A stretch of 64,000 nucleotides of DNA from a virus (IMGVR_UViG_3300033068_001916); one strand, 5' to 3'. Positions 1-64,000 are shown, numbered from the stretch's first letter. Notes: generated from the sequence alone by a model not told the origin. Made by a program: numbers and translations.

Positions 1-630
1 ACCAAGAATGGTTATTCGGAAGCTGCAGTTCACAAGATCCTCAAAGATCTAAAGATAGATGAACCTGTTCTAAACATATACAGATACGGTAGTCGAATCT
101 ACGGAACTGCTGATCAGAATTCGGATCACGATTACATCATAGTTACCAAGGGAGCAATGTTAAAGAGCGGTGCTTTTAAACAGAATGCCATCTCTAGCGA
201 AAATCGTAACATCCAAGGGATTCTTTATTCCAGAAGTGGATTTATAGATGCCATAAACAACTATGATATCAGTGCACTTGAATGTCTTTCGCTGAATCCG
301 GAAGATGTTGTTAAAAGCACTTGGCCTTTCAAGGTACAAAAGTGGGACAATAAGGTAATGACGAAAAAGATCATCTCCAAAGTTTCTGCTTCGTGGCACA
401 CTGCTGATATGCAGGCGAGAGACGGATTCAAGGATCGTGCAAAGAAGGGTATATTTCACGCACTGAGAATATTAAATTTTGCTTTGCAGTTGAAAGAAGC
501 TCAAAAGATAGAAGATTTTGGATGTGTTAATTATATCTGGGAGGATTTTAGATTGATCCCTGACGAAGAGTTCGACACAAGAGATTATATTGGTGAGAGA
601 GATGAATTGATGGAGCAATTAAGATCATGA
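1..630 (+). CDS. Pol-beta superfamily nucleotidyltransferase-domain protein (5' partial, continues upstream of window)
   Basis: Frame is open from base 1 through the listed ORF 157..630. Motif RYGSRIYGTADQNSDHDYIIV matches the minimal nucleotidyltransferase signature G[SG]-x9-13-DxD. Confidence 0.5.
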   Translation, partial: TKNGYSEAAVHKILKDLKIDEPVLNIYRYGSRIYGTADQNSDHDYIIVTKGAMLKSGAFKQNAISSENRNIQGILYSRSGFIDAINNYDISALECLSLNPEDVVKSTWPFKVQKWDNKVMTKKIISKVSASWHTADMQARDGFKDRAKKGIFHALRILNFALQLKEAQKIEDFGCVNYIWEDFRLIPDEEFDTRDYIGERDELMEQLRS

Positions 631-827
631 AATTAAAGGTAGGAGATAAAGTAAGGAAAAATCCAGAAACATGGATCGGAAGTGATTTTGATAGCTGGGG
701 AGCTGGCGTTGGAGTAGGTGAAGTTGTAGAACCACCATTCGAATTAGATGAAGGTGACGTTGATGTTAGATGGCCAGCAGGAAGATGCTTTCAAAGGGCC
801 AATGAACTTATAAAAGTTGAGGAATGA
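627..827 (+). CDS. hypothetical protein
   Basis: ORF with ATGA overlap to the upstream gene, in an operon-like + strand series. Confidence 0.4.
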   Translation: MKLKVGDKVRKNPETWIGSDFDSWGAGVGVGEVVEPPFELDEGDVDVRWPAGRCFQRANELIKVEE

Positions 828-1051
828 TAACAATAGACGAAAAGAAACTTAACCATTACTATCAGGAATACCTAAACCGTATCGCGGAGGATCCATCGGC
901 AAGCAAGAATTTAAAATATCTGGCTCCTGAAAATTGGTACAATACCGATCTAATATCGTGTGTATTTGCATCTATATTGGAAAGTAATTTTTCCGATATA
1001 GCAACTCTTAAAGAAGTTAAATTTGAAAATTTAAAAAATGAAAATAGCTGA
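824..1051 (+). CDS. hypothetical protein
   Basis: ORF with ATGA overlap, same orientation. Confidence 0.4.
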   Translation: MITIDEKKLNHYYQEYLNRIAEDPSASKNLKYLAPENWYNTDLISCVFASILESNFSDIATLKEVKFENLKNENS

Positions 1052-1883
1052 TTTTATATCAAAATCCATACAGGAATATCCATCACTATACAAGGATGCC
1101 GATTACGAAAAATCCAAAATGAAAGTTTTGGATCACATATTCTTTACAATAGGGAATGGAATGGAACTTGCAGAAACTGAGGTTCCTGGTGAAGGTGGAT
1201 ATGTGGTATCCCCCAAATATAAAAGAGATAAAATCAACGATGAGTGGTACAGGGTAAAAGATAAACCATACGGAAAGGAAAGATATAAAAAAATCCCCGA
1301 TACCTATTTTGATGATATTGTCTATTATGTTTATGCGGGTATACCAGCATTTGATGTGGTTGTTGTAGATAAGGATGGGTACGGTAAGAGTTCATACATC
1401 AGATATGATAAAAGAGTCAATAAGGAACACTCAGAACCTAGATTATATAAGGCTGAATCGAACCATCCATTTTCTCCATATCCATTTAGTAAAGAACACT
1501 CATTGGCATGCGAGGTGTTTTACAAAGGAGTATTCATTCAACCCGATTGGATGGAAGAGCTTATTAAGTTATGTGAAAGAACACAGATTTATTTCGCTAA
1601 CGAGGAGGAGTATTCAAACAACGTATACTATCCATCAGAAAGTAGAATAAAATCCGATCTTAGAGCATTTCAAAAAAGATATGAAGAATCGTCAGGGAAG
1701 GGAATTAAGGATCTTCGAAAAATATGGGGTTATCAAATAAATGAAACCGTTCCTGATTTTGAGGAGATTAGGAAGAGAAAGACCGAATCATGGGAGAAGT
1801 TTAGAAAATCACAAATTCAATTTCTAACCAAATTTATTAAGAAATTTAAAAAATCTGAAAATGAAAATAAAAGCAATTTATAA
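1038..1883 (+). CDS. hypothetical protein
   Basis: 281-aa ORF, overlaps neighbours in phage style. Confidence 0.55.
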   Translation: MKIADFISKSIQEYPSLYKDADYEKSKMKVLDHIFFTIGNGMELAETEVPGEGGYVVSPKYKRDKINDEWYRVKDKPYGKERYKKIPDTYFDDIVYYVYAGIPAFDVVVVDKDGYGKSSYIRYDKRVNKEHSEPRLYKAESNHPFSPYPFSKEHSLACEVFYKGVFIQPDWMEELIKLCERTQIYFANEEEYSNNVYYPSESRIKSDLRAFQKRYEESSGKGIKDLRKIWGYQINETVPDFEEIRKRKTESWEKFRKSQIQFLTKFIKKFKKSENENKSNL

Positions 1884-2112
1884 AAGAAATCTGAAGATGC
1901 CTGAAGGTAAGGTGGCTTCGCAGGTTGCACATGCTGTTAAGAATCTCGGTATTACACCTATAGATTCCATCATAGTTGTTCTTTGTGTTTCTGATAAGAA
2001 ATTCGAAGAGCTTGTTGCGGAGCATCCGAATTGTTATGTTCAAACTGATATGGGTTTAACTTGTGTTGAAAGTGGTACAAGAACTGCTGCAGCATGGATA
2101 GAAGAGGAATAA
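1861..2112 (+). CDS. peptidyl-tRNA hydrolase PTH2-like (short)
   Basis: KMPEGKVASQVAHAV and TDMGLTCVESGTRTAAAW resemble the PTH2 motifs GKGKIAAQCSHA and D.G.T..pG..TvlaiGP. Confidence 0.5.
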   Translation: MKIKAIYKRNLKMPEGKVASQVAHAVKNLGITPIDSIIVVLCVSDKKFEELVAEHPNCYVQTDMGLTCVESGTRTAAAWIEEE

Positions 2113-2558
2113 TGGTAAATAAGGTCAATATAAACAACAGAAAAGCAAAGTTTGATTACGAGTTCATCAGAACTTTAGTAGCAGGTATGCAATTACTTGG
2201 ATCTGAGGTAAAGGCTATCCGTGACGGCAGAGTCTCTTTTGTTGACTCGTACTGTTACTTCAATGGTAAGGAACTTTTTCTAAAGAACCTAAATATAACT
2301 CCAATATCCTCGACATATTCACATGAGCCAAATAGAGAGAGAAGATTGCTACTTAATAAGAGCGAGCTTAGAAAGCTACAGAATGAAATGGATAGAGGAA
2401 TGACAATAGTTCCATTCCGTATTTTTACCAATGAGAAAGGTTTAATCAAATTGGATATTGCTCTTGCCAGAGGTAAAAGAAGCTATGATAAGAAGGAAAA
2501 AATAAAAGAGGCAGACATAAAAAGAGATACAAAAAGGACAATTGCTGGTGATATATAG
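2094..2558 (+). CDS. smpB: SsrA-binding protein SmpB
   Basis: 154 aa. The N-terminal half aligns to E. coli SmpB along its length: KAKFDYEFI with GSEVKAIRDG and DSY; NITPI; EPNRERRLLLNKSELRKL versus DPTRTRKLLLNQRELDSL. Confidence 0.85.
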   Translation: MDRRGIMVNKVNINNRKAKFDYEFIRTLVAGMQLLGSEVKAIRDGRVSFVDSYCYFNGKELFLKNLNITPISSTYSHEPNRERRLLLNKSELRKLQNEMDRGMTIVPFRIFTNEKGLIKLDIALARGKRSYDKKEKIKEADIKRDTKRTIAGDI

Positions 2559-3612
2559 GTATAAAAATATACCCTATATGAGACACGATAAAAGATATTT
2601 GATTAACTACCTAATAGAGAATTATAGCAAAAAAAGTAAATCTGAGATAACCGATGAACTTGGAATTTCTTGGTCATACATTCAAAAAATAGCGTCATTA
2701 AACGGTATAAAAAGAGGATTTTGTGAAAATAAAAACGGTGGTAAATACTCGATATTAACAAAATATGACGACGTAAAAAGTTGTTATTGGTTGGGATTTA
2801 TGTTAGCTGACGGTAATATAAGCAAAAAAAATAATATGATGCTAAATTTGGGAATAAAGGATAAAGATCATATACTCAAAATAGAAAATCATATTGGAAA
2901 AACTAGTGTATATTGCCAAAATGACAATATAGTAAGAGTTGTTTTAAATGACTCTGTGACATTTAAAAAAATAGCATCTGATTTTGACTGGAAACCAAAT
3001 AAAACAAAGAATCCACCAGTCTTATGTGAATCAATGCCTCATGATTCCATATTTTCAATGGCCGTCGGATTTATTGATGGTGATGGGTGCATTGATGAAA
3101 GATATGGTCTTAGTGTTAAATGTGATGGGTCATGGCAGGATATACTTAATTATTTTTATTTGATATTAACTGGTGATCATAAAAAATATGAAATTAACAA
3201 CAATGGATATTCGGTATTTCGTATAAATAGTATGATAAAGTTAAAAGAAATAAAGAAAAAAATTATGGCTCTTGATATTCCAGCGATGGATAGAAAGTGG
3301 AATAAAATAGATATTAATAGAATATACAAATCGGAGAAAGAATCCATCATCTCCGAGATGCTAAATAACGGGGATCCTATGGAATTAATATTGGAAAAAA
3401 CTGGATTCAGTAAAACCTTATATTATTCAGTAGCAAATAAGAATGGTGTAAATATAAGAAAAAATAAAATATCCGATGAACAATATCTATCAATAATAAC
3501 AATGTATAATAGCGGTACAAAGCCATCAGAAATATCAAGATCCCTTATATTAAGTGCATCGACAATACATAGACAAATTAAAAAATACAAGGACACTAAA
3601 AGAAGCATATAA
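2542..3612 (+). mobile_element. free-standing LAGLIDADG homing endonuclease gene (two LAGLIDADG motifs with N- and C-terminal HTH domains)
   Basis: Motifs WLGFMLADGNI and AVGFIDGDGCI. HTH-like segments are ITDELGISWSYIQKIA and PSEISRSLILSASTIHRQI. The ORF overlaps the smpB 3' end by 17 nt. Confidence 0.8.
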
Positions 3613-4061
3613 TGGAAAGAATTGAAATGAGGGATAAGTCACACAGATCCCCTAAAAAGATCCAAACGAAACCTACTAGTGAGCAGAAGGAGGAAAGATC
3701 TGATTATGATGAAACCCCAAATAAAAATTCAGCCGCAGAGTCTCTGGATGATGGATATTTAGTGGTCATGGTTAGCTATTTAGAAAATAACGCTCAGATG
3801 GGAATCAGTCACGTGGAAGCAACAATAAGAAGAATAGACGAAGACGAATTCAGAGAGGAGATAGCCAAATGCAGAGGAAGCAAACCTGCAACTTTCTTAG
3901 TCATTAATAAATACTCTCCAATAAACAGAGAAAGTAGATCCACTGGAAATATCAGTATCGGTCATCTCCCAGGATCGTCAGAATGGTCTTTGGGTGTTCC
4001 TGGCTCTTCCGGAACCTCGGGAGCTGATGGAGTCCAATTTAAAGACCCTTTCGCATGGTAA
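3612..4061 (+). CDS. hypothetical protein; the C-terminus ends in a short GSSGTSGADG collagen-like tract
   Basis: 149-aa ORF. The C-terminal GSSGTSGADG resembles the start of the repeats in the 60-kb collagen-like gene. Confidence 0.5.
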   Translation: MERIEMRDKSHRSPKKIQTKPTSEQKEERSDYDETPNKNSAAESLDDGYLVVMVSYLENNAQMGISHVEATIRRIDEDEFREEIAKCRGSKPATFLVINKYSPINRESRSTGNISIGHLPGSSEWSLGVPGSSGTSGADGVQFKDPFAW

Positions 4062-4330
4062 GAGCTATGGTGATTATGATTTTAGTCCCAATATTATGTA
4101 TATTACTTATTGAAGCGCTCCATACGAAGCCAAATCGATATGTTGGTACAGTAATAAAGGTAAGCAGTTGGGATGGAGCAGCAAGCTTAAAAACAAAGAA
4201 TAAACATGGAGATGATACCATCATAACGGTTCATCCCAGAAGACTTGAAAGATTCACGGAAGGTCAGATAATCACAGTATGGACCGGAGGAGATCTAGTT
4301 GGAGGAATAGGATCAACAGAACCACAATAA
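4055..4330 (+). CDS. small membrane protein
   Basis: Hydrophobic N-terminus MVRAMVIMILVPILCILLI. Confidence 0.45.
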   Translation: MVRAMVIMILVPILCILLIEALHTKPNRYVGTVIKVSSWDGAASLKTKNKHGDDTIITVHPRRLERFTEGQIITVWTGGDLVGGIGSTEPQ

Positions 4331-4338
4331 TATAATAA

Positions 4339-4506
4339 AATGACAGTAAGAGATTTAATTAAAATATTAGAAAAAATCGATGGCGATAAGATGGTCATCA
4401 TGACCGATCCTGATGGGATAGGGTGGACCAACGTAGGTGATATTGTCGAGGAACAATGTCAGGTGAAAATAATGGAGGATGGTGATGGACTATTCCATGA
4501 TAGCTA
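4339..4506 (+). CDS. hypothetical small protein
   Basis: Unlisted 55-codon ORF that fills an intergenic gap. Confidence 0.3.
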
Positions 4507-4724
4507 ATATGAAGTACTATTTTATAACATATCAGGCAACAAATAACGAGGGTTCCGTATCAAAATGGAATCAGGTTATTGACATCTCACCAATGGAGTT
4601 TATAAAGAAGGTTGAATCTGCAGAGGATGGTGCAACACCATACAGAAAATACAGATCATTCGTTGTTATAAACACATGCGAAATATCTGTGGAAGATTAT
4701 AATAAATTCGAAGACAAATTTTAA
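4479..4724 (+). CDS. hypothetical protein
   Basis: ORF. Confidence 0.45.
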   Translation: MVMDYSMIANMKYYFITYQATNNEGSVSKWNQVIDISPMEFIKKVESAEDGATPYRKYRSFVVINTCEISVEDYNKFEDKF

Positions 4725-4734
4725 AAATTGGAAT

Positions 4735-5211
4735 ATGAGCTGGGTAGAAGACATAAAGAAAATAGCTATAGAAACATTTGTGATGGACAAGGAGTCAATT
4801 CACGGTATACATCACTGGGAAGAGGTTTATGAAAATGGCATGATGCTTGCAAATCAACCAGGTGTTGATTCTTTAGTGGTTAAACTCTTTGCATATCTTC
4901 ATGATTGTAAAAGAGAGGATGACCATCAGGATCCGGAACATGGGGACAGAGCAGCTGATTTTGTCGTTTGGCTCAGAAATTCTGGTAAACTATTCTTTCT
5001 AACTGAAACACAATATAAGCAGCTTTGGATGGCTTGTCTTCAACATCATAAGGGTGTTGTTGAAACGGAGGACATCACAATAGGGGCATGTTTCGACGCA
5101 GATAGAATAGAACTTATAAGATGTGGGATAACCCCAAGGGAGGATCTGATGAGCACACCTATGGGGATTAGGATTGCTAAAAAAATGAATGAATTAAAAA
5201 CAGGACATTAA
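4735..5211 (+). CDS. HD-domain phosphohydrolase
   Basis: HGIHHWEEV ... LHDCKRED ... HGDRAADF gives the H..HD...D pattern of HD hydrolases. Confidence 0.5.
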   Translation: MSWVEDIKKIAIETFVMDKESIHGIHHWEEVYENGMMLANQPGVDSLVVKLFAYLHDCKREDDHQDPEHGDRAADFVVWLRNSGKLFFLTETQYKQLWMACLQHHKGVVETEDITIGACFDADRIELIRCGITPREDLMSTPMGIRIAKKMNELKTGH

Positions 5212-5447
5212 TGGCAAAATTATATGATGGTGTGGAAATCGCAGCTAAGAAAGGCAGAAAAACAACAGGCAGCAGAAATGCGGGAAACCGTCTTTTTGAT
5301 TCTTTGGATATGGCTATCGTCAAACATGATGAGGTCATTCACAATGCTCAAATCAAGAGGGGTGAAATAGAGAAGGGCAAGCAACATATGATATACCAAT
5401 GTGGGTGTGGTAGTAGTGGTTGTTGTATTCATATTGAGGTTAAATAA
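5211..5447 (+). CDS. hypothetical protein
   Basis: ORF with ATGA overlap. Confidence 0.4.
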   Translation: MAKLYDGVEIAAKKGRKTTGSRNAGNRLFDSLDMAIVKHDEVIHNAQIKRGEIEKGKQHMIYQCGCGSSGCCIHIEVK

Positions 5448-5460
5448 AACATAAATATAT

Positions 5461-5491
5461 TTTTTTATCAAGTGAGAATTTTGTATATTTG
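5461..5491 (+). promoter_or_regulatory. conserved phage promoter (upstream T-run, then -7 box TATATTTG)
   Basis: TATATTTG at 5484-5491, 20 nt before ATG 5511. Confidence 0.5.
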
Positions 5492-5510
5492 CATATTAAA
5501 TTAATATATC

Positions 5511-5828
5511 ATGGCAAAGTATTTAGGTGAAGTTGAAGTTAGCATGGATGATCCAAATAATCCATATTCAAAATTCACAACCAAGGACTGGATGTTTGAA
5601 TTTATAGAAAGATACGGATCAATAGACGGTTCACATCACAAGGATTGGGTAATGAACCAATGCACCAAAATCTATCACGGAACACCAGTTATAGTGAAAT
5701 TGGCATCATGGGATAATGGTGAAAGTGAATATAGAATAACGCTTGCTGAGGACTCAGATGATTATAAAAAATACGTCGAGATGACCGAGGAAGCTGGGTA
5801 CTCTATAGAGGAAGGGATTGCACCATAA
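5511..5828 (+). CDS. hypothetical protein
   Basis: ORF downstream of the conserved promoter. Confidence 0.55.
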   Translation: MAKYLGEVEVSMDDPNNPYSKFTTKDWMFEFIERYGSIDGSHHKDWVMNQCTKIYHGTPVIVKLASWDNGESEYRITLAEDSDDYKKYVEMTEEAGYSIEEGIAP

Positions 5829-5865
5829 TATTTCGTCACCACTAATTAAAATTAATAAATTAATT

Positions 5866-5896
5866 TTTTTTATATCGGAATAATTTTATACATTTG
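5866..5896 (+). promoter_or_regulatory. conserved phage promoter
   Basis: tttttttatatcggaa ... TACATTTG at 5889-5896. Confidence 0.5.
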
Positions 5897-5916
5897 CGAT
5901 ATAAAAATAAAAGACC

Positions 5917-6501
5917 ATGGATTTGACAAACTACGTAGACTGGTGCATAGCACAACACGATAACACCAACCACATGTATGACAAATATTTGCCATATTCA
6001 TTTCATCTAAGAATGGTTGATAGAGCAGCACAGCAATTTGAACATCTCCTGGATGACACAAAAGACATGCAAACCGGAAAATCTAGGGAGATTCTAGACG
6101 GAAGCAGATTGGGATTCGTTTCTCTTAGAATGGCTTGCAGAAAGGCTGGATGGGGTCACGATACAATAGAGGATACAAGAACATCCTATAATGATGCAGT
6201 TAATCATCTAGGAAAGGATGCAGCTGATATCGTTTATGCTGTTACTAACGAGAAAGGTAAAAATCGTGCAGAAAGAGCCAATGACAAATACTATGCTGGG
6301 ATAGTAGCAACGCCTGGAGCAGTTTTTGTTAAACTTTGTGACAGAATAGCTAATGTTCAATATGGTAAAATGACAGGTAGCGGTATGTATGATAAGTACA
6401 AAAAGGAGAACCCAAATTTCATTACTAAACTTGGTGGTGATGATAAGAACCACGAGTTAGCTCCAATGTTCGAATATTTAATCGATCTATTTAAAGATTA
6501 A
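5917..6501 (+). CDS. SpoT/RelA-type HD-domain (p)ppGpp hydrolase-like (Mesh1-like small alarmone hydrolase)
   Basis: GWGHDTIEDTRTSYNDAVNHLGKDAADIVYAVTNEKGKNRAER matches the RelA/SpoT HD block LLHDvvEDT...FG..va.lV.gVTK. Confidence 0.6.
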   Translation: MDLTNYVDWCIAQHDNTNHMYDKYLPYSFHLRMVDRAAQQFEHLLDDTKDMQTGKSREILDGSRLGFVSLRMACRKAGWGHDTIEDTRTSYNDAVNHLGKDAADIVYAVTNEKGKNRAERANDKYYAGIVATPGAVFVKLCDRIANVQYGKMTGSGMYDKYKKENPNFITKLGGDDKNHELAPMFEYLIDLFKD

Positions 6502-6503
6502 TC

Positions 6504-7397
6504 ATGATAAACAATTCAAATAAATTAGAGATCTTCGAGAATTTTATAGCTTTACCTAAAAAAGTAAAAGATTCACCTAGCGCTATCAATATTTCACCAG
6601 TAACAGTTGGCGGAGCTAGCTTTCTTAATGCGATGGCTAGAGATGCTGATAATCACGATAACTTCCTTAGAGATTCTATAGAGGTCCGTGCTGTTGACTA
6701 TCTACATTACATCCATATGCACGAGCACACATTTAAAAGTTGGCTCAAGCTGAAAGCTGCAGAAATTCTATTTCCAAACAAGAAGGTTAAAAAAATAAGA
6801 TATCAATCAGTAGATGAATTCTTTAATGATGTTAAGAATTCAATCAAAACGCTGGAGGTAAATCCAGGTTCTGTTGAGTTTTATACTAATGCAATAGAAA
6901 CTGCAAAGGAAAATGGACAGATAGCATTTTTAGAAATACTACGAGATAAGAAGGACGGGGTTCTTGCCGAAGCTAAGCTTCTAGAGGTTGGTGAGATTAA
7001 ATATGTTACCGAGGAAGATGTTGTTAAGTTTTATAAAAAAGCAAATCTTGGAAACAAGATGCTAAAGCTCACCTGGATGAAAAACTACGCTAGAATGATA
7101 CCTGAAGAGGTCATAGCGGAAAAGAAAAAGTATGATGCATCAGAATTATTTGATAATTATGTTATTTTACATTTCGATAAGCATGACAACTCAACCAAGA
7201 TGACAAAAGCGGAGGTAGAGAAAGCTAAGGATCCAATACTATTTGGAGTTCTCAAGGGGACTAGAAATTTATACTTTATAGGTGACTGGATTGATGAATA
7301 TTGCGATCTAACACTGGACAAATTTCTGTCTACACTCGAGATGGAGGAGGCAAGAAAGCTATCCGAAGATTCCATGAAAGAGGGATTAAAAATGTAA
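6504..7397 (+). CDS. hypothetical protein
   Basis: 297-aa ORF. Confidence 0.55.
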   Translation: MINNSNKLEIFENFIALPKKVKDSPSAINISPVTVGGASFLNAMARDADNHDNFLRDSIEVRAVDYLHYIHMHEHTFKSWLKLKAAEILFPNKKVKKIRYQSVDEFFNDVKNSIKTLEVNPGSVEFYTNAIETAKENGQIAFLEILRDKKDGVLAEAKLLEVGEIKYVTEEDVVKFYKKANLGNKMLKLTWMKNYARMIPEEVIAEKKKYDASELFDNYVILHFDKHDNSTKMTKAEVEKAKDPILFGVLKGTRNLYFIGDWIDEYCDLTLDKFLSTLEMEEARKLSEDSMKEGLKM

Positions 7398-7416
7398 TTT
7401 TTTTCATCATTTATTT

Positions 7417-7445
7417 TTTTATTCCGAAAGGATTTCATATATTTG
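7417..7445 (+). promoter_or_regulatory. conserved phage promoter
   Basis: tttttttattccgaaag ... TATATTTG at 7438-7445. Confidence 0.55.
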
Positions 7446-7464
7446 CAATGTAATTAATAAGAGA

Positions 7465-7716
7465 ATGACAAGGGAAGAAAAAATACAAAAACGTAAATCT
7501 AGAGCTAACAATCGCAGATCTAAAAGAAACGCAAAGTATTTTAATAAGATCAGGATTGCTAGAGATATAGGATTTGGTGTTCCCTTGCATGCAGTTGATA
7601 AAGATGGTATGGTTACTGGATCTTGGCCGGATCCAGATTCGCCAACAGGATATACACAAAAATGCTCTTATGATGCATGGGGTACATGTCAAAGCCCATG
7701 CAACGGAGATTGTTAA
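7465..7716 (+). CDS. hypothetical basic Cys-rich protein
   Basis: ORF downstream of the conserved promoter. Confidence 0.5.
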   Translation: MTREEKIQKRKSRANNRRSKRNAKYFNKIRIARDIGFGVPLHAVDKDGMVTGSWPDPDSPTGYTQKCSYDAWGTCQSPCNGDC

Positions 7717-7720
7717 AAAT

Positions 7721-7779
7721 TGGGAGGTAGCTCAGTTGGTTAGAGCTCATTTTCGAAGGTTCGAGTCCTTCCCTCCCAA
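7721..7779 (+). ncRNA. 59-nt tRNA-like minihelix that lacks an anticodon arm
   Basis: TGGGAGG-TA-GCTC-AGTTGGTTA-GAGC-tcattttc-GAAGG-TTCGAGT-CCTTC-CCTCCCA-A. The 7-bp acceptor, canonical D arm and T arm are perfect, but only 8 nt lie between the D and T arms. Confidence 0.6.
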
Positions 7780-7980
7780 CTAAGCCAGTTTTTATGATGC
7801 ATCTCTATCGACAGAGAACCTTGTTTTAGATTTAATAAATAAGGTTAATGTGGTCGGGTAGTTTAAAAGTTTCCTAACCTTAAGGAAAAGTAAGGATGGT
7901 TTTGCAGAAGACAGTTTCCTCGCCTAGTGGAAAAGTCAGTATAAGAAGGGATACCGGTCGGCTTTAACCGGTTCCCAACA

Positions 7981-8104
7981 GGGGGAATAGGCCAGCGGTG
8001 TGGCGCGTCTCTAGCTTACATCATAGATATAATCTATGACGTCTTTCCACTAAGACGAAGTTTAGATGATTCAAGTGGCACGGGTTCGATTCCCGTTTCC
8101 CCCA
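7981..8104 (+). ncRNA. tRNA-like element with a ~90-nt structured insert
   Basis: Acceptor GGGGGAA/TTCCCCC, T arm ACGGG-TTCGATT-CCCGT, D-arm-like GGCC..GGCG. The insert contains the hairpins ATAGAT-ATAA-ATCTAT and CGTCTT-TCCACTA-AAGACG. Confidence 0.5.
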
Positions 8105-8351
8105 CTAACCGCGTCACTGTAAGATGCAGTGATAACTGGACACGAAATAAGGTGGTTCCGCGGATCACCAATAAAATCGTTCGAGGCAGAGTCCAAGTCC
8201 AGGGTTAGGATAAAGCTATTCGCTATTGAGCATACCATCCGATGGGTCAGCGAATTAACCATTGGAGACGCGTGGGGTATACTGACGTTGGTCTAACATA
8301 AATCCCCAACTGTAGATACGTACTAAGGGCTGTAAGGAAATTCTACAAAAA

Positions 8352-8504
8352 GGTTTGGTGGCAGAGTGGCTTAATGCGTCGGTCTCGTCCAATATGATCG
8401 GTTAAGAGTGAACTCCTTAATCTTTTGCTCATGGACCAAAACGGATGGCCCGTTTCGAGAAGCAAATATCGAAGGGCCCGCAGGTTCGAATCCTGCCCAA
8501 ACCA
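8352..8504 (+). ncRNA. tRNA-like element (153 nt) with a long insert
   Basis: Acceptor GGTTTGG/CCAAACC, T arm GCAGG-TTCGAAT-CCTGC, discriminator A. Confidence 0.5.
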
Positions 8505-8591
8505 CAAAACAAGTAAAACGCAAACGCACGGGCCCTAGATGCATAAGGTGAAGCGCACCCCGTATACTGGATGACCTCTGTTTTTTTTAAC

Positions 8592-8712
8592 GGCCAAATG
8601 GCGAAATTGGAAGACGCAGTGGCAAGTGAGTAATAGAGTAAGCGTAAAATAGCACTGCTCCCCATTTCGGGTCACAACCGCTAGATTACAGGTTCGATCC
8701 CTGTTTTGATCG
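8592..8712 (+). ncRNA. tRNA-like element (121 nt) with a class-II D arm and an insert
   Basis: GGCCAAA-TG-GCG-AAATTGGAAGA-CGC ... ACAGG-TTCGATC-CCTGT-TTTGATC. One acceptor mismatch. Confidence 0.45.
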
Positions 8713-8917
8713 CAAAATGAAATATGTTCTTTGTGGTGAATGAACAGAATTTTATAGAATAGACGCATTGGTGATAGTTAGGTAAGGAGAGAACTGCAGT
8801 GGGCTGCTGCACTACACCTCAAGAAAAATCGAAAGATAAAACAACCAATTTAGATAGGAGAACTAAGCTATTCTATAAAATTTAAAAAAACAATTTTAAA
8901 ATAATTGTTATTGTTAT

Positions 8918-8965
8918 TTTTTTAATCCGAATTATTACCATATATTTGTGTAATAATTCGGATTT
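8918..8965 (+). promoter_or_regulatory. conserved promoter embedded in a 15-bp perfect inverted repeat
   Basis: aatccgaattattac-CATATATTTGTG-gtaataattcggatt, then a T-run; -7 box at 8941-8948. Confidence 0.5.
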
Positions 8966-8985
8966 TTTCATTTAAACAAAAACAT

Positions 8986-9201
8986 ATGGATTCAGAAAAA
9001 TTAAAGGAGGCTAAAGATTTTAGAAGAAATTCAGGTATATTTTCAATTCTATGCTGGATATTAAGCATATTACTAATGTACAAGGGTGACACAGAAACTG
9101 TTGATATCTGCTCTATCCTATTTGTAGGTGCAATATTTTTTACTTATATTTATTTTAGTATGGGAAAATTAATAAATGAATACGAAAATCTTGAAAAGTA
9201 A
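8986..9201 (+). CDS. small membrane protein
   Basis: ORF after the promoter with the palindrome; has a TM segment. Confidence 0.45.
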   Translation: MDSEKLKEAKDFRRNSGIFSILCWILSILLMYKGDTETVDICSILFVGAIFFTYIYFSMGKLINEYENLEK

Positions 9202-9740
9202 TGGATAATCAAAACCAAACAATAGAGGAAAGATTCCTAGATTCTCTAAGAAAGGGAAGCGATAAAGAACCCAAACTTTTTATCTATTGGAATCTTTTCA
9301 GTATTCTGCATCTTGGAGATCCTTATTTTCTGGGTCATATAGTTGACGAATATAAACAATTTCCGGAAGACAGCTGGTGGTTTATTAATTTCCATAAAGC
9401 AATAAGACAATGTGACTATTTTAGTGACTCCTTATGCTTTTCAGAATCGACCATAACTATGGAGGAATCTAAGAGGATGAACACCATTCTTGGTTTAAGA
9501 AGAAGAATCAGAAGGGAGATGAAACTCGAGGATTCTGAGATTGACGATCCAGAATATCTGGAACTTGGTGAGGAATTATCCAAACTTAGAAGAAAATATC
9601 AGGTTCATAGAAGAACATCAATTTCCGGACATCTTGACTCTATACTCTACCAATGTATCAGTAATGGTAACGATGAGCTTTTTAACTTCATGAGAAAATT
9701 TCTTTCTGAAAATATACAATTAGAACCAAAGGAATTATAG
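9201..9740 (+). CDS. hypothetical protein
   Basis: 179-aa ORF that ends with a TAG stop. Confidence 0.55.
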   Translation: MDNQNQTIEERFLDSLRKGSDKEPKLFIYWNLFSILHLGDPYFLGHIVDEYKQFPEDSWWFINFHKAIRQCDYFSDSLCFSESTITMEESKRMNTILGLRRRIRREMKLEDSEIDDPEYLELGEELSKLRRKYQVHRRTSISGHLDSILYQCISNGNDELFNFMRKFLSENIQLEPKEL

Positions 9741-9741
9741 A

Positions 9742-10485
9742 ATGAGCCGTATACTTTGTCCATGCTGTTTATCACCTCTTACTGTCACACACAGAGACAG
9801 ATACCAGGATATGTCTGAGCATGTATCAAATCCAAATGGAATACCATCACTGAAGGATGGATATCAATGCCTTAATTTTGATTGGTGCTTCGCATCGATT
9901 TACAAATGCACATGGCTGGAGGACGGAGATTTTTTTTGTGGCACCCCTCCAGAAGGCATGAATTATGGAGACGTCCGTGATACGTTGGAAAGACACTGGA
10001 AATTTCCAACTAAAACTCTGGCAGTTAATTCCTGGAATTTTTTCTATAAACTTGGACAAATTGAAACCAAGAAAAGAATTAAAACTTTCAATATCGGGAA
10101 ATATACATTTAGATTCACCCCGAGGGATAAGGGATATAACTACCCACCCAATGAGCAATATATGCCAAGAAAGTTTTCCTATAAGATGGAGATATTAAAA
10201 GAGACATCAGACGGATGTCATACTCTTATTATTAGTGACTATAGCATGATTAAACATTCCCTTTCGGATTTCAAATCCAACTATAGTGATGCTTTTAATG
10301 AAAAAAGAAGGTACTCTGATTGGCCAATTGACAAATGCATGGAGTACATCAGATGTTCCACTATCTATGGATATAAGGACAGAAGGAGATATAGATTGAT
10401 CTCGATGGTTCTTATAAATATATTATTTCCAGTAAAAGTTAACAGAATTAAAAATCTTGCAAAGGCAAAGAAAAGATTTTTTTAA
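9742..10485 (+). CDS. hypothetical Cys-rich protein
   Basis: 247-aa ORF. Confidence 0.55.
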   Translation: MSRILCPCCLSPLTVTHRDRYQDMSEHVSNPNGIPSLKDGYQCLNFDWCFASIYKCTWLEDGDFFCGTPPEGMNYGDVRDTLERHWKFPTKTLAVNSWNFFYKLGQIETKKRIKTFNIGKYTFRFTPRDKGYNYPPNEQYMPRKFSYKMEILKETSDGCHTLIISDYSMIKHSLSDFKSNYSDAFNEKRRYSDWPIDKCMEYIRCSTIYGYKDRRRYRLISMVLINILFPVKVNRIKNLAKAKKRFF

Positions 10486-10508
10486 TCCGAAATCTTTTCA
10501 TATATTTG
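10478..10508 (+). promoter_or_regulatory. conserved phage promoter
   Basis: tttttaatccgaaa ... TATATTTG at 10501-10508. Confidence 0.55.
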
Positions 10509-10523
10509 TATAAAATTTTATAT

Positions 10524-11060
10524 ATGGAAACATTAACTTATGTATTAGGTGCTGTATTGGGAATAGTTCTATTATTCCTTCTAAGGGATTTCATAAAAAC
10601 CAGAAATAGAAAATCCGAATGCAAAGATTGGAAATCAGGGGATATGTTAATATTGGACCAATATAATGCTGATTCTGCTTATAGAGCACTAAAGAATAGT
10701 GGAAAGACATACGCTAAACTTTGTGGCTGGTCCATGGACTCCATTTATGTTGACGTACATGACGGCAGCATTTATAAAATAGATTGGTGCGAGGTTAAAT
10801 TAAACAAATCCGCGATGTGGAGGAAAAACTATGAAGAGGCCAAGAAAGTAATGGGGGTTAATCCAAGTTTTAGCCCTGAAATATCTCAGCAAGAGGATGT
10901 GGTTAAATCTTCAAGCAGATCACCTGGTGGTAAAATAGATGGAAAGGAAATAGATCTTCTCACCGAAACGGAATGTCAAGTTTATTTAAAACGTGCAATA
11001 GAGGAGGAAGATTACAAAGCAGCGGAATTAATAAGAAAAAGAATGGAGCATTTCAGATAA
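10524..11060 (+). CDS. membrane-anchored hypothetical protein
   Basis: The listed start 10506 is a TTG inside the -7 promoter box, so ATG 10524 (METLTY) is preferred. The N-terminus has a TM segment. Confidence 0.5.
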   Translation: METLTYVLGAVLGIVLLFLLRDFIKTRNRKSECKDWKSGDMLILDQYNADSAYRALKNSGKTYAKLCGWSMDSIYVDVHDGSIYKIDWCEVKLNKSAMWRKNYEEAKKVMGVNPSFSPEISQQEDVVKSSSRSPGGKIDGKEIDLLTETECQVYLKRAIEEEDYKAAELIRKRMEHFR

Positions 11061-11092
11061 TCCTATCGATTTCTTTTAAAATTATACTTAAA

Positions 11093-11485
11093 ATGAATAA
11101 ATTATTTGTTGGCCTAGAATTGGCTATTGCTTTAAAAGGATTAAGATTCGACGAGGAATGCTTATGTTTCTATAAGGATGATAAATTGTCGGTTACTGAT
11201 CAACATTGGGGATCCAGTATTAGTGGAATATCCAAAGGTTTGGGATATAGAATTGACGATCTGATACTTGCACCAACATATCAGCAGGTAACGGATTGGC
11301 TTAGAGATGAGCACGGAATTATCATTGTTGTCATGCCATTTCTAATGGAAGACAATAGTATAACTTACGAGTATACAAACTATACTAATAAGGATCAGGA
11401 CGAAATAGATCACGGCGATGGGCCATATGAAGATTACTATGATGCCCTGGAAGCATCGATAAAATCTGCTCTATTATGCATCTAA
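11093..11485 (+). CDS. paralog family A protein (APT.Q..WLRDEH motif)
   Basis: The start is trimmed to the ATG after the stop of the preceding gene. Motif APTYQQVTDWLRDEHGIII. Confidence 0.5.
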   Translation: MNKLFVGLELAIALKGLRFDEECLCFYKDDKLSVTDQHWGSSISGISKGLGYRIDDLILAPTYQQVTDWLRDEHGIIIVVMPFLMEDNSITYEYTNYTNKDQDEIDHGDGPYEDYYDALEASIKSALLCI

Positions 11486-11901
11486 TGGAGGAACATTGTG
11501 TACCTGTTGACATAGCAGTTCAACTTAAAAATAGGGGATTCAACGATCCGTGTTTTATGATATACAATGAGAATGGTATATTGGAGGAATGTATAAATGT
11601 TAATACACACAAACTTCACCCAATGGACTATAACAACTTTGATGGATTACCTGAATGTATATCCGCTCCGTTATATCCACAGGTTATTAATTGGCTTGAA
11701 AAAAGATGCAGCATTCTAATAGAAACATTCAGAGGCGACGATGGGTATCTGGATCTGCAGGTTAGAAGATGGGAAGATTATGGATCAGAAGTAGATCCAC
11801 ACGGAGACTATGGATATATGCAAAAATATAACTCATACTCAACAAGGGATATGAGAGAATGCCTAACTGAGGGAATAAGGGAGGCACTAAAACTTTTATA
11901 A
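11476..11901 (+). CDS. paralog family A protein
   Basis: APLYPQVINWLEKRCSILI; N-terminal HCVPVDIAVQLKNRGFNDPCF is shared with family members. Confidence 0.5.
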   Translation: MHLMEEHCVPVDIAVQLKNRGFNDPCFMIYNENGILEECINVNTHKLHPMDYNNFDGLPECISAPLYPQVINWLEKRCSILIETFRGDDGYLDLQVRRWEDYGSEVDPHGDYGYMQKYNSYSTRDMRECLTEGIREALKLL

Positions 11902-12251
11902 TGAGAAGACTTTTTAAATTTTATAGGGATGAGACAGGTTGGTTCGTGGATTTGCCTGAGTGGGAAGGAACCAAAGCGGATCTTCAGATGGTATCAGGGG
12001 CGGACACTTTCTTAGATATACTATCTCAAGGTGACACGACGGTTTATGTTACCCTGTCAGATGAGGATTTTGAAGGTGCAAATTTCATGGAGTTTCTTTA
12101 TCTGGGTAGACTTGAAAATTGGGAGCTTGGTGAAGGTGCATGGTATAGAATGGAAAAATATATGGATATTCGATATGATATTGATATGTGGCTTTGTGAC
12201 GTTACGAAATTTGTATTTGGTGGATTTCCAGCAACAATCTATTTTAAATAA
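11901..12251 (+). CDS. hypothetical protein
   Basis: ORF with ATGA overlap. Confidence 0.5.
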   Translation: MRRLFKFYRDETGWFVDLPEWEGTKADLQMVSGADTFLDILSQGDTTVYVTLSDEDFEGANFMEFLYLGRLENWELGEGAWYRMEKYMDIRYDIDMWLCDVTKFVFGGFPATIYFK

Positions 12252-12670
12252 TGAAGGGGAGAGCAATATCATTCTTGGCTTATAATAAATTTACATTCGG
12301 AGATCAGATAGTTTCACAATTTGTTCTTTTTGAGTGTAAATGGCTATTCTCCATTATCTTCTTCTATTTCCATAAAAGTAACGGGTCTCAGGATAGGTTT
12401 CACACACATGCTTTCAATGCTATTTCGTTGAAACTATTTGGCCAATATGATGAGTACATCCTGATCGATGAGGAGAGCGGGGAATATACTGTTAGAAAGA
12501 GGAAAAATATCATTCAATATTTTCCTAGGGATTCATACCACAAAATAGGAAATGGTACTGGATGCATGACCATATTATTCTCCGGACCATGGGAAAAAAC
12601 ATGGAAGGAGTATATTAACGGAACCGTAGTATATTATAATTGGAATAGACGTGTCAGTAAAGAAATATAA
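12251..12670 (+). CDS. hypothetical protein
   Basis: ORF. Confidence 0.45.
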   Translation: MKGRAISFLAYNKFTFGDQIVSQFVLFECKWLFSIIFFYFHKSNGSQDRFHTHAFNAISLKLFGQYDEYILIDEESGEYTVRKRKNIIQYFPRDSYHKIGNGTGCMTILFSGPWEKTWKEYINGTVVYYNWNRRVSKEI

Positions 12671-13097
12671 GAGACCAAGAAGGTACATATGGGGGAGAAG
12701 GAAAAAAGATAGGGTTAAGAGTTATTGGTACTTCAATCAGAGCGATTTAAACGAGCTTTTTAAAAATACCAATATTTCCACTGTCATCTCAACTTACGTT
12801 CCGCTAAGGATGCTAAAATCGGGCCATTATGTGGGTAGATGTCCATTATGCAGAACACTAACTCATAATGATTCACATTTACACGTAAATGACCAAAAAA
12901 GAAGATTCAAATGCTTCGAATGCGGTTTCGGAGGAACTTCCCCGGTTGGGTTTCTAATGGCATATCATGACATAAGTTTTGATAGCGCTGTATCACACAT
13001 AAATAAAAAATACCACGGGAATAAATTACAATTAAGAACAGAAGGCATTGTGGTTAGCAAAAGGAGTGCAAATATAGGTGAAGATCTTCCATTTTAG
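12651..13097 (+). CDS. DnaG-primase-type CHC2 zinc-finger domain protein
   Basis: GRCPLCRTLTHNDSHLHVNDQKRRFKCFECGFGGTSPVGFLMAYHDISFDSAV matches the CPFH.E.TPSF...y.CFGCg.gGd.i.F primase zinc-ribbon. Confidence 0.5.
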   Translation: MSVKKYKRPRRYIWGRRKKDRVKSYWYFNQSDLNELFKNTNISTVISTYVPLRMLKSGHYVGRCPLCRTLTHNDSHLHVNDQKRRFKCFECGFGGTSPVGFLMAYHDISFDSAVSHINKKYHGNKLQLRTEGIVVSKRSANIGEDLPF

Positions 13098-13172
13098 GAA
13101 GAATTAGTAACAATATAAACGTGTTCTACACCTTTTAAACTAACTGGAGCACGTTTTAAAAAAAAAGAAATT

Positions 13173-13550
13173 ATGACAGAATCCGATATGTTGAAGAACT
13201 TCTTCGACTTTAGTGGTCTATACCACGACATAAGAAAAAACACACTTAAAGATTATCCAACACTTGATGAGTATATGGAATTCATCGAGGACATAGAAGG
13301 TGACTTAGGGGAAGCGAAATCCCTCTACTATTTCATAACCAACGAGCATCACGATAAGTTATTCTTGGATTTTGAAGTTGGTGAGGACAATGAGATAGTT
13401 GTTAATGACGACATTATCACAATCTATTTCTGGGAGGATACAGGGTATTCTAACGAAGGTGGAACACACGATGGAGGTTATGAATATTGGTTTAAAATAA
13501 ACCTAGATTATGAGGCCTTCATAGGATTGGAGGTTGTAAATCAAAATTAA
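13173..13550 (+). CDS. hypothetical acidic protein
   Basis: ORF. Confidence 0.5.
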   Translation: MTESDMLKNFFDFSGLYHDIRKNTLKDYPTLDEYMEFIEDIEGDLGEAKSLYYFITNEHHDKLFLDFEVGEDNEIVVNDDIITIYFWEDTGYSNEGGTHDGGYEYWFKINLDYEAFIGLEVVNQN

Positions 13551-13553
13551 ATT

Positions 13554-14045
13554 ATGAAGGTAATATTTCTTGATATCGATGGGGTACTGAATGTTTATTC
13601 ACATGACCATGACGAATTTGGAAGCCAATTCCATAGTCACTTCGTTGACAATCTTAAAAGGATCATAGACGAAACCGAAGCCAAAATTGTTATATCATCA
13701 ACTTGGAGATATGCAGGATTGGAAAGGATGAAGAAGATGTGGGAGAAAAGAGGTCTTCCGGGGGATGTTATAGACGTAACTCCCGATTGCACATACCTCT
13801 TCAATGAGGGGTTATTGGAATTAACCACTAGAATTGAGAGAGGATATGAAATTGAATACTGGCTGGATGAAAATCCAGGGGTTCAGAAATATGTTATTCT
13901 TGATGACAATGACGATTTCTTACCCTACCAGAGAGGTAATTTTGTAAGAACGTCAAATAATATCAATCATCCAGATTGTGTTGATATAGGATATGGATTA
14001 ACGAACGAGTGTACTAATAAAGCAATAAGAATATTAAATGGATAA
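13554..14045 (+). CDS. HAD-superfamily phosphatase (possible polynucleotide 3'-phosphatase)
   Basis: N-terminal VIFLDIDGVLN carries the DxDG(T/V) HAD motif I. Confidence 0.5.
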   Translation: MKVIFLDIDGVLNVYSHDHDEFGSQFHSHFVDNLKRIIDETEAKIVISSTWRYAGLERMKKMWEKRGLPGDVIDVTPDCTYLFNEGLLELTTRIERGYEIEYWLDENPGVQKYVILDDNDDFLPYQRGNFVRTSNNINHPDCVDIGYGLTNECTNKAIRILNG

Positions 14046-14334
14046 GGAAGAAAAAAATGAATACTGGAACTGCGTAATTGGTCCAGTTAAGGGAAGTGAA
14101 TTACCTCACGGAGCAGACTTTCCATTAAGATGGGCTGTTAGAGAAAAATTTGAGGAGATGGTTGGAAGAGATGCTGAGATTTGTTCATCCGGATGGGGAA
14201 TGGATCAAGAAACAAAAGATGTGTGTTCCAGTGTTAGTCTGCTTTCGATAACAGATCCAAGTGGTGAAAAGATGAGAGCGATAAAGGAGATATTAAATCC
14301 AAAGCCTGAATACCTACATTTTCCAAAATTATAG
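14038..14334 (+). CDS. hypothetical protein
   Basis: ORF. Confidence 0.45.
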   Translation: MDKEEKNEYWNCVIGPVKGSELPHGADFPLRWAVREKFEEMVGRDAEICSSGWGMDQETKDVCSSVSLLSITDPSGEKMRAIKEILNPKPEYLHFPKL

Positions 14335-14352
14335 GAATAAATCAAAAATAAT

Positions 14353-14383
14353 TTTTTTTATTCGAAACTTTTTCATATATTTG
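14353..14383 (+). promoter_or_regulatory. conserved phage promoter
   Basis: ttttttttattcgaaac ... TATATTTG at 14376-14383. Confidence 0.55.
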
Positions 14384-14419
14384 CCATGTTAATTTAAAAA
14401 CAATTAAAAACATAATAAG

Positions 14420-14878
14420 ATGACAAAAAGAGATCAAGTTTTAGGAAACTTCAAGGCGGTAGAAAAAGAAATCGAGAGATTAGAATCTAAACCCGCAGTA
14501 ATCTATGCAACAGCATCAAAATACATTCCATCTGTTGGATATGTAGCAGAATTGGGAAGCATCAAAGAGATTGTTAAGGCTCAAAAAACAATCAATGAAC
14601 AAAAAATTGGACTTGACGAGGCAGCAAAGGATTTAGGTCTTTCTGATGGAGATTTCCAAGAAGAGGAAGCAACTTTCATGGGCTATCCAATCCAGGTCTG
14701 GACGAATGACATCAAAAATCGTTTAGAAGAAATTAAATCTGAGCAGAGACTTGCTAAACTTAAAGCAGCAAGAAAAACTCTTAAGAAAAACCTTTCAAAA
14801 GACGACAAATTCGAATTGGAGATGGGGGGAATCAACGATGTACTTTCAACTTTAGACATCGAAGAGGGATCTAACTAA
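14420..14878 (+). CDS. hypothetical coiled-coil protein
   Basis: ORF after the conserved promoter and before a terminator. Confidence 0.55.
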   Translation: MTKRDQVLGNFKAVEKEIERLESKPAVIYATASKYIPSVGYVAELGSIKEIVKAQKTINEQKIGLDEAAKDLGLSDGDFQEEEATFMGYPIQVWTNDIKNRLEEIKSEQRLAKLKAARKTLKKNLSKDDKFELEMGGINDVLSTLDIEEGSN

Positions 14879-14899
14879 TCATAGAATAATTTACCTGAA

Positions 14900-14928
14900 A
14901 GCTGCATCTTTGGTGCAGCTTTTTTTTA
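14900..14928 (+). terminator. intrinsic terminator
   Basis: Hairpin agctgca-tctttgg-tgcagct followed by T8. Confidence 0.6.
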
Positions 14929-14944
14929 ACTCTAATTAATTTCT

Positions 14945-15589
14945 ATGAAGACAAGGTTAGACAATGAGTTTGACTTTCCTTCAATCACAAATCTTCTTTC
15001 ATTAAGGGATGAGGCCAAGAGAAGGAGGGAACTCAAAGATGAACTAGAAAAAATATCGCATAGCATAGACAGCTATGTTGATAAATTTATTAAGTGTAGC
15101 ATGTTTAGACTTGATAAATTATCAGATCTTGACTCTGTACTTTCACCGAGCGATGTCCATAAATTTTCATTACTTGATATCAGTTTCAGTAAGTATAAGA
15201 AAATGAAGCTGGCATCTGACATCATTCCAATAATACTAAAGGGTAAGGGGGTCGAATATTGTATGGCTTGGTTTTGTAAAACTGAGAGAAAAATAGATCT
15301 CTTCAAGGATAAGATTTTTGATGATGTTGAACCATGTTCAATATTCGTTGATTTTCAAAACAAGAAAATGTTTTTCATACCATCGAACGTAAGTCCTGAA
15401 ATAGGTATAGACTATAAGCGAAATGAACTGAGAATATCCTATAGAATACATAAAATTTTTAACCCACACAATGAGTTCACATGGAACCATCCGCTCAACG
15501 ATATTTATCCATGGACCCATAATTATCACATGAAATGTACGGTCGATATGGTAACACTAAAATCAGAAAGCACGGAAACAGGATGGTAA
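14945..15589 (+). CDS. hypothetical protein
   Basis: ORF. Confidence 0.5.
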   Translation: MKTRLDNEFDFPSITNLLSLRDEAKRRRELKDELEKISHSIDSYVDKFIKCSMFRLDKLSDLDSVLSPSDVHKFSLLDISFSKYKKMKLASDIIPIILKGKGVEYCMAWFCKTERKIDLFKDKIFDDVEPCSIFVDFQNKKMFFIPSNVSPEIGIDYKRNELRISYRIHKIFNPHNEFTWNHPLNDIYPWTHNYHMKCTVDMVTLKSESTETGW

Positions 15590-16125
15590 AAGATAAACAG
15601 ATAAAAGTAAACCTAATTAAGGCTCCTGCAGATTTCAACGATTTGCTGGATTTGCAGGATCTAAAGACGCAGATGTCCGTATTGGAACATTTGCAGGGTA
15701 ATCTGAGAAAGTATCAGATGGACTTTATTAAATCATTCATCAAGACTTCAGAGGAGGTGATAAAATGCATACCGCCAGAGAGTATTGGTGAATATGAAAT
15801 ACACAACTGCTATGATTATGATTTCGCCTATCCTGATCAAATTAAAAAGTTCAGGGAATCCAGAAAAAATTGGGTGGTCAATCACAGAGACAAAAGTATG
15901 ATTGAAATATATGATCTGGATGGACTTAAATTCAAGATGAAGGATAATATCCTCATAGCAAGTGATAAGAGGACTATTGAAATAAATAAGCAAGTATACT
16001 ACAGAGCGACTTATTTCGACGAACTCAAAAGAGATATTAAAATGTCATTCAGATTTGATACAAACGAATTAATAGATTGTAGGGATTATAGCTACATAAA
16101 CGAGGGTCAGGTAAAAAAATGGTAA
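15535..16125 (+). CDS. paralog family B protein
   Basis: VNLIKAPADFNDLLDLQDLKTQMSVLEHLQGNLRKYQMDFIKSF parallels the next gene. Confidence 0.5.
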   Translation: MYGRYGNTKIRKHGNRMVKDKQIKVNLIKAPADFNDLLDLQDLKTQMSVLEHLQGNLRKYQMDFIKSFIKTSEEVIKCIPPESIGEYEIHNCYDYDFAYPDQIKKFRESRKNWVVNHRDKSMIEIYDLDGLKFKMKDNILIASDKRTIEINKQVYYRATYFDELKRDIKMSFRFDTNELIDCRDYSYINEGQVKKW

Positions 16126-16766
16126 AGGAAGAAACAGTAAAGGTAAAGCTTCTAAAGTCCCCTGCCGACTTTACAGAGCTTCTAAATATGCAGACATTGC
16201 AAATGCAACTGGATGTATTTGAGCTAATTAAGAAAAATCTTGAAAGTTACCAGGAGAAATTTTTTGAATCGTTTACCAAATCTGGTAAGGAGGTTCTTGA
16301 ATATCTTCCCGTGGATGAACACGAAAAGTGGTTCGAGCAATTCAGAGATGATGATTGCAAAAGCCTTGAACAATACCTTAGGGAGAATGAAAGGTCATGG
16401 GAGTGGGGTGAAAGGGATCTTCAATACAAGCTTCAGGGGAATAAGATAACTAAGGCTAAATATGATAAACTTCTAAGCAACCTGAAATTTACCTGGGATA
16501 GGAGGTACATAGTTGACACAAAAAAGAAAAAACTCATCCAGTTGGATTATGGTGAAAGCAGAGGACATCAACACTACTCTCTAGAAATCAAATATAAAAG
16601 GAACGGAAAAGATAAGTTAACGGTTCAATTTGCATATGAGTGGACACCTTGGCACAACAACAGAGGACCAAGCCAAACAAGGAACACTTACTACCATTTC
16701 AATCTTGTTGATAACACCTATATAGGAATGTCAGAGGATAATGGTAACCAGGGAAGAGGATGGTAA
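16119..16766 (+). CDS. paralog family B protein
   Basis: VKLLKSPADFTELLNMQTLQMQLDVFELIKKNLESYQEKFFESF. Confidence 0.5.
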   Translation: MVKEETVKVKLLKSPADFTELLNMQTLQMQLDVFELIKKNLESYQEKFFESFTKSGKEVLEYLPVDEHEKWFEQFRDDDCKSLEQYLRENERSWEWGERDLQYKLQGNKITKAKYDKLLSNLKFTWDRRYIVDTKKKKLIQLDYGESRGHQHYSLEIKYKRNGKDKLTVQFAYEWTPWHNNRGPSQTRNTYYHFNLVDNTYIGMSEDNGNQGRGW

Positions 16767-16785
16767 AAATAATTCCAAATAAATT

Positions 16786-16815
16786 TTTATATCTCGAATT
16801 AAATCCATATATTTG
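16786..16815 (+). promoter_or_regulatory. conserved phage promoter
   Basis: tttttatatctcgaatt ... TATATTTG at 16808-16815. Confidence 0.55.
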
Positions 16816-16838
16816 CAATGTAATTTAATAAACGAGCC

Positions 16839-17270
16839 ATGTCAAATAAGATGCTAGAGGAAATGAGAGCTTTTATGAAAACTCCAGAGGGAAAAGCCTC
16901 TATGGAAAGAATGAAAGCAAAGATCCAAAGGGAGGGGGAAAGAAAGCGTAGAGCATTCGAGTATATCAATAACCTGACACGTGAGGAATTTGAATTAAAA
17001 TTAGCAAAAGAAATAGCTAGACATGATAGGGCCTACGAGGATAGATGCTATGCTAAAGGCCATATGCCACACCCAAGAAATCTAATGTATTTTGTATTTA
17101 ATGCCGCCGAGATTGGAGGTAGACCTTACAACAAGCAGCTGGATGAATTCGATGCAAATTTCGGTGGCGGGACTATTAAGTACAGAGGCCACTATTTCAA
17201 TTGGATATTCGGGCAAGGCACGGTATTGAGAATATTCAATCCAAAAAAAGAATGTATTTTTTCACTATAA
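16839..17270 (+). CDS. hypothetical protein
   Basis: ORF after the conserved promoter. Confidence 0.5.
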   Translation: MSNKMLEEMRAFMKTPEGKASMERMKAKIQREGERKRRAFEYINNLTREEFELKLAKEIARHDRAYEDRCYAKGHMPHPRNLMYFVFNAAEIGGRPYNKQLDEFDANFGGGTIKYRGHYFNWIFGQGTVLRIFNPKKECIFSL

Positions 17271-17281
17271 AACAAAATAAA

Positions 17282-17479
17282 ATGGCAGTAACTAAACAAA
17301 AATTTTTAATTACATCAAGCGGTAAAAATAAGGCACAAGAAGAGATTGATGCTGTATTAAATGACGGATGGCAAATCATCTCAGTAACAGCGAGGGAAGT
17401 ATCAACTGGAAAGAATGCAGTAACTGAGCATGGTGCATTTGGGATTTTATTCGAAAAATTCTTCCCGGACGAAAACTAA
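17282..17479 (+). CDS. small hypothetical protein
   Basis: Internal ATG (MAVTKQ) of the listed ORF 17201..17479 avoids overlap with the previous gene. Confidence 0.4.
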   Translation: MAVTKQKFLITSSGKNKAQEEIDAVLNDGWQIISVTAREVSTGKNAVTEHGAFGILFEKFFPDEN

Positions 17480-17639
17480 TGATTATGCGGAACGTTAAAC
17501 GTAAATTAAAAATTATTATATCTGGTAGAGCATCTCTATTCAAAAGGATGTCGAAGATAAGAAGATTTGAACTTCTAAGAAAAGGAAAGAGCGTCTTCGA
17601 TCCTTGTTACACAATAAAAGAACTTGAATATCTATACCC

Positions 17640-18476
17640 ATGAAAAACTTTAGTCTTGGCGATCGTATGAAGGAATTCTACGAAGACCGTTTTAGATACT
17701 ATGTTCCACGCAGAACATACACATTAATCAGAATTGATGGAAAAGCTTTCCACACTTACACAAGGGGTTTGGAATCTCCGTTCGACGCAGGGTTAATCGT
17801 GGATATGAATGAAACCGCAGCTTACCTTTGTAAAAATATACAGGGAGCAAAATTTGGATACGTTCAATCCGACGAGATCAGTATATTGATCACGGATTTC
17901 GAGGAAAGAGACACACAGATGTGGTTCGATGGGAATTTACAAAAGATGGCTTCCGTTGCAGCTTCTATGGCGACCTCTAAATTCAACGAATTGAGAGTTG
18001 ACAGATACATCAGGGAAAAGTTTAATAGTGGGATTGAAACCATAACACCTTTGTGGATAGAAAATCTGAAAAGAGTTAAAAAAGCAGAGTTTGATGCGAG
18101 GGTATTTCAGATTCCACAGAAGAGCGAGGTTGAGAACTATTTTATATTCAGACAACAAGACGGAACTAGAAATTCGGTTCAATCAGTTGCTCAGAGTTTA
18201 TATTCACAGAGTGAATTAAACGGAAAGAAAGAAAAGGATATGCAGGAGATGATATTCCAGAAGGGAATTAATTGGAATGACTATCACTTCAGAGAGAAAA
18301 GAGGTGGAATTATCGCTAAAGTACCAACAATGGTTGAAGGTAGAGATGGTCAGGTTGAAAGACTTAAGTGGCAAATGATACCAACACCTATATTCACTCA
18401 GGAGAGGGAATTTATGGATCAGATGATTCCAGACTTCGTGATTAAAACGAAACACCAAGATGAAGTTGAAATATAA
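17640..18476 (+). CDS. thg1: tRNA-His guanylyltransferase Thg1-like protein (3'-5' polymerase that repairs tRNA 5' ends)
   Basis: RIDGKAFHTYTRGLESPFDAGLIVDMNETA ... FGYVQSDEISILITDF ... ASVAASMATSKF matches Thg1/TLP conserved blocks. Confidence 0.75.
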   Translation: MKNFSLGDRMKEFYEDRFRYYVPRRTYTLIRIDGKAFHTYTRGLESPFDAGLIVDMNETAAYLCKNIQGAKFGYVQSDEISILITDFEERDTQMWFDGNLQKMASVAASMATSKFNELRVDRYIREKFNSGIETITPLWIENLKRVKKAEFDARVFQIPQKSEVENYFIFRQQDGTRNSVQSVAQSLYSQSELNGKKEKDMQEMIFQKGINWNDYHFREKRGGIIAKVPTMVEGRDGQVERLKWQMIPTPIFTQEREFMDQMIPDFVIKTKHQDEVEI

Positions 18477-18705
18477 CACAATCAGTGAAATTGTTTCCTC
18501 CCCGGAATGGAAGGAATTCATGGATCAGGAGAACAAGGAATCAGAGGAGAGATTATCCAAGATGACTCTTAAGGAAAGAATGTCGGAGGCTATGGATAAT
18601 ATGGTTGGCCCACAGGAGGGTGTATACACCATGATTACTGGTAAATCCCAAAGCGGGTCATCAATGATACAAAAATTTTTAGACCAATACCAAAAAGATG
18701 AGTAG
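18460..18705 (+). CDS. hypothetical protein
   Basis: ORF. Confidence 0.4.
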   Translation: MKLKYNTISEIVSSPEWKEFMDQENKESEERLSKMTLKERMSEAMDNMVGPQEGVYTMITGKSQSGSSMIQKFLDQYQKDE

Positions 18706-19048
18706 CAAAAAATCTGACGAAATTCTATTCACTACAAGCGATGGTGTAAATATAAAATTTGGCGACACTTATTATTTCGTAACCAAAAAATGGCTGGGTA
18801 CAGACGAGCTCAAGGTTTTTAGTAGAACCATTGATGATAATTACGATATAAATAAGAAATCACCAGTAACATATGGTATTAAGGAGAATGCAGAAAAAGA
18901 TGCAATGCCAATACTGGAATATGTAAATATTCTGGAGTCTGGTTCATTTGATGGCTGGTCTGATGAAGCAATTGCTGGGTATCTAACAGCATGTAAATCA
19001 ATAAAGGAAAAAATAATCTCAATAAATGAAATATTAGAAGATGTATAA
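18698..19048 (+). CDS. hypothetical protein
   Basis: ORF. Confidence 0.45.
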   Translation: MSSKKSDEILFTTSDGVNIKFGDTYYFVTKKWLGTDELKVFSRTIDDNYDINKKSPVTYGIKENAEKDAMPILEYVNILESGSFDGWSDEAIAGYLTACKSIKEKIISINEILEDV

Positions 19049-19298
19049 ACCTAAATATATCATAGCAGACGGAAGTGCAATAATTTTCTCTGCTGCAATA
19101 ACACATTCAACTATGGCTAGAGGAATGGGAAGAATAGACGGGGCAGGATTTGTTGACTTCAGAATCGAAGTTGATAGCTATGGTGAAACGATCATAAAAG
19201 CTTTTGCTTATGGTGAAAGCACATCATTGGATATAAAGTCCAGGCCAGAAGAGGATTCCGCAATCCTAACTAGACAGATAACAAACGTTTTTGGATAA
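19041..19298 (+). CDS. hypothetical protein
   Basis: ORF. Confidence 0.4.
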   Translation: MYKPKYIIADGSAIIFSAAITHSTMARGMGRIDGAGFVDFRIEVDSYGETIIKAFAYGESTSLDIKSRPEEDSAILTRQITNVFG

Positions 19299-19734
19299 CA
19301 TCATGAAAATCGCAATAGCACAGGCTGACGTACCCAATTTAATAGGAAATGTCTACACAGAGGAGGCTATAAGTAAGATGTATGAAAAAGCCAAGGATGC
19401 AATAGAGAATGGATTTTTTGGAGGAGAGCTAATACGTGATGGTTTTGATCGTGCATATGGGGAGGCCACAGATTTATCAAGAGCTACACACCAAATAACA
19501 AATGTTGATATAATCGACAATTTCCTTGTTGCAGACGTTTCGTTTATTGGAACAAAAGATGGTGAGCTTGCTAAGAATCTAGTACTAACCGCAGCTGGTG
19601 TATTAAGACCAACCGTTCTAGGTAGGCTTGATAGCATAACCAGAGAGATAGATATAGATAATGTAATTAGTTTTGATGTGATACAATATCATGAAGATTT
19701 TAGATTATATGTAACTTGGAAACAGATAAAATAA
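19291..19734 (+). CDS. hypothetical protein
   Basis: ORF. Confidence 0.5.
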   Translation: MDNIMKIAIAQADVPNLIGNVYTEEAISKMYEKAKDAIENGFFGGELIRDGFDRAYGEATDLSRATHQITNVDIIDNFLVADVSFIGTKDGELAKNLVLTAAGVLRPTVLGRLDSITREIDIDNVISFDVIQYHEDFRLYVTWKQIK

Positions 19735-19735
19735 G

Positions 19736-19936
19736 ATGCCTCAAAAATACAACATAGGTGCAAAATTTGACAACAGAGCGGATAAAGGTAGACTCCATAA
19801 GATAACTTTTGAAATTATTGGGTATGAAGAAACATTATCTGATGATGGAGATGACCACTATGAAATATTTGATGGTATTTACTTAAGAACCTGGATAAAA
19901 CAATCTAACCTAGATAAAATGTACGAAATAAAATGA
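19736..19936 (+). CDS. hypothetical protein
   Basis: ORF. Confidence 0.4.
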   Translation: MPQKYNIGAKFDNRADKGRLHKITFEIIGYEETLSDDGDDHYEIFDGIYLRTWIKQSNLDKMYEIK

Positions 19937-20307
19937 CAGATAAAATATTTATATTCATACTACTAATACATTTCCTTGCTGATTTCGGATTACAAACGGA
20001 CGATCAAGCAAAAGGAAAAAGCACGGACCATAAATGGTTAACATATCATGTTGCTGTATATTCATTAATATGGTTAATGGCCTCATGGTTTTATTTTGGT
20101 GACTTTAGACAAGCACTATTTTTTGCTATTGTTACATTCATTTGTCACTGGATTACTGACTTCATCACAAGCAGGGTTGGTAAACCCTTCTGGGAGAAAA
20201 ATGATTATCATAACGGATTTGTTGTTGTCGGATTTGACCAGATACTGCATTATATTCAGCTATGGTACACTTTTAAAATTATATTGGAGGCAAATGGGAC
20301 AATATAA
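19933..20307 (+). CDS. membrane protein
   Basis: Several hydrophobic segments. Confidence 0.5.
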   Translation: MTDKIFIFILLIHFLADFGLQTDDQAKGKSTDHKWLTYHVAVYSLIWLMASWFYFGDFRQALFFAIVTFICHWITDFITSRVGKPFWEKNDYHNGFVVVGFDQILHYIQLWYTFKIILEANGTI

Positions 20308-20530
20308 TGAGAACCACAAGAAAAAAAAGATAAAGAAGGAACTAAAGAAATGCATAGATTCGATTGATTATTTTCGAGAAAATTATATTGACGTGATAGA
20401 TCCACTATTATACGGGAAGGCATTTCCAAAAATTGAGGGCTTTGAGGGCAAGGTGATAATAACATCAACACCGCTAGGTAACAACCAATTTAAGGAACTT
20501 TGGGAAAAAAGCAAAAAAGATCCGGAATAA
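20294..20530 (+). CDS. hypothetical basic protein
   Basis: Start trimmed to the internal ATG of the listed 20096..20530; followed by a terminator hairpin. Confidence 0.4.
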   Translation: MGQYNENHKKKKIKKELKKCIDSIDYFRENYIDVIDPLLYGKAFPKIEGFEGKVIITSTPLGNNQFKELWEKSKKDPE

Positions 20531-20556
20531 TTTTTTTATTTCGGATCTTTTTTTTA
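20518..20556 (+). terminator. intrinsic terminator
   Basis: Stem agatccggaataa/ttatttcggatct followed by a T-run. Confidence 0.5.
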
Positions 20557-20562
20557 TATTTG
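20533..20562 (+). promoter_or_regulatory. conserved phage promoter
   Basis: tttttttatttcggatc ... TATATTTG at 20555-20562. Confidence 0.5.
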
Positions 20563-20578
20563 CATATAATTTAATGAT

Positions 20579-21325
20579 ATGAACGAAGAATTATTCAATA
20601 AAGGACTTCCTAAGTGGCCAGCATTAGTTGTTGTTGGTAAACCAGTTACTGAACAACAGGCGATGGCTATAAATGTAATGACGGATCGATTTAGCTTCTG
20701 CTCAAACGATAGAGAATTCGAAAAAGAGATCCATAAATTGATCTACGGTATAGATGCATCATGGAGTGATCTTACAGACGCAATCAAAGAAAAATACAAG
20801 CTCGAATTTAATGATGCATGGGATTTTAAAGAAAAGGAAGCTATAAAATATGGTGTTTTGGAGCTTAATTATTTAAGCAATTCCAGAATACTTTCTTCGT
20901 GGGTAGGAGGTCCGCACGGATGGTGCAACTGGGACGGTACTATCGGATCAAGCAACTATAACATAGGAAAATACCCAAGCGTACAGGACGTCTATGATGA
21001 CTGTGTTAAATTAGCAGAGGCATTTCCGTTCCTTGAGATGAAGGTTCAACTTATGAATCAAGAGGCTAGTGAGGATACTGAAAAAATGGAGGCTGTTGTT
21101 GAATATTCAATAAAGGATGGAGTGGTTGATATGTACGAACCGTCGGAAATTCTAGAAACCCCATATTTTGGTAGCGATAGCATGTTCGAAAGATTTAACA
21201 ATCCACATGCGGAAAGAGGCTGCACAATAGAGAAGTTATCAGAGGCACTTAAAGTTAGTGAGCTGTACAGCTCAATTAACGAGAGATTAACTAAAGACCA
21301 GTTTTGGAATAATATAAACTCATAA
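20579..21325 (+). CDS. hypothetical protein
   Basis: 248-aa ORF after the conserved promoter. Confidence 0.55.
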   Translation: MNEELFNKGLPKWPALVVVGKPVTEQQAMAINVMTDRFSFCSNDREFEKEIHKLIYGIDASWSDLTDAIKEKYKLEFNDAWDFKEKEAIKYGVLELNYLSNSRILSSWVGGPHGWCNWDGTIGSSNYNIGKYPSVQDVYDDCVKLAEAFPFLEMKVQLMNQEASEDTEKMEAVVEYSIKDGVVDMYEPSEILETPYFGSDSMFERFNNPHAERGCTIEKLSEALKVSELYSSINERLTKDQFWNNINS

Positions 21326-21336
21326 AAACAAAAATA

Positions 21337-22242
21337 ATGATAATAAATCTTTCTGAACCGTGCAGCTACGGTATAAAATTTAAAGTCTCTAAATTTCCTG
21401 ACGGACAACAATCCATCACCATATTAGAGGGCGAAGTTCTCAAACATGAAATGTTTGAGAAAATGGAGCCAGTGGTAATAAAGTCAAGGATAACATCCTT
21501 CCTAGATCTTGAGCTAGTTATTTGTGCAAACAAAGCTCTTAGAGAGCTTGGAGTTAAAAAAACTTCCCTAGAGATATCATATCTATTGGGGGCAAGATCT
21601 GATAGAAAATTTGAAACAGGTAGCGTTAATTACATTAAAGAAGTACTTGCTCCTATTATCAATTCACAGAAATTCACCAGGGTAACAATACTTGATCCTC
21701 ATTCCGATGTGACAGAAGCTTGTATCAAGAAGTTCAAAAAATCAACACAAATCACTAGTGGACTGATAACATTTGTTCTTAGAGATTATTTCAATAACGG
21801 AACCATCGATTATTCAGGAATGCGTTTAATTTCTCCTGATGCAGGGGCTCTCAAAAAAGTTTATGATGTTGCCGAGTCTATCGGATACAGAGAAGAAATA
21901 GTTATAGCTTCCAAACACAGGGACGTTAAGACTGGAAAAATAACACATACTGATGTTCCAGTAAACGTGGATGATCTAGATATAGATTTCTTTATTCTAG
22001 ATGATATAATAGATGGAGGACGCACATTCATCGAGATTGCTAAAGCTCTAAGGGAAAAAGGAGCGACTGGTAAGATTTTCCTTGTCGCAACGCACGGAAT
22101 TTTTTCAGCTGGTTTAAAGCCATTAAATGAGAACTTCGATGGGATCTACACAACGAATAGCTATGTTGATATCAGCGATCCAGAATTCTCACTGAGAAAC
22201 GATAACGAGCTTCATAAACTTAAACAATTAAAAGTAATATAA
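21337..22242 (+). CDS. prs: ribose-phosphate pyrophosphokinase (PRPP synthetase)-like; may instead be an ADPR-PP synthetase of the NARP1 type
   Basis: PRPP-binding loop FFILDDIIDGGRTFIEIAKALREKGA versus vLVDDmIDTGGTl; N-terminal KFPDGQQSITILEGEV versus rFsDGEi.v.i.esvRG. Length is 301 aa. Confidence 0.65.
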   Translation: MIINLSEPCSYGIKFKVSKFPDGQQSITILEGEVLKHEMFEKMEPVVIKSRITSFLDLELVICANKALRELGVKKTSLEISYLLGARSDRKFETGSVNYIKEVLAPIINSQKFTRVTILDPHSDVTEACIKKFKKSTQITSGLITFVLRDYFNNGTIDYSGMRLISPDAGALKKVYDVAESIGYREEIVIASKHRDVKTGKITHTDVPVNVDDLDIDFFILDDIIDGGRTFIEIAKALREKGATGKIFLVATHGIFSAGLKPLNENFDGIYTTNSYVDISDPEFSLRNDNELHKLKQLKVI

Positions 22243-22244
22243 TC

Positions 22245-22457
22245 ATGATAGAAAAAGCAGCAGAGTCATTATTCGCTGGTATAGCGTTATTGGTTGTTTT
22301 AATTTGCTCATTGTGTTTGTGCATAGGTATTTTTTTAGGAAAAACCATATGGGACACCGGAGGGTTTATCGAATCTAAAACTGTAATACAGCCGATGATC
22401 AAATTAACAACAGACGGAAAAAAAATTGACACATTGTACGTTTATAAAATCAAATAA
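22245..22457 (+). CDS. small membrane protein
   Basis: TM-rich ORF. Confidence 0.4.
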   Translation: MIEKAAESLFAGIALLVVLICSLCLCIGIFLGKTIWDTGGFIESKTVIQPMIKLTTDGKKIDTLYVYKIK

Positions 22458-22731
22458 AATGAGAGGTATGTTAGAAATTATAATTATAGGATTGGTATTA
22501 ATAGCAGGATTCCTATTTATCGGAGATACTGAGATTTCATTCTCCCCCTTTAGCATCAAGATGAATGCCCCACTAAATGCAATAGGATGGTTTTTATTAT
22601 CAATCGGGGTTGCCTGTATATCTGCTAATTCGAGACAAAAAGGACACAAGGAGGGAACAAAAGAAACACTAGATAATATAGTTGTTCATATCAGCAAGAA
22701 TGGGACAACCAAATCAGAAGATCTTAAATAA
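22426..22731 (+). CDS. small membrane protein
   Basis: TM-rich ORF. Confidence 0.4.
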   Translation: MTHCTFIKSNKMRGMLEIIIIGLVLIAGFLFIGDTEISFSPFSIKMNAPLNAIGWFLLSIGVACISANSRQKGHKEGTKETLDNIVVHISKNGTTKSEDLK

Positions 22732-23330
22732 TGAGCAAAGGATCTAAAGAATGTATGTATTGCGATGGTGAATGTAACAAGTACTGTTTGCACGAGGATG
22801 CAAGGAACGAACCAATACATCCCACATACGTAGAAATTAAGGGAGATCTAATTAAACTTGCAATGAAAGGTAATTTTGATGTTATATGTCACGGAGTAAA
22901 TTGCTACGCCACAATGGGAGCGGGAATAGCACCTCAGATGGCTAAAGCATTTGGATGTGACAAATTCCCATTAGAAGGTCAACAACACAGAGGTGATTAC
23001 AATAAACTCGGACAGATTGATTGGAAAGTCAATACCTACACAGGAGGAACTAGCGAATTTGATTTTTTTGAATTTGATTTAGCTGTTGTTAACATATATT
23101 CACAATATGGATTTGGATTAAATCACGAAGGTGGAACAGCTAAACCTATCGATTATGATGCCCTCAGATTGGGACTCAGAAAAATAAACCACCAATTCAA
23201 AGGTAGACACGTAGGACTTCCACAGATTGGCTGTGGTTTGGCCGGCGGGGATTTTAATGTTGTTAGAAGAATAATCCAGGAGGAGTTGAAAGATTGTAAA
23301 GTAACTGTTGTAATATACGATAAAGAATAA
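22731..23330 (+). CDS. Macro-domain protein (ADP-ribose binding or hydrolase)
   Basis: GDLIKLAMKGNFDVICHGVNCYATMGAGIAPQMAKAFG matches the Macro motif D.ivNaaN..l..GgGva.ai..aaG. Confidence 0.6.
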   Translation: MSKGSKECMYCDGECNKYCLHEDARNEPIHPTYVEIKGDLIKLAMKGNFDVICHGVNCYATMGAGIAPQMAKAFGCDKFPLEGQQHRGDYNKLGQIDWKVNTYTGGTSEFDFFEFDLAVVNIYSQYGFGLNHEGGTAKPIDYDALRLGLRKINHQFKGRHVGLPQIGCGLAGGDFNVVRRIIQEELKDCKVTVVIYDKE

Positions 23331-23740
23331 TGAGGATAGTTTTCAAAAACAAGTATTCAGGAGACAAAGTAATCCGAGTGAATGAGAAATATCATTTTCT
23401 AGACGGAGACAAGGTTTCACCCGAAACGATCAGGAACGGTGTCATCGACAATGGTGAGGATTGGGAATTACTAGAACCAAGACGAGATCTTTATATAAAA
23501 TTAAAGAACGAAAGGGGAAAGGATTATTTTAGAAGTTTCGCTAGAGGAATCGAATACCATTCAGGGGACAGCATTACAATTGAAAGGAACATGTCATTCG
23601 GTGACGGGAGGAGGGATTTTTACATAAAGGACTTCTACATATCAGACAAACCAAATGAATCTGGTCTCTATGAGTTCATATATGCAAATACCACGTGCGG
23701 AAGAGACATACATCTTAGTAGCGTTATAATAAAACCATAA
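23330..23740 (+). CDS. hypothetical protein
   Basis: ORF. Confidence 0.45.
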   Translation: MRIVFKNKYSGDKVIRVNEKYHFLDGDKVSPETIRNGVIDNGEDWELLEPRRDLYIKLKNERGKDYFRSFARGIEYHSGDSITIERNMSFGDGRRDFYIKDFYISDKPNESGLYEFIYANTTCGRDIHLSSVIIKP

Positions 23741-23757
23741 TAAATAAAATATAATAT

Positions 23758-23961
23758 ATGTCAGTATTATTGAGCGAGGAAGAAGCGGAACAATTATTCG
23801 GAGAAATTGACAACGAGGGACTTAGTTACTGGGTTCAGCACTACGGTTACAAAGGTGAAGAAGACCTGAAATTAAAAGAACTTTGTGAGAAAGCCAAAGA
23901 AGCAATGAATGCTTTGGAGTCTCACATAGAAAAAATATTTGAAGAATACGAAATAGTATAA
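23758..23961 (+). CDS. hypothetical protein
   Basis: ORF. Confidence 0.4.
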   Translation: MSVLLSEEEAEQLFGEIDNEGLSYWVQHYGYKGEEDLKLKELCEKAKEAMNALESHIEKIFEEYEIV

Positions 23962-23963
23962 AA

Positions 23964-25040
23964 ATGGAAAAAAATAAACAGTTTTTAAAAGATTACTTAA
24001 ATGCATTTTCACCAGTTGGAAATGAAATCGAAGGCCAAAAGGTATGGGTTGACTATGTTAAGCCAATCGTTAATGAAATGAAAGTTGACGCATATGGAAC
24101 AGCATATGGTTTAATTAAAGGTTCGAATAGTGATAAAAAAGTGGTTCTGGAAGCACACTGTGACGAGATCTCATGGATTGTTACTGAAATTGAATCGAAC
24201 GGTATGGTGAGGGTTAAAACCAACGGAGGATCAGACAATATGATTGCACCATCGATGACAGTTATGGTTCATACACACGCAGGTAAAAAAGTACCTGGAG
24301 TTTTTGGATGGCCTGCTATTCACGTAAGAGAAAAAAGAGTTGAGATGGGTCCGGAAGTTCATGAACTTTGGATTGATCTTGGAGTTGATAGCTCAAAGAA
24401 AGTTTCAAAACTTGGAATTGAGGTAGGAAATTGTGTTACATTCGATCAAAAATTCTTTGAAATGGGCAAATACTACGTCGGTAGATCACTGGATAATAAG
24501 ATTGGTGGTTATATCATTGCAGAGGTTGCTAGGGAACTTAGAGAAGAAGGGACAATTCTCCCATTCGATCTTTATGTTGTTAATGCAATCCAGGAGGAAG
24601 TTGGTTTATTTGGTGCTAGATTAATTGCACAAACAATCAAGCCGGACATCGCATTGGTTCACGACGTTACGCACAACACAAACTCTCCTAAGATGAACAA
24701 GGCAAAATCTGGTGACATCAAGGGTGGTTCGGGTCCAGTTATCGAGTACTCGTCTCAGAATCACAAGGATCTAATTAATATAGTTAGAGATGTGGCTAAG
24801 GAGAAAGAGATACCATTGCAACTATCTGTTGGTTCTTATGGAAATGATACAGTGTCTTTCTTCTTAGAAAACGTACCTACTGTGATCGTAGCTAGTCCGT
24901 TAAAGTATATGCATACTACAATAGAGATGGTACATAAAGATGACGTATCGGCTGCAATACGGGTTTTTAAAGAGACGTTAAAAAAGTTGACCACTGGTAC
25001 CATAGTTACCATCAACGATCAAACACACAAATACGTATAA
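23964..25040 (+). CDS. M42-family metallo-aminopeptidase-like protein
   Basis: AHCDEISWIV ... SLDNKIGG resemble M42 (FrvX/YsdC) blocks; length is 358 aa. Confidence 0.45.
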   Translation: MEKNKQFLKDYLNAFSPVGNEIEGQKVWVDYVKPIVNEMKVDAYGTAYGLIKGSNSDKKVVLEAHCDEISWIVTEIESNGMVRVKTNGGSDNMIAPSMTVMVHTHAGKKVPGVFGWPAIHVREKRVEMGPEVHELWIDLGVDSSKKVSKLGIEVGNCVTFDQKFFEMGKYYVGRSLDNKIGGYIIAEVARELREEGTILPFDLYVVNAIQEEVGLFGARLIAQTIKPDIALVHDVTHNTNSPKMNKAKSGDIKGGSGPVIEYSSQNHKDLINIVRDVAKEKEIPLQLSVGSYGNDTVSFFLENVPTVIVASPLKYMHTTIEMVHKDDVSAAIRVFKETLKKLTTGTIVTINDQTHKYV

Positions 25041-25041
25041 T

Positions 25042-25290
25042 ATGGCAATATCACCAGAGTACCTGAATAAGGCCTTTATTAAGCAGGTCGATGCATTTGA
25101 AGTTAAATTGGATGAGGCACTAACCAAAAAATCTATAGCAAAGGGGGATACAATTAACCTGGATGCTCCCAGTGGCATGAGTGGAAAACATTTCGATTTA
25201 CTGAAAACCAGATACATCTCAGCCGGATGGTCCGATGTTAGATTGAATTCAGATCAGAGAGAAGGTACATGGATAACTTTTTATTATTAA
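25042..25290 (+). CDS. hypothetical protein
   Basis: ORF. Confidence 0.4.
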   Translation: MAISPEYLNKAFIKQVDAFEVKLDEALTKKSIAKGDTINLDAPSGMSGKHFDLLKTRYISAGWSDVRLNSDQREGTWITFYY

Positions 25291-25304
25291 TTTAATACTG
25301 GGTT

Positions 25305-25475
25305 ATGCCGAGAATAGAAATTAAGGATTCAAAATTAAGCTCAATTATGAAAAAATGCGAGTCCTTAAAATTGGATCCGAAAAAAGTCAAAATAGAAACC
25401 GCAATATTCGAGGATCTTTCTAATCCAGATGAATATTACACTAAACTATATTTGAGATACGATGATAAACAATAA
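25305..25475 (+). CDS. small hypothetical protein
   Basis: Unlisted 56-codon ORF in a gap; overlaps the next start. Confidence 0.3.
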   Translation: MPRIEIKDSKLSSIMKKCESLKLDPKKVKIETAIFEDLSNPDEYYTKLYLRYDDKQ

Positions 25476-26166
25476 GGAAGCAATAAAGGAGATAATAGAT
25501 TCTGGTGGGACAATAAGATTCCCATACAAGACAAATTTGAAGGATTGGTACTCAGAGATATCAATATTCAGATTTGATGATCGCTATCACGTCACACCAG
25601 GAACGAATTTCTATTCCTGGGATGGTGCAATAAGCTATTATTTCGGAATGATATTGGCACCGAAAAATGCTGCCTATGTTATAGAAAGACTCAAGAGAAG
25701 AGGAATCGTCTGTGATCTGGAGGATCCAGACGAAAGCTACCTAACTGAGTTTAAGAAAGAAAAGAAGAAGGTCTCCGAGGATTTCAAAAAATTGGACATC
25801 ATACACCAGAAGGTTGGGACAAGAGATGAAATGGAGGATGCTTTGAAAAAAATAATAGAAGGCGTCCAGGAGAATCAATTTCCATCATCGCTGTACAGCG
25901 ATCTTAGAACATTCTTAGATGTGTATTCTCTAAACCTTCCTCATGTTAGCGTCTCTTTCTGTTATTCCATTAATACTCAGGATAGCATTTTTAGGCATGG
26001 CGAGGAATTAAAATGTCTGACACCAGATACACTTAGGAAAGCAAAAGATTTGAGTATATTTCAAAATCCGGATGATGTAAAATATCTACACACTGAATTA
26101 TCCATCTCATATCAACCAAAGGAGGGTGGAGGTAAAATTTATAAAAGATACGAACTTAAAATATAA
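25462..26166 (+). CDS. hypothetical protein
   Basis: 234-aa ORF. Confidence 0.5.
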   Translation: MINNKEAIKEIIDSGGTIRFPYKTNLKDWYSEISIFRFDDRYHVTPGTNFYSWDGAISYYFGMILAPKNAAYVIERLKRRGIVCDLEDPDESYLTEFKKEKKKVSEDFKKLDIIHQKVGTRDEMEDALKKIIEGVQENQFPSSLYSDLRTFLDVYSLNLPHVSVSFCYSINTQDSIFRHGEELKCLTPDTLRKAKDLSIFQNPDDVKYLHTELSISYQPKEGGGKIYKRYELKI

Positions 26167-26172
26167 AAAAAA

Positions 26173-26652
26173 ATGAAAATAACAGATAAATACGTATTTT
26201 TCTGGAATGGAATTTACTCCCAATGGCACAAAGCAAATATGGTCATTGATAAAATAGAATATAATTCATGTGAGCAATACATGATGCACCAAAAAGCATT
26301 GTTATTTGATGACGAGGAAACTGCAGAATTAATCATGCAGGAGAAAAACCCAAGGGAACAAAAGAAATTTGGAAGAATGGTTAAGGGATTTGATAAATCC
26401 GTTTGGGAAAAGAATTGTCTAGCTATTGTATATGAAGGAAACCTATCCAAATTTTCACAGAATGATGGTTTAAAGAAAGAGATGTTATCAACTGGTAATA
26501 GGTTTTTTGTAGAAGCTTCACCATTTGATACAGTATGGGGAATAGGTATGGATGAGAATGCACAAGGAGTTGAGGATCCATCATATTGGCTAGGGCTTAA
26601 TTTATTAGGACAAGCATTAACACTCGTTAAAAATGAGCTTCGAGGATCTTAA
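26173..26652 (+). CDS. NADAR (YbiA/DUF1768) domain protein
   Basis: FFWNG.YSQWH ... EQYMMHQKALLFDD ... KFSQN..LKKEMLSTG...FVEASPFDTVWGIGMDE ... LGLNLLGQAL aligns along the E. coli YbiA/NADAR fold. Confidence 0.7.
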   Translation: MKITDKYVFFWNGIYSQWHKANMVIDKIEYNSCEQYMMHQKALLFDDEETAELIMQEKNPREQKKFGRMVKGFDKSVWEKNCLAIVYEGNLSKFSQNDGLKKEMLSTGNRFFVEASPFDTVWGIGMDENAQGVEDPSYWLGLNLLGQALTLVKNELRGS

Positions 26653-26962
26653 GAAACAGGCACTCCTGTTTGTTTACTGGTGTAACAAACTAAGAGAAGG
26701 TGGTTTTATAGAAGGAGGACCAGTCATAACAGAAAAAGGATTTGATTCGGCGATGGATCTCGTCGAATCAGGTGTTAAACTAGATGAAAAAATTGCTATA
26801 AAATGTGCAGATGAACTAAATGTTGACATTAGAGTTGTTGATCTTGTTATGGAAATGCAGAAGGTTGGTTATACAGAATTTATAGAATTAGCTAAAAAGC
26901 TTGAGGGAATGTCGGATAGCGACATGATTAAGGATATAATGGATAACATTAATAAAGAATAG
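26633..26962 (+). CDS. hypothetical protein
   Basis: ORF. Confidence 0.45.
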   Translation: MSFEDLKKQALLFVYWCNKLREGGFIEGGPVITEKGFDSAMDLVESGVKLDEKIAIKCADELNVDIRVVDLVMEMQKVGYTEFIELAKKLEGMSDSDMIKDIMDNINKE

Positions 26963-26964
26963 TT

Positions 26965-27744
26965 ATGGGATTGGACATTTATTTAAAAAGGTATGATGAT
27001 TTTAAAGCAACGAGGGAAGCTGAGAAGGAATATTCAGAGCTAACAGATAAGATCTGGGAGATCGGCGTCAAATATGACGATCTAACAGAGGAGCAAAAGG
27101 AATCATTTAGAGCACAGGATGCAGAAAATGCAAAAAGACTGGGGCTTGATAAATGTGGATGTGACGAGACCAATGTTGAATCGATTGAGATGCCACATCC
27201 GGATTATCCAGATCACTATTTTAAAATTGGATACTTTAGAAGCTCCTATAACGATAACGGAATTGAGAGAATCCTGAAAAATCTGGGTGTACCAACTTTA
27301 CATGACATATTCTCTGCTACTGGCGAAGATTATTACGTTCAGCCAAACTGGGAAACAGCATTGGTTAATGTTAATTCAGCAATAGAAAAACTTAAGGGAG
27401 AACCACCATACAGAATCAATGCTGTTGGCGCTAATATATTCTCGGAACCTGAGGTAAACTCCGCAGAGGATGCAATGAGGATTCTGAGAAGAAGATTGAG
27501 TGAGAGTGGAAAGGATTACAATTACTCCTGTTCCGAAGGGGAATTCATGTTTTCCGAACCAGCTAAGGTAATTGCATTCATTCCTGGATTTAACCACGTA
27601 TTTAGAAAAACCCCATGTGTTTATGTGGTAACAGAAAGTGACAATTCGTGGTACATCCAGGCGTTGGAGATAGTTAAATCTACTATTGAATATGTGTTAA
27701 CCAAGGATAAAAGAGAACAATATTATTTACACTGGAGCGGATAA
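26965..27744 (+). CDS. hypothetical protein
   Basis: 259-aa ORF. Confidence 0.5.
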   Translation: MGLDIYLKRYDDFKATREAEKEYSELTDKIWEIGVKYDDLTEEQKESFRAQDAENAKRLGLDKCGCDETNVESIEMPHPDYPDHYFKIGYFRSSYNDNGIERILKNLGVPTLHDIFSATGEDYYVQPNWETALVNVNSAIEKLKGEPPYRINAVGANIFSEPEVNSAEDAMRILRRRLSESGKDYNYSCSEGEFMFSEPAKVIAFIPGFNHVFRKTPCVYVVTESDNSWYIQALEIVKSTIEYVLTKDKREQYYLHWSG

Positions 27745-27746
27745 TC

Positions 27747-28322
27747 ATGAGACTAGAAGATACTAAAATAAATCCGGAAATGGAATCATTCATGGCATTC
27801 GAATTTCCGATAATTAGAAACGTGAGCGGAAAGACAATAGCTGATTCCTTAGAATCTATTACTCCAAAAGCTCCTGGAAAAATTAAGAAACAATATGAAA
27901 ACCATTGGGGAGAAACTGTTACTCAGTATGAAGGAAGCATTTTTAGCAATATTAAAAGCAATGGGTCTCACCTTATCTTTGGCGACAGAGGGCACGCCTA
28001 TGGCTCTGGTTATTACGTGGTTAACGAAAGGGATGAAATGGTTTATTCCGGCAGTGAAGAATATACTGAGCTTGTTGAGAAATGCTCTAAATACTGGGAA
28101 GCAATGGAGATTCTCCGCAGAAAATACAGGCTCCCAGAATACTCAGTTGAAAGAGGAAGGGGAGATCGTCTCTTTGTCAACGATAAAATCATCAAGGGAA
28201 TCATTATCCACCCAGGGTCATTCCGAGAAGGTATTAGGTCATTCTTAGATTTTGCTTTTGGGTTGATAGATGCTGAAATTGAATCAGGAAGAATAAAACC
28301 GGGGGAATTTGGAATAGAATGA
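27747..28322 (+). CDS. hypothetical protein
   Basis: ORF. Confidence 0.5.
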   Translation: MRLEDTKINPEMESFMAFEFPIIRNVSGKTIADSLESITPKAPGKIKKQYENHWGETVTQYEGSIFSNIKSNGSHLIFGDRGHAYGSGYYVVNERDEMVYSGSEEYTELVEKCSKYWEAMEILRRKYRLPEYSVERGRGDRLFVNDKIIKGIIIHPGSFREGIRSFLDFAFGLIDAEIESGRIKPGEFGIE

Positions 28323-28663
28323 GAAAGCCAGATGAAATAAGAAAGGAGATAGCTGAACTTGAGGCAGAGTTATCTGAATCGATAATGGAGAGCGAATGGA
28401 AGCTTCTATGTAAATCCGATGTGGAAGGTGATAGCATAGGATCTTTCAATTTAAAAAAAGCAAGAACAATATTAAAGTATCTATACAATGGATATCGTCT
28501 TCAGTTAAGACACGAAGCTCTTGGTGTATATGAGGTTTATATGAATCCACAGAGAAATAGAATTCTATTAAACGCAGAGAGTGAATCAGTTAACGAAGAA
28601 TCCATCATGGGATTCATAGTGTGGCATTCAGGAGATTGGTATGTTTTTAATTCAGAATTATGA
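28319..28663 (+). CDS. hypothetical protein
   Basis: ORF. Confidence 0.45.
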   Translation: MRKPDEIRKEIAELEAELSESIMESEWKLLCKSDVEGDSIGSFNLKKARTILKYLYNGYRLQLRHEALGVYEVYMNPQRNRILLNAESESVNEESIMGFIVWHSGDWYVFNSEL

Positions 28664-28989
28664 CCAGAGGATATGCAAAAAAATTAGCAGAAAGGGTAAC
28701 AAACCAAGAGCTAAGAGATATGTTTTATAATGCACAAAGACACCTCATTCAATGGGGAGGATGGGATAAGGCAAGCAAAAATAACAAATCAATATCTGTA
28801 GCTTGTGCATTTAATATACTCTCATGCGGAGTTGACAATGAAGATTTTCTATCTAAAAAATTGAATGATATTGTTAAGTTCAATATGATTAGAGAATTTG
28901 GCGAGCATTTACCGGATTACATACCGGAACAAAAAGAGGTAAAAAAGGATATAAAGATTATACATCACGAACCTAAATTTTTAAAATAA
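28660..28989 (+). CDS. hypothetical protein
   Basis: ORF. Confidence 0.45.
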   Translation: MTRGYAKKLAERVTNQELRDMFYNAQRHLIQWGGWDKASKNNKSISVACAFNILSCGVDNEDFLSKKLNDIVKFNMIREFGEHLPDYIPEQKEVKKDIKIIHHEPKFLK

Positions 28990-29225
28990 TGACATCAAAG
29001 GATTTCTGTTATTGGATTCAGGGCTTTTTCGAGCTATCTGAATCTGAACAATTAACACCTAGACAGGTGGAGATAATTAAGAACCATTTAAAATTGGTTT
29101 TCTATCACGAGATAGATCCTTCATATTCAGACGATCCCGAAATACAGGATGAAATGCAGGCAATTCATGACGGAAAACCTGAGAGGAAAAGAAATAACCC
29201 AGGAAACATATTAGTAAAATGCTAA
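28989..29225 (+). CDS. hypothetical protein
   Basis: ORF. Confidence 0.4.
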   Translation: MTSKDFCYWIQGFFELSESEQLTPRQVEIIKNHLKLVFYHEIDPSYSDDPEIQDEMQAIHDGKPERKRNNPGNILVKC

Positions 29226-29236
29226 AATAGATCGAT

Positions 29237-29440
29237 ATGATTAAAGTAATTTGGACACCAGAAAAGAAAGAAGCTGCAATTGATAAATTGACTAAATATT
29301 TCGAAAAACATGGGATTGGGGAAATGATTATGCAGAGCGACGATGGACTTATAGAAGCACCAGAGGTTCTTTCTGACATAGCTGATGATATCCTAATTGA
29401 TAACGAGGGTATAATTTTTGAAGACGATGACGATGAATAA
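29237..29440 (+). CDS. hypothetical acidic protein
   Basis: ORF. Confidence 0.4.
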   Translation: MIKVIWTPEKKEAAIDKLTKYFEKHGIGEMIMQSDDGLIEAPEVLSDIADDILIDNEGIIFEDDDDE

Positions 29441-29693
29441 GCTTCAAACATTTGTAGTTTGGTTGGATGGGTTTCTCTCAGCTACAGGAGACAATTTAAC
29501 AATAGATCAAACAAGAACAGTTAAAAAGAAATTAAATGATCTTTTTGAACATGAAGCAGAACCACCAAAAAAGGCAAATCCTACATTAGCTGATCTCGGA
29601 AAAGAACACAATTTCGAAGTTAACCCAGGATTTCCAGGTGAAACTAATGGATTCCCAGGAAGGGACGAAGAAGGTGTTCTCTATAGATGCTAA
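29418..29693 (+). CDS. hypothetical protein
   Basis: ORF. Confidence 0.4.
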   Translation: MKTMTMNKLQTFVVWLDGFLSATGDNLTIDQTRTVKKKLNDLFEHEAEPPKKANPTLADLGKEHNFEVNPGFPGETNGFPGRDEEGVLYRC

Positions 29694-29992
29694 GGGGTCT
29701 TATTAAAAAGGATTGCGATAAATGGTATGTTGTTTCATGTTGTGGAAAATGTAATGGAATAGATGAGGTATGCCATAAATCGCTACATCAGATACACGAA
29801 TTAGACGAAAAAGATATCGAACTCATATATGAATATTCCGGAAGGAACGATTCGGATTTATGGGTGATGTATACACTCGAACCATTCAATACAGGACATC
29901 CTGCATATACAAATTATGCAAGAATTTCGATTGAGGATAAACCCCCGGTCTTTATGACACTTAGTGAATTAGATAATTTAATAGATTTTTAA
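29687..29992 (+). CDS. hypothetical Cys-rich protein
   Basis: ORF. Confidence 0.4.
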   Translation: MLRGLIKKDCDKWYVVSCCGKCNGIDEVCHKSLHQIHELDEKDIELIYEYSGRNDSDLWVMYTLEPFNTGHPAYTNYARISIEDKPPVFMTLSELDNLIDF

Positions 29993-30325
29993 ATGAGTAA
30001 AATAATTTATCTGGCATCGCCATATAGCAATCCGGACGATGACAAGAGACACAGAAACTTTGAGAAGGTATCAAAAATAGCTGCAGATTTATGTGCGGAA
30101 GGTCACGTAGCCTTCTCACCCATAACATACGGTCACACGCTACTCAATTACAAATTGATGCCAACCGACTGGCCATTCTGGAAAAACTTCTGTTTATCAT
30201 TTTTAGATAAATGTGATGAGCTACATATCTGCAAGATTGAAGGTTGGAATCAATCAAGAGGAGTTGCAGAAGAGATAGAATATGCTATCCAGAAGGGGAT
30301 ACAAATAAAATATATTGATTGTTAA
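29993..30325 (+). CDS. nucleoside 2-deoxyribosyltransferase-like (DUF1937/Rcl-like) protein
   Basis: N-terminal IIYLASPYS resembles the YLAGP motif of the NDT/Rcl fold; an acidic residue follows in EEIEYAI. Confidence 0.45.
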   Translation: MSKIIYLASPYSNPDDDKRHRNFEKVSKIAADLCAEGHVAFSPITYGHTLLNYKLMPTDWPFWKNFCLSFLDKCDELHICKIEGWNQSRGVAEEIEYAIQKGIQIKYIDC

Positions 30326-30332
30326 TTAAAAA

Positions 30333-30364
30333 TTTCCGAATAAAATTTTTTTATTCGGAAATTT
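30333..30364 (+). terminator. intrinsic terminator whose 3' stem arm is the promoter upstream element
   Basis: Perfect 13-bp inverted repeat tttccgaataaaa/ttttattcggaaa with a T-rich loop. Confidence 0.5.
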
Positions 30365-30376
30365 TGTTTATATTTG
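30346..30376 (+). promoter_or_regulatory. conserved phage promoter
   Basis: tttttttattcggaaa ... TATATTTG at 30369-30376. Confidence 0.55.
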
Positions 30377-30394
30377 CCTCATAATTAAAAGGAA

Positions 30395-30958
30395 ATGAAA
30401 AAAGCAATACTTTTTATTGGCCTACCTGGATCAGGGAAAACAACTATAGTAAATAGGGATTATTCCGAGGAATATACCGTAGTTTCTGCTGACAATATTA
30501 AACAGGGACATCCCGACTACGATCCTAATGATCCTGAACCACTTCATCAATGGAGCGTAAAGGAAGCAGAGAATCAAATGAATATTCTATCCGACCTTGG
30601 ATATTCCATCTGCATGGATTCTGGAGGTGTTAATAACTCATACTCTCTTAGAATAATCTCTATGCTAAAAACCAAAGGTTATCATATAACATTAGTTTAT
30701 GTTGAAACACCTCTGGAAATATGCTTAGAAAGAAACAAAAAAAGGGAAAGAAAAGTTCCAGAGCAAGCTATAATAGAGAAATCTAAAATGCTAGAGTCAT
30801 GTCTGGAAAAACAAAAATCAGTAGCTGATGATTATTTACATATACAATATAGAGAGAGTAAAAAATATTCATTCCCTTCTTTATCTATAGCAGGTAAATA
30901 CATCAGATCGATAATTCATCCAAGAAACAGGGAATTAATTTATAATCAGCAAATATAA
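30395..30958 (+). CDS. polynucleotide 5'-kinase (T4 Pnk kinase-domain-like P-loop kinase)
   Basis: AILFIGLPGSGKTTIVNRDY versus T4 Pnk IILTIGCPGSGKSTWAREF; ERNKKRERKVPEQAI versus KRNSKRGTKAVPIDV. Confidence 0.55.
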   Translation: MKKAILFIGLPGSGKTTIVNRDYSEEYTVVSADNIKQGHPDYDPNDPEPLHQWSVKEAENQMNILSDLGYSICMDSGGVNNSYSLRIISMLKTKGYHITLVYVETPLEICLERNKKRERKVPEQAIIEKSKMLESCLEKQKSVADDYLHIQYRESKKYSFPSLSIAGKYIRSIIHPRNRELIYNQQI

Positions 30959-30960
30959 AC

Positions 30961-31353
30961 ATGTCAACAACAATTTCTTTAATTTATTCACTATTATTAG
31001 CAATAGGAGGTTTCATTTTCATTTTTGGACTTTCCACATTTCTAACACTCAGAAAAAACTATTCATCATATAAATTAACATATGATGCTCTATTAAATGG
31101 CGATTATGTCTACAACGAATACCTTAGCAAGGGAAGCGATATCATCTATTTTAGAAAACCAGGTGATGATAAATTCAATGATGATGAAATAATATTCTTC
31201 GAAAATGGAAATGGATCAATAAAGCTACTTGGTAAAAATAAATACATTCATGATGCATCTTTCACGTATCTGGATCCATATACTCTTTATTGGAAAAAGA
31301 AGATTAGAAAAATAATGAATCAAAAACAAAACAATAATATAAAATCACTTTAA
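30961..31353 (+). CDS. membrane-anchored hypothetical protein
   Basis: N-terminal TM segment; paralogous to the next gene (YIHDASFTYLDPYTLYWKKK versus YIHSGILSMDPYTFYYRRK). Confidence 0.5.
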   Translation: MSTTISLIYSLLLAIGGFIFIFGLSTFLTLRKNYSSYKLTYDALLNGDYVYNEYLSKGSDIIYFRKPGDDKFNDDEIIFFENGNGSIKLLGKNKYIHDASFTYLDPYTLYWKKKIRKIMNQKQNNNIKSL

Positions 31354-31354
31354 T

Positions 31355-31822
31355 ATGGCATTAGTAACAGCAATAATAATCAGCACAGCATTTACATTTC
31401 TATTAATGGTCCTAATAGGATCATTATTGAATTGTAGAAAGTTCCCTAAATACAAAGAAAATTACGATCTTCTTACCAGCGGTGAATATAAATTCAACTG
31501 GAAATCATCTGGATTCTATTACTTCTCAAGAAAAGATCTTGTTGGTAAATTTTCAAGCATCTCAAAATTCTCAAACTTATCTTTTGTTTTTATGTACAAT
31601 GATGGTGACGAGAACGGGGATATAGGTTCAATAAGATTACCGGGTGATGATATGAATTATATCCACAGTGGAATACTTTCCATGGATCCCTACACCTTTT
31701 ACTACAGAAGAAAATTCATAAAATGGTTCAAAGATAATAAATCAACATTCATTGATAGAACCCCGAATTTTGAAATGACCGACGAAGAATTAGAAGAAAT
31801 CGAACAAAACTTAAACAATTAA
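31355..31822 (+). CDS. membrane-anchored hypothetical protein (paralog of 30961..31353)
   Basis: Shared N-terminal TM segment and C-terminal motif. Confidence 0.5.
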   Translation: MALVTAIIISTAFTFLLMVLIGSLLNCRKFPKYKENYDLLTSGEYKFNWKSSGFYYFSRKDLVGKFSSISKFSNLSFVFMYNDGDENGDIGSIRLPGDDMNYIHSGILSMDPYTFYYRRKFIKWFKDNKSTFIDRTPNFEMTDEELEEIEQNLNN

Positions 31823-31827
31823 TAAAA

Positions 31828-33498
31828 ATGGAAAAATTAAACAAGACTTTTAAAATCAATCCCCTTTACGAATCGGATGGTTATAAGGTTGGACACAAAG
31901 CAATGTTAGCTGAAAATACATCGGTTGAATATTGGACTTGGATCCCTAGAAGCATAAAATATATGCACCCATCGATTGATGGCATTATGTCAGCCGGTGA
32001 ACAATTGGTATGGAGATACATTCACAGTAGTTTCCAGGAGTTATTCTTTGACCAACCAGTTGAAATGGCAGAAAAATTTGGTAGAGATATGTCCAAGTAT
32101 TTAATGATGGATTATGATGCTAATCACTTCTCTGAATTACATAAACTTGGTTATCTTCCGGTTAGAATCAAGGCTATACCAGAAGGGACATTCACAAAAC
32201 CAAACATTCCACACATGACAGGGATCAACACTGTTGATGGCTATGCTTGGCTTGGGCTTTATTTGGAAACGTTGGTATCTAAATTGGCTTGGCAATTACC
32301 TACAGCTGCTACTATTGCTCACAGATTCAAACAGAATGCTGTTGAGTGGGTTACCAAAACAGATCCAGAAAATCTTTGGTTAGCTGATTTTATGTGTCAC
32401 GATTTCCACAGCAGAGGTGGAAATCCATTCACATCAATCGCAGTTGGACTAGGACACGCAATGAGTAACTCAGGTAGTGACACATTAAACGTTATCCCAG
32501 CATCGAGATACTACTATGATTTCGACGAAAACGAAGTTCCAGTTTATAGCGTTAATGCTTCTGAACATAGTGTGACATGTACAGGTATTTTCTTCTACGA
32601 GAAAAAATTAAGAGGCGGTTTATTAAACCATGAAATTCTAAAATACTACCAATCTGACGCTACATCTGAAGGATCGGTTGACGCTCCAGATTACTTGGCA
32701 ATTGCGGAATTGCTTAATCTTCGTGATTGGCTTAAAAAATTCCCTAAAGGTATTCTTTCAGTGGTTTCGGACACAATGGATTTATGGAAAGTTATCACAC
32801 ATATTCTACCAAGGCTTAAAGAAGAAATTCTTGCTAGAGATGGTAAATTGGTAATTCGTCCTGATTCAGGAGATCCAGTAGATATTATCTGTGGTAAATA
32901 TCCAACATTTGGAGATGGATTTACATGCGAGGATAAAGGTGTTATTGAATTACTTTGGGATCTTTTCGGAGGCGAAGAAACTTCAACAGGGTACAAAAGA
33001 TTAGATTCACACATCGGAGCAATCTATGGGGATTCGATCAATCTAGAAAGACAAATTGCTATTTATACAAGATTAGCAGATAAAGGTTTTGCATCTACCA
33101 ATATCGTGGTTGGAGTTGGATCTTACACATATGTTATGTTAACAAGAGACTCTGCTGGATACGCAGCTAAAGGAGCTTGGTTCTCAACTAAAGAATTTGC
33201 AGGTGTTGATCCAGACGGTCAAACTGATTATACTATCACTGAGTACAATATCTATAAAGATCCCGTAACCGATAATGGTACTAAAAAATCATTAAAAGGT
33301 TTCTGCCAGGTATTCAATAACAGACCAGATGCTTTACCTTATGAGATTAAGTATGACGGGAAAGATCAATTGGAGGTAAATACCGAATGTACTAAAGAAC
33401 AGGAAGATGGTGGATTATTACAGCTAATCTATGAGGATGGCAAATTCCACAATCAGGCGAGTCTAACTGAGATTAGAGAACGTTTGAAAGTTCAATAA
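31828..33498 (+). CDS. nadV: nicotinamide phosphoribosyltransferase (NAMPT/NadV family; could be a NARP1 Namat-type enzyme)
   Basis: DGYKVGH versus DSYKVTH; HDFHSRGGNPFTS..SGSDTL versus HDFGYRG....KGTDTV; LVIRPDSGDP is the classic PRTase block. Length is 556 aa. Confidence 0.8.
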   Translation: MEKLNKTFKINPLYESDGYKVGHKAMLAENTSVEYWTWIPRSIKYMHPSIDGIMSAGEQLVWRYIHSSFQELFFDQPVEMAEKFGRDMSKYLMMDYDANHFSELHKLGYLPVRIKAIPEGTFTKPNIPHMTGINTVDGYAWLGLYLETLVSKLAWQLPTAATIAHRFKQNAVEWVTKTDPENLWLADFMCHDFHSRGGNPFTSIAVGLGHAMSNSGSDTLNVIPASRYYYDFDENEVPVYSVNASEHSVTCTGIFFYEKKLRGGLLNHEILKYYQSDATSEGSVDAPDYLAIAELLNLRDWLKKFPKGILSVVSDTMDLWKVITHILPRLKEEILARDGKLVIRPDSGDPVDIICGKYPTFGDGFTCEDKGVIELLWDLFGGEETSTGYKRLDSHIGAIYGDSINLERQIAIYTRLADKGFASTNIVVGVGSYTYVMLTRDSAGYAAKGAWFSTKEFAGVDPDGQTDYTITEYNIYKDPVTDNGTKKSLKGFCQVFNNRPDALPYEIKYDGKDQLEVNTECTKEQEDGGLLQLIYEDGKFHNQASLTEIRERLKVQ

Positions 33499-33521
33499 TA
33501 CATCGAAATATAAATTAAAAA

Positions 33522-33551
33522 AATCCTGAATATATCATTCAGGATTTTTTT
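33522..33551 (+). terminator. intrinsic terminator
   Basis: Hairpin aatcctgaa-tatatcat-tcaggatt followed by T8. Confidence 0.65.
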
Positions 33552-33576
33552 TATTCGAAAGAATTTTATATATTTG
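33547..33576 (+). promoter_or_regulatory. conserved phage promoter
   Basis: ttttttttattcgaaag ... TATATTTG at 33569-33576. Confidence 0.55.
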
Positions 33577-33594
33577 TGGAATAAAGAAATGTAA

Positions 33595-34002
33595 ATGTAC
33601 GAAGAGATAATAAAGCTACAGACAGCTAAATTAGCCGCTGAGAAGGGATTCAATATAAGACAGTACCAATACTTCGATACCAATGGAGAATTAGTAGAAC
33701 TCTATTCATGCTATTGTGATGATAGGGATGTTAATATATGTAGCTGTGGTGCAGAGGACATATATGATGCAGGGGAAAATGCAATACAAGCACCAACACA
33801 GTCACTACTTCAGAAATGGCTCAGAGAACAGAGAACACCAATAATAGTTACAGCAACCACTGATTTCGTAGCATGGGAGGTTCAAATACAACATCCTGAT
33901 AAGGGTCTATTTACAATAACTAAGAATTCTGAAGATAGATGGTTCAATTCATATGAGGAGGCTATGGAGGAAGGTTTAATTGAAGCACTAAAATTGATAT
34001 AA
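33595..34002 (+). CDS. paralog family A protein
   Basis: LQTAKLAAEKGFNI ... APTQSLLQKWLREQRTPIIV. Confidence 0.5.
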   Translation: MYEEIIKLQTAKLAAEKGFNIRQYQYFDTNGELVELYSCYCDDRDVNICSCGAEDIYDAGENAIQAPTQSLLQKWLREQRTPIIVTATTDFVAWEVQIQHPDKGLFTITKNSEDRWFNSYEEAMEEGLIEALKLI

Positions 34003-34409
34003 TGAGAGATGATGTAATATTATTAGATACCGCTAAATTAGCAAGGGATAAAGGATTTAAGATACCATGTGACGCAAGGTATTATTGGGATTATAAATGG
34101 CAACTTTCCCTAATGGGAGCAGTAAAATGCACGAACAGTGGTGATTTGAAGGACGGGGAAAATGTTAGCTATTGCGCACCAACGCAATCACTAATTCAAA
34201 AATGGCTAAGGGATGAACATAAAATATATGTTACGGTTTCTTCAATAGAGTACGGCGAATCCATCATTTTTGACTATTCGATAAAACAAAAAGCACAGAT
34301 CTTCGGGTTTTCTGATATTCAATCAAAAATACAGGAATTTAAAACATACGAAGAAGCATTAGAGGCTGGAATAATAAAGGCACTTAATTTAATAAAATCA
34401 AAAAAATAA
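34002..34409 (+). CDS. paralog family A protein
   Basis: LDTAKLARDKGFKI ... APTQSLIQKWLRDEHKIYV. Confidence 0.5.
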   Translation: MRDDVILLDTAKLARDKGFKIPCDARYYWDYKWQLSLMGAVKCTNSGDLKDGENVSYCAPTQSLIQKWLRDEHKIYVTVSSIEYGESIIFDYSIKQKAQIFGFSDIQSKIQEFKTYEEALEAGIIKALNLIKSKK

Positions 34410-35407
34410 TGGGAAGTTTTTACACACTGTGTTCGATCACAAATCAGACTATTGTCGATGGTCAAGAGCTAATGGTTCAATTCATGATTCCAAGAAAAAC
34501 GCCGGAGGATAGCGGTGGATTATTAGTAAAAATGTTCATAGAGAGCACCAAGAAAAATGGCGTCGATGAAGCAGTAAAATCTTGGGAACAGAGCACAAAA
34601 AACTGGGGTAATAGAATGGAACATAAGGGAATGGAGGTTAGCAACGACGGAGCTACCTCTGACTATATTCCATTCGGTCCAGCAATCAGAGGTAAGTACA
34701 ACGATTGTGGAGACGTGGTTCCTTGCGACGATGGGGAAACTCAAAAGAGAGTTAAATTAATGGAAGGTATATTCTGTGGAATTCCATTTTCAAGTTTAAT
34801 GGACTTGTCAACTGATGACAGATGGTACACATATGGAATGAATGATGATGATAAAATGTGGAAGCTTAAAGGAGTTGATGATAAGTTACCTAGTTTTATA
34901 TTGGATTTGTGTAAGACTTTGACAGTTACGTATATTCATGCTCCAGTATACGATGCCCTAGTAGATCCTGAGTTTTCTCCTGAGGGAAGAAAAGACAGCT
35001 ATGAAAAGAAATGGCAGGAGGAGTATATCGAAAATATAAGAAAAGGAGTAGCTTCGATAATCAAAGTTGGTGAGGGTGACAGAGAGGATGAGGAATTCTC
35101 AGAAAAATTAATTCTTACGTATAGAAGATCGAAAATTTATTTTCTAGAACGAATGAGCGAGAAATTTTCATTGACCTTATTTGCTTCGTGCTTAAGAGAG
35201 GGGACTGACTTTGAATGGCTAATAGAGACATCCAGATTCTTATCGTCGATGAGCGGGATGTGTTTTAAATTACAAAGATCACAGTACGGATCTCAACACT
35301 TCAATTGGGAAGGATGGAAAAAAATAATCGGATCTTTGGAACCATCGATAGCTGAGATGAAATCTCATTACGGCTATGATGAAGACGAGGACGAAGATGA
35401 TATATAG
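34409..35407 (+). CDS. hypothetical protein
   Basis: 332-aa ORF. Confidence 0.5.
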   Translation: MGSFYTLCSITNQTIVDGQELMVQFMIPRKTPEDSGGLLVKMFIESTKKNGVDEAVKSWEQSTKNWGNRMEHKGMEVSNDGATSDYIPFGPAIRGKYNDCGDVVPCDDGETQKRVKLMEGIFCGIPFSSLMDLSTDDRWYTYGMNDDDKMWKLKGVDDKLPSFILDLCKTLTVTYIHAPVYDALVDPEFSPEGRKDSYEKKWQEEYIENIRKGVASIIKVGEGDREDEEFSEKLILTYRRSKIYFLERMSEKFSLTLFASCLREGTDFEWLIETSRFLSSMSGMCFKLQRSQYGSQHFNWEGWKKIIGSLEPSIAEMKSHYGYDEDEDEDDI

Positions 35408-35424
35408 TTAAATTAAATAAACTG

Positions 35425-36171
35425 ATGAGTATATACAACGAAATTTATGGGCTATGTGAAGCCAAAAATTTAGGACCTATTTTCGTTAACGGAAAGGATC
35501 TTACACCAAGGCTGGAGTTCATAGTTAACCTTTTGGATAAGGAGGGAATAGAATATGAAATTGACAGATTCCCTGTTAATGATACAACCGACGGGTTCAA
35601 CGTCAATCTAATTGGTAATTCAAATCAATTTGTTGTAGCACATCATGATATAGTTAATCCAAAATCTGACAATGCAAACGATAATAGTTGTTCAGTTATC
35701 AATGCAATAGCCCTTAAGAAATTGGTTCCAAGTATAAATGTATCAATACTCGACGGAGAGGAATATGGAGGATTTGGATCACAGCATCTAAGTGAAAGAA
35801 TAAATGCAGGTGACTTTGGTGATATTAAATGGGTTCTTAATTTTGAACTAACTGGTAGAGGCGGGGAAGATTTCTTTCTTGGAGACTACCCAGGGCCATT
35901 AACCGATCATATACAATCGATGTTCGATTGTCCAATAGTTAGAACGCCATTCAATGATTCTGTTATTTTTAGAAAAAATGGAATCGACTCAGTTGTTATA
36001 AATCCATTACCACCGACTGAAGAAAAAACCCCAGTCGTTTGCTCTGATGGAACATTCTTGGATTTCAAAATACTTTTTCTGTGTCACAGCATGGAAGATT
36101 CAGTGGACAAAATATCTACCGATGATATGAAGGCATTCGTTGAGAATGTAGCAGCAAAAATAATAGCATAA
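35425..36171 (+). CDS. hypothetical protein (possible metallohydrolase)
   Basis: ORF with a VVAHHDIV segment. Confidence 0.45.
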   Translation: MSIYNEIYGLCEAKNLGPIFVNGKDLTPRLEFIVNLLDKEGIEYEIDRFPVNDTTDGFNVNLIGNSNQFVVAHHDIVNPKSDNANDNSCSVINAIALKKLVPSINVSILDGEEYGGFGSQHLSERINAGDFGDIKWVLNFELTGRGGEDFFLGDYPGPLTDHIQSMFDCPIVRTPFNDSVIFRKNGIDSVVINPLPPTEEKTPVVCSDGTFLDFKILFLCHSMEDSVDKISTDDMKAFVENVAAKIIA

Positions 36172-36172
36172 A

Positions 36173-36313
36173 ATGAAAACTTTCGAGAATATAAAAACTT
36201 TCAAATCATTCATAAGCAATATAGATGAGGATGAGGAATTCCCTAAAAAAATAAGGATTAAAAGGCCTAGGGAAAAGAAAATAATAACGATTCCAAACTG
36301 GGGAACATACTAA
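36173..36313 (+). CDS. small hypothetical protein
   Basis: Unlisted 46-codon ORF before a terminator. Confidence 0.25.
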   Translation: MKTFENIKTFKSFISNIDEDEEFPKKIRIKRPREKKIITIPNWGTY

Positions 36314-36337
36314 TAAAAAAATCCGGATTTATCCGGA
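36306..36337 (+). terminator. intrinsic terminator
   Basis: Hairpin atccggatt-tatccggat followed by T9. Confidence 0.65.
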
Positions 36338-36344
36338 TTTTTTT

Positions 36345-36375
36345 TGTGATTTATTTTTTTATTTCGAAATGATTC
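36345..36375 (+). promoter_or_regulatory. conserved phage promoter
   Basis: tttttttatttcgaaat ... TATATTTG at 36368-36375. Confidence 0.55.
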
Positions 36376-36418
36376 CATATATTTGCATTCAATAATATTA
36401 ACAATTAATAATTAAAAA

Positions 36419-38338
36419 ATGAAGGAACAAATTGCACATTTATTAGTTTATGCTTGGTGGATCATTCCAATTTTAGCAATACTATTTTACAAATTTACTC
36501 TCCGAATGTTTTTCGGGATGGTGATTATACCAGAGGATAAAATTGGTCTAGTTACCAAAAAATTCGTACTTTTCGGGTCAAACAAAACACTTCCGGACGG
36601 TAAGATCATTGCTCTTAATGGGGAACCTGGATTTCAAGCAGACACATTAGCACCAGGTTTATATTGGGGTTACTGGGCTTGGCAATACACGATTGACCAG
36701 TCACCTCTAGTAGTTATCGGAAAGGGAAAAATTGGTTTAATTACAGCTAAGGACGGTGCTCAATTACCAACAGGTTCCATTCTTGCCAGACACGTCGATA
36801 GCGATAACTATCAATCAGCCAGAGATTTCTTAGCAAATGGTGGACAACGAGGTAAGCAAGTAGGGTATCTTAATAACGGTGTATATCGTATAAATAGGCA
36901 TTTATTTGAAATCTATGATGCTGATATCACTTATATTGAAGATGGAATGGTTGGTGTAGTAACAGCATTAGATGGTACGCCACTTACTTTAGGCTCAATT
37001 GCAGGATCTGTTGTTGATGGACACAATAACTTCCAAGACTTTGATAAATTCTTAGAGAATGGCGGGCAAAGGGGTCTTCAGGTTCAGGTTATCCAAGCAG
37101 GTTCATATTCAATCAATCCATGGGCTATAGAGATAGAAAAACAAGAAATGACACAGATCCCAATTGGACACGTAGGTGTTGTTATTTCTTATGTTGGTGA
37201 CGAAGGTGAGGATACAACAGGAGAAACATTTAAGCACGGTAACATCGTTAAAAAAGGACAAAAAGGAGTTTGTATAACACCATTGGATCCGGGTAAATAT
37301 GCGATTAATCCATACACACAAAAAATCGAGATAGTCCCAACTACAAATTTAGTTCTTAACTGGGCGAATGCAAGATCGGAGTCACATAATTTAGATAAGA
37401 ATTTAAGTACCATTACTGTTAGATCTAAGGATGGATTCCCATTCAATCTTGACGTATCTCAGATCATACACATTCCTTCGACAGAGGCACCTAAGGTTAT
37501 TGCCAGATTTGGATCAATGTCAAATCTAGTATCACAGGTATTGGAGCCAACCATCGGCAACTATTTCCGTAACTCTGCTCAGGATTCTGATGTTATTGCG
37601 TTCTTATCAACAAGACAGCAACGTCAAAATGCAGCTAAAGAAAACATCGCTAAAGTTCTTGACGAGTACAACGTACATGCAGTAGATACATTAATTGGTG
37701 ACATCGTTCCACCAGAATCATTAATGAAAACTCTAACCGATCGTAAGATTGCTCAGGAGGAAGAGGTAACGTTCGAGACCCAGAAAAAAGCACAGGATCA
37801 GCGTAAAACACTAGAATCAGCTAAAGCTTTAGCTAATATGCAAGGTGAAATGGTAAGTGCACAACAATCGGTTGAGATCTCACAAAGAAAAGCGGAAGCT
37901 GAGGTTAAGAGATCTGAAGGGGAAGCAAAAGCAATCGAGATTAAAGCTGGAGCAGATGCGAAAGCTAAAGAGTTGATGGCAAAAGCTGATGCAACACAGA
38001 TCAAATTAACCGGGGAAGCTGAAGCGTCTAAGATTGAAGCAATTGGTAAGGCAACAGCAGAAGCTTACGAGAAACAAGTTAAAGCGATGGGTGCTGATAA
38101 CTTTGGACAATTAAAAGTTGTTGAGTCTATCGGTGTTAATAAGATCAAAATCATTCCTGATGTTCTTATCAGCGGAGATAATGGATCTGGTGGACCTATC
38201 TCAGGATTGCTTGGAATGGAGTTATTAAATCAGGTTAATGCTAAGAAAGCAGAAGCAGCAGCTAATGCAATCAGCGAAGGACCAGATTTTACGAACACCC
38301 AAGAAAAATCGGAAGGACCTAGAAAAGGTAATAAGTAA
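36419..38338 (+). CDS. flotillin/SPFH (band-7, YqiK-like) membrane protein
   Basis: N-terminal TM segment. C-terminal Ala/Glu/Lys-rich repeats (AEAEVKRSEGEAKAIEIKAGADAKAKELMAKADA...) are typical of the flotillin tail. Length is 639 aa. Confidence 0.6.
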   Translation: MKEQIAHLLVYAWWIIPILAILFYKFTLRMFFGMVIIPEDKIGLVTKKFVLFGSNKTLPDGKIIALNGEPGFQADTLAPGLYWGYWAWQYTIDQSPLVVIGKGKIGLITAKDGAQLPTGSILARHVDSDNYQSARDFLANGGQRGKQVGYLNNGVYRINRHLFEIYDADITYIEDGMVGVVTALDGTPLTLGSIAGSVVDGHNNFQDFDKFLENGGQRGLQVQVIQAGSYSINPWAIEIEKQEMTQIPIGHVGVVISYVGDEGEDTTGETFKHGNIVKKGQKGVCITPLDPGKYAINPYTQKIEIVPTTNLVLNWANARSESHNLDKNLSTITVRSKDGFPFNLDVSQIIHIPSTEAPKVIARFGSMSNLVSQVLEPTIGNYFRNSAQDSDVIAFLSTRQQRQNAAKENIAKVLDEYNVHAVDTLIGDIVPPESLMKTLTDRKIAQEEEVTFETQKKAQDQRKTLESAKALANMQGEMVSAQQSVEISQRKAEAEVKRSEGEAKAIEIKAGADAKAKELMAKADATQIKLTGEAEASKIEAIGKATAEAYEKQVKAMGADNFGQLKVVESIGVNKIKIIPDVLISGDNGSGGPISGLLGMELLNQVNAKKAEAAANAISEGPDFTNTQEKSEGPRKGNK

Positions 38339-38355
38339 TTCATTAGAATTTATTC

Positions 38356-38385
38356 AAAACCCGTGATTTATCACGGGTTTTTTTG
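38356..38385 (+). terminator. intrinsic terminator
   Basis: Hairpin aaacccgtga-ttta-tcacgggttt followed by T-run. Confidence 0.65.
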
Positions 38386-38429
38386 TGAAACAAAATAGCT
38401 TTGATGTGTATAAATTCTAAAGAATTAAC

Positions 38430-38963
38430 ATGATAACACTCATAAAACCTGATAACGAAACGTTATCACCATCGGATGATACTATATCCATCTTTCTGGG
38501 AGGAACCATAGAAATGGGGAATTCAGATGATTGGCAAACCGAAATCTATAATAGACTAAAAGATATAGACGAGACCATTGGGTTTTTCGATAATATAAAT
38601 CTTTTTAATCCAAGAAGAGACTCGTGGGATTCATCATGGGTACAGGAGCAATCCAATCCACAATTCAATGGACAGGTTAACTGGGAACTTGATAATATTG
38701 AGGATTCCAATATAATCTTTTTTAATATTCTACCAGAATCAAAAAGTCCAATAACACTTATGGAGATAGGATTATGCAAGGATAAAGGTGCTTCTGTTAT
38801 AGTCTGCTGTCCTGATGGTTTCTATAGAAAGGGTAATGTTGATGTAGTTTGCTCAAGATATGGTATGCAGCAATATAAAGATATTGATTCAGCATTTGGT
38901 GCTTTACTTACTGAGATAAATAGAGCAGGTAGAAGCAAAAATGTAATAACAAAAAATAAATAA
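38430..38963 (+). CDS. nucleoside 2-deoxyribosyltransferase-like protein
   Basis: ISIFLGGTIEMG...W matches the NDT-like FLGG block. Confidence 0.4.
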   Translation: MITLIKPDNETLSPSDDTISIFLGGTIEMGNSDDWQTEIYNRLKDIDETIGFFDNINLFNPRRDSWDSSWVQEQSNPQFNGQVNWELDNIEDSNIIFFNILPESKSPITLMEIGLCKDKGASVIVCCPDGFYRKGNVDVVCSRYGMQQYKDIDSAFGALLTEINRAGRSKNVITKNK

Positions 38964-38965
38964 AA

Positions 38966-39865
38966 ATGAGCGAAATTAAAAAACACATAGCTGTATCACA
39001 AGTAGAATCAGGCCATGGGACTTTAAGCTATCTAACATCAGAACAACTTGAAACAAAAACTGGTGAAACTGCTGAAATAGGCATAGCTTTAAGAAATAGA
39101 CACGTCGATCTTGAAACATATCAGGCAAAATCTGAGATTAGTCAGGAACAGATCAGTGATCTTAATTTATTCCATGGTATAAATGCTATTGAAATGGTCG
39201 AATCTGCATTATTGAACGAATCGAGAATTTCACAAGAAAAACAAATCTATAAGAAACTTAAATTGCTTGGTTACGAATCAAACAGAAAGTTATGGACAAA
39301 ATTTCAGCTTTTCGCTAATAAATGGACTGGATACATACCGATGGTCAATGTATCGGAAGCAGGATCACTCATCAGAAGAATTACATTATTATCTAATATC
39401 ATAGCTACGACATCTAGAATGGGACCAGCGAAATTTATTATAATCAGTCCTGGCCTATTACATCACTTCGTAAATGAGAATGGATTCACACCAGAAGATC
39501 ACGATTCATTAATGGATATAAATGCTGGTAGCATCTATAAATGTGGAACATACAGGGATAATTTGGAGATACTTATAAATCCTACACTTAAATGGACAGA
39601 TAAAAGAGTTGTTATCGGGAGAGATACACTTAGTCCGAACGAAGGTGTATATCTTCTTGAACATATTGAGGGTCCACAATATACAAGAATAGATAGAGTT
39701 AATTACGGATCACTAGTTCCTATGACTGAAACCATATTAAGAACAAGATATGGGTTAGTTCACACACCTAATGCATCAAAAAATTATATAACAATAACAT
39801 GTACAGAGAAAAAACATAATATTATTACACATATTATGGAAAAGTACTTTAAAAGAAAAAAATAA
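38966..39865 (+). CDS. hypothetical protein
   Basis: 299-aa ORF. Confidence 0.5.
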   Translation: MSEIKKHIAVSQVESGHGTLSYLTSEQLETKTGETAEIGIALRNRHVDLETYQAKSEISQEQISDLNLFHGINAIEMVESALLNESRISQEKQIYKKLKLLGYESNRKLWTKFQLFANKWTGYIPMVNVSEAGSLIRRITLLSNIIATTSRMGPAKFIIISPGLLHHFVNENGFTPEDHDSLMDINAGSIYKCGTYRDNLEILINPTLKWTDKRVVIGRDTLSPNEGVYLLEHIEGPQYTRIDRVNYGSLVPMTETILRTRYGLVHTPNASKNYITITCTEKKHNIITHIMEKYFKRKK

Positions 39866-40341
39866 TGGTAAGCTTATATTCATCAATCCTTTGGGATAAG
39901 ATTGGTCACAATCCTAACGAATTTAAAATACATGACAAGGAATTTCCTGAAATATTAGAGGAATTCAAAAAATACATAGAGGATAAAGGTTCTGAACAAT
40001 TCATTAATGATGTTAGAGAACTTGACGGTATAGTTGGTGACATCACCGAATTTAGTTACTACGATGGACCAATATATCAACATAAGACACACACCCACGA
40101 AAGCAATATAAAGGATCCCGAGGATTGGGAGGAAGGAAAAAGAAACGGTTATAAGGAGATGAAACTCGTTTTCCACGAATCCGAGGTTCTACCTTCTGTT
40201 TTAAGAATGATGATGGAATTTCTTGCACCCGACGAGGTATCTTTCCTTGCCGATGTACATAGGGTTTATTATAAAAATAAAAAAGCTGTAGCAGTCGAGG
40301 ATTGTCAAATGAAGCCATCTGCTGATGTGAATGATGAATAA
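39865..40341 (+). CDS. hypothetical protein
   Basis: ORF. Confidence 0.5.
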   Translation: MVSLYSSILWDKIGHNPNEFKIHDKEFPEILEEFKKYIEDKGSEQFINDVRELDGIVGDITEFSYYDGPIYQHKTHTHESNIKDPEDWEEGKRNGYKEMKLVFHESEVLPSVLRMMMEFLAPDEVSFLADVHRVYYKNKKAVAVEDCQMKPSADVNDE

Positions 40342-40897
40342 TCAATATATTCTACATTCAGGTGGAGCGATTGGAGCAGACACCACTTGGGAAATCATAG
40401 GTAGACGTTTTGGGCTAACTGAATTTAACCATTATTTTATAGAGGGTTATAAAACACCAAGGGGTAATGCATCAATAAGGATGACGGAAGATCTCAAAAA
40501 AGTAATAGATTCAGATTTAATAAAAGCAAATAAGAATCTAAAAAGAAGTTATCCGACTAGAAATTCATACGTTAATAGCTTACTTCGAAGAAATTGGTTT
40601 CAGGTTGCAAATTCAAATTCAGTTTTTGCAATATCAAGAATAGAAAACAATATGGTAAGTGGTGGAACAGGTTGGGCAGTTCAAATGGCAATAGACAAAG
40701 GAATCAACGTTTTTGTTTTCTGTCAATTTGCAAGAAAATGGTTCTTATATTCATCTGGATTTTGGATTGAAACAGAAACACCAACGCTAACCAATAATTT
40801 TGCAGGTATAGGTACCAGGGAGATCGATCAAAACGGAATACTAGCGATAGAAGACGTCTATAATAAAACATTCAATAAAAAAAAAGCTGAAGAGTAA
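40331..40897 (+). CDS. SLOG-superfamily (DprA/Smf-like Rossmann) protein
   Basis: LHSGGAIGADTTWEIIG versus DprA SGlArGiDaaAHrgAL; later SGGTGWAVQMAIDKGINVFVF. Confidence 0.45.
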   Translation: MMNNQYILHSGGAIGADTTWEIIGRRFGLTEFNHYFIEGYKTPRGNASIRMTEDLKKVIDSDLIKANKNLKRSYPTRNSYVNSLLRRNWFQVANSNSVFAISRIENNMVSGGTGWAVQMAIDKGINVFVFCQFARKWFLYSSGFWIETETPTLTNNFAGIGTREIDQNGILAIEDVYNKTFNKKKAEE

Positions 40898-40915
40898 TCT
40901 TCAGCTTTTTTTTTA
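40878..40915. terminator. bidirectional intrinsic terminator
   Basis: A9-agctgaaga-gtaa-tcttcagct-T9 lies between convergent genes. Confidence 0.65.
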
Positions 40916-41185
40916 TTCTGCTCTGTCTTTTTCTATGGATTCGTATCCGGGTTGGCCAAGCATTTCTTTTAACATATTCTGGCATTCATCTACATATCTT
41001 TCATATGTATGACTCTCATCCATATCGTTGTGATATTCATTAGCCTCGTCTATTAAATGCTTTTTACAAAGTTTTTTCATTTTGTGTATAGCCTTCTCGC
41101 TCATGCATGATTCTTTCTGATTATCAGCATCCCAATTTTCGCCGACAAAATCATTAAAATTCTCGTAAGTCTTAATATTTTCCAT
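40913..41185 (-). CDS. hypothetical protein
   Basis: Minus-strand ORF after a bidirectional terminator. Confidence 0.45.
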   Translation of the reverse strand: MENIKTYENFNDFVGENWDADNQKESCMSEKAIHKMKKLCKKHLIDEANEYHNDMDESHTYERYVDECQNMLKEMLGQPGYESIEKDRAE

Positions 41186-41451
41186 TATTCAGTTTTATTT
41201 GTATCTGTTGGAGTTTCATCCTTTCCCTTATACTTTAAAGATAGTATTTTCTCAATTACAGTTAGACCTAATCCACCACCAGCTATAAGACAAAGGGAAT
41301 CGTACATAAACTCCGGTGTTATTCCATCTTTAGATCTGAAAGTTGCTATATAGGCTAATATCACGATATTAACAAGCACAAACATAGAAGCTACTCTTTT
41401 CGAGGAGACCTCATTGTTATTCGAAAACATATCTTTTATGAAATTCCACAT
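41185..41451 (-). CDS. small membrane protein
   Basis: Minus-strand ORF with a TM segment. Confidence 0.45.
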   Translation of the reverse strand: MWNFIKDMFSNNNEVSSKRVASMFVLVNIVILAYIATFRSKDGITPEFMYDSLCLIAGGGLGLTVIEKILSLKYKGKDETPTDTNKTE

Positions 41452-41487
41452 GGTTTTATTTTTTTATATTATATATCTTTATTTCGT

Positions 41488-41916
41488 TTGAATATATACA
41501 TCATGGGAAACATACTAAACTTCGAATCATTCATCAATGAGAATAATCCAGCAAATAATATGGACTGGGTAGAGGGCGGAATATTACTTGTTAGAGGGGT
41601 TAAGATCAAGGATATAACAAGAATGTACGCATTCAAAATCAAAAAGATAACTCAAGCTGGAGGAGGAAGAATGGCTCATCTTGATTTTCAACCATATAGA
41701 ATAGCAAAGCAGGACGGAAATTTTAAGGCATCTTCGATAGTTGCTGATCAAGCATACATAAAGAAAAATATAGGTCTTAGCGGTCTTAGAATAATGTTAA
41801 ATGCAAAGAATGGTAAAACGCCATTATGGAGAGAATCAGTTCTTGAAAGAAACTTTAAAAAATTTCTGGATGAGAATGCAGCTGTTCTTAATTCATGGAA
41901 AGATATAACTTACTAA
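41488..41916 (+). CDS. hypothetical protein
   Basis: ORF. Confidence 0.45.
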   Translation: MNIYIMGNILNFESFINENNPANNMDWVEGGILLVRGVKIKDITRMYAFKIKKITQAGGGRMAHLDFQPYRIAKQDGNFKASSIVADQAYIKKNIGLSGLRIMLNAKNGKTPLWRESVLERNFKKFLDENAAVLNSWKDITY

Positions 41917-42146
41917 TTATGAAACACATAGAAATATACGAGAACTATGAGCCAAAAACGCTTATAGGTAATACCACACTGGAGCAATTTAAGAATCTCA
42001 GAAGAGGCGACAAAATAAAATACCTAGGAACACCTTACATAGTGGAGGAGCCAGGGGATTTTTTAATATCTGCTAGAAGCGAGGAAGATGGTGAAATCAT
42101 AGAGATAAACTACAATATGTTCAAATCAAAGGGATTTATAAGTTAA
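41895..42146 (+). CDS. hypothetical protein
   Basis: ORF. Confidence 0.4.
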   Translation: MERYNLLIMKHIEIYENYEPKTLIGNTTLEQFKNLRRGDKIKYLGTPYIVEEPGDFLISARSEEDGEIIEINYNMFKSKGFIS

Positions 42147-42742
42147 TAAAGTAGATCCTTTAATACCCAATCAGTTCTTTCGTCGATAGGAATACCAGAT
42201 AAATCAACATATGGTATTCTTTCAAGCTCAAGATAATTTTTAATAATTGAATCAAGTCTAATTATTTCATTTCTATTATGGAACCTTATACCATCATTTT
42301 CGTCATCCTCCAAGAAGGGTGGAACGTAATAAATTTTATGCCATTGTCCGAGAGACTTAAGTATCTCCTTCTGTATATGGTTGATTGTTGCAATATCTTT
42401 AAGAGATAACTGGTTACCAAAAAGAGATCTGAAGTAGAAATAATTCAGAATTGTACTGGAATCACATATTATCCATTCCTTAGAATCAACATACATTCTT
42501 TCCCTACCAAGCTGTTCATAGAATATTATCAATTGATCAGTCGGAGTATTTGGTATACCCCATTCAGCTATATAATCAGTAGCAGCCTCACCAACAAATA
42601 TCGAATTTCTCTTGTCTATTTTAAGTCTATAATGAACTGATGTTGCTAGAGTACTCTTCCCTGAGGAGGGTGCACCAATCACACATACAAGTTTGGATTT
42701 TTTAGGTTCTTTCATGTATATTATTTGATTATTATAGGACAA
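42143..42742 (-). CDS. P-loop ATPase resembling the NadR-type ribosylnicotinamide kinase domain
   Basis: CVIGAPSSGKSTLATSV ... EAATDYIAEWG versus the NadR RNK block vaiLGgeSSGKStL...E.aReyv. Confidence 0.45.
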   Translation of the reverse strand: MSYNNQIIYMKEPKKSKLVCVIGAPSSGKSTLATSVHYRLKIDKRNSIFVGEAATDYIAEWGIPNTPTDQLIIFYEQLGRERMYVDSKEWIICDSSTILNYFYFRSLFGNQLSLKDIATINHIQKEILKSLGQWHKIYYVPPFLEDDENDGIRFHNRNEIIRLDSIIKNYLELERIPYVDLSGIPIDERTDWVLKDLLY

Positions 42743-42770
42743 TTTTATGAAATAATTCCATAAATATTTT

Positions 42771-42798
42771 TTTATATTGAATCTTTTTTATATATTTG
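42771..42798 (+). promoter_or_regulatory. conserved phage promoter in a divergent intergenic region
   Basis: tttttttatattgaatc ... TATATTTG at 42791-42798. Confidence 0.5.
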
Positions 42799-42842
42799 CC
42801 CTATAATTAAATAACAACAATTAAAAAATTAAAATTAAAAAA

Positions 42843-43400
42843 ATGGACACTAGTAAAATTATCAAATTTGGTATTATCGGTTTAGTACTTATTGTAATCT
42901 TTGGATTATTCACGAGCGTGATTTCGACAAGCAACCAGGAGGTTGATTTAAGAAATCGATTCAAGCAAAAAATGGACGAGCGTACAGCTTTCTATGACAA
43001 GATGTGGAAAACTATTTCTCAAAAATCTCAAATCGCAGTTAAGAATGACAGTTCATTCGTTCGTAATGTTAACATCATTATGTCAGGTAGAAAGGATGCT
43101 CAAGGATTAGTTATGAAATGGGTTCAGGAATCAAATCCTAATGCAAACTTCGATCAGGTATCAGCTTTATATGCAGATCTTAGCCGAACAATAGAGGGAC
43201 AGAGAGACGGATTCTTTATGCAGGAAAAAATGATTATGGATATTGTATTAGCTCATGATAATATAATGACCAAATTTCCATCAGGATTTATTCTTTCAAG
43301 CTTTATGGGTAGAACTAGATTGGTATATAAGCCAATCACATCAGATAAAACTGACGAGGTCATAAAAACTGGGAAGGACAACGATACAAAAGTATTTTAA
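42843..43400 (+). CDS. LemA-like membrane-anchored protein
   Basis: N-terminal TM segment; paralog of 50118..50939 (MWKTISQKSQIAVKNDSSF versus MWKSYTLKHNVLIENKETF). Confidence 0.5.
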   Translation: MDTSKIIKFGIIGLVLIVIFGLFTSVISTSNQEVDLRNRFKQKMDERTAFYDKMWKTISQKSQIAVKNDSSFVRNVNIIMSGRKDAQGLVMKWVQESNPNANFDQVSALYADLSRTIEGQRDGFFMQEKMIMDIVLAHDNIMTKFPSGFILSSFMGRTRLVYKPITSDKTDEVIKTGKDNDTKVF

Positions 43401-43414
43401 TAAAAACAAAACAA

Positions 43415-43440
43415 AGGCAGGATTCGTCCTGCCTTTCTTC
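43415..43440 (+). terminator. probable intrinsic terminator
   Basis: Hairpin aggcagga-ttcg-tcctgcct followed by a short T-rich tract. Confidence 0.4.
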
Positions 43441-43455
43441 TAAAAAGTAAAAGTT

Positions 43456-44670
43456 ATGTCTATCTGGTTATGTCTTCTAATACCTATTATAGGCGCCATA
43501 GTGCTCCTTAAATTTTTCTCAAAGAAATTGACTTGGTGGGAAGTTTTAATCCCGCTACTAGCTTGTTTATCATTTATAGCGATCTTTAAGGCCATAGTCG
43601 AGAAGGTACAAGTAACAGATACCGAATATCATGGGGCTTTAATAGTATCAGCAAGATATTACGAGCCATACACAACCTGGGTTCACAAGACATGTAGCTA
43701 TACCGTTTCCTGTGGTAAAAATTGCACCAGAACTGTTTATTATGATTGTTCATATTGTGACGATAACGGCCCAGAATGGGAAATTAAGAATTCTTTAGGT
43801 CAAACGTGGAATATTTCTCAGGATGAGTATAATAGATTAATGAAAAAATGGTCAGCTAAACCTGAATTCATTGAGCTAAATAGAAATATAAATTATCACG
43901 GAGGATGTGGTCAAGACGGCGATGCATACGAAATAAAATGGAATTCTCTACCATTGACTGCTGAATCAACAACAACGGAGAACAGTTACGAAAATAGAGT
44001 TCAAGCAGCACACACAGCATTCGATTACCCTGTCATAACAGAGAATGACAAGAAACAATATAAGCTATTCGATTACCCAGAAGTTAAAGGATATGATCAG
44101 AAGATGGTTCTAGGTTTGGATAGTATCAAATGGGTAAATAAGAGGGATAAGTGGTACATGAATCAATGGTCCACATTTCTAAATGGAAAACTCGGGGTAA
44201 AGAAACACGCAAGAATATATTTCCTATACTTCAAAGATATGCCATCAGTTGCTGCAGACATGCAGGAGGCTTATTGGGATGGAGGTAATGATAACGAAAT
44301 TGTAGTATGCGTTGGTTTATCAAGTAAATCCAGACAGATACAATGGGTTAAGCCATTCACATGGAGTCCAATTAGAAGAATAATTCCAGATATTAGAGAG
44401 GACATAATGAGGAACAAGGCATTTGATGCTTCAAAGTTAGCAAATTCAGTTTGGTATAATGTTGATAGTGAATTCAAGAGAAAAGACTTTAGTGAATTCT
44501 CCTACATATCAGTGGATCCACCAACCTGGGCTAAATGGGTTACGTTCTTCGTAACGCTTGCTTTAACTATATGGATTTGTTATTGGGCGGTTGTTAATGA
44601 TATCGATGGTAGCGACGATCCTCTGAATGATATGTTCAGTGGGAATGGAAGAAATAACTACAGATATTAA
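43456..44670 (+). CDS. Cys-rich membrane protein
   Basis: 404 aa with TM segments at both termini. Confidence 0.55.
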   Translation: MSIWLCLLIPIIGAIVLLKFFSKKLTWWEVLIPLLACLSFIAIFKAIVEKVQVTDTEYHGALIVSARYYEPYTTWVHKTCSYTVSCGKNCTRTVYYDCSYCDDNGPEWEIKNSLGQTWNISQDEYNRLMKKWSAKPEFIELNRNINYHGGCGQDGDAYEIKWNSLPLTAESTTTENSYENRVQAAHTAFDYPVITENDKKQYKLFDYPEVKGYDQKMVLGLDSIKWVNKRDKWYMNQWSTFLNGKLGVKKHARIYFLYFKDMPSVAADMQEAYWDGGNDNEIVVCVGLSSKSRQIQWVKPFTWSPIRRIIPDIREDIMRNKAFDASKLANSVWYNVDSEFKRKDFSEFSYISVDPPTWAKWVTFFVTLALTIWICYWAVVNDIDGSDDPLNDMFSGNGRNNYRY

Positions 44671-44990
44671 TGCAGAAAAAAATATATCTAAATAGATACT
44701 CAGATAAGATAATATTTGAGAGATTGGAACCTCTTAAATTTAGAATGACTGGGTTTATATCGGGGTATAGTAGGAGAATAATAGATCTGGACGGTAAAAC
44801 AATTACATTCGATCCTCCTGGAGGCCCAACAATATCAAGAGGAATTGACATGGGCGAATTTGATAAAAAATGGAGTGATCTGAAAATAGAAGATATAGAA
44901 TCAGAAAAATCAGAAATACAATCCATAATAATTACATGCTTCTATGACATATCCAAAATGAAATGGAAGACAATAAAAAATCCAGCTTAA
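44670..44990 (+). CDS. hypothetical protein
   Basis: ORF before a bidirectional terminator. Confidence 0.45.
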   Translation: MQKKIYLNRYSDKIIFERLEPLKFRMTGFISGYSRRIIDLDGKTITFDPPGGPTISRGIDMGEFDKKWSDLKIEDIESEKSEIQSIIITCFYDISKMKWKTIKNPA

Positions 44991-45005
44991 TGCTGGATTT
45001 TTTTA
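44975..45005. terminator. bidirectional intrinsic terminator
   Basis: A6-tccagc-ttaat-gctgga-T8 lies between convergent genes. Confidence 0.6.
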
Positions 45006-45737
45006 TTATACTAACCATTTAGAAACTATATTCATACCAAGTTCATATTTCTTTTTCCTTTCCTCGAAATCTTTTTTATCAACTCCTATTTTTTTTAGAA
45101 ATTTAGATTTATCGGAATCGTTAAGCCCATCATATATTCGGTATGTTAATTCTTTATCGGTATCAAATATTTTATACAAGTATTTAAGAATAGTACCAGA
45201 ATCGGAAAATTCTGATTTATCAATATTAGAATATTTATCTATACCTTTTTTCTTAAATTGTTTTAGTGTCCAATCATATATGTATAAAAATTGATGGCTC
45301 CACGTTAATAAATCTCCATTATTAGGAAATCTTTTCATTACCCTCTGTGAGGAATCTGTCCAGTGAGCCGGTGATGTTTTTCTTACATATCCATTAGAAT
45401 AAACCATTACATTGTCGGTTGGATCAGTAAGATCCAGAGTATCATTATATAATCTCATATTCATATGTCTTTTCATTACATCAGTACTCGAATCATAATA
45501 GCCAACTGCTTTGAGTAATTGAAATGATGGGAGTTCCTTGACGTCATCCAGAGTATAATTATAATTGGATCCAGATTCAAATATTTTAAAGGTCATTAAG
45601 TTTTTCATCGAATATATATCTAAAAAAATAAAATGGTTGGAGCTATAGTTATAAAAGGATTGGATATACACCATGCAAAAATCAAATGGGGAGAAGAGTT
45701 TGTTGATGATGTACTTATGAAATGCAGCAGTAAGCAC
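45006..45737 (-). CDS. hypothetical protein
   Basis: 243-aa minus-strand ORF. Confidence 0.5.
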   Translation of the reverse strand: MLTAAFHKYIINKLFSPFDFCMVYIQSFYNYSSNHFIFLDIYSMKNLMTFKIFESGSNYNYTLDDVKELPSFQLLKAVGYYDSSTDVMKRHMNMRLYNDTLDLTDPTDNVMVYSNGYVRKTSPAHWTDSSQRVMKRFPNNGDLLTWSHQFLYIYDWTLKQFKKKGIDKYSNIDKSEFSDSGTILKYLYKIFDTDKELTYRIYDGLNDSDKSKFLKKIGVDKKDFEERKKKYELGMNIVSKWLV

Positions 45738-45815
45738 CCATCGGTTTTATACGAATCATCTGACGATCCAAAAATAAGAGAATGTTTAGAAATGCTATTT
45801 AAGGAAGCATTATAA

Positions 45816-45856
45816 AAGTCAATCCTCCAAGGATTGACTTTTTCTTTTTAATCTAG
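45816..45856 (+). terminator. intrinsic terminator
   Basis: Hairpin aagtcaatcct-ccaa-ggattgactt followed by tttttcttttt. Confidence 0.5.
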
Positions 45857-46094
45857 GTAAGCTAACCTTTTTGTCTGAAATCCAAAAATAGATTCCAAAG
45901 AAGAAAGCCGAGAGGCAATAAAATATGCCATCTGTTACTAGATACGATCCTGTCCAATCCATTACTAACGCAAAAAGCACGTCGAACCCTAATGGGTTGA
46001 AGAATGTCGCTAGGATCAGAACAGCCGTCTGAATGTTTTTTCTCTGCATTTTTCTTGGGGTTATCGGTGTCCATAGTGGAATTTTTTTGCACAA
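45819..46094 (-). CDS. possible small membrane protein
   Basis: Hydrophobic ORF, but a + strand terminator hairpin overlaps its 3' end. Confidence 0.3.
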   Translation of the reverse strand: MCKKIPLWTPITPRKMQRKNIQTAVLILATFFNPLGFDVLFALVMDWTGSYLVTDGIFYCLSAFFFGIYFWISDKKVSLPRLKRKSQSLED

Positions 46095-46213
46095 TTTCAG
46101 TCCTTAGTGGAAAAAAATCGCGAGATTCGAGTTATCTGCTCTATATATTGGAAAAAAATGGGAAACTTTCGGATTTTTTAGGTATAATTAATAACATTCA
46201 AAAACATAACGAA

Positions 46214-46489
46214 ATGCTTAAATTACCAAAATCACACAAGAGAACATTCGATCAGATTGAATACTCAAGAGCTATCAATTTGCTAGATAGATCATACCAT
46301 ACTCTTTCTCAGGATAAAATAGATGAAATCGGTATATTGTCACCCTACATAGCTTTGAGTGAACCATATTACGGAATGACTTTCGACGAAGCAAGATATT
46401 CACAATCGATTAAAAATTTAAGAAATTCATATTATTCATTATCACAGGATAAAATAGATAGGGTTAAGGCTTTGGCCAAAGATTTATAA
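46214..46489 (+). CDS. hypothetical protein
   Basis: Start trimmed to the internal ATG (MLKLPK) because the listed start overlaps the opposite-strand ORF. Confidence 0.4.
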   Translation: MLKLPKSHKRTFDQIEYSRAINLLDRSYHTLSQDKIDEIGILSPYIALSEPYYGMTFDEARYSQSIKNLRNSYYSLSQDKIDRVKALAKDL

Positions 46490-46866
46490 TGGAAGAAATC
46501 ACACTCATAGATCCCAGAGGATACGATCTAAAAGAAACGATTGTTATTAGCTATAGACTTTATTATGCTAAACATCATTCTTGTCAGATTTGTGGGAATA
46601 ATGAATGTGTACAATATTGGGTTGAAGGTAACGGGGTAGCTAAGTGTGATATACCTGTTCTCGATGATGTTATGATATACGGTAAGCTATTCGGAAGATG
46701 TATTGATTGTCGAATAGAAAATCCAAGTAGTACTTCCTTCTATCGTCCAAGAATAGATCTATTTACACTGAATGAATATGTGGGTTCAAAAATGGACAGA
46801 TATGATCCTAATAGAGATCACATTGTCTCTGACTCCACATTAATAGAATGGGATAAAATAAGGTAA
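46489..46866 (+). CDS. Cys-rich hypothetical protein
   Basis: ORF. Confidence 0.5.
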   Translation: MEEITLIDPRGYDLKETIVISYRLYYAKHHSCQICGNNECVQYWVEGNGVAKCDIPVLDDVMIYGKLFGRCIDCRIENPSSTSFYRPRIDLFTLNEYVGSKMDRYDPNRDHIVSDSTLIEWDKIR

Positions 46867-46873
46867 ATTTTAT

Positions 46874-46904
46874 TTTTTTATTTCGATTCTTTTTCATACA
46901 TTTG
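46874..46904 (+). promoter_or_regulatory. conserved phage promoter
   Basis: tttttttatttcgattc ... TACATTTG at 46897-46904. Confidence 0.5.
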
Positions 46905-46908
46905 CAAT

Positions 46909-47475
46909 ATGAAAGGAAAGAACCTAAACATATTTGTTAGATTTGGTGGTCTTGATCTCAAGAAACAGAATGGCTACACACAGGAGCAAAAAACGTTCCA
47001 TTCACCCCCTGCTTCCAGAGGATTTTATGCTATGCCCAAAGTAGCACAAGAATTTTTTCTGATTAGTTCAATAGAAAAAACCCAACCCAGTGCATTCTCT
47101 AAACCAGTTGAATATGCTGAAGATAGACCCGAGGAGGAATCAGAAAAACTATGGGATAATTATCACAAGAGAAGAAAGAAAGCTATCAGAGCAAACAGAA
47201 AAGAATTCACTAAAACATCTGGGCACATCTGGCATCACCTTGACGAACACGTTAAACCTAATGAGGTTATCGGTAGACACGGATCATGGGTTAAAACAGA
47301 TATAGAATCATGGAAGAGAGCATTTTCCAGGATTTCACTAAAATATAGATACGGCGTTAACGATGGTAGCGGATGGGAACCAGAAATAACATCAATCAAT
47401 GAGACATTACGTTCCGGTCTTTTCGGTTTTTATTCAAGGGACGAATTTGAAGTATTTTTTGACGAAAAAGTTTAA
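46909..47475 (+). CDS. hypothetical protein
   Basis: The ATG lies 4 nt after the promoter -7 box, so the mRNA is probably leaderless. Confidence 0.5.
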   Translation: MKGKNLNIFVRFGGLDLKKQNGYTQEQKTFHSPPASRGFYAMPKVAQEFFLISSIEKTQPSAFSKPVEYAEDRPEEESEKLWDNYHKRRKKAIRANRKEFTKTSGHIWHHLDEHVKPNEVIGRHGSWVKTDIESWKRAFSRISLKYRYGVNDGSGWEPEITSINETLRSGLFGFYSRDEFEVFFDEKV

Positions 47476-47477
47476 TT

Positions 47478-48128
47478 ATGATAGAGGAAAAAGATTTAGT
47501 TGACTTTAAGAAAGCTACAGAACAGCAAAAAAGAAAGGTTGCTGATATAATGATAGCAAACTATACCCAAATGGTTGAAGAGTTTGTGGAGAAAGCAGAC
47601 TATGCTACAACCACTGGATATTGGAAAGATTTCACACCGCAGACTTTCAATCAGATGAGTGCATCAGAATTCATCGCAAAGTACGGTCATATAATAGGAG
47701 AACCAATAGAAATAAGAGAAAGAAAAAATATGGAATTAAAGGGATTCATAATGCCGGGTGACAAAGTAAGTGTTACTTGTTGTGAGAATATAGAAGATAT
47801 AGAAATCGGAGGGGTTTCCCTTTACGAAAAGCTAACTGAGCTCTTCAATCAAAGTGAGGAGGATTATTGGAATGACTCATCCAAACAAAGTCCAAGGTAT
47901 CATGTTCGTTACGTTATACTCGAGCAAGCACCATCGGAGGAAAAATCGTTCGATCAGCAAAGCGCAGAGGTTGTTGCCTCTATGCTTTACGCAGATCTGA
48001 TTTCTGGATGCTATTCAGAATGGACATGCGGATATGGGGGGTTTGATTATGTTGCAGATGAGAATGGACACTCGATATTTAAGGAGCTAAAAAGCCATGT
48101 TGGTAAATATGTTCATTTTGTGATATAA
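47478..48128 (+). CDS. hypothetical protein
   Basis: ORF. Confidence 0.5.
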   Translation: MIEEKDLVDFKKATEQQKRKVADIMIANYTQMVEEFVEKADYATTTGYWKDFTPQTFNQMSASEFIAKYGHIIGEPIEIRERKNMELKGFIMPGDKVSVTCCENIEDIEIGGVSLYEKLTELFNQSEEDYWNDSSKQSPRYHVRYVILEQAPSEEKSFDQQSAEVVASMLYADLISGCYSEWTCGYGGFDYVADENGHSIFKELKSHVGKYVHFVI

Positions 48129-56000: not shown

Positions 56001-56705
56001 ATGGAAATTAAAAGAAATCCTAAAGCACCTTCCAATAGAAGAGGTTGGTCAACCGCTGATGATTCAACGTTAATCAAAATGGCAAGAGGTGGAGCCTCTG
56101 GAGCTGAGATTGCAAAAATCTTAGGACGAACTGTTATGGCAGTAACAACAAGAAAACATATATTGCATGTTGATGTCCGTTTGAAATCATCTAAAGGTAG
56201 CGGTGTAGATGCTCCTAAATCTATTTCTAAAAACAACAAGAAAAAAAGAAAGGAGTTACCAATTAGAGTGATCTCCAGAACCCCAATTCAACATCCAGTA
56301 AAGGTTAAGACTCCAAGAACATCATGGACTAGCGAGGAGGATAAGGAATTGCTATCATTATACGCACAAGGGAATTCTGCTAAATTTATCGGAATGCTTT
56401 TAGGTAGAACCGCAGCAGCAGTTACAATCAGAAAATCAACACTTAAGAAATTGGAGACTACAGTTCAAAAAATTGAAGAGCCTAAGGTTGATGAAAAGAA
56501 AGCTGCTATGCTATTAAGAATGGAAAAAATGAGAGAAGCTAAAGGTAAATCTAAGAATAAACCAAAATCGGAGGATCAACCTAACAAAGAGGTGGAAACT
56601 AGAAATACAGAAGCAGACTTTCATGCGGGAGAAACAGACTTTGATACACTTTCAAGAATTGCTAAAAGAACTGGTGCTACCATCACAATTACATTTAACA
56701 AATAG
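56001..56705 (+). CDS. DNA-binding protein with two GcrA/Myb-like HTH repeats
   Basis: The listed TTG start 55974 lies in the -7 box, so ATG 56001 is used. WSTADDSTLIKMARGGASGAEIAKILGRTVMAVTTRKH and WTSEEDKELLSLYAQGNSAKFIGMLLGRTAAAVTIRK resemble the GcrA N-terminal W..E....L..LW..G.SasqIA..LG.sRNAViGK fold. Confidence 0.5.
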   Translation: MEIKRNPKAPSNRRGWSTADDSTLIKMARGGASGAEIAKILGRTVMAVTTRKHILHVDVRLKSSKGSGVDAPKSISKNNKKKRKELPIRVISRTPIQHPVKVKTPRTSWTSEEDKELLSLYAQGNSAKFIGMLLGRTAAAVTIRKSTLKKLETTVQKIEEPKVDEKKAAMLLRMEKMREAKGKSKNKPKSEDQPNKEVETRNTEADFHAGETDFDTLSRIAKRTGATITITFNK

Positions 56706-56722
56706 TTAAAACAGATATAAAT

Positions 56723-56755
56723 AAAAAGCCTGAGTTTGACACTCAGGCTTTTTTT
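56723..56755. terminator. bidirectional intrinsic terminator
   Basis: aaaaagcctgag-tttgac-actcaggcttttttt lies between convergent genes. Confidence 0.65.
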
Positions 56756-57455
56756 ATGATTCCATATATCTAACAAATGAACTGAATTTGAGATAATAGT
56801 AAGCAACAAATTCTAATAATGATTTATCTTTCAGTTCTGCCAAATATTTATCAATCTCAATATCAGTATAGTTTAGATAAACACTAACCCATAAATCAGG
56901 GAATTCATCAAAACTTTCAAGATCAAATTCATTTTCGTCTGGAATTAATAGTGATATTTTCTTAGCTATTTTTTCTGGAGTATTCATTTTTATCCAATCC
57001 ATCACAGCTTTTTGTTGCTTCTGTAAACCAAATTTAAGCTCAGCCTTTTGTGCTTCTGCTTCTAATTCGTCACTCATATAGATTGCAAACATAAAATATT
57101 CCCAATCCTCATCATCAGAAAGCACGGAAAACTCTCTTGTCGCATCCTGTGTAAATATCTCCAGCTCTCCTCTTTCAATAAATTGTAATGCATGAATAAG
57201 CTCATGTGCCATTGTTGAATCATCAACATTACCTGGACCAACTTCTATAACTATATTATTGGGCCTAGATTCATGGGAATCGAAACTTGCTTCAACACCA
57301 GGAGCATTTACCTGTCTTAGTTCAAGACTCGGATTTAAACTCTCAACCTTATTCCTATTTCTTTGCCATATATCAGAATCACCAACAAGTTTATTACATT
57401 GTGCAATAAAATCACCAGAATCACCGAAACTTTCAAACATTTTAATGTGCATCAT
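56754..57455 (-). CDS. putative zinc metallopeptidase (HExxH)
   Basis: STMAHELIHALQF. Confidence 0.4.
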   Translation of the reverse strand: MMHIKMFESFGDSGDFIAQCNKLVGDSDIWQRNRNKVESLNPSLELRQVNAPGVEASFDSHESRPNNIVIEVGPGNVDDSTMAHELIHALQFIERGELEIFTQDATREFSVLSDDEDWEYFMFAIYMSDELEAEAQKAELKFGLQKQQKAVMDWIKMNTPEKIAKKISLLIPDENEFDLESFDEFPDLWVSVYLNYTDIEIDKYLAELKDKSLLEFVAYYYLKFSSFVRYMES

Positions 57456-57978
57456 TCTTTACTTTCTTTTTAAGTTTTTCTATCTTATTTACTAGAGCAT
57501 TTACCCTTTTATCATTTATGCCGGATTCCTGAGTAGCAGGCAATCTTTCAATCCGATCCGGAATAGCGACAGGTGAATATGCAACCTCACCTCCACCAGG
57601 TCCATCCTGATTTCCTGTAGGTATATCATTTCTTATTATGGCATGAGATCTCGAGGGCTTTGATTTGTTTATATCACATTTAAGTTCATCAAGCATAGAT
57701 ATAAATTCAGATTCTCTCTGATCGATCTCGTTTGTGAATTTTCTTTGGTTTGTTATTATCTTCATATCAAGTGTATCTACAATCTTCTCCAAATAAGCAA
57801 TTCTTATATCCTGTCTTTTAGTTTCTGCTATACATTCAGTATTGCTTACAGTCAAAGCATCTATTAATTTTGGTCCGAGTGTGATAAGAACAAGAGTCAT
57901 CAGAAGCATTAAAAGAGCCAATATTCTCTGCGCTAATGTAAATTTATCAAGTATTTCTGGTATTCCCTTGAATTCCAT
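57442..57978 (-). CDS. membrane-anchored coiled-coil protein
   Basis: Minus-strand ORF with a TM segment. Confidence 0.45.
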   Translation of the reverse strand: MEFKGIPEILDKFTLAQRILALLMLLMTLVLITLGPKLIDALTVSNTECIAETKRQDIRIAYLEKIVDTLDMKIITNQRKFTNEIDQRESEFISMLDELKCDINKSKPSRSHAIIRNDIPTGNQDGPGGGEVAYSPVAIPDRIERLPATQESGINDKRVNALVNKIEKLKKKVKNDAH

Positions 57979-58083
57979 CTTTTATTTTTTTGAATATATA
58001 TATCTGATATAAAAATTAGCAAATGTCTGAGCATAGAGTCTATTTTACATGGGGAGGTAACACATTAATCTTCGGAGACCAGG

Positions 58084-59730
58084 ATGGGTAATATAGTAAA
58101 ATTTAATCCTTCACTTAGATCCGAGAATTCTATACAATCAGGTAATTTTAATATTGGTGTGAATAATACTCCAACAAATTTATCTGAATTTTATACAGGT
58201 ATTTGTCCAATAATTGGGGGGTATACAATTTACATTAATAAATCTTCTAATGGTCCATCAATCTACGCACCTAAAAATGATACTCAATTAATTGGGATAA
58301 CTAATAATTTGGGAGGTAATGTAACAACCGCTGAGGGTGCTTTGGTTTGGATAAACTCACAGAGTAATATGACCGTATTGAATAATAACTATCCTTCAAT
58401 TGTTACTAGTGGTCTTGTTCAAAATTGGGACTCGGGATTTGTATCATCATATCCAAAAACCGGTACAACTTGGAAAAATTTAAGCGTTGGAGGAATTAAC
58501 TCATCTTTAGTTAATGGTGTAGGATATAATAGTGAAAATTTTGGTAGTTTAGTTTTTGATGGGGTAGATGATGTAATAACCTCAAGCGCTGGTAACAATT
58601 ATCCATACCCTTATCATACTTTTGAAATTTGGGTAAAAAGTAGTGGATTAGCTCCGGGGATGACTCAAGGTGGTTTATTAGGTCTTGACTATGGTAGAGT
58701 GGTGACAATCACATCAACCGGAAATATTCAATATTCATTGTACACAGGTGTTGGTGCTAATCAAGGATTACTTTTTGCAGTTTCAACTACAGGTGTTAAT
58801 GTATTTGATAATAATTGGCACCACATAGTATGTTCAAGAGGTGAAAGTGTTTATGAAATGTATGTGGATGGTGTGTTGAATAAAACAGGGGGTAACGGTG
58901 GTCAATCAACGTGGAACGGTTTAAATACTTGGAGTAGTATGACTTCGGTTATAGGTAATAACCCAAACAATAGTAATCTTAAATTATTAGGGAATATTTC
59001 CTCAGTAAGAATTTATAATAGACAACTTACATTACAAGAAGTTTTACAAAATTATCGTGCCGGTCTCCAAAGATATATACCCACTAATGGGTTAGTTCTT
59101 TCATTAGATGCTCAAAACACCAATCTTTATGCTACCTCACCAACAACAGCGTATGATGTTAGTGGAAATGATATAAATGGTGTTTTAACTAATGGTGTTC
59201 AATATATTAGTGATGGTAATGGTTCTTGGAGTTTTGATGGTGTGGATGATAGGATAGTAACAACTTTAAATACTTTATCATCAAGTACAACTTGGACAGT
59301 ATGGGTTAAAAGAACTCAATCCATAAATGTTTATAATATGATTATGGGTATGTACTTACCTTACTTCGCATTTAGAAGTAATGGTAGTATTCATTTTTCT
59401 AATAGAATAAACGGGGTTCAACAAAATTTATATGCAACATCAAATTTAGTTGATAATGTTTGGTATAATATTACATTCGTTTCGTCATTTTCTGAGGGTA
59501 ATACAACAATGTTAATTTATTTAAACGGTGTGTTACAAACACAAACAACTTATACGGGTCAACAACCAACAACAACTGATAATAGTTTTAGATTAGGTAC
59601 TTGGTGGTCGGGTGGAAGTGAACAGTTTAGAGGGAATATTGGTGAGGTTAGTATATACAACAGAGCGTTAAGTACGTCAGAAATAACAACAATATTCAAC
59701 GCAACAAAATCAAGATATGGAATACAATAA
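58084..59730 (+). CDS. structural protein with two LamG/concanavalin-like lectin domains (putative tail fibre or receptor-binding protein)
   Basis: GNISSVRIYNRQLTLQEVLQNY and GNIGEVSIYNRALSTSEITTIFN are the hallmark LamG C-terminal strands. Confidence 0.55.
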   Translation: MGNIVKFNPSLRSENSIQSGNFNIGVNNTPTNLSEFYTGICPIIGGYTIYINKSSNGPSIYAPKNDTQLIGITNNLGGNVTTAEGALVWINSQSNMTVLNNNYPSIVTSGLVQNWDSGFVSSYPKTGTTWKNLSVGGINSSLVNGVGYNSENFGSLVFDGVDDVITSSAGNNYPYPYHTFEIWVKSSGLAPGMTQGGLLGLDYGRVVTITSTGNIQYSLYTGVGANQGLLFAVSTTGVNVFDNNWHHIVCSRGESVYEMYVDGVLNKTGGNGGQSTWNGLNTWSSMTSVIGNNPNNSNLKLLGNISSVRIYNRQLTLQEVLQNYRAGLQRYIPTNGLVLSLDAQNTNLYATSPTTAYDVSGNDINGVLTNGVQYISDGNGSWSFDGVDDRIVTTLNTLSSSTTWTVWVKRTQSINVYNMIMGMYLPYFAFRSNGSIHFSNRINGVQQNLYATSNLVDNVWYNITFVSSFSEGNTTMLIYLNGVLQTQTTYTGQQPTTTDNSFRLGTWWSGGSEQFRGNIGEVSIYNRALSTSEITTIFNATKSRYGIQ

Positions 59731-59974
59731 TAGAGAATTTATGATTTTTAATGTTAGTGAATTACCTAACATTGATTTTAATGAAGTTTTAGAAACTTCG
59801 ATTGATACCGTTAGAAAGTCGATAGATGAAACAAAAACATTTGTTAAATGGAATGGAGTGATGCCAATATGTGTATCAAACTTAACAACCAAAGAAGGTC
59901 CATATACTTATGATGAAATACTACAAATTCTATCAACTACTGAATGGAATGAACCAATTTCACTGATCCCTTAA
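59717..59974 (+). CDS. hypothetical protein
   Basis: ORF. Confidence 0.4.
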   Translation: MEYNNREFMIFNVSELPNIDFNEVLETSIDTVRKSIDETKTFVKWNGVMPICVSNLTTKEGPYTYDEILQILSTTEWNEPISLIP

Positions 59975-60083
59975 TAGTTCATAATTACATAATCATTAAG
60001 ATTAATCAGGACACAAACAATATTACATAGTCCAATATTCAATCAAAAAAATAAGGGATATATAGAACAAATAAAGTTACAAA

Positions 60084-63000
60084 TTGGCTCAATATCCACA
60101 ATCACCCCGAATAGGTCAAGCATTTTTATCCAACGATAACGGAATCCAACAATTATGGATTTGGAGTGGATATCAGTGGCTATTAGCAAACATATCAGGT
60201 GGTGGAGGAACCAGTGGTACTAGCGGTACATCAGGAAGTGGAGGTAGTGGAACTGGTACATCTGGTACTAGTGGAACTTCAGGAGCTGATGGTACATCCG
60301 GTACATCTGGAGGCATAGGGGAATCAGGTACTTCAGGTACTAGCGGATCAATAGGACCAGCGGGTACTAGTGGAACTTCAGGCAGCTCTGGTACTAGCGG
60401 AAGCTCGGGTACTTCTGGATCATCAGGTACTAGTGGAACTTCAGGTAGCTCCGGAACCTCAGGTTCATCAGGAACTAGCGGGACTAGAGGAACTTCAGGT
60501 TCATCAGGAACTAGCGGATCGTCAGGTAGCTCGGGAACTTCAGGTTCATCAGGAACTAGTGGAACTTCAGGTTCATCAGGAACTTCAGGTTCATCAGGAA
60601 CTTCAGGTTCATCAGGAACTTCAGGTTCATCAGGAACTAGTGGAACTAGTGGAACTAGTGGAAGCTCAGGTACTTCTGGATCATCAGGAACTAGTGGTAC
60701 CAGTGGAAGCTCAGGTACTTCGGGATCATCAGGAACTAGTGGTACCAGTGGAAGCTCAGGTACTTCAGGATCATCAGGAACTAGTGGTACCAGTGGAAGC
60801 TCAGGTACTTCAGGATCATCAGGAACTAGTGGTACTAGAGGAACCAGTGGAAGCTCAGGTACTTCAGGTTCTTCAGGAACTAGTGGAAGCTCAGGTACTT
60901 CAGGATCATCAGGAACTAGTGGAAGCTCAGGTACTTCTGGATCATCAGGTACTAGTGGAAGCTCAGGTACTAGCGGTACCTCGGGGACTAGTGGTTTAAG
61001 TGGGGTTGATGGAACATCGGGAAGCTCGGGTAGTTCTGGAACTAGTGGAAGCTCAGGTACTTCAGGTTCATCAGGTACTAGTGGAAGTTCGGGTTCTTCA
61101 GGTACTAGTGGAAGCTCAGGTACTTCAGGTACTAGTGGATCATCAGGTACTAGTGGAAGCTCAGGTTCTTCAGGTACTTCTGGATCATCAGGTACTAGTG
61201 GAAGCTCAGGAACTTCAGGTTCTTCAGGAACTAGTGGAAACTCAGGTTCTTCAGGAACTAGCGGAAGCTCAGGTTCTTCAGGTACTAGTGGATCATCAGG
61301 TTCATCAGGTTCTTCAGGTTCTTCAGGAACTAGTGGAACTTCAGGTTCTTCAGGTTCTTCAGGTTCATCAGGAACTAGTGGAAGCTCAGGTTCTTCAGGT
61401 TCTTCAGGTACTAGTGGAAGCTCAGGTACTTCAGGAACTAGTGGAAGCTCAGGAACTAGTGGAAGCTCAGGTACTAGTGGTACTTCAGGTTCTTCAGGTA
61501 CTAGTGGATCATCAGGTTCATCAGGAACTAGTGGAAGCTCAGGTACTTCAGGAACTAGAGGTACTAGTGGTACTTCAGGTTCTTCAGGCACTAGTGGAAG
61601 CTCAGGTACTAGTGGATCATCAGGAACTTCAGGTACTTCAGGTACTTCAGGTACTTCGGGTACTAGTGGATCCTCAGGTACTAGTGGATCCTCAGGTACT
61701 AGTGGATCCTCAGGTACTAGTGGAAGTTCGGGTTCTTCAGGAACTAGCGGATCATCAGGTTCTTCAGGAACTAGTGGTACTTCAGGTTCTTCAGGAACTA
61801 GTGGAAGTTCAGGTACTTCAGGTTCATCAGGTTCTTCAGGAACTAGTGGAAGCTCAGGTACTTCAGGAACTTCAGGTACTAGTGGTACTTCAGGTTCTTC
61901 AGGAACTAGTGGAAGCTCAGGTACTAGTGGATCATCAGGTACTTCAGGTTCTTCGGGTACCAGTGGAAGCTCAGGTACTTCGGGATCATCAGGAACTAGC
62001 GGATCATCAGGAACTTCAGGTTCTTCAGGAACTAGTGGAAGCTCAGGTACTAGTGGATCCTCAGGAACTAGTGGATCATCAGGAACTTCAGGTTCTTCAG
62101 GAACTAGTGGAAGCTCAGGTACTAGTGGATCATCAGGTACTTCAGGTTCTTCAGGAACTAGTGGATCCTCAGGTACTAGTGGATCCTCAGGTACTTCAGG
62201 TACTAGTGGATCATCAGGAACTTCAGGTACTAGTGGAATAAACGGGGTTAATGGCGCATCTGGAACTTCAGGTTCATCTGGTACTTCAGGAAATAGTGGA
62301 AGCTCAGGTTCTTCAGGAACTAGTGGAAGCTCAGGTACTTCAGGTTCTTCAGGAACTAGTGGTACTTCAGGTTCTTCAGGAACTAGAGGTACTAGTGGAA
62401 GCTCAGGTACTTCAGGTTCTTCAGGAACTAGTGGAAGCTCAGGTACTTCAGGTACTAGTGGAAGCTCAGGTACTTCAGGTTCTTCAGGAACTAGTGGAAG
62501 CTCAGGTACTTCAGGTACTAGAGGTACTAGTGGAAGCTCAGGTACTTCAGGATCATCAGGAACCAGTGGAAGCTCAGGTACTTCTGGATCATCAGGAACT
62601 AGTGGTACTAGTGGAAGCTCAGGTACTTCAGGTACTTCAGGAACTAGTGGAAGCTCAGGTACTTCAGGTAGTAGTGGGGAAAGTGGTATATCAGCAGGTC
62701 AAATATACTATTTCAACGAAAGTCAAAATTCTGATGTTTCAGGATATAAAGTACTATCATTATTACCATCAGGAGCAGCACAGCAAACACTAACAACAGC
62801 TCTATCAGGTGGTCAACAAAATGTGATGGTCGCTGATTATATAACACCTGAATTAGGTTTTGCTGTAATTCCTGCAGGCGTACAGAGATTCCATATACAT
62901 TATTTAAAACAAGCATCAAATGATAACATTGATGCTTATGTGGAAATACAATTGGCCAATTCGGCGGGGACACCAATAGGACCAACATTATCGACAAATG

Positions 63001-64000
63001 TTGGGTTAATCGGATGGGTTAGTTCTGTTGTGCCTGTCGAGATTAATCTTGACGTTATTTTAACAACGACAACAATCGATCCAACAAACAGGATGATTGC
63101 TAGATTATATCTAAGTAATAATGATGCAACGGCGCATTCGGTTGTTTATTATACGGAGGGAAATTCTTACTACTCATTCGTTCTTACATCCGTTGGTGCA
63201 ATTGCTGGAACATCAGGATCATCAGGAACTAGTGGAAGCTCAGGTACTTCTGGATCATCAGGTACTAGTGGAAGCTCAGGTACTTCAGGAACTAGTGGAA
63301 GCTCAGGAACTTCAGGAACTAGGGGAACTAGTGGAAGCTCAGGTACTTCGGGATCATCAGGAACTAGCGGTACTAGCGGAAGCTCAGGTACTTCGGGTAC
63401 TAGTGGTACTTCCGGATCAAGTGGTACTAGTGGAAGCTCAGGTACTAGCGGAACAAGGGGTACTTCGGGATCATCAGGAACTAGTGGTACTAGTGGGAGC
63501 TCAGGTACTTCCGGATCTTCGGGAACTAGTGGAAGCTCAGGTACTTCAGGTACATCGGGAACTAGTGGAAGCTCAGGTACTTCCGGATCATCAGGGACTA
63601 GTGGAAGCTCAGGTACTTCCGGATCATCAGGGACTAGTGGAAGCTCTGGAACTAGTGGATCTTCAGGAACAAGTGGTATAAGTGGATCTTCAGGAACTAG
63701 TGGTATAAGTGGATCTTCAGGAACTAGTGGATCTTCAGGAACAAGTGGTATAAGTGGATCTTCAGGAACTAGTGGAAGCTCTGGAACTAGTGGAACTAGA
63801 GGAACAAGTGGAAGCTCTGGAACTAGTGGATCTTCAGGAACAAGTGGATCTTCAGGAACAAGTGGTATAAGTGGAAGCTCTGGAACTAGTGGATCTTCAG
63901 GAACAAGTGGATCTTCAGGAACAAGTGGTACTAGGGGAACTAGTGGATCTTCAGGAACAAGTGGTATAAGTGGAAGCTCTGGAACTAGTGGATCTTCAGG
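60084..64000 (+). CDS. giant collagen-like (Gly-X-Y) repeat protein, proline-free (GTS/GSS triplets), with an internal ~175-aa non-collagenous domain; putative fibre protein; 3' partial
   Basis: Frame 0 is open from the stop at 60072 to the window end. There is no in-frame ATG; the candidate TTG start at 60084 is followed by AQYPQSPRIGQAFLSNDNGIQQLWIWSGYQWLLANISGGGG. Gly occupies every third codon from 60198 to 62690, a globular insert spans 62691-63212, and Gly-X-Y repeats resume to 64000. All six frames are open over the repeat blocks (60198-62690 and 63213-64000), and all listed ORFs in 60173-63681 are frame artefacts. Confidence 0.6.
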   Translation, partial: MAQYPQSPRIGQAFLSNDNGIQQLWIWSGYQWLLANISGGGGTSGTSGTSGSGGSGTGTSGTSGTSGADGTSGTSGGIGESGTSGTSGSIGPAGTSGTSGSSGTSGSSGTSGSSGTSGTSGSSGTSGSSGTSGTRGTSGSSGTSGSSGSSGTSGSSGTSGTSGSSGTSGSSGTSGSSGTSGSSGTSGTSGTSGSSGTSGSSGTSGTSGSSGTSGSSGTSGTSGSSGTSGSSGTSGTSGSSGTSGSSGTSGTRGTSGSSGTSGSSGTSGSSGTSGSSGTSGSSGTSGSSGTSGSSGTSGTSGTSGLSGVDGTSGSSGSSGTSGSSGTSGSSGTSGSSGSSGTSGSSGTSGTSGSSGTSGSSGSSGTSGSSGTSGSSGTSGSSGTSGNSGSSGTSGSSGSSGTSGSSGSSGSSGSSGTSGTSGSSGSSGSSGTSGSSGSSGSSGTSGSSGTSGTSGSSGTSGSSGTSGTSGSSGTSGSSGSSGTSGSSGTSGTRGTSGTSGSSGTSGSSGTSGSSGTSGTSGTSGTSGTSGSSGTSGSSGTSGSSGTSGSSGSSGTSGSSGSSGTSGTSGSSGTSGSSGTSGSSGSSGTSGSSGTSGTSGTSGTSGSSGTSGSSGTSGSSGTSGSSGTSGSSGTSGSSGTSGSSGTSGSSGTSGSSGTSGSSGTSGSSGTSGSSGTSGSSGTSGSSGTSGSSGTSGSSGTSGSSGTSGTSGSSGTSGTSGINGVNGASGTSGSSGTSGNSGSSGSSGTSGSSGTSGSSGTSGTSGSSGTRGTSGSSGTSGSSGTSGSSGTSGTSGSSGTSGSSGTSGSSGTSGTRGTSGSSGTSGSSGTSGSSGTSGSSGTSGTSGSSGTSGTSGTSGSSGTSGSSGESGISAGQIYYFNESQNSDVSGYKVLSLLPSGAAQQTLTTALSGGQQNVMVADYITPELGFAVIPAGVQRFHIHYLKQASNDNIDAYVEIQLANSAGTPIGPTLSTNVGLIGWVSSVVPVEINLDVILTTTTIDPTNRMIARLYLSNNDATAHSVVYYTEGNSYYSFVLTSVGAIAGTSGSSGTSGSSGTSGSSGTSGSSGTSGTSGSSGTSGTRGTSGSSGTSGSSGTSGTSGSSGTSGTSGTSGSSGTSGSSGTSGTRGTSGSSGTSGTSGSSGTSGSSGTSGSSGTSGTSGTSGSSGTSGSSGTSGSSGTSGSSGTSGSSGTSGSSGTSGISGSSGTSGISGSSGTSGSSGTSGISGSSGTSGSSGTSGTRGTSGSSGTSGSSGTSGSSGTSGISGSSGTSGSSGTSGSSGTSGTRGTSGSSGTSGISGSSGTSGSS
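60198..64000 (+). repeat. tandem 9-bp-unit repeats (ggaactagt / ggaagctca / ggtacttca variants), interrupted at 62691-63212
   Basis: Direct inspection: strictly periodic GGN-WCN-WSN units. Confidence 0.85.

Follow-up and report, generated by a model that had tools for sequence, protein, structure and literature searches.

A TTG-initiated gene for a very long, almost proline-free collagen-like protein, probably a modular fibre of a large phage

The window analysed here, a stretch of 64,000 nucleotides from a virus (IMGVR_UViG_3300033068_001916), ends inside a long open reading frame on the plus strand. From a TTG codon at 60084 this frame is open to the window edge, with no stop up to base 63998, and its 1,305 codons agree with the original prediction of a protein exceeding 1300 residues. 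The encoded product consists of a 38-aa N-terminal module, 832 aa of Gly-X-Y triplets, a 171-aa globular domain and at least 264 further aa of Gly-X-Y. Repeats from 60198 for ~830 codons, an interruption of ~175 aa and triplets again up to the edge had been described before, and this order was borne out. The features of the locus are as follows.

58084-59730, plus strand: neighbouring gene with two LamG/ConA-like domains (Laminin_G_3; Pfam 1.6e-34; PHROG 'virion structural protein')
60057-60065, plus strand: GATATATAG, conserved motif 18 nt upstream of the start codon, a candidate phage promoter or element of the initiation context
60072-60074, plus strand: in-frame TAA bounding the ORF, also four codons before the TTG in two related contigs, L165 and L167
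60084-60086, plus strand: TTG start codon, with no other canonical start from the TAA to the repeats, kept in L165 and L167
60084-60197, plus strand: N-terminal 38-aa module, M/L-AQYPQSPRIGQAFLSNDNGIQQLWIWSGYQWLLANIS, putative segment for nucleation or for attachment to the virion, kept in both L165 and L167
60198-62693, plus strand: first collagen-like region, 832 aa of Gly-X-Y (GTS/GSS) whose register breaks once, near 60252
62694-63206, plus strand: embedded 171-aa jelly-roll 'knob' with a galactose-binding-like / CBM-like fold, from the predicted structure
63207-64000, plus strand: second collagen-like region, Gly-X-Y over at least 264 aa, truncated by the window end, with the C-terminus beyond

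The TTG at 60084 had been proposed as the only possible start, and between the TAA at 60072 and the repeats at 60198 no in-frame ATG, GTG or second TTG was found. Initiation at this codon is supported by comparison with L165 and L167, because the TTG, the upstream TAA and GATATATAG are all kept in both. This motif occurs four times in the window, against about one expected copy, and each is followed, 17-19 nt downstream, by a start codon; three of the genes concerned start with ATG. In L165 and L167 it stands 18-19 nt upstream of the orthologous TTG, and the homology between the window and L165 resumes exactly at GATATATAG. Within the 38 N-terminal codons, synonymous changes outnumber non-synonymous ones in two related contigs (7:1 and 12:7). 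An ATG-initiated gene in another frame in related phages had been named as evidence that would tell against the fibre reading. With the TTG, the TAA and the motif kept, and with the synonymous excess in the N-terminal codons, the reading therefore stands, the related contigs having the TTG instead. Extension of the gene upstream by stop-codon recoding was rejected: the bounding stop is TAA, which terminates 62 of the 72 long plus-strand ORFs, and recoding is also disfavoured in that reading through TAG or TGA yields no long ORFs in gene-poor stretches. The ORF running from 60084 to the window end is a genuine TTG-initiated gene, whose frame, start codon and domain boundaries are those given above.

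The N-terminal module had no match in Pfam, PHROG or NCBIfam. A protein-database search with the 42-aa N-terminus gave no candidates; a degenerate DNA pattern worked where that search had failed. Over the 38 residues, identity is 37/38 in L165 and 31/38 in L167 (82-97%). The parts downstream of the module differ between loci and are completely different in L167, where the same N-terminal module leads into a canonical, Pro-rich collagen tract (GSPGPVGPTGPTGPSGGPVGPTGPTG). Such a conserved module with varying downstream parts fits the earlier suggestion that these residues form an anchoring segment.

Gly-X-Y triplets begin at 60198 (aa 39), and their sole break in register, near 60252, reads GSG-T-GTS. 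After this break 271 unbroken triplets extend to 62693, and 88 more run from 63207 to the window edge. Throughout these two main runs Gly is present in 359/359 triplets, X is Thr or Ser in 341/359 (95%) and Y is Ser in 343/359 (96%). The constancy of Gly, set beside the about 12 further residue types tolerated at X and Y, indicates selection at the protein level; both Ser codon families, TCN and AGY, are used in the repeats. The Pfam Collagen triple helix repeat (PF01391) is matched at 469 bits (E = 3e-144; gathering cut-off 27.2), and the Gly-X-Y pattern, which recurs in independent assemblies, is far beyond chance. Gly at every third codon with Thr/Ser elsewhere is thus as originally described, but the accompanying statement that proline is absent misses a single residue, in a GPA triplet. 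The composition typical of stable triple helices, with imino acids and/or charged pairs at X and Y, is not that of this tract.

Contrary to the claim that all six frames are open for 2.5 kb, two frames are free of stops in 60198-62690 (the coding frame and one antisense frame), a second sense frame is nearly so (4 stops), and the remaining three contain 78, 87 and 190. Artefactual overlapping ORFs (PEEPEVPLVP..., ...ELQVLQ...) do exist as predicted, but six of at least 50 aa were listed, not seven, a count that leaves out ORFs running off the window end. The antisense and +1 frames were considered as coding and rejected, since the ORFs PEEPEVPLVP and ELQVLQ are of low complexity and the conserved knob and N-terminal module exist only in the Gly-X-Y frame. 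That the Gly-X-Y frame is the coding one, and the remaining ORFs by-products of the repeat, was therefore confirmed. The DNA is periodic, though imperfectly: instead of the clean 9-bp repeat proposed, TRF returned periods ranging from 9 to 153 bp (60-96% matches). No exact internal repeat is longer than 72 bp.

The segment between the two tracts (AGQIYYFNES...SVGAIA) is non-repetitive. Its model is a jelly roll (pLDDT 87) that most resembles carbohydrate-binding modules and the C-terminal domain found in CocE/NonD hydrolases; the top structural match, with 12-17% identity, is to a domain of esterases and peptidases that has no catalytic role. Motifs conserved in the knob are QRFHxHxLK, DPTNRM and YTEG. 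The knob had no sequence match in Pfam or the PDB, and none in cultured phage genomes by tblastn. Assignment to the CocE/NonD C-terminal domain (PepX_C) was rejected, as neither sequence membership nor association with an alpha/beta-hydrolase was found. A TNF/C1q-like head of the BclA type was likewise rejected, the TNF/C1q jelly-roll topology not being the best structural match. The knob was found at more than 300 viral or metagenome loci, nearly always within Gly-X-Y, and represents an uncharacterised jelly-roll domain family of 345 cluster representatives that has no Pfam entry.

A megablast comparison of 20 kb with the INPHARED phages gave no match, and an exact 47-mer had none in IMG/VR; the best metagenome relatives show 83% identity. 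Relatives reach 3,989 aa and are nearly all free of Pro, which makes up 0.6% of X/Y positions family-wide; in one of them (L092) up to 3,333 consecutive residues follow the Gly-X-Y pattern. Some of the relatives that share the knob end in a Peptidase_S74 or Phage Tail Collar domain, or carry CBM_5_12, and the BFVD structural neighbours of the knob include S74-containing phage proteins. Peptidase_S74 is a chaperone of trimeric fibres and spikes. The same embedded knob (46-57% identity, TM 0.91-0.93) was found in three UniProt/BFVD entries, A0A6J5SWS4, A0A6J5N627 and A0A6J5NH96 ('Collagen triple helix repeat [uncultured Caudovirales phage]'). These are members of the family; they differ in being shorter (620-1,235 aa) and in having automatic annotation only, and no functional or structural study of the three was found. 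Searches of the literature for phage collagens without proline, or for giant phage fibres of collagen type, returned no description of the family. The gene is one member of a family, widespread but unstudied, that encodes very long phage fibre proteins with collagen-like stalks almost without proline.

To compare the two variable positions, residues were counted over 28,444 triplets from 136 distinct related ORFs. Glu occurs 952 times at X and 75 times at Y, Leu and Ile favour X by more than 12-fold, Phe favours it by about 24-fold, and Gln favours Y by 5:1. Arg was found solely at Y, both in the window repeats (9/9) and in L165 (15/15); Y is the position at which Arg stabilises the triple helix most.

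As noted originally, the preceding gene carries two LamG domains (two Laminin_G_3 stretches in 58084-59730), and its product is probably another surface or structural protein. The use of this neighbour as an argument for a fibre did not hold, as the linkage is not conserved: at the syntenic position in L165 the LamG gene is absent, replaced by other genes and an IS607-like element. A functional link to it as a conserved feature was rejected on the same synteny. Among the neighbouring genes the LamG 'virion structural protein' is the only informative match, and the flanks of four complete relatives, examined with PHROGs, were largely uninformative and mostly unannotated. The host/phage context includes TAnnTTTG promoters without Shine-Dalgarno sequences, and the gp23-like capsid protein is distantly related to those of Tenacibaculum phage PTm1 and of uncultured phages of 460-735 kb. 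The source is a large phage that probably infects Bacteroidota.

We consider it probable that the locus encodes a modular fibre (adhesin) of such a phage, with N-terminal docking, a collagen-type trimer stalk, a knob and distal modules. The short conserved N-terminal module would dock the protein on the virion, and three chains would assemble into a collagen-type stalk of (Gly-Thr/Ser-Ser)n, the visible part of which (832 + 264 residues) would measure at least 310 nm at 0.286 nm per residue. This stalk would be interrupted by the 171-aa jelly-roll knob, whose modelled galactose-binding/CBM-like fold suggests that it most likely touches a host-surface glycan. Past the window edge, the C-terminus would probably add modules of the kinds seen in relatives, namely more knobs or receptor-binding modules together with trimerisation modules. 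Recombination within the imperfect 9-bp-periodic DNA may permit changes in stalk length and swapping of knob modules. The earlier designation as a long fibre protein gains indirect support from the proteins that share the embedded domain and have Peptidase_S74 or tail-collar modules at their ends. The arrangement looked for in a tail fibre, a conserved N-terminal module (here a putative attachment segment) with variable distal modules, is also present.

More tentative is the proposal that an almost Pro-free and charge-free (Gly-Thr/Ser-Ser)n forms a true collagen triple helix, giving phage fibres of several hundred nm to about 1 micrometre; we hold this to be possible rather than probable. The weaker triple-helix formers reportedly include, on the host-guest peptide scales of Persikov et al. 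2000, Ser at Y and Thr/Ser at X. A helix lacking Pro would have only Ser/Thr hydroxyl-water networks, sparse Arg at Y, or glycosylation to stabilise it. The characterised bacterial and prophage collagens depend on Pro (19-31% at X) and on charged/polar residues (PMC8968730, PMC3368898), and this reliance of stable prokaryotic collagens, with Pro at 1/718 X/Y positions and almost no charge here, would suit another explanation, namely that the Gly/Ser/Thr tracts are flexible disordered tethers, possibly O-glycosylated (mucin-like), which space globular knobs in what would still be a virion or cell-surface adhesin. Such Ser/Thr-rich composition is typical of glycosylated linkers, and a glycosyltransferase-like gene adjoins the fibre gene of one relative (L027); none was found among the window ORFs scanned. 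However, a disordered linker needs no Gly at each third residue, and Gly is invariant in both main runs of the window and along the longest array in L092. The X and Y positions are, moreover, strongly non-equivalent, in the same direction as in known collagens, Arg is confined to Y, and L167 has its Pro-rich collagen tract at the same place. The flexible glycosylated spacer, offered as an alternative in the original prediction, is for these reasons disfavoured and appears unlikely.

The repeat copy number is taken from a short-read assembly, and the array length, or the whole tract, might in principle reflect mis-assembly or the expansion of a much shorter repeat. Assemblers do struggle with such repeats, given that 76 of 162 related ORFs are cut by contig ends, and the L165 orthologue leaves its contig within the repeat. 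Against this, the repeats are imperfect, and as no 77-mer is repeated, reads of 100-150 bp are long enough to bridge the ambiguities; independent assemblies contain the other 86 related ORFs in full, with Gly-X-Y parts of up to 3,090 residues, and the frame is unbroken across 3.9 kb. We regard an assembly artefact as very improbable. A collagen-like fibre placed elsewhere than on the tail, as a capsid/neck decoration ('head fibre', whisker) or displayed on the infected cell, would depart from the modular fibre model only in its attachment site. No tail or baseplate cluster is recognisable around the gene, and the distant capsid relatives are Tenacibaculum jumbo phages PTm1/PTm5, which are said to bear head-fibre-like appendages. 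A collagen-like capsid binder is known in SPP1 gp12 (PMC7602432). Conversely, the tail collar and S74 modules of the relatives are typical of tail fibres and spikes, and no capsid-binding domain was recognised, so that a site away from the tail seems improbable.

If an almost Pro-free triple helix does build fibres of several hundred nm or more, these would by far exceed the length of every phage fibre characterised, and would constitute a new collagen sequence class and an unrecognised 'long-reach' mode of host capture in freshwater phages. A triple helix would extend collagen sequence space to nearly uncharged tracts without imino acids, a matter of relevance to folding rules and recombinant biomaterials, and appendages several times the virion length would revise the picture of how large aquatic phages adsorb to sparse hosts. 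Regardless of the helix, the analysis defines, for a group of large phages probably infecting Bacteroidota, a conserved TTG-initiated module as putative N-terminal anchor and GATATATAG as a candidate promoter motif. Genes of this kind routinely break metagenome assemblies.

Several known systems resemble the protein in part. BclA of the Bacillus exosporium forms Thr-rich Gly-X-Y filaments of variable repeat number with a C1q/TNF-like beta-sandwich head, and glycosylation of its Thr residues stabilises and decorates the filament; a Thr-rich Gly-X-Y filament with a beta-sandwich globular domain is likewise predicted here. The E. coli O157:H7 prophage protein EPclA and its relatives are similar as modular phage fibres, in which a Gly-X-Y domain is flanked by trimerisation and binding modules that are shuffled among phages (PMC3368898). 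The collagen domains of the EPcl proteins are short and contain many charged residues; Pro fills nearly half of their X positions, and a Tm of 42 C has been measured (PMC3368898). The about 1,100 residues of the present tracts include a single Pro, 9 Arg and 6 acidic residues. In the Tal proteins of S. thermophilus cos/pac siphophages, a collagen-like extension of 100-500 aa with one or two inserted CBM domains is followed by a collagen linker and a C-terminal domain; Tal and the host-adhesion proteins of Streptococcus thermophilus phages are trimeric and vary in length from 890 to 2,020 aa (PMC7533335). The succession of collagen-like stalk, inserted CBM-like domain and collagen linker is the same in the present protein, the domain being CBM-like by predicted fold and the trimer presumed. 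Tal, however, starts with a gp27-like domain of about 400 aa, in place of which a 38-aa module stands here, and its inserted CBM is BppA-like, whereas the knob best matches the CocE/NonD C-terminal jelly roll. The stalk described here is also longer (at least 1,096 aa) and Pro-free, and the host phylum is different.

The reading frame of the fibre gene was found to be open from the TTG at 60084 to the window's final complete codon (1,305 codons), and recomputation of the frame, the repeat and the domain boundaries bore out the original prediction in the main, some details excepted.

Layout of the fibre gene (frame translation)
60084-60197, + strand: N-terminal non-repetitive module, 38 residues
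60198-62693, + strand: Gly-X-Y region 1, aa 39-870, one register slip near 60252, then 271 unbroken triplets
62694-63206, + strand: non-repetitive segment of 171 aa (the knob)
63207 to the window edge, + strand: Gly-X-Y region 2, 88 triplets

The two main runs total 359 triplets, all of them with Gly in the first place; X is Thr in 193 triplets and Ser in 148, and Y is Ser in 343 and Arg in 9. The description of the repeat as proline-free is nearly correct, a single Pro being present in its whole length, and the Pfam Collagen model matches the product at 469 bits. The supposed openness of all six frames did not hold: in 60198-62690 stops are absent from just two frames, the coding one and an antisense one, while a second sense frame has 4 and the other three have 78-190. 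As had been proposed, the overlapping ORFs from the ORF tool are artefacts, low-complexity by-products of the repeat. The 9-bp period is present in imperfect form: TRF gave periods from 9 to 153 bp, with matches of 60-96%. Exact internal repeats reach 72 bp at most and every 77-mer is unique, so that the tract is in principle assemblable from ordinary reads. Selection acts on the protein, beyond the DNA repeat alone, because Gly codons differ in their third base (GGA 195, GGT 152, GGG 9, GGC 3) with the first two constant, Ser codons of both the TCN and AGY families are used at X and at Y, and about 12 other residue types are seen at X or Y and none at the Gly position.

The fibre ORF is a real gene, and its proposed TTG start is real and conserved. 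In frame, TTG 60084 is the first and only canonical start between the TAA at 60072-60074 and the repeats. Searching with a degenerate pattern of the N-terminal peptide returned orthologues in two related viral contigs, L165 (118.8 kb) and L167 (434.5 kb). Common to all three are the first codons TTG-GCN-CAR, a TAA four codons upstream of the TTG and, 18-19 nt before that TTG, the nonamer GATATATAG; the sequence farther upstream is unrelated. Across the 38 N-terminal codons, the window differs from L165 by 7 synonymous and 1 non-synonymous changes, and from L167 by 12 and 7. An ATG-initiated gene in another frame, which had been named as evidence against the fibre reading, was found in neither relative. 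The window has four copies of GATATATAG where about one is expected (four or more in 2 of 100 shuffles), and each of them is 17-19 nt upstream of the start codon of a long ORF.

Copies of GATATATAG
2550-2558, + strand: before ATG 2578
35399-35407, + strand: before ATG 35425
55916-55924, minus strand: before ATG 55898
60057-60065, + strand: before TTG 60084
L165 5973 and L167 2312: upstream of the orthologous TTG

By this spacing, TTG 60084 is placed as the ATGs are with respect to a recurring upstream element; this element is a candidate phage-specific promoter or initiation-context motif of the three related large-phage contigs.

As far as window position 58090, L165 is syntenic with the window (82% identity); beyond that point it carries a different 454-aa gene and an IS607-like serine-recombinase/TnpB pair; homology restarts exactly at the nonamer. 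The pair (MerR/serine recombinase of 190 aa and TnpB of 390 aa; L165 4196-5933) lies directly before the orthologous fibre gene. The gene that precedes the fibre gene in L167 (15-2282) encodes another collagen-like protein, of 755 aa with GAT/GSN/GIQ triplets, which suggests a cluster of collagen-like fibre genes. The region upstream of the fibre gene thus looks like a variable adhesin locus. The neighbouring LamG gene (58084-59730, + strand, two Laminin_G_3 stretches), earlier used as an argument for a fibre, is not a conserved partner, as L165 and L167 differ there; apart from it, the neighbours of the fibre gene in the window gave no informative matches.

Two structures were weighed for the Gly-X-Y tract, a triple helix and, as its main rival, a disordered or glycosylated tether. 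Ser and Thr rank low in host-guest triple-helix stability scales, and the tract has no Pro to speak of and almost no charge, all of which speaks against a helix. Characterised prokaryotic and prophage collagens, by comparison, rely on charged or polar residues and on Pro, which fills 19-50% of their X positions (PMC8968730, PMC3368898). Set against this are the invariant Gly and the asymmetry between X and Y, which follows the pattern known from collagens (28,444 triplets from 136 distinct ORFs): Glu was counted 952 times at X vs 75 at Y, X is enriched more than 12-fold in Leu, Ile and Phe, and Y is enriched 5-fold in Gln. Arg, at Y as stabilising as hydroxyproline in a triple helix, is confined to that position in the window (9/9) and in L165 (15/15). 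Furthermore, L167 has the same N-terminal module followed by a canonical Pro-rich tract, GSPGPVGPTGPTGPSGGPVGPTGPTG, and trimer-specific modules occur in relatives. For these reasons a putative triple helix is favoured, with modest confidence, possibly one of low thermal stability (cool waters) or aided by modification. If helical, the visible part would measure at least 310 nm (1,096 residues x 0.286 nm), and the longest relatives would approach 0.9-1 micrometre.

The knob had no match in Pfam, PHROGs or NCBIfam, in the PDB by sequence, or in cultured phage genomes. Its AlphaFold2 model (17-sequence alignment) is confident and all-beta (pLDDT 87, pTM 0.84), and was called a jelly roll of galactose-binding/CBM-like fold; this predicted fold and the context suggest a glycan-binding role. 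The closest BFVD models are "Collagen triple helix repeat" proteins of uncultured phages (46-57% identity), and farther neighbours with the fold include phage proteins with an intramolecular-chaperone/Peptidase_S74 domain. A phmmer search of 1.84 billion cluster representatives gave 345 relatives at E <= 1e-3, 131 of them at E <= 1e-10.

Pattern searches found 168 knob-encoding loci in IMG/VR and 173 in metagenomes, at no more than 83% identity to the window; many are on JGI (Ga-) metagenome contigs, presumably of lake origin. In the 162 loci from which detailed figures were taken, the knob is nearly always set within Gly-X-Y, and the build is that of beads on a string, with N-terminal modules, knobs (several kinds of 115-175 aa, including distant paralogues of the window knob) and C-termini freely combined. 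All ORFs with their 5' end on the contig start with ATG; the TTG start is tied to the window's particular N-terminal module. Of the 83 loci that have 300 or more Gly-X-Y residues, 78 contain less than 2% Pro, the triplets of low-Pro loci being GTS/GSS, GLS/GIS, GTN/GTD or GNQ/GEQ/GFQ. The longest complete ORF (L001, IMGVR_UViG_3300042397_001305, 4160-16126) encodes 3,989 aa, with 3,090 Gly-X-Y residues and four different knob or terminal domains, and an ORF open at both contig ends (L092, Ga0315909_10006838) has 3,333 uninterrupted Gly-X-Y residues; to our knowledge these tracts are among the longest collagen-like ones in a phage context. Contig ends cut 76 of the 162 ORFs, and genes of this family thus routinely break assemblies. 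Some relatives carry the Pfam modules Peptidase_S74 ("chaperone of endosialidase"), Phage Tail Collar and CBM_5_12, which are hallmarks of the trimeric tail fibres and spikes of phages. A literature search found no paper on this family of proteins, on their lack of Pro or on the extreme lengths they reach; UniProt already holds members from uncultured phages, automatically named "Collagen triple helix repeat".

Window genes have A-rich leaders without Shine-Dalgarno, and many are preceded by TAnnTTTG, a Bacteroidota promoter element of the sigma-A -7 type (e.g. upstream of 5511, 5917, 14420, 16839, 20579, 30395, 33595, 36419, 46909 and 48845); the phage therefore probably infects a member of Bacteroidota. 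The gp23-like capsid protein has distant relatives (20-25% identity) in Tenacibaculum phages PTm1/PTm5 and in uncultured phages of 460-735 kb.

Capsid and auxiliary genes of the window
17640-18476: Thg1-like tRNA-His guanylyltransferase, auxiliary
21337-22242: PRPP-synthetase-like protein, auxiliary, NAD salvage with NAMPT
23964-25040: M42 aminopeptidase, auxiliary
31828-33498: NAMPT, auxiliary, NAD salvage
36419-38338: SPFH/Band-7 protein, 639 aa, auxiliary
38430-38963: ORF directly upstream of the capsid ORF, in another frame, with a separate PHROG (phrog_30579)
38966-39865: gp23-like capsid ORF, 299 aa, matching only positions 115-365 of the Pfam Gp23 profile

The last two may represent one capsid gene, split or frameshifted; alternatively, the upstream ORF could be a distinct scaffold or protease-like gene. 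Four matches to the Rfam tRNA model (30-47 bits; 7721-7779, 7981-8104, 52821-52948, 53040-53170) were not called by ARAGORN; three have an insertion of about 55-75 nt, and all fall in the two stretches, 7716-9200 and 51400-54360, where the window is without long ORFs. Possibly these are phage tRNAs that are degenerate or contain an intron.

The window protein is most likely a knob-bearing adhesion fibre, trimeric and collagen-like with a putative triple helix, of a large, probably Bacteroidota-infecting phage; its interest lies in a collagen-like tract without proline or charge, in its scale and in an uncharacterised knob family. BclA is an analogue with a Pro-rich, short collagen stalk. The EPcl proteins of E. 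coli prophages are another, and their Pro-rich, short stalks (PMC3368898) are unlike that of the window protein. The closest described architecture is that of Tal of S. thermophilus phages, whose collagen-like extension (100-500 aa) is interrupted by one or two CBMs and followed by a collagen linker and a small C-terminal domain (PMC7533335). By analogy the window protein would work like Tal while standing outside its family: it is without Tal's gp27-like N-terminal domain, its knob has a fold match different from Tal's CBMs, and its stalk is longer and Pro-free.
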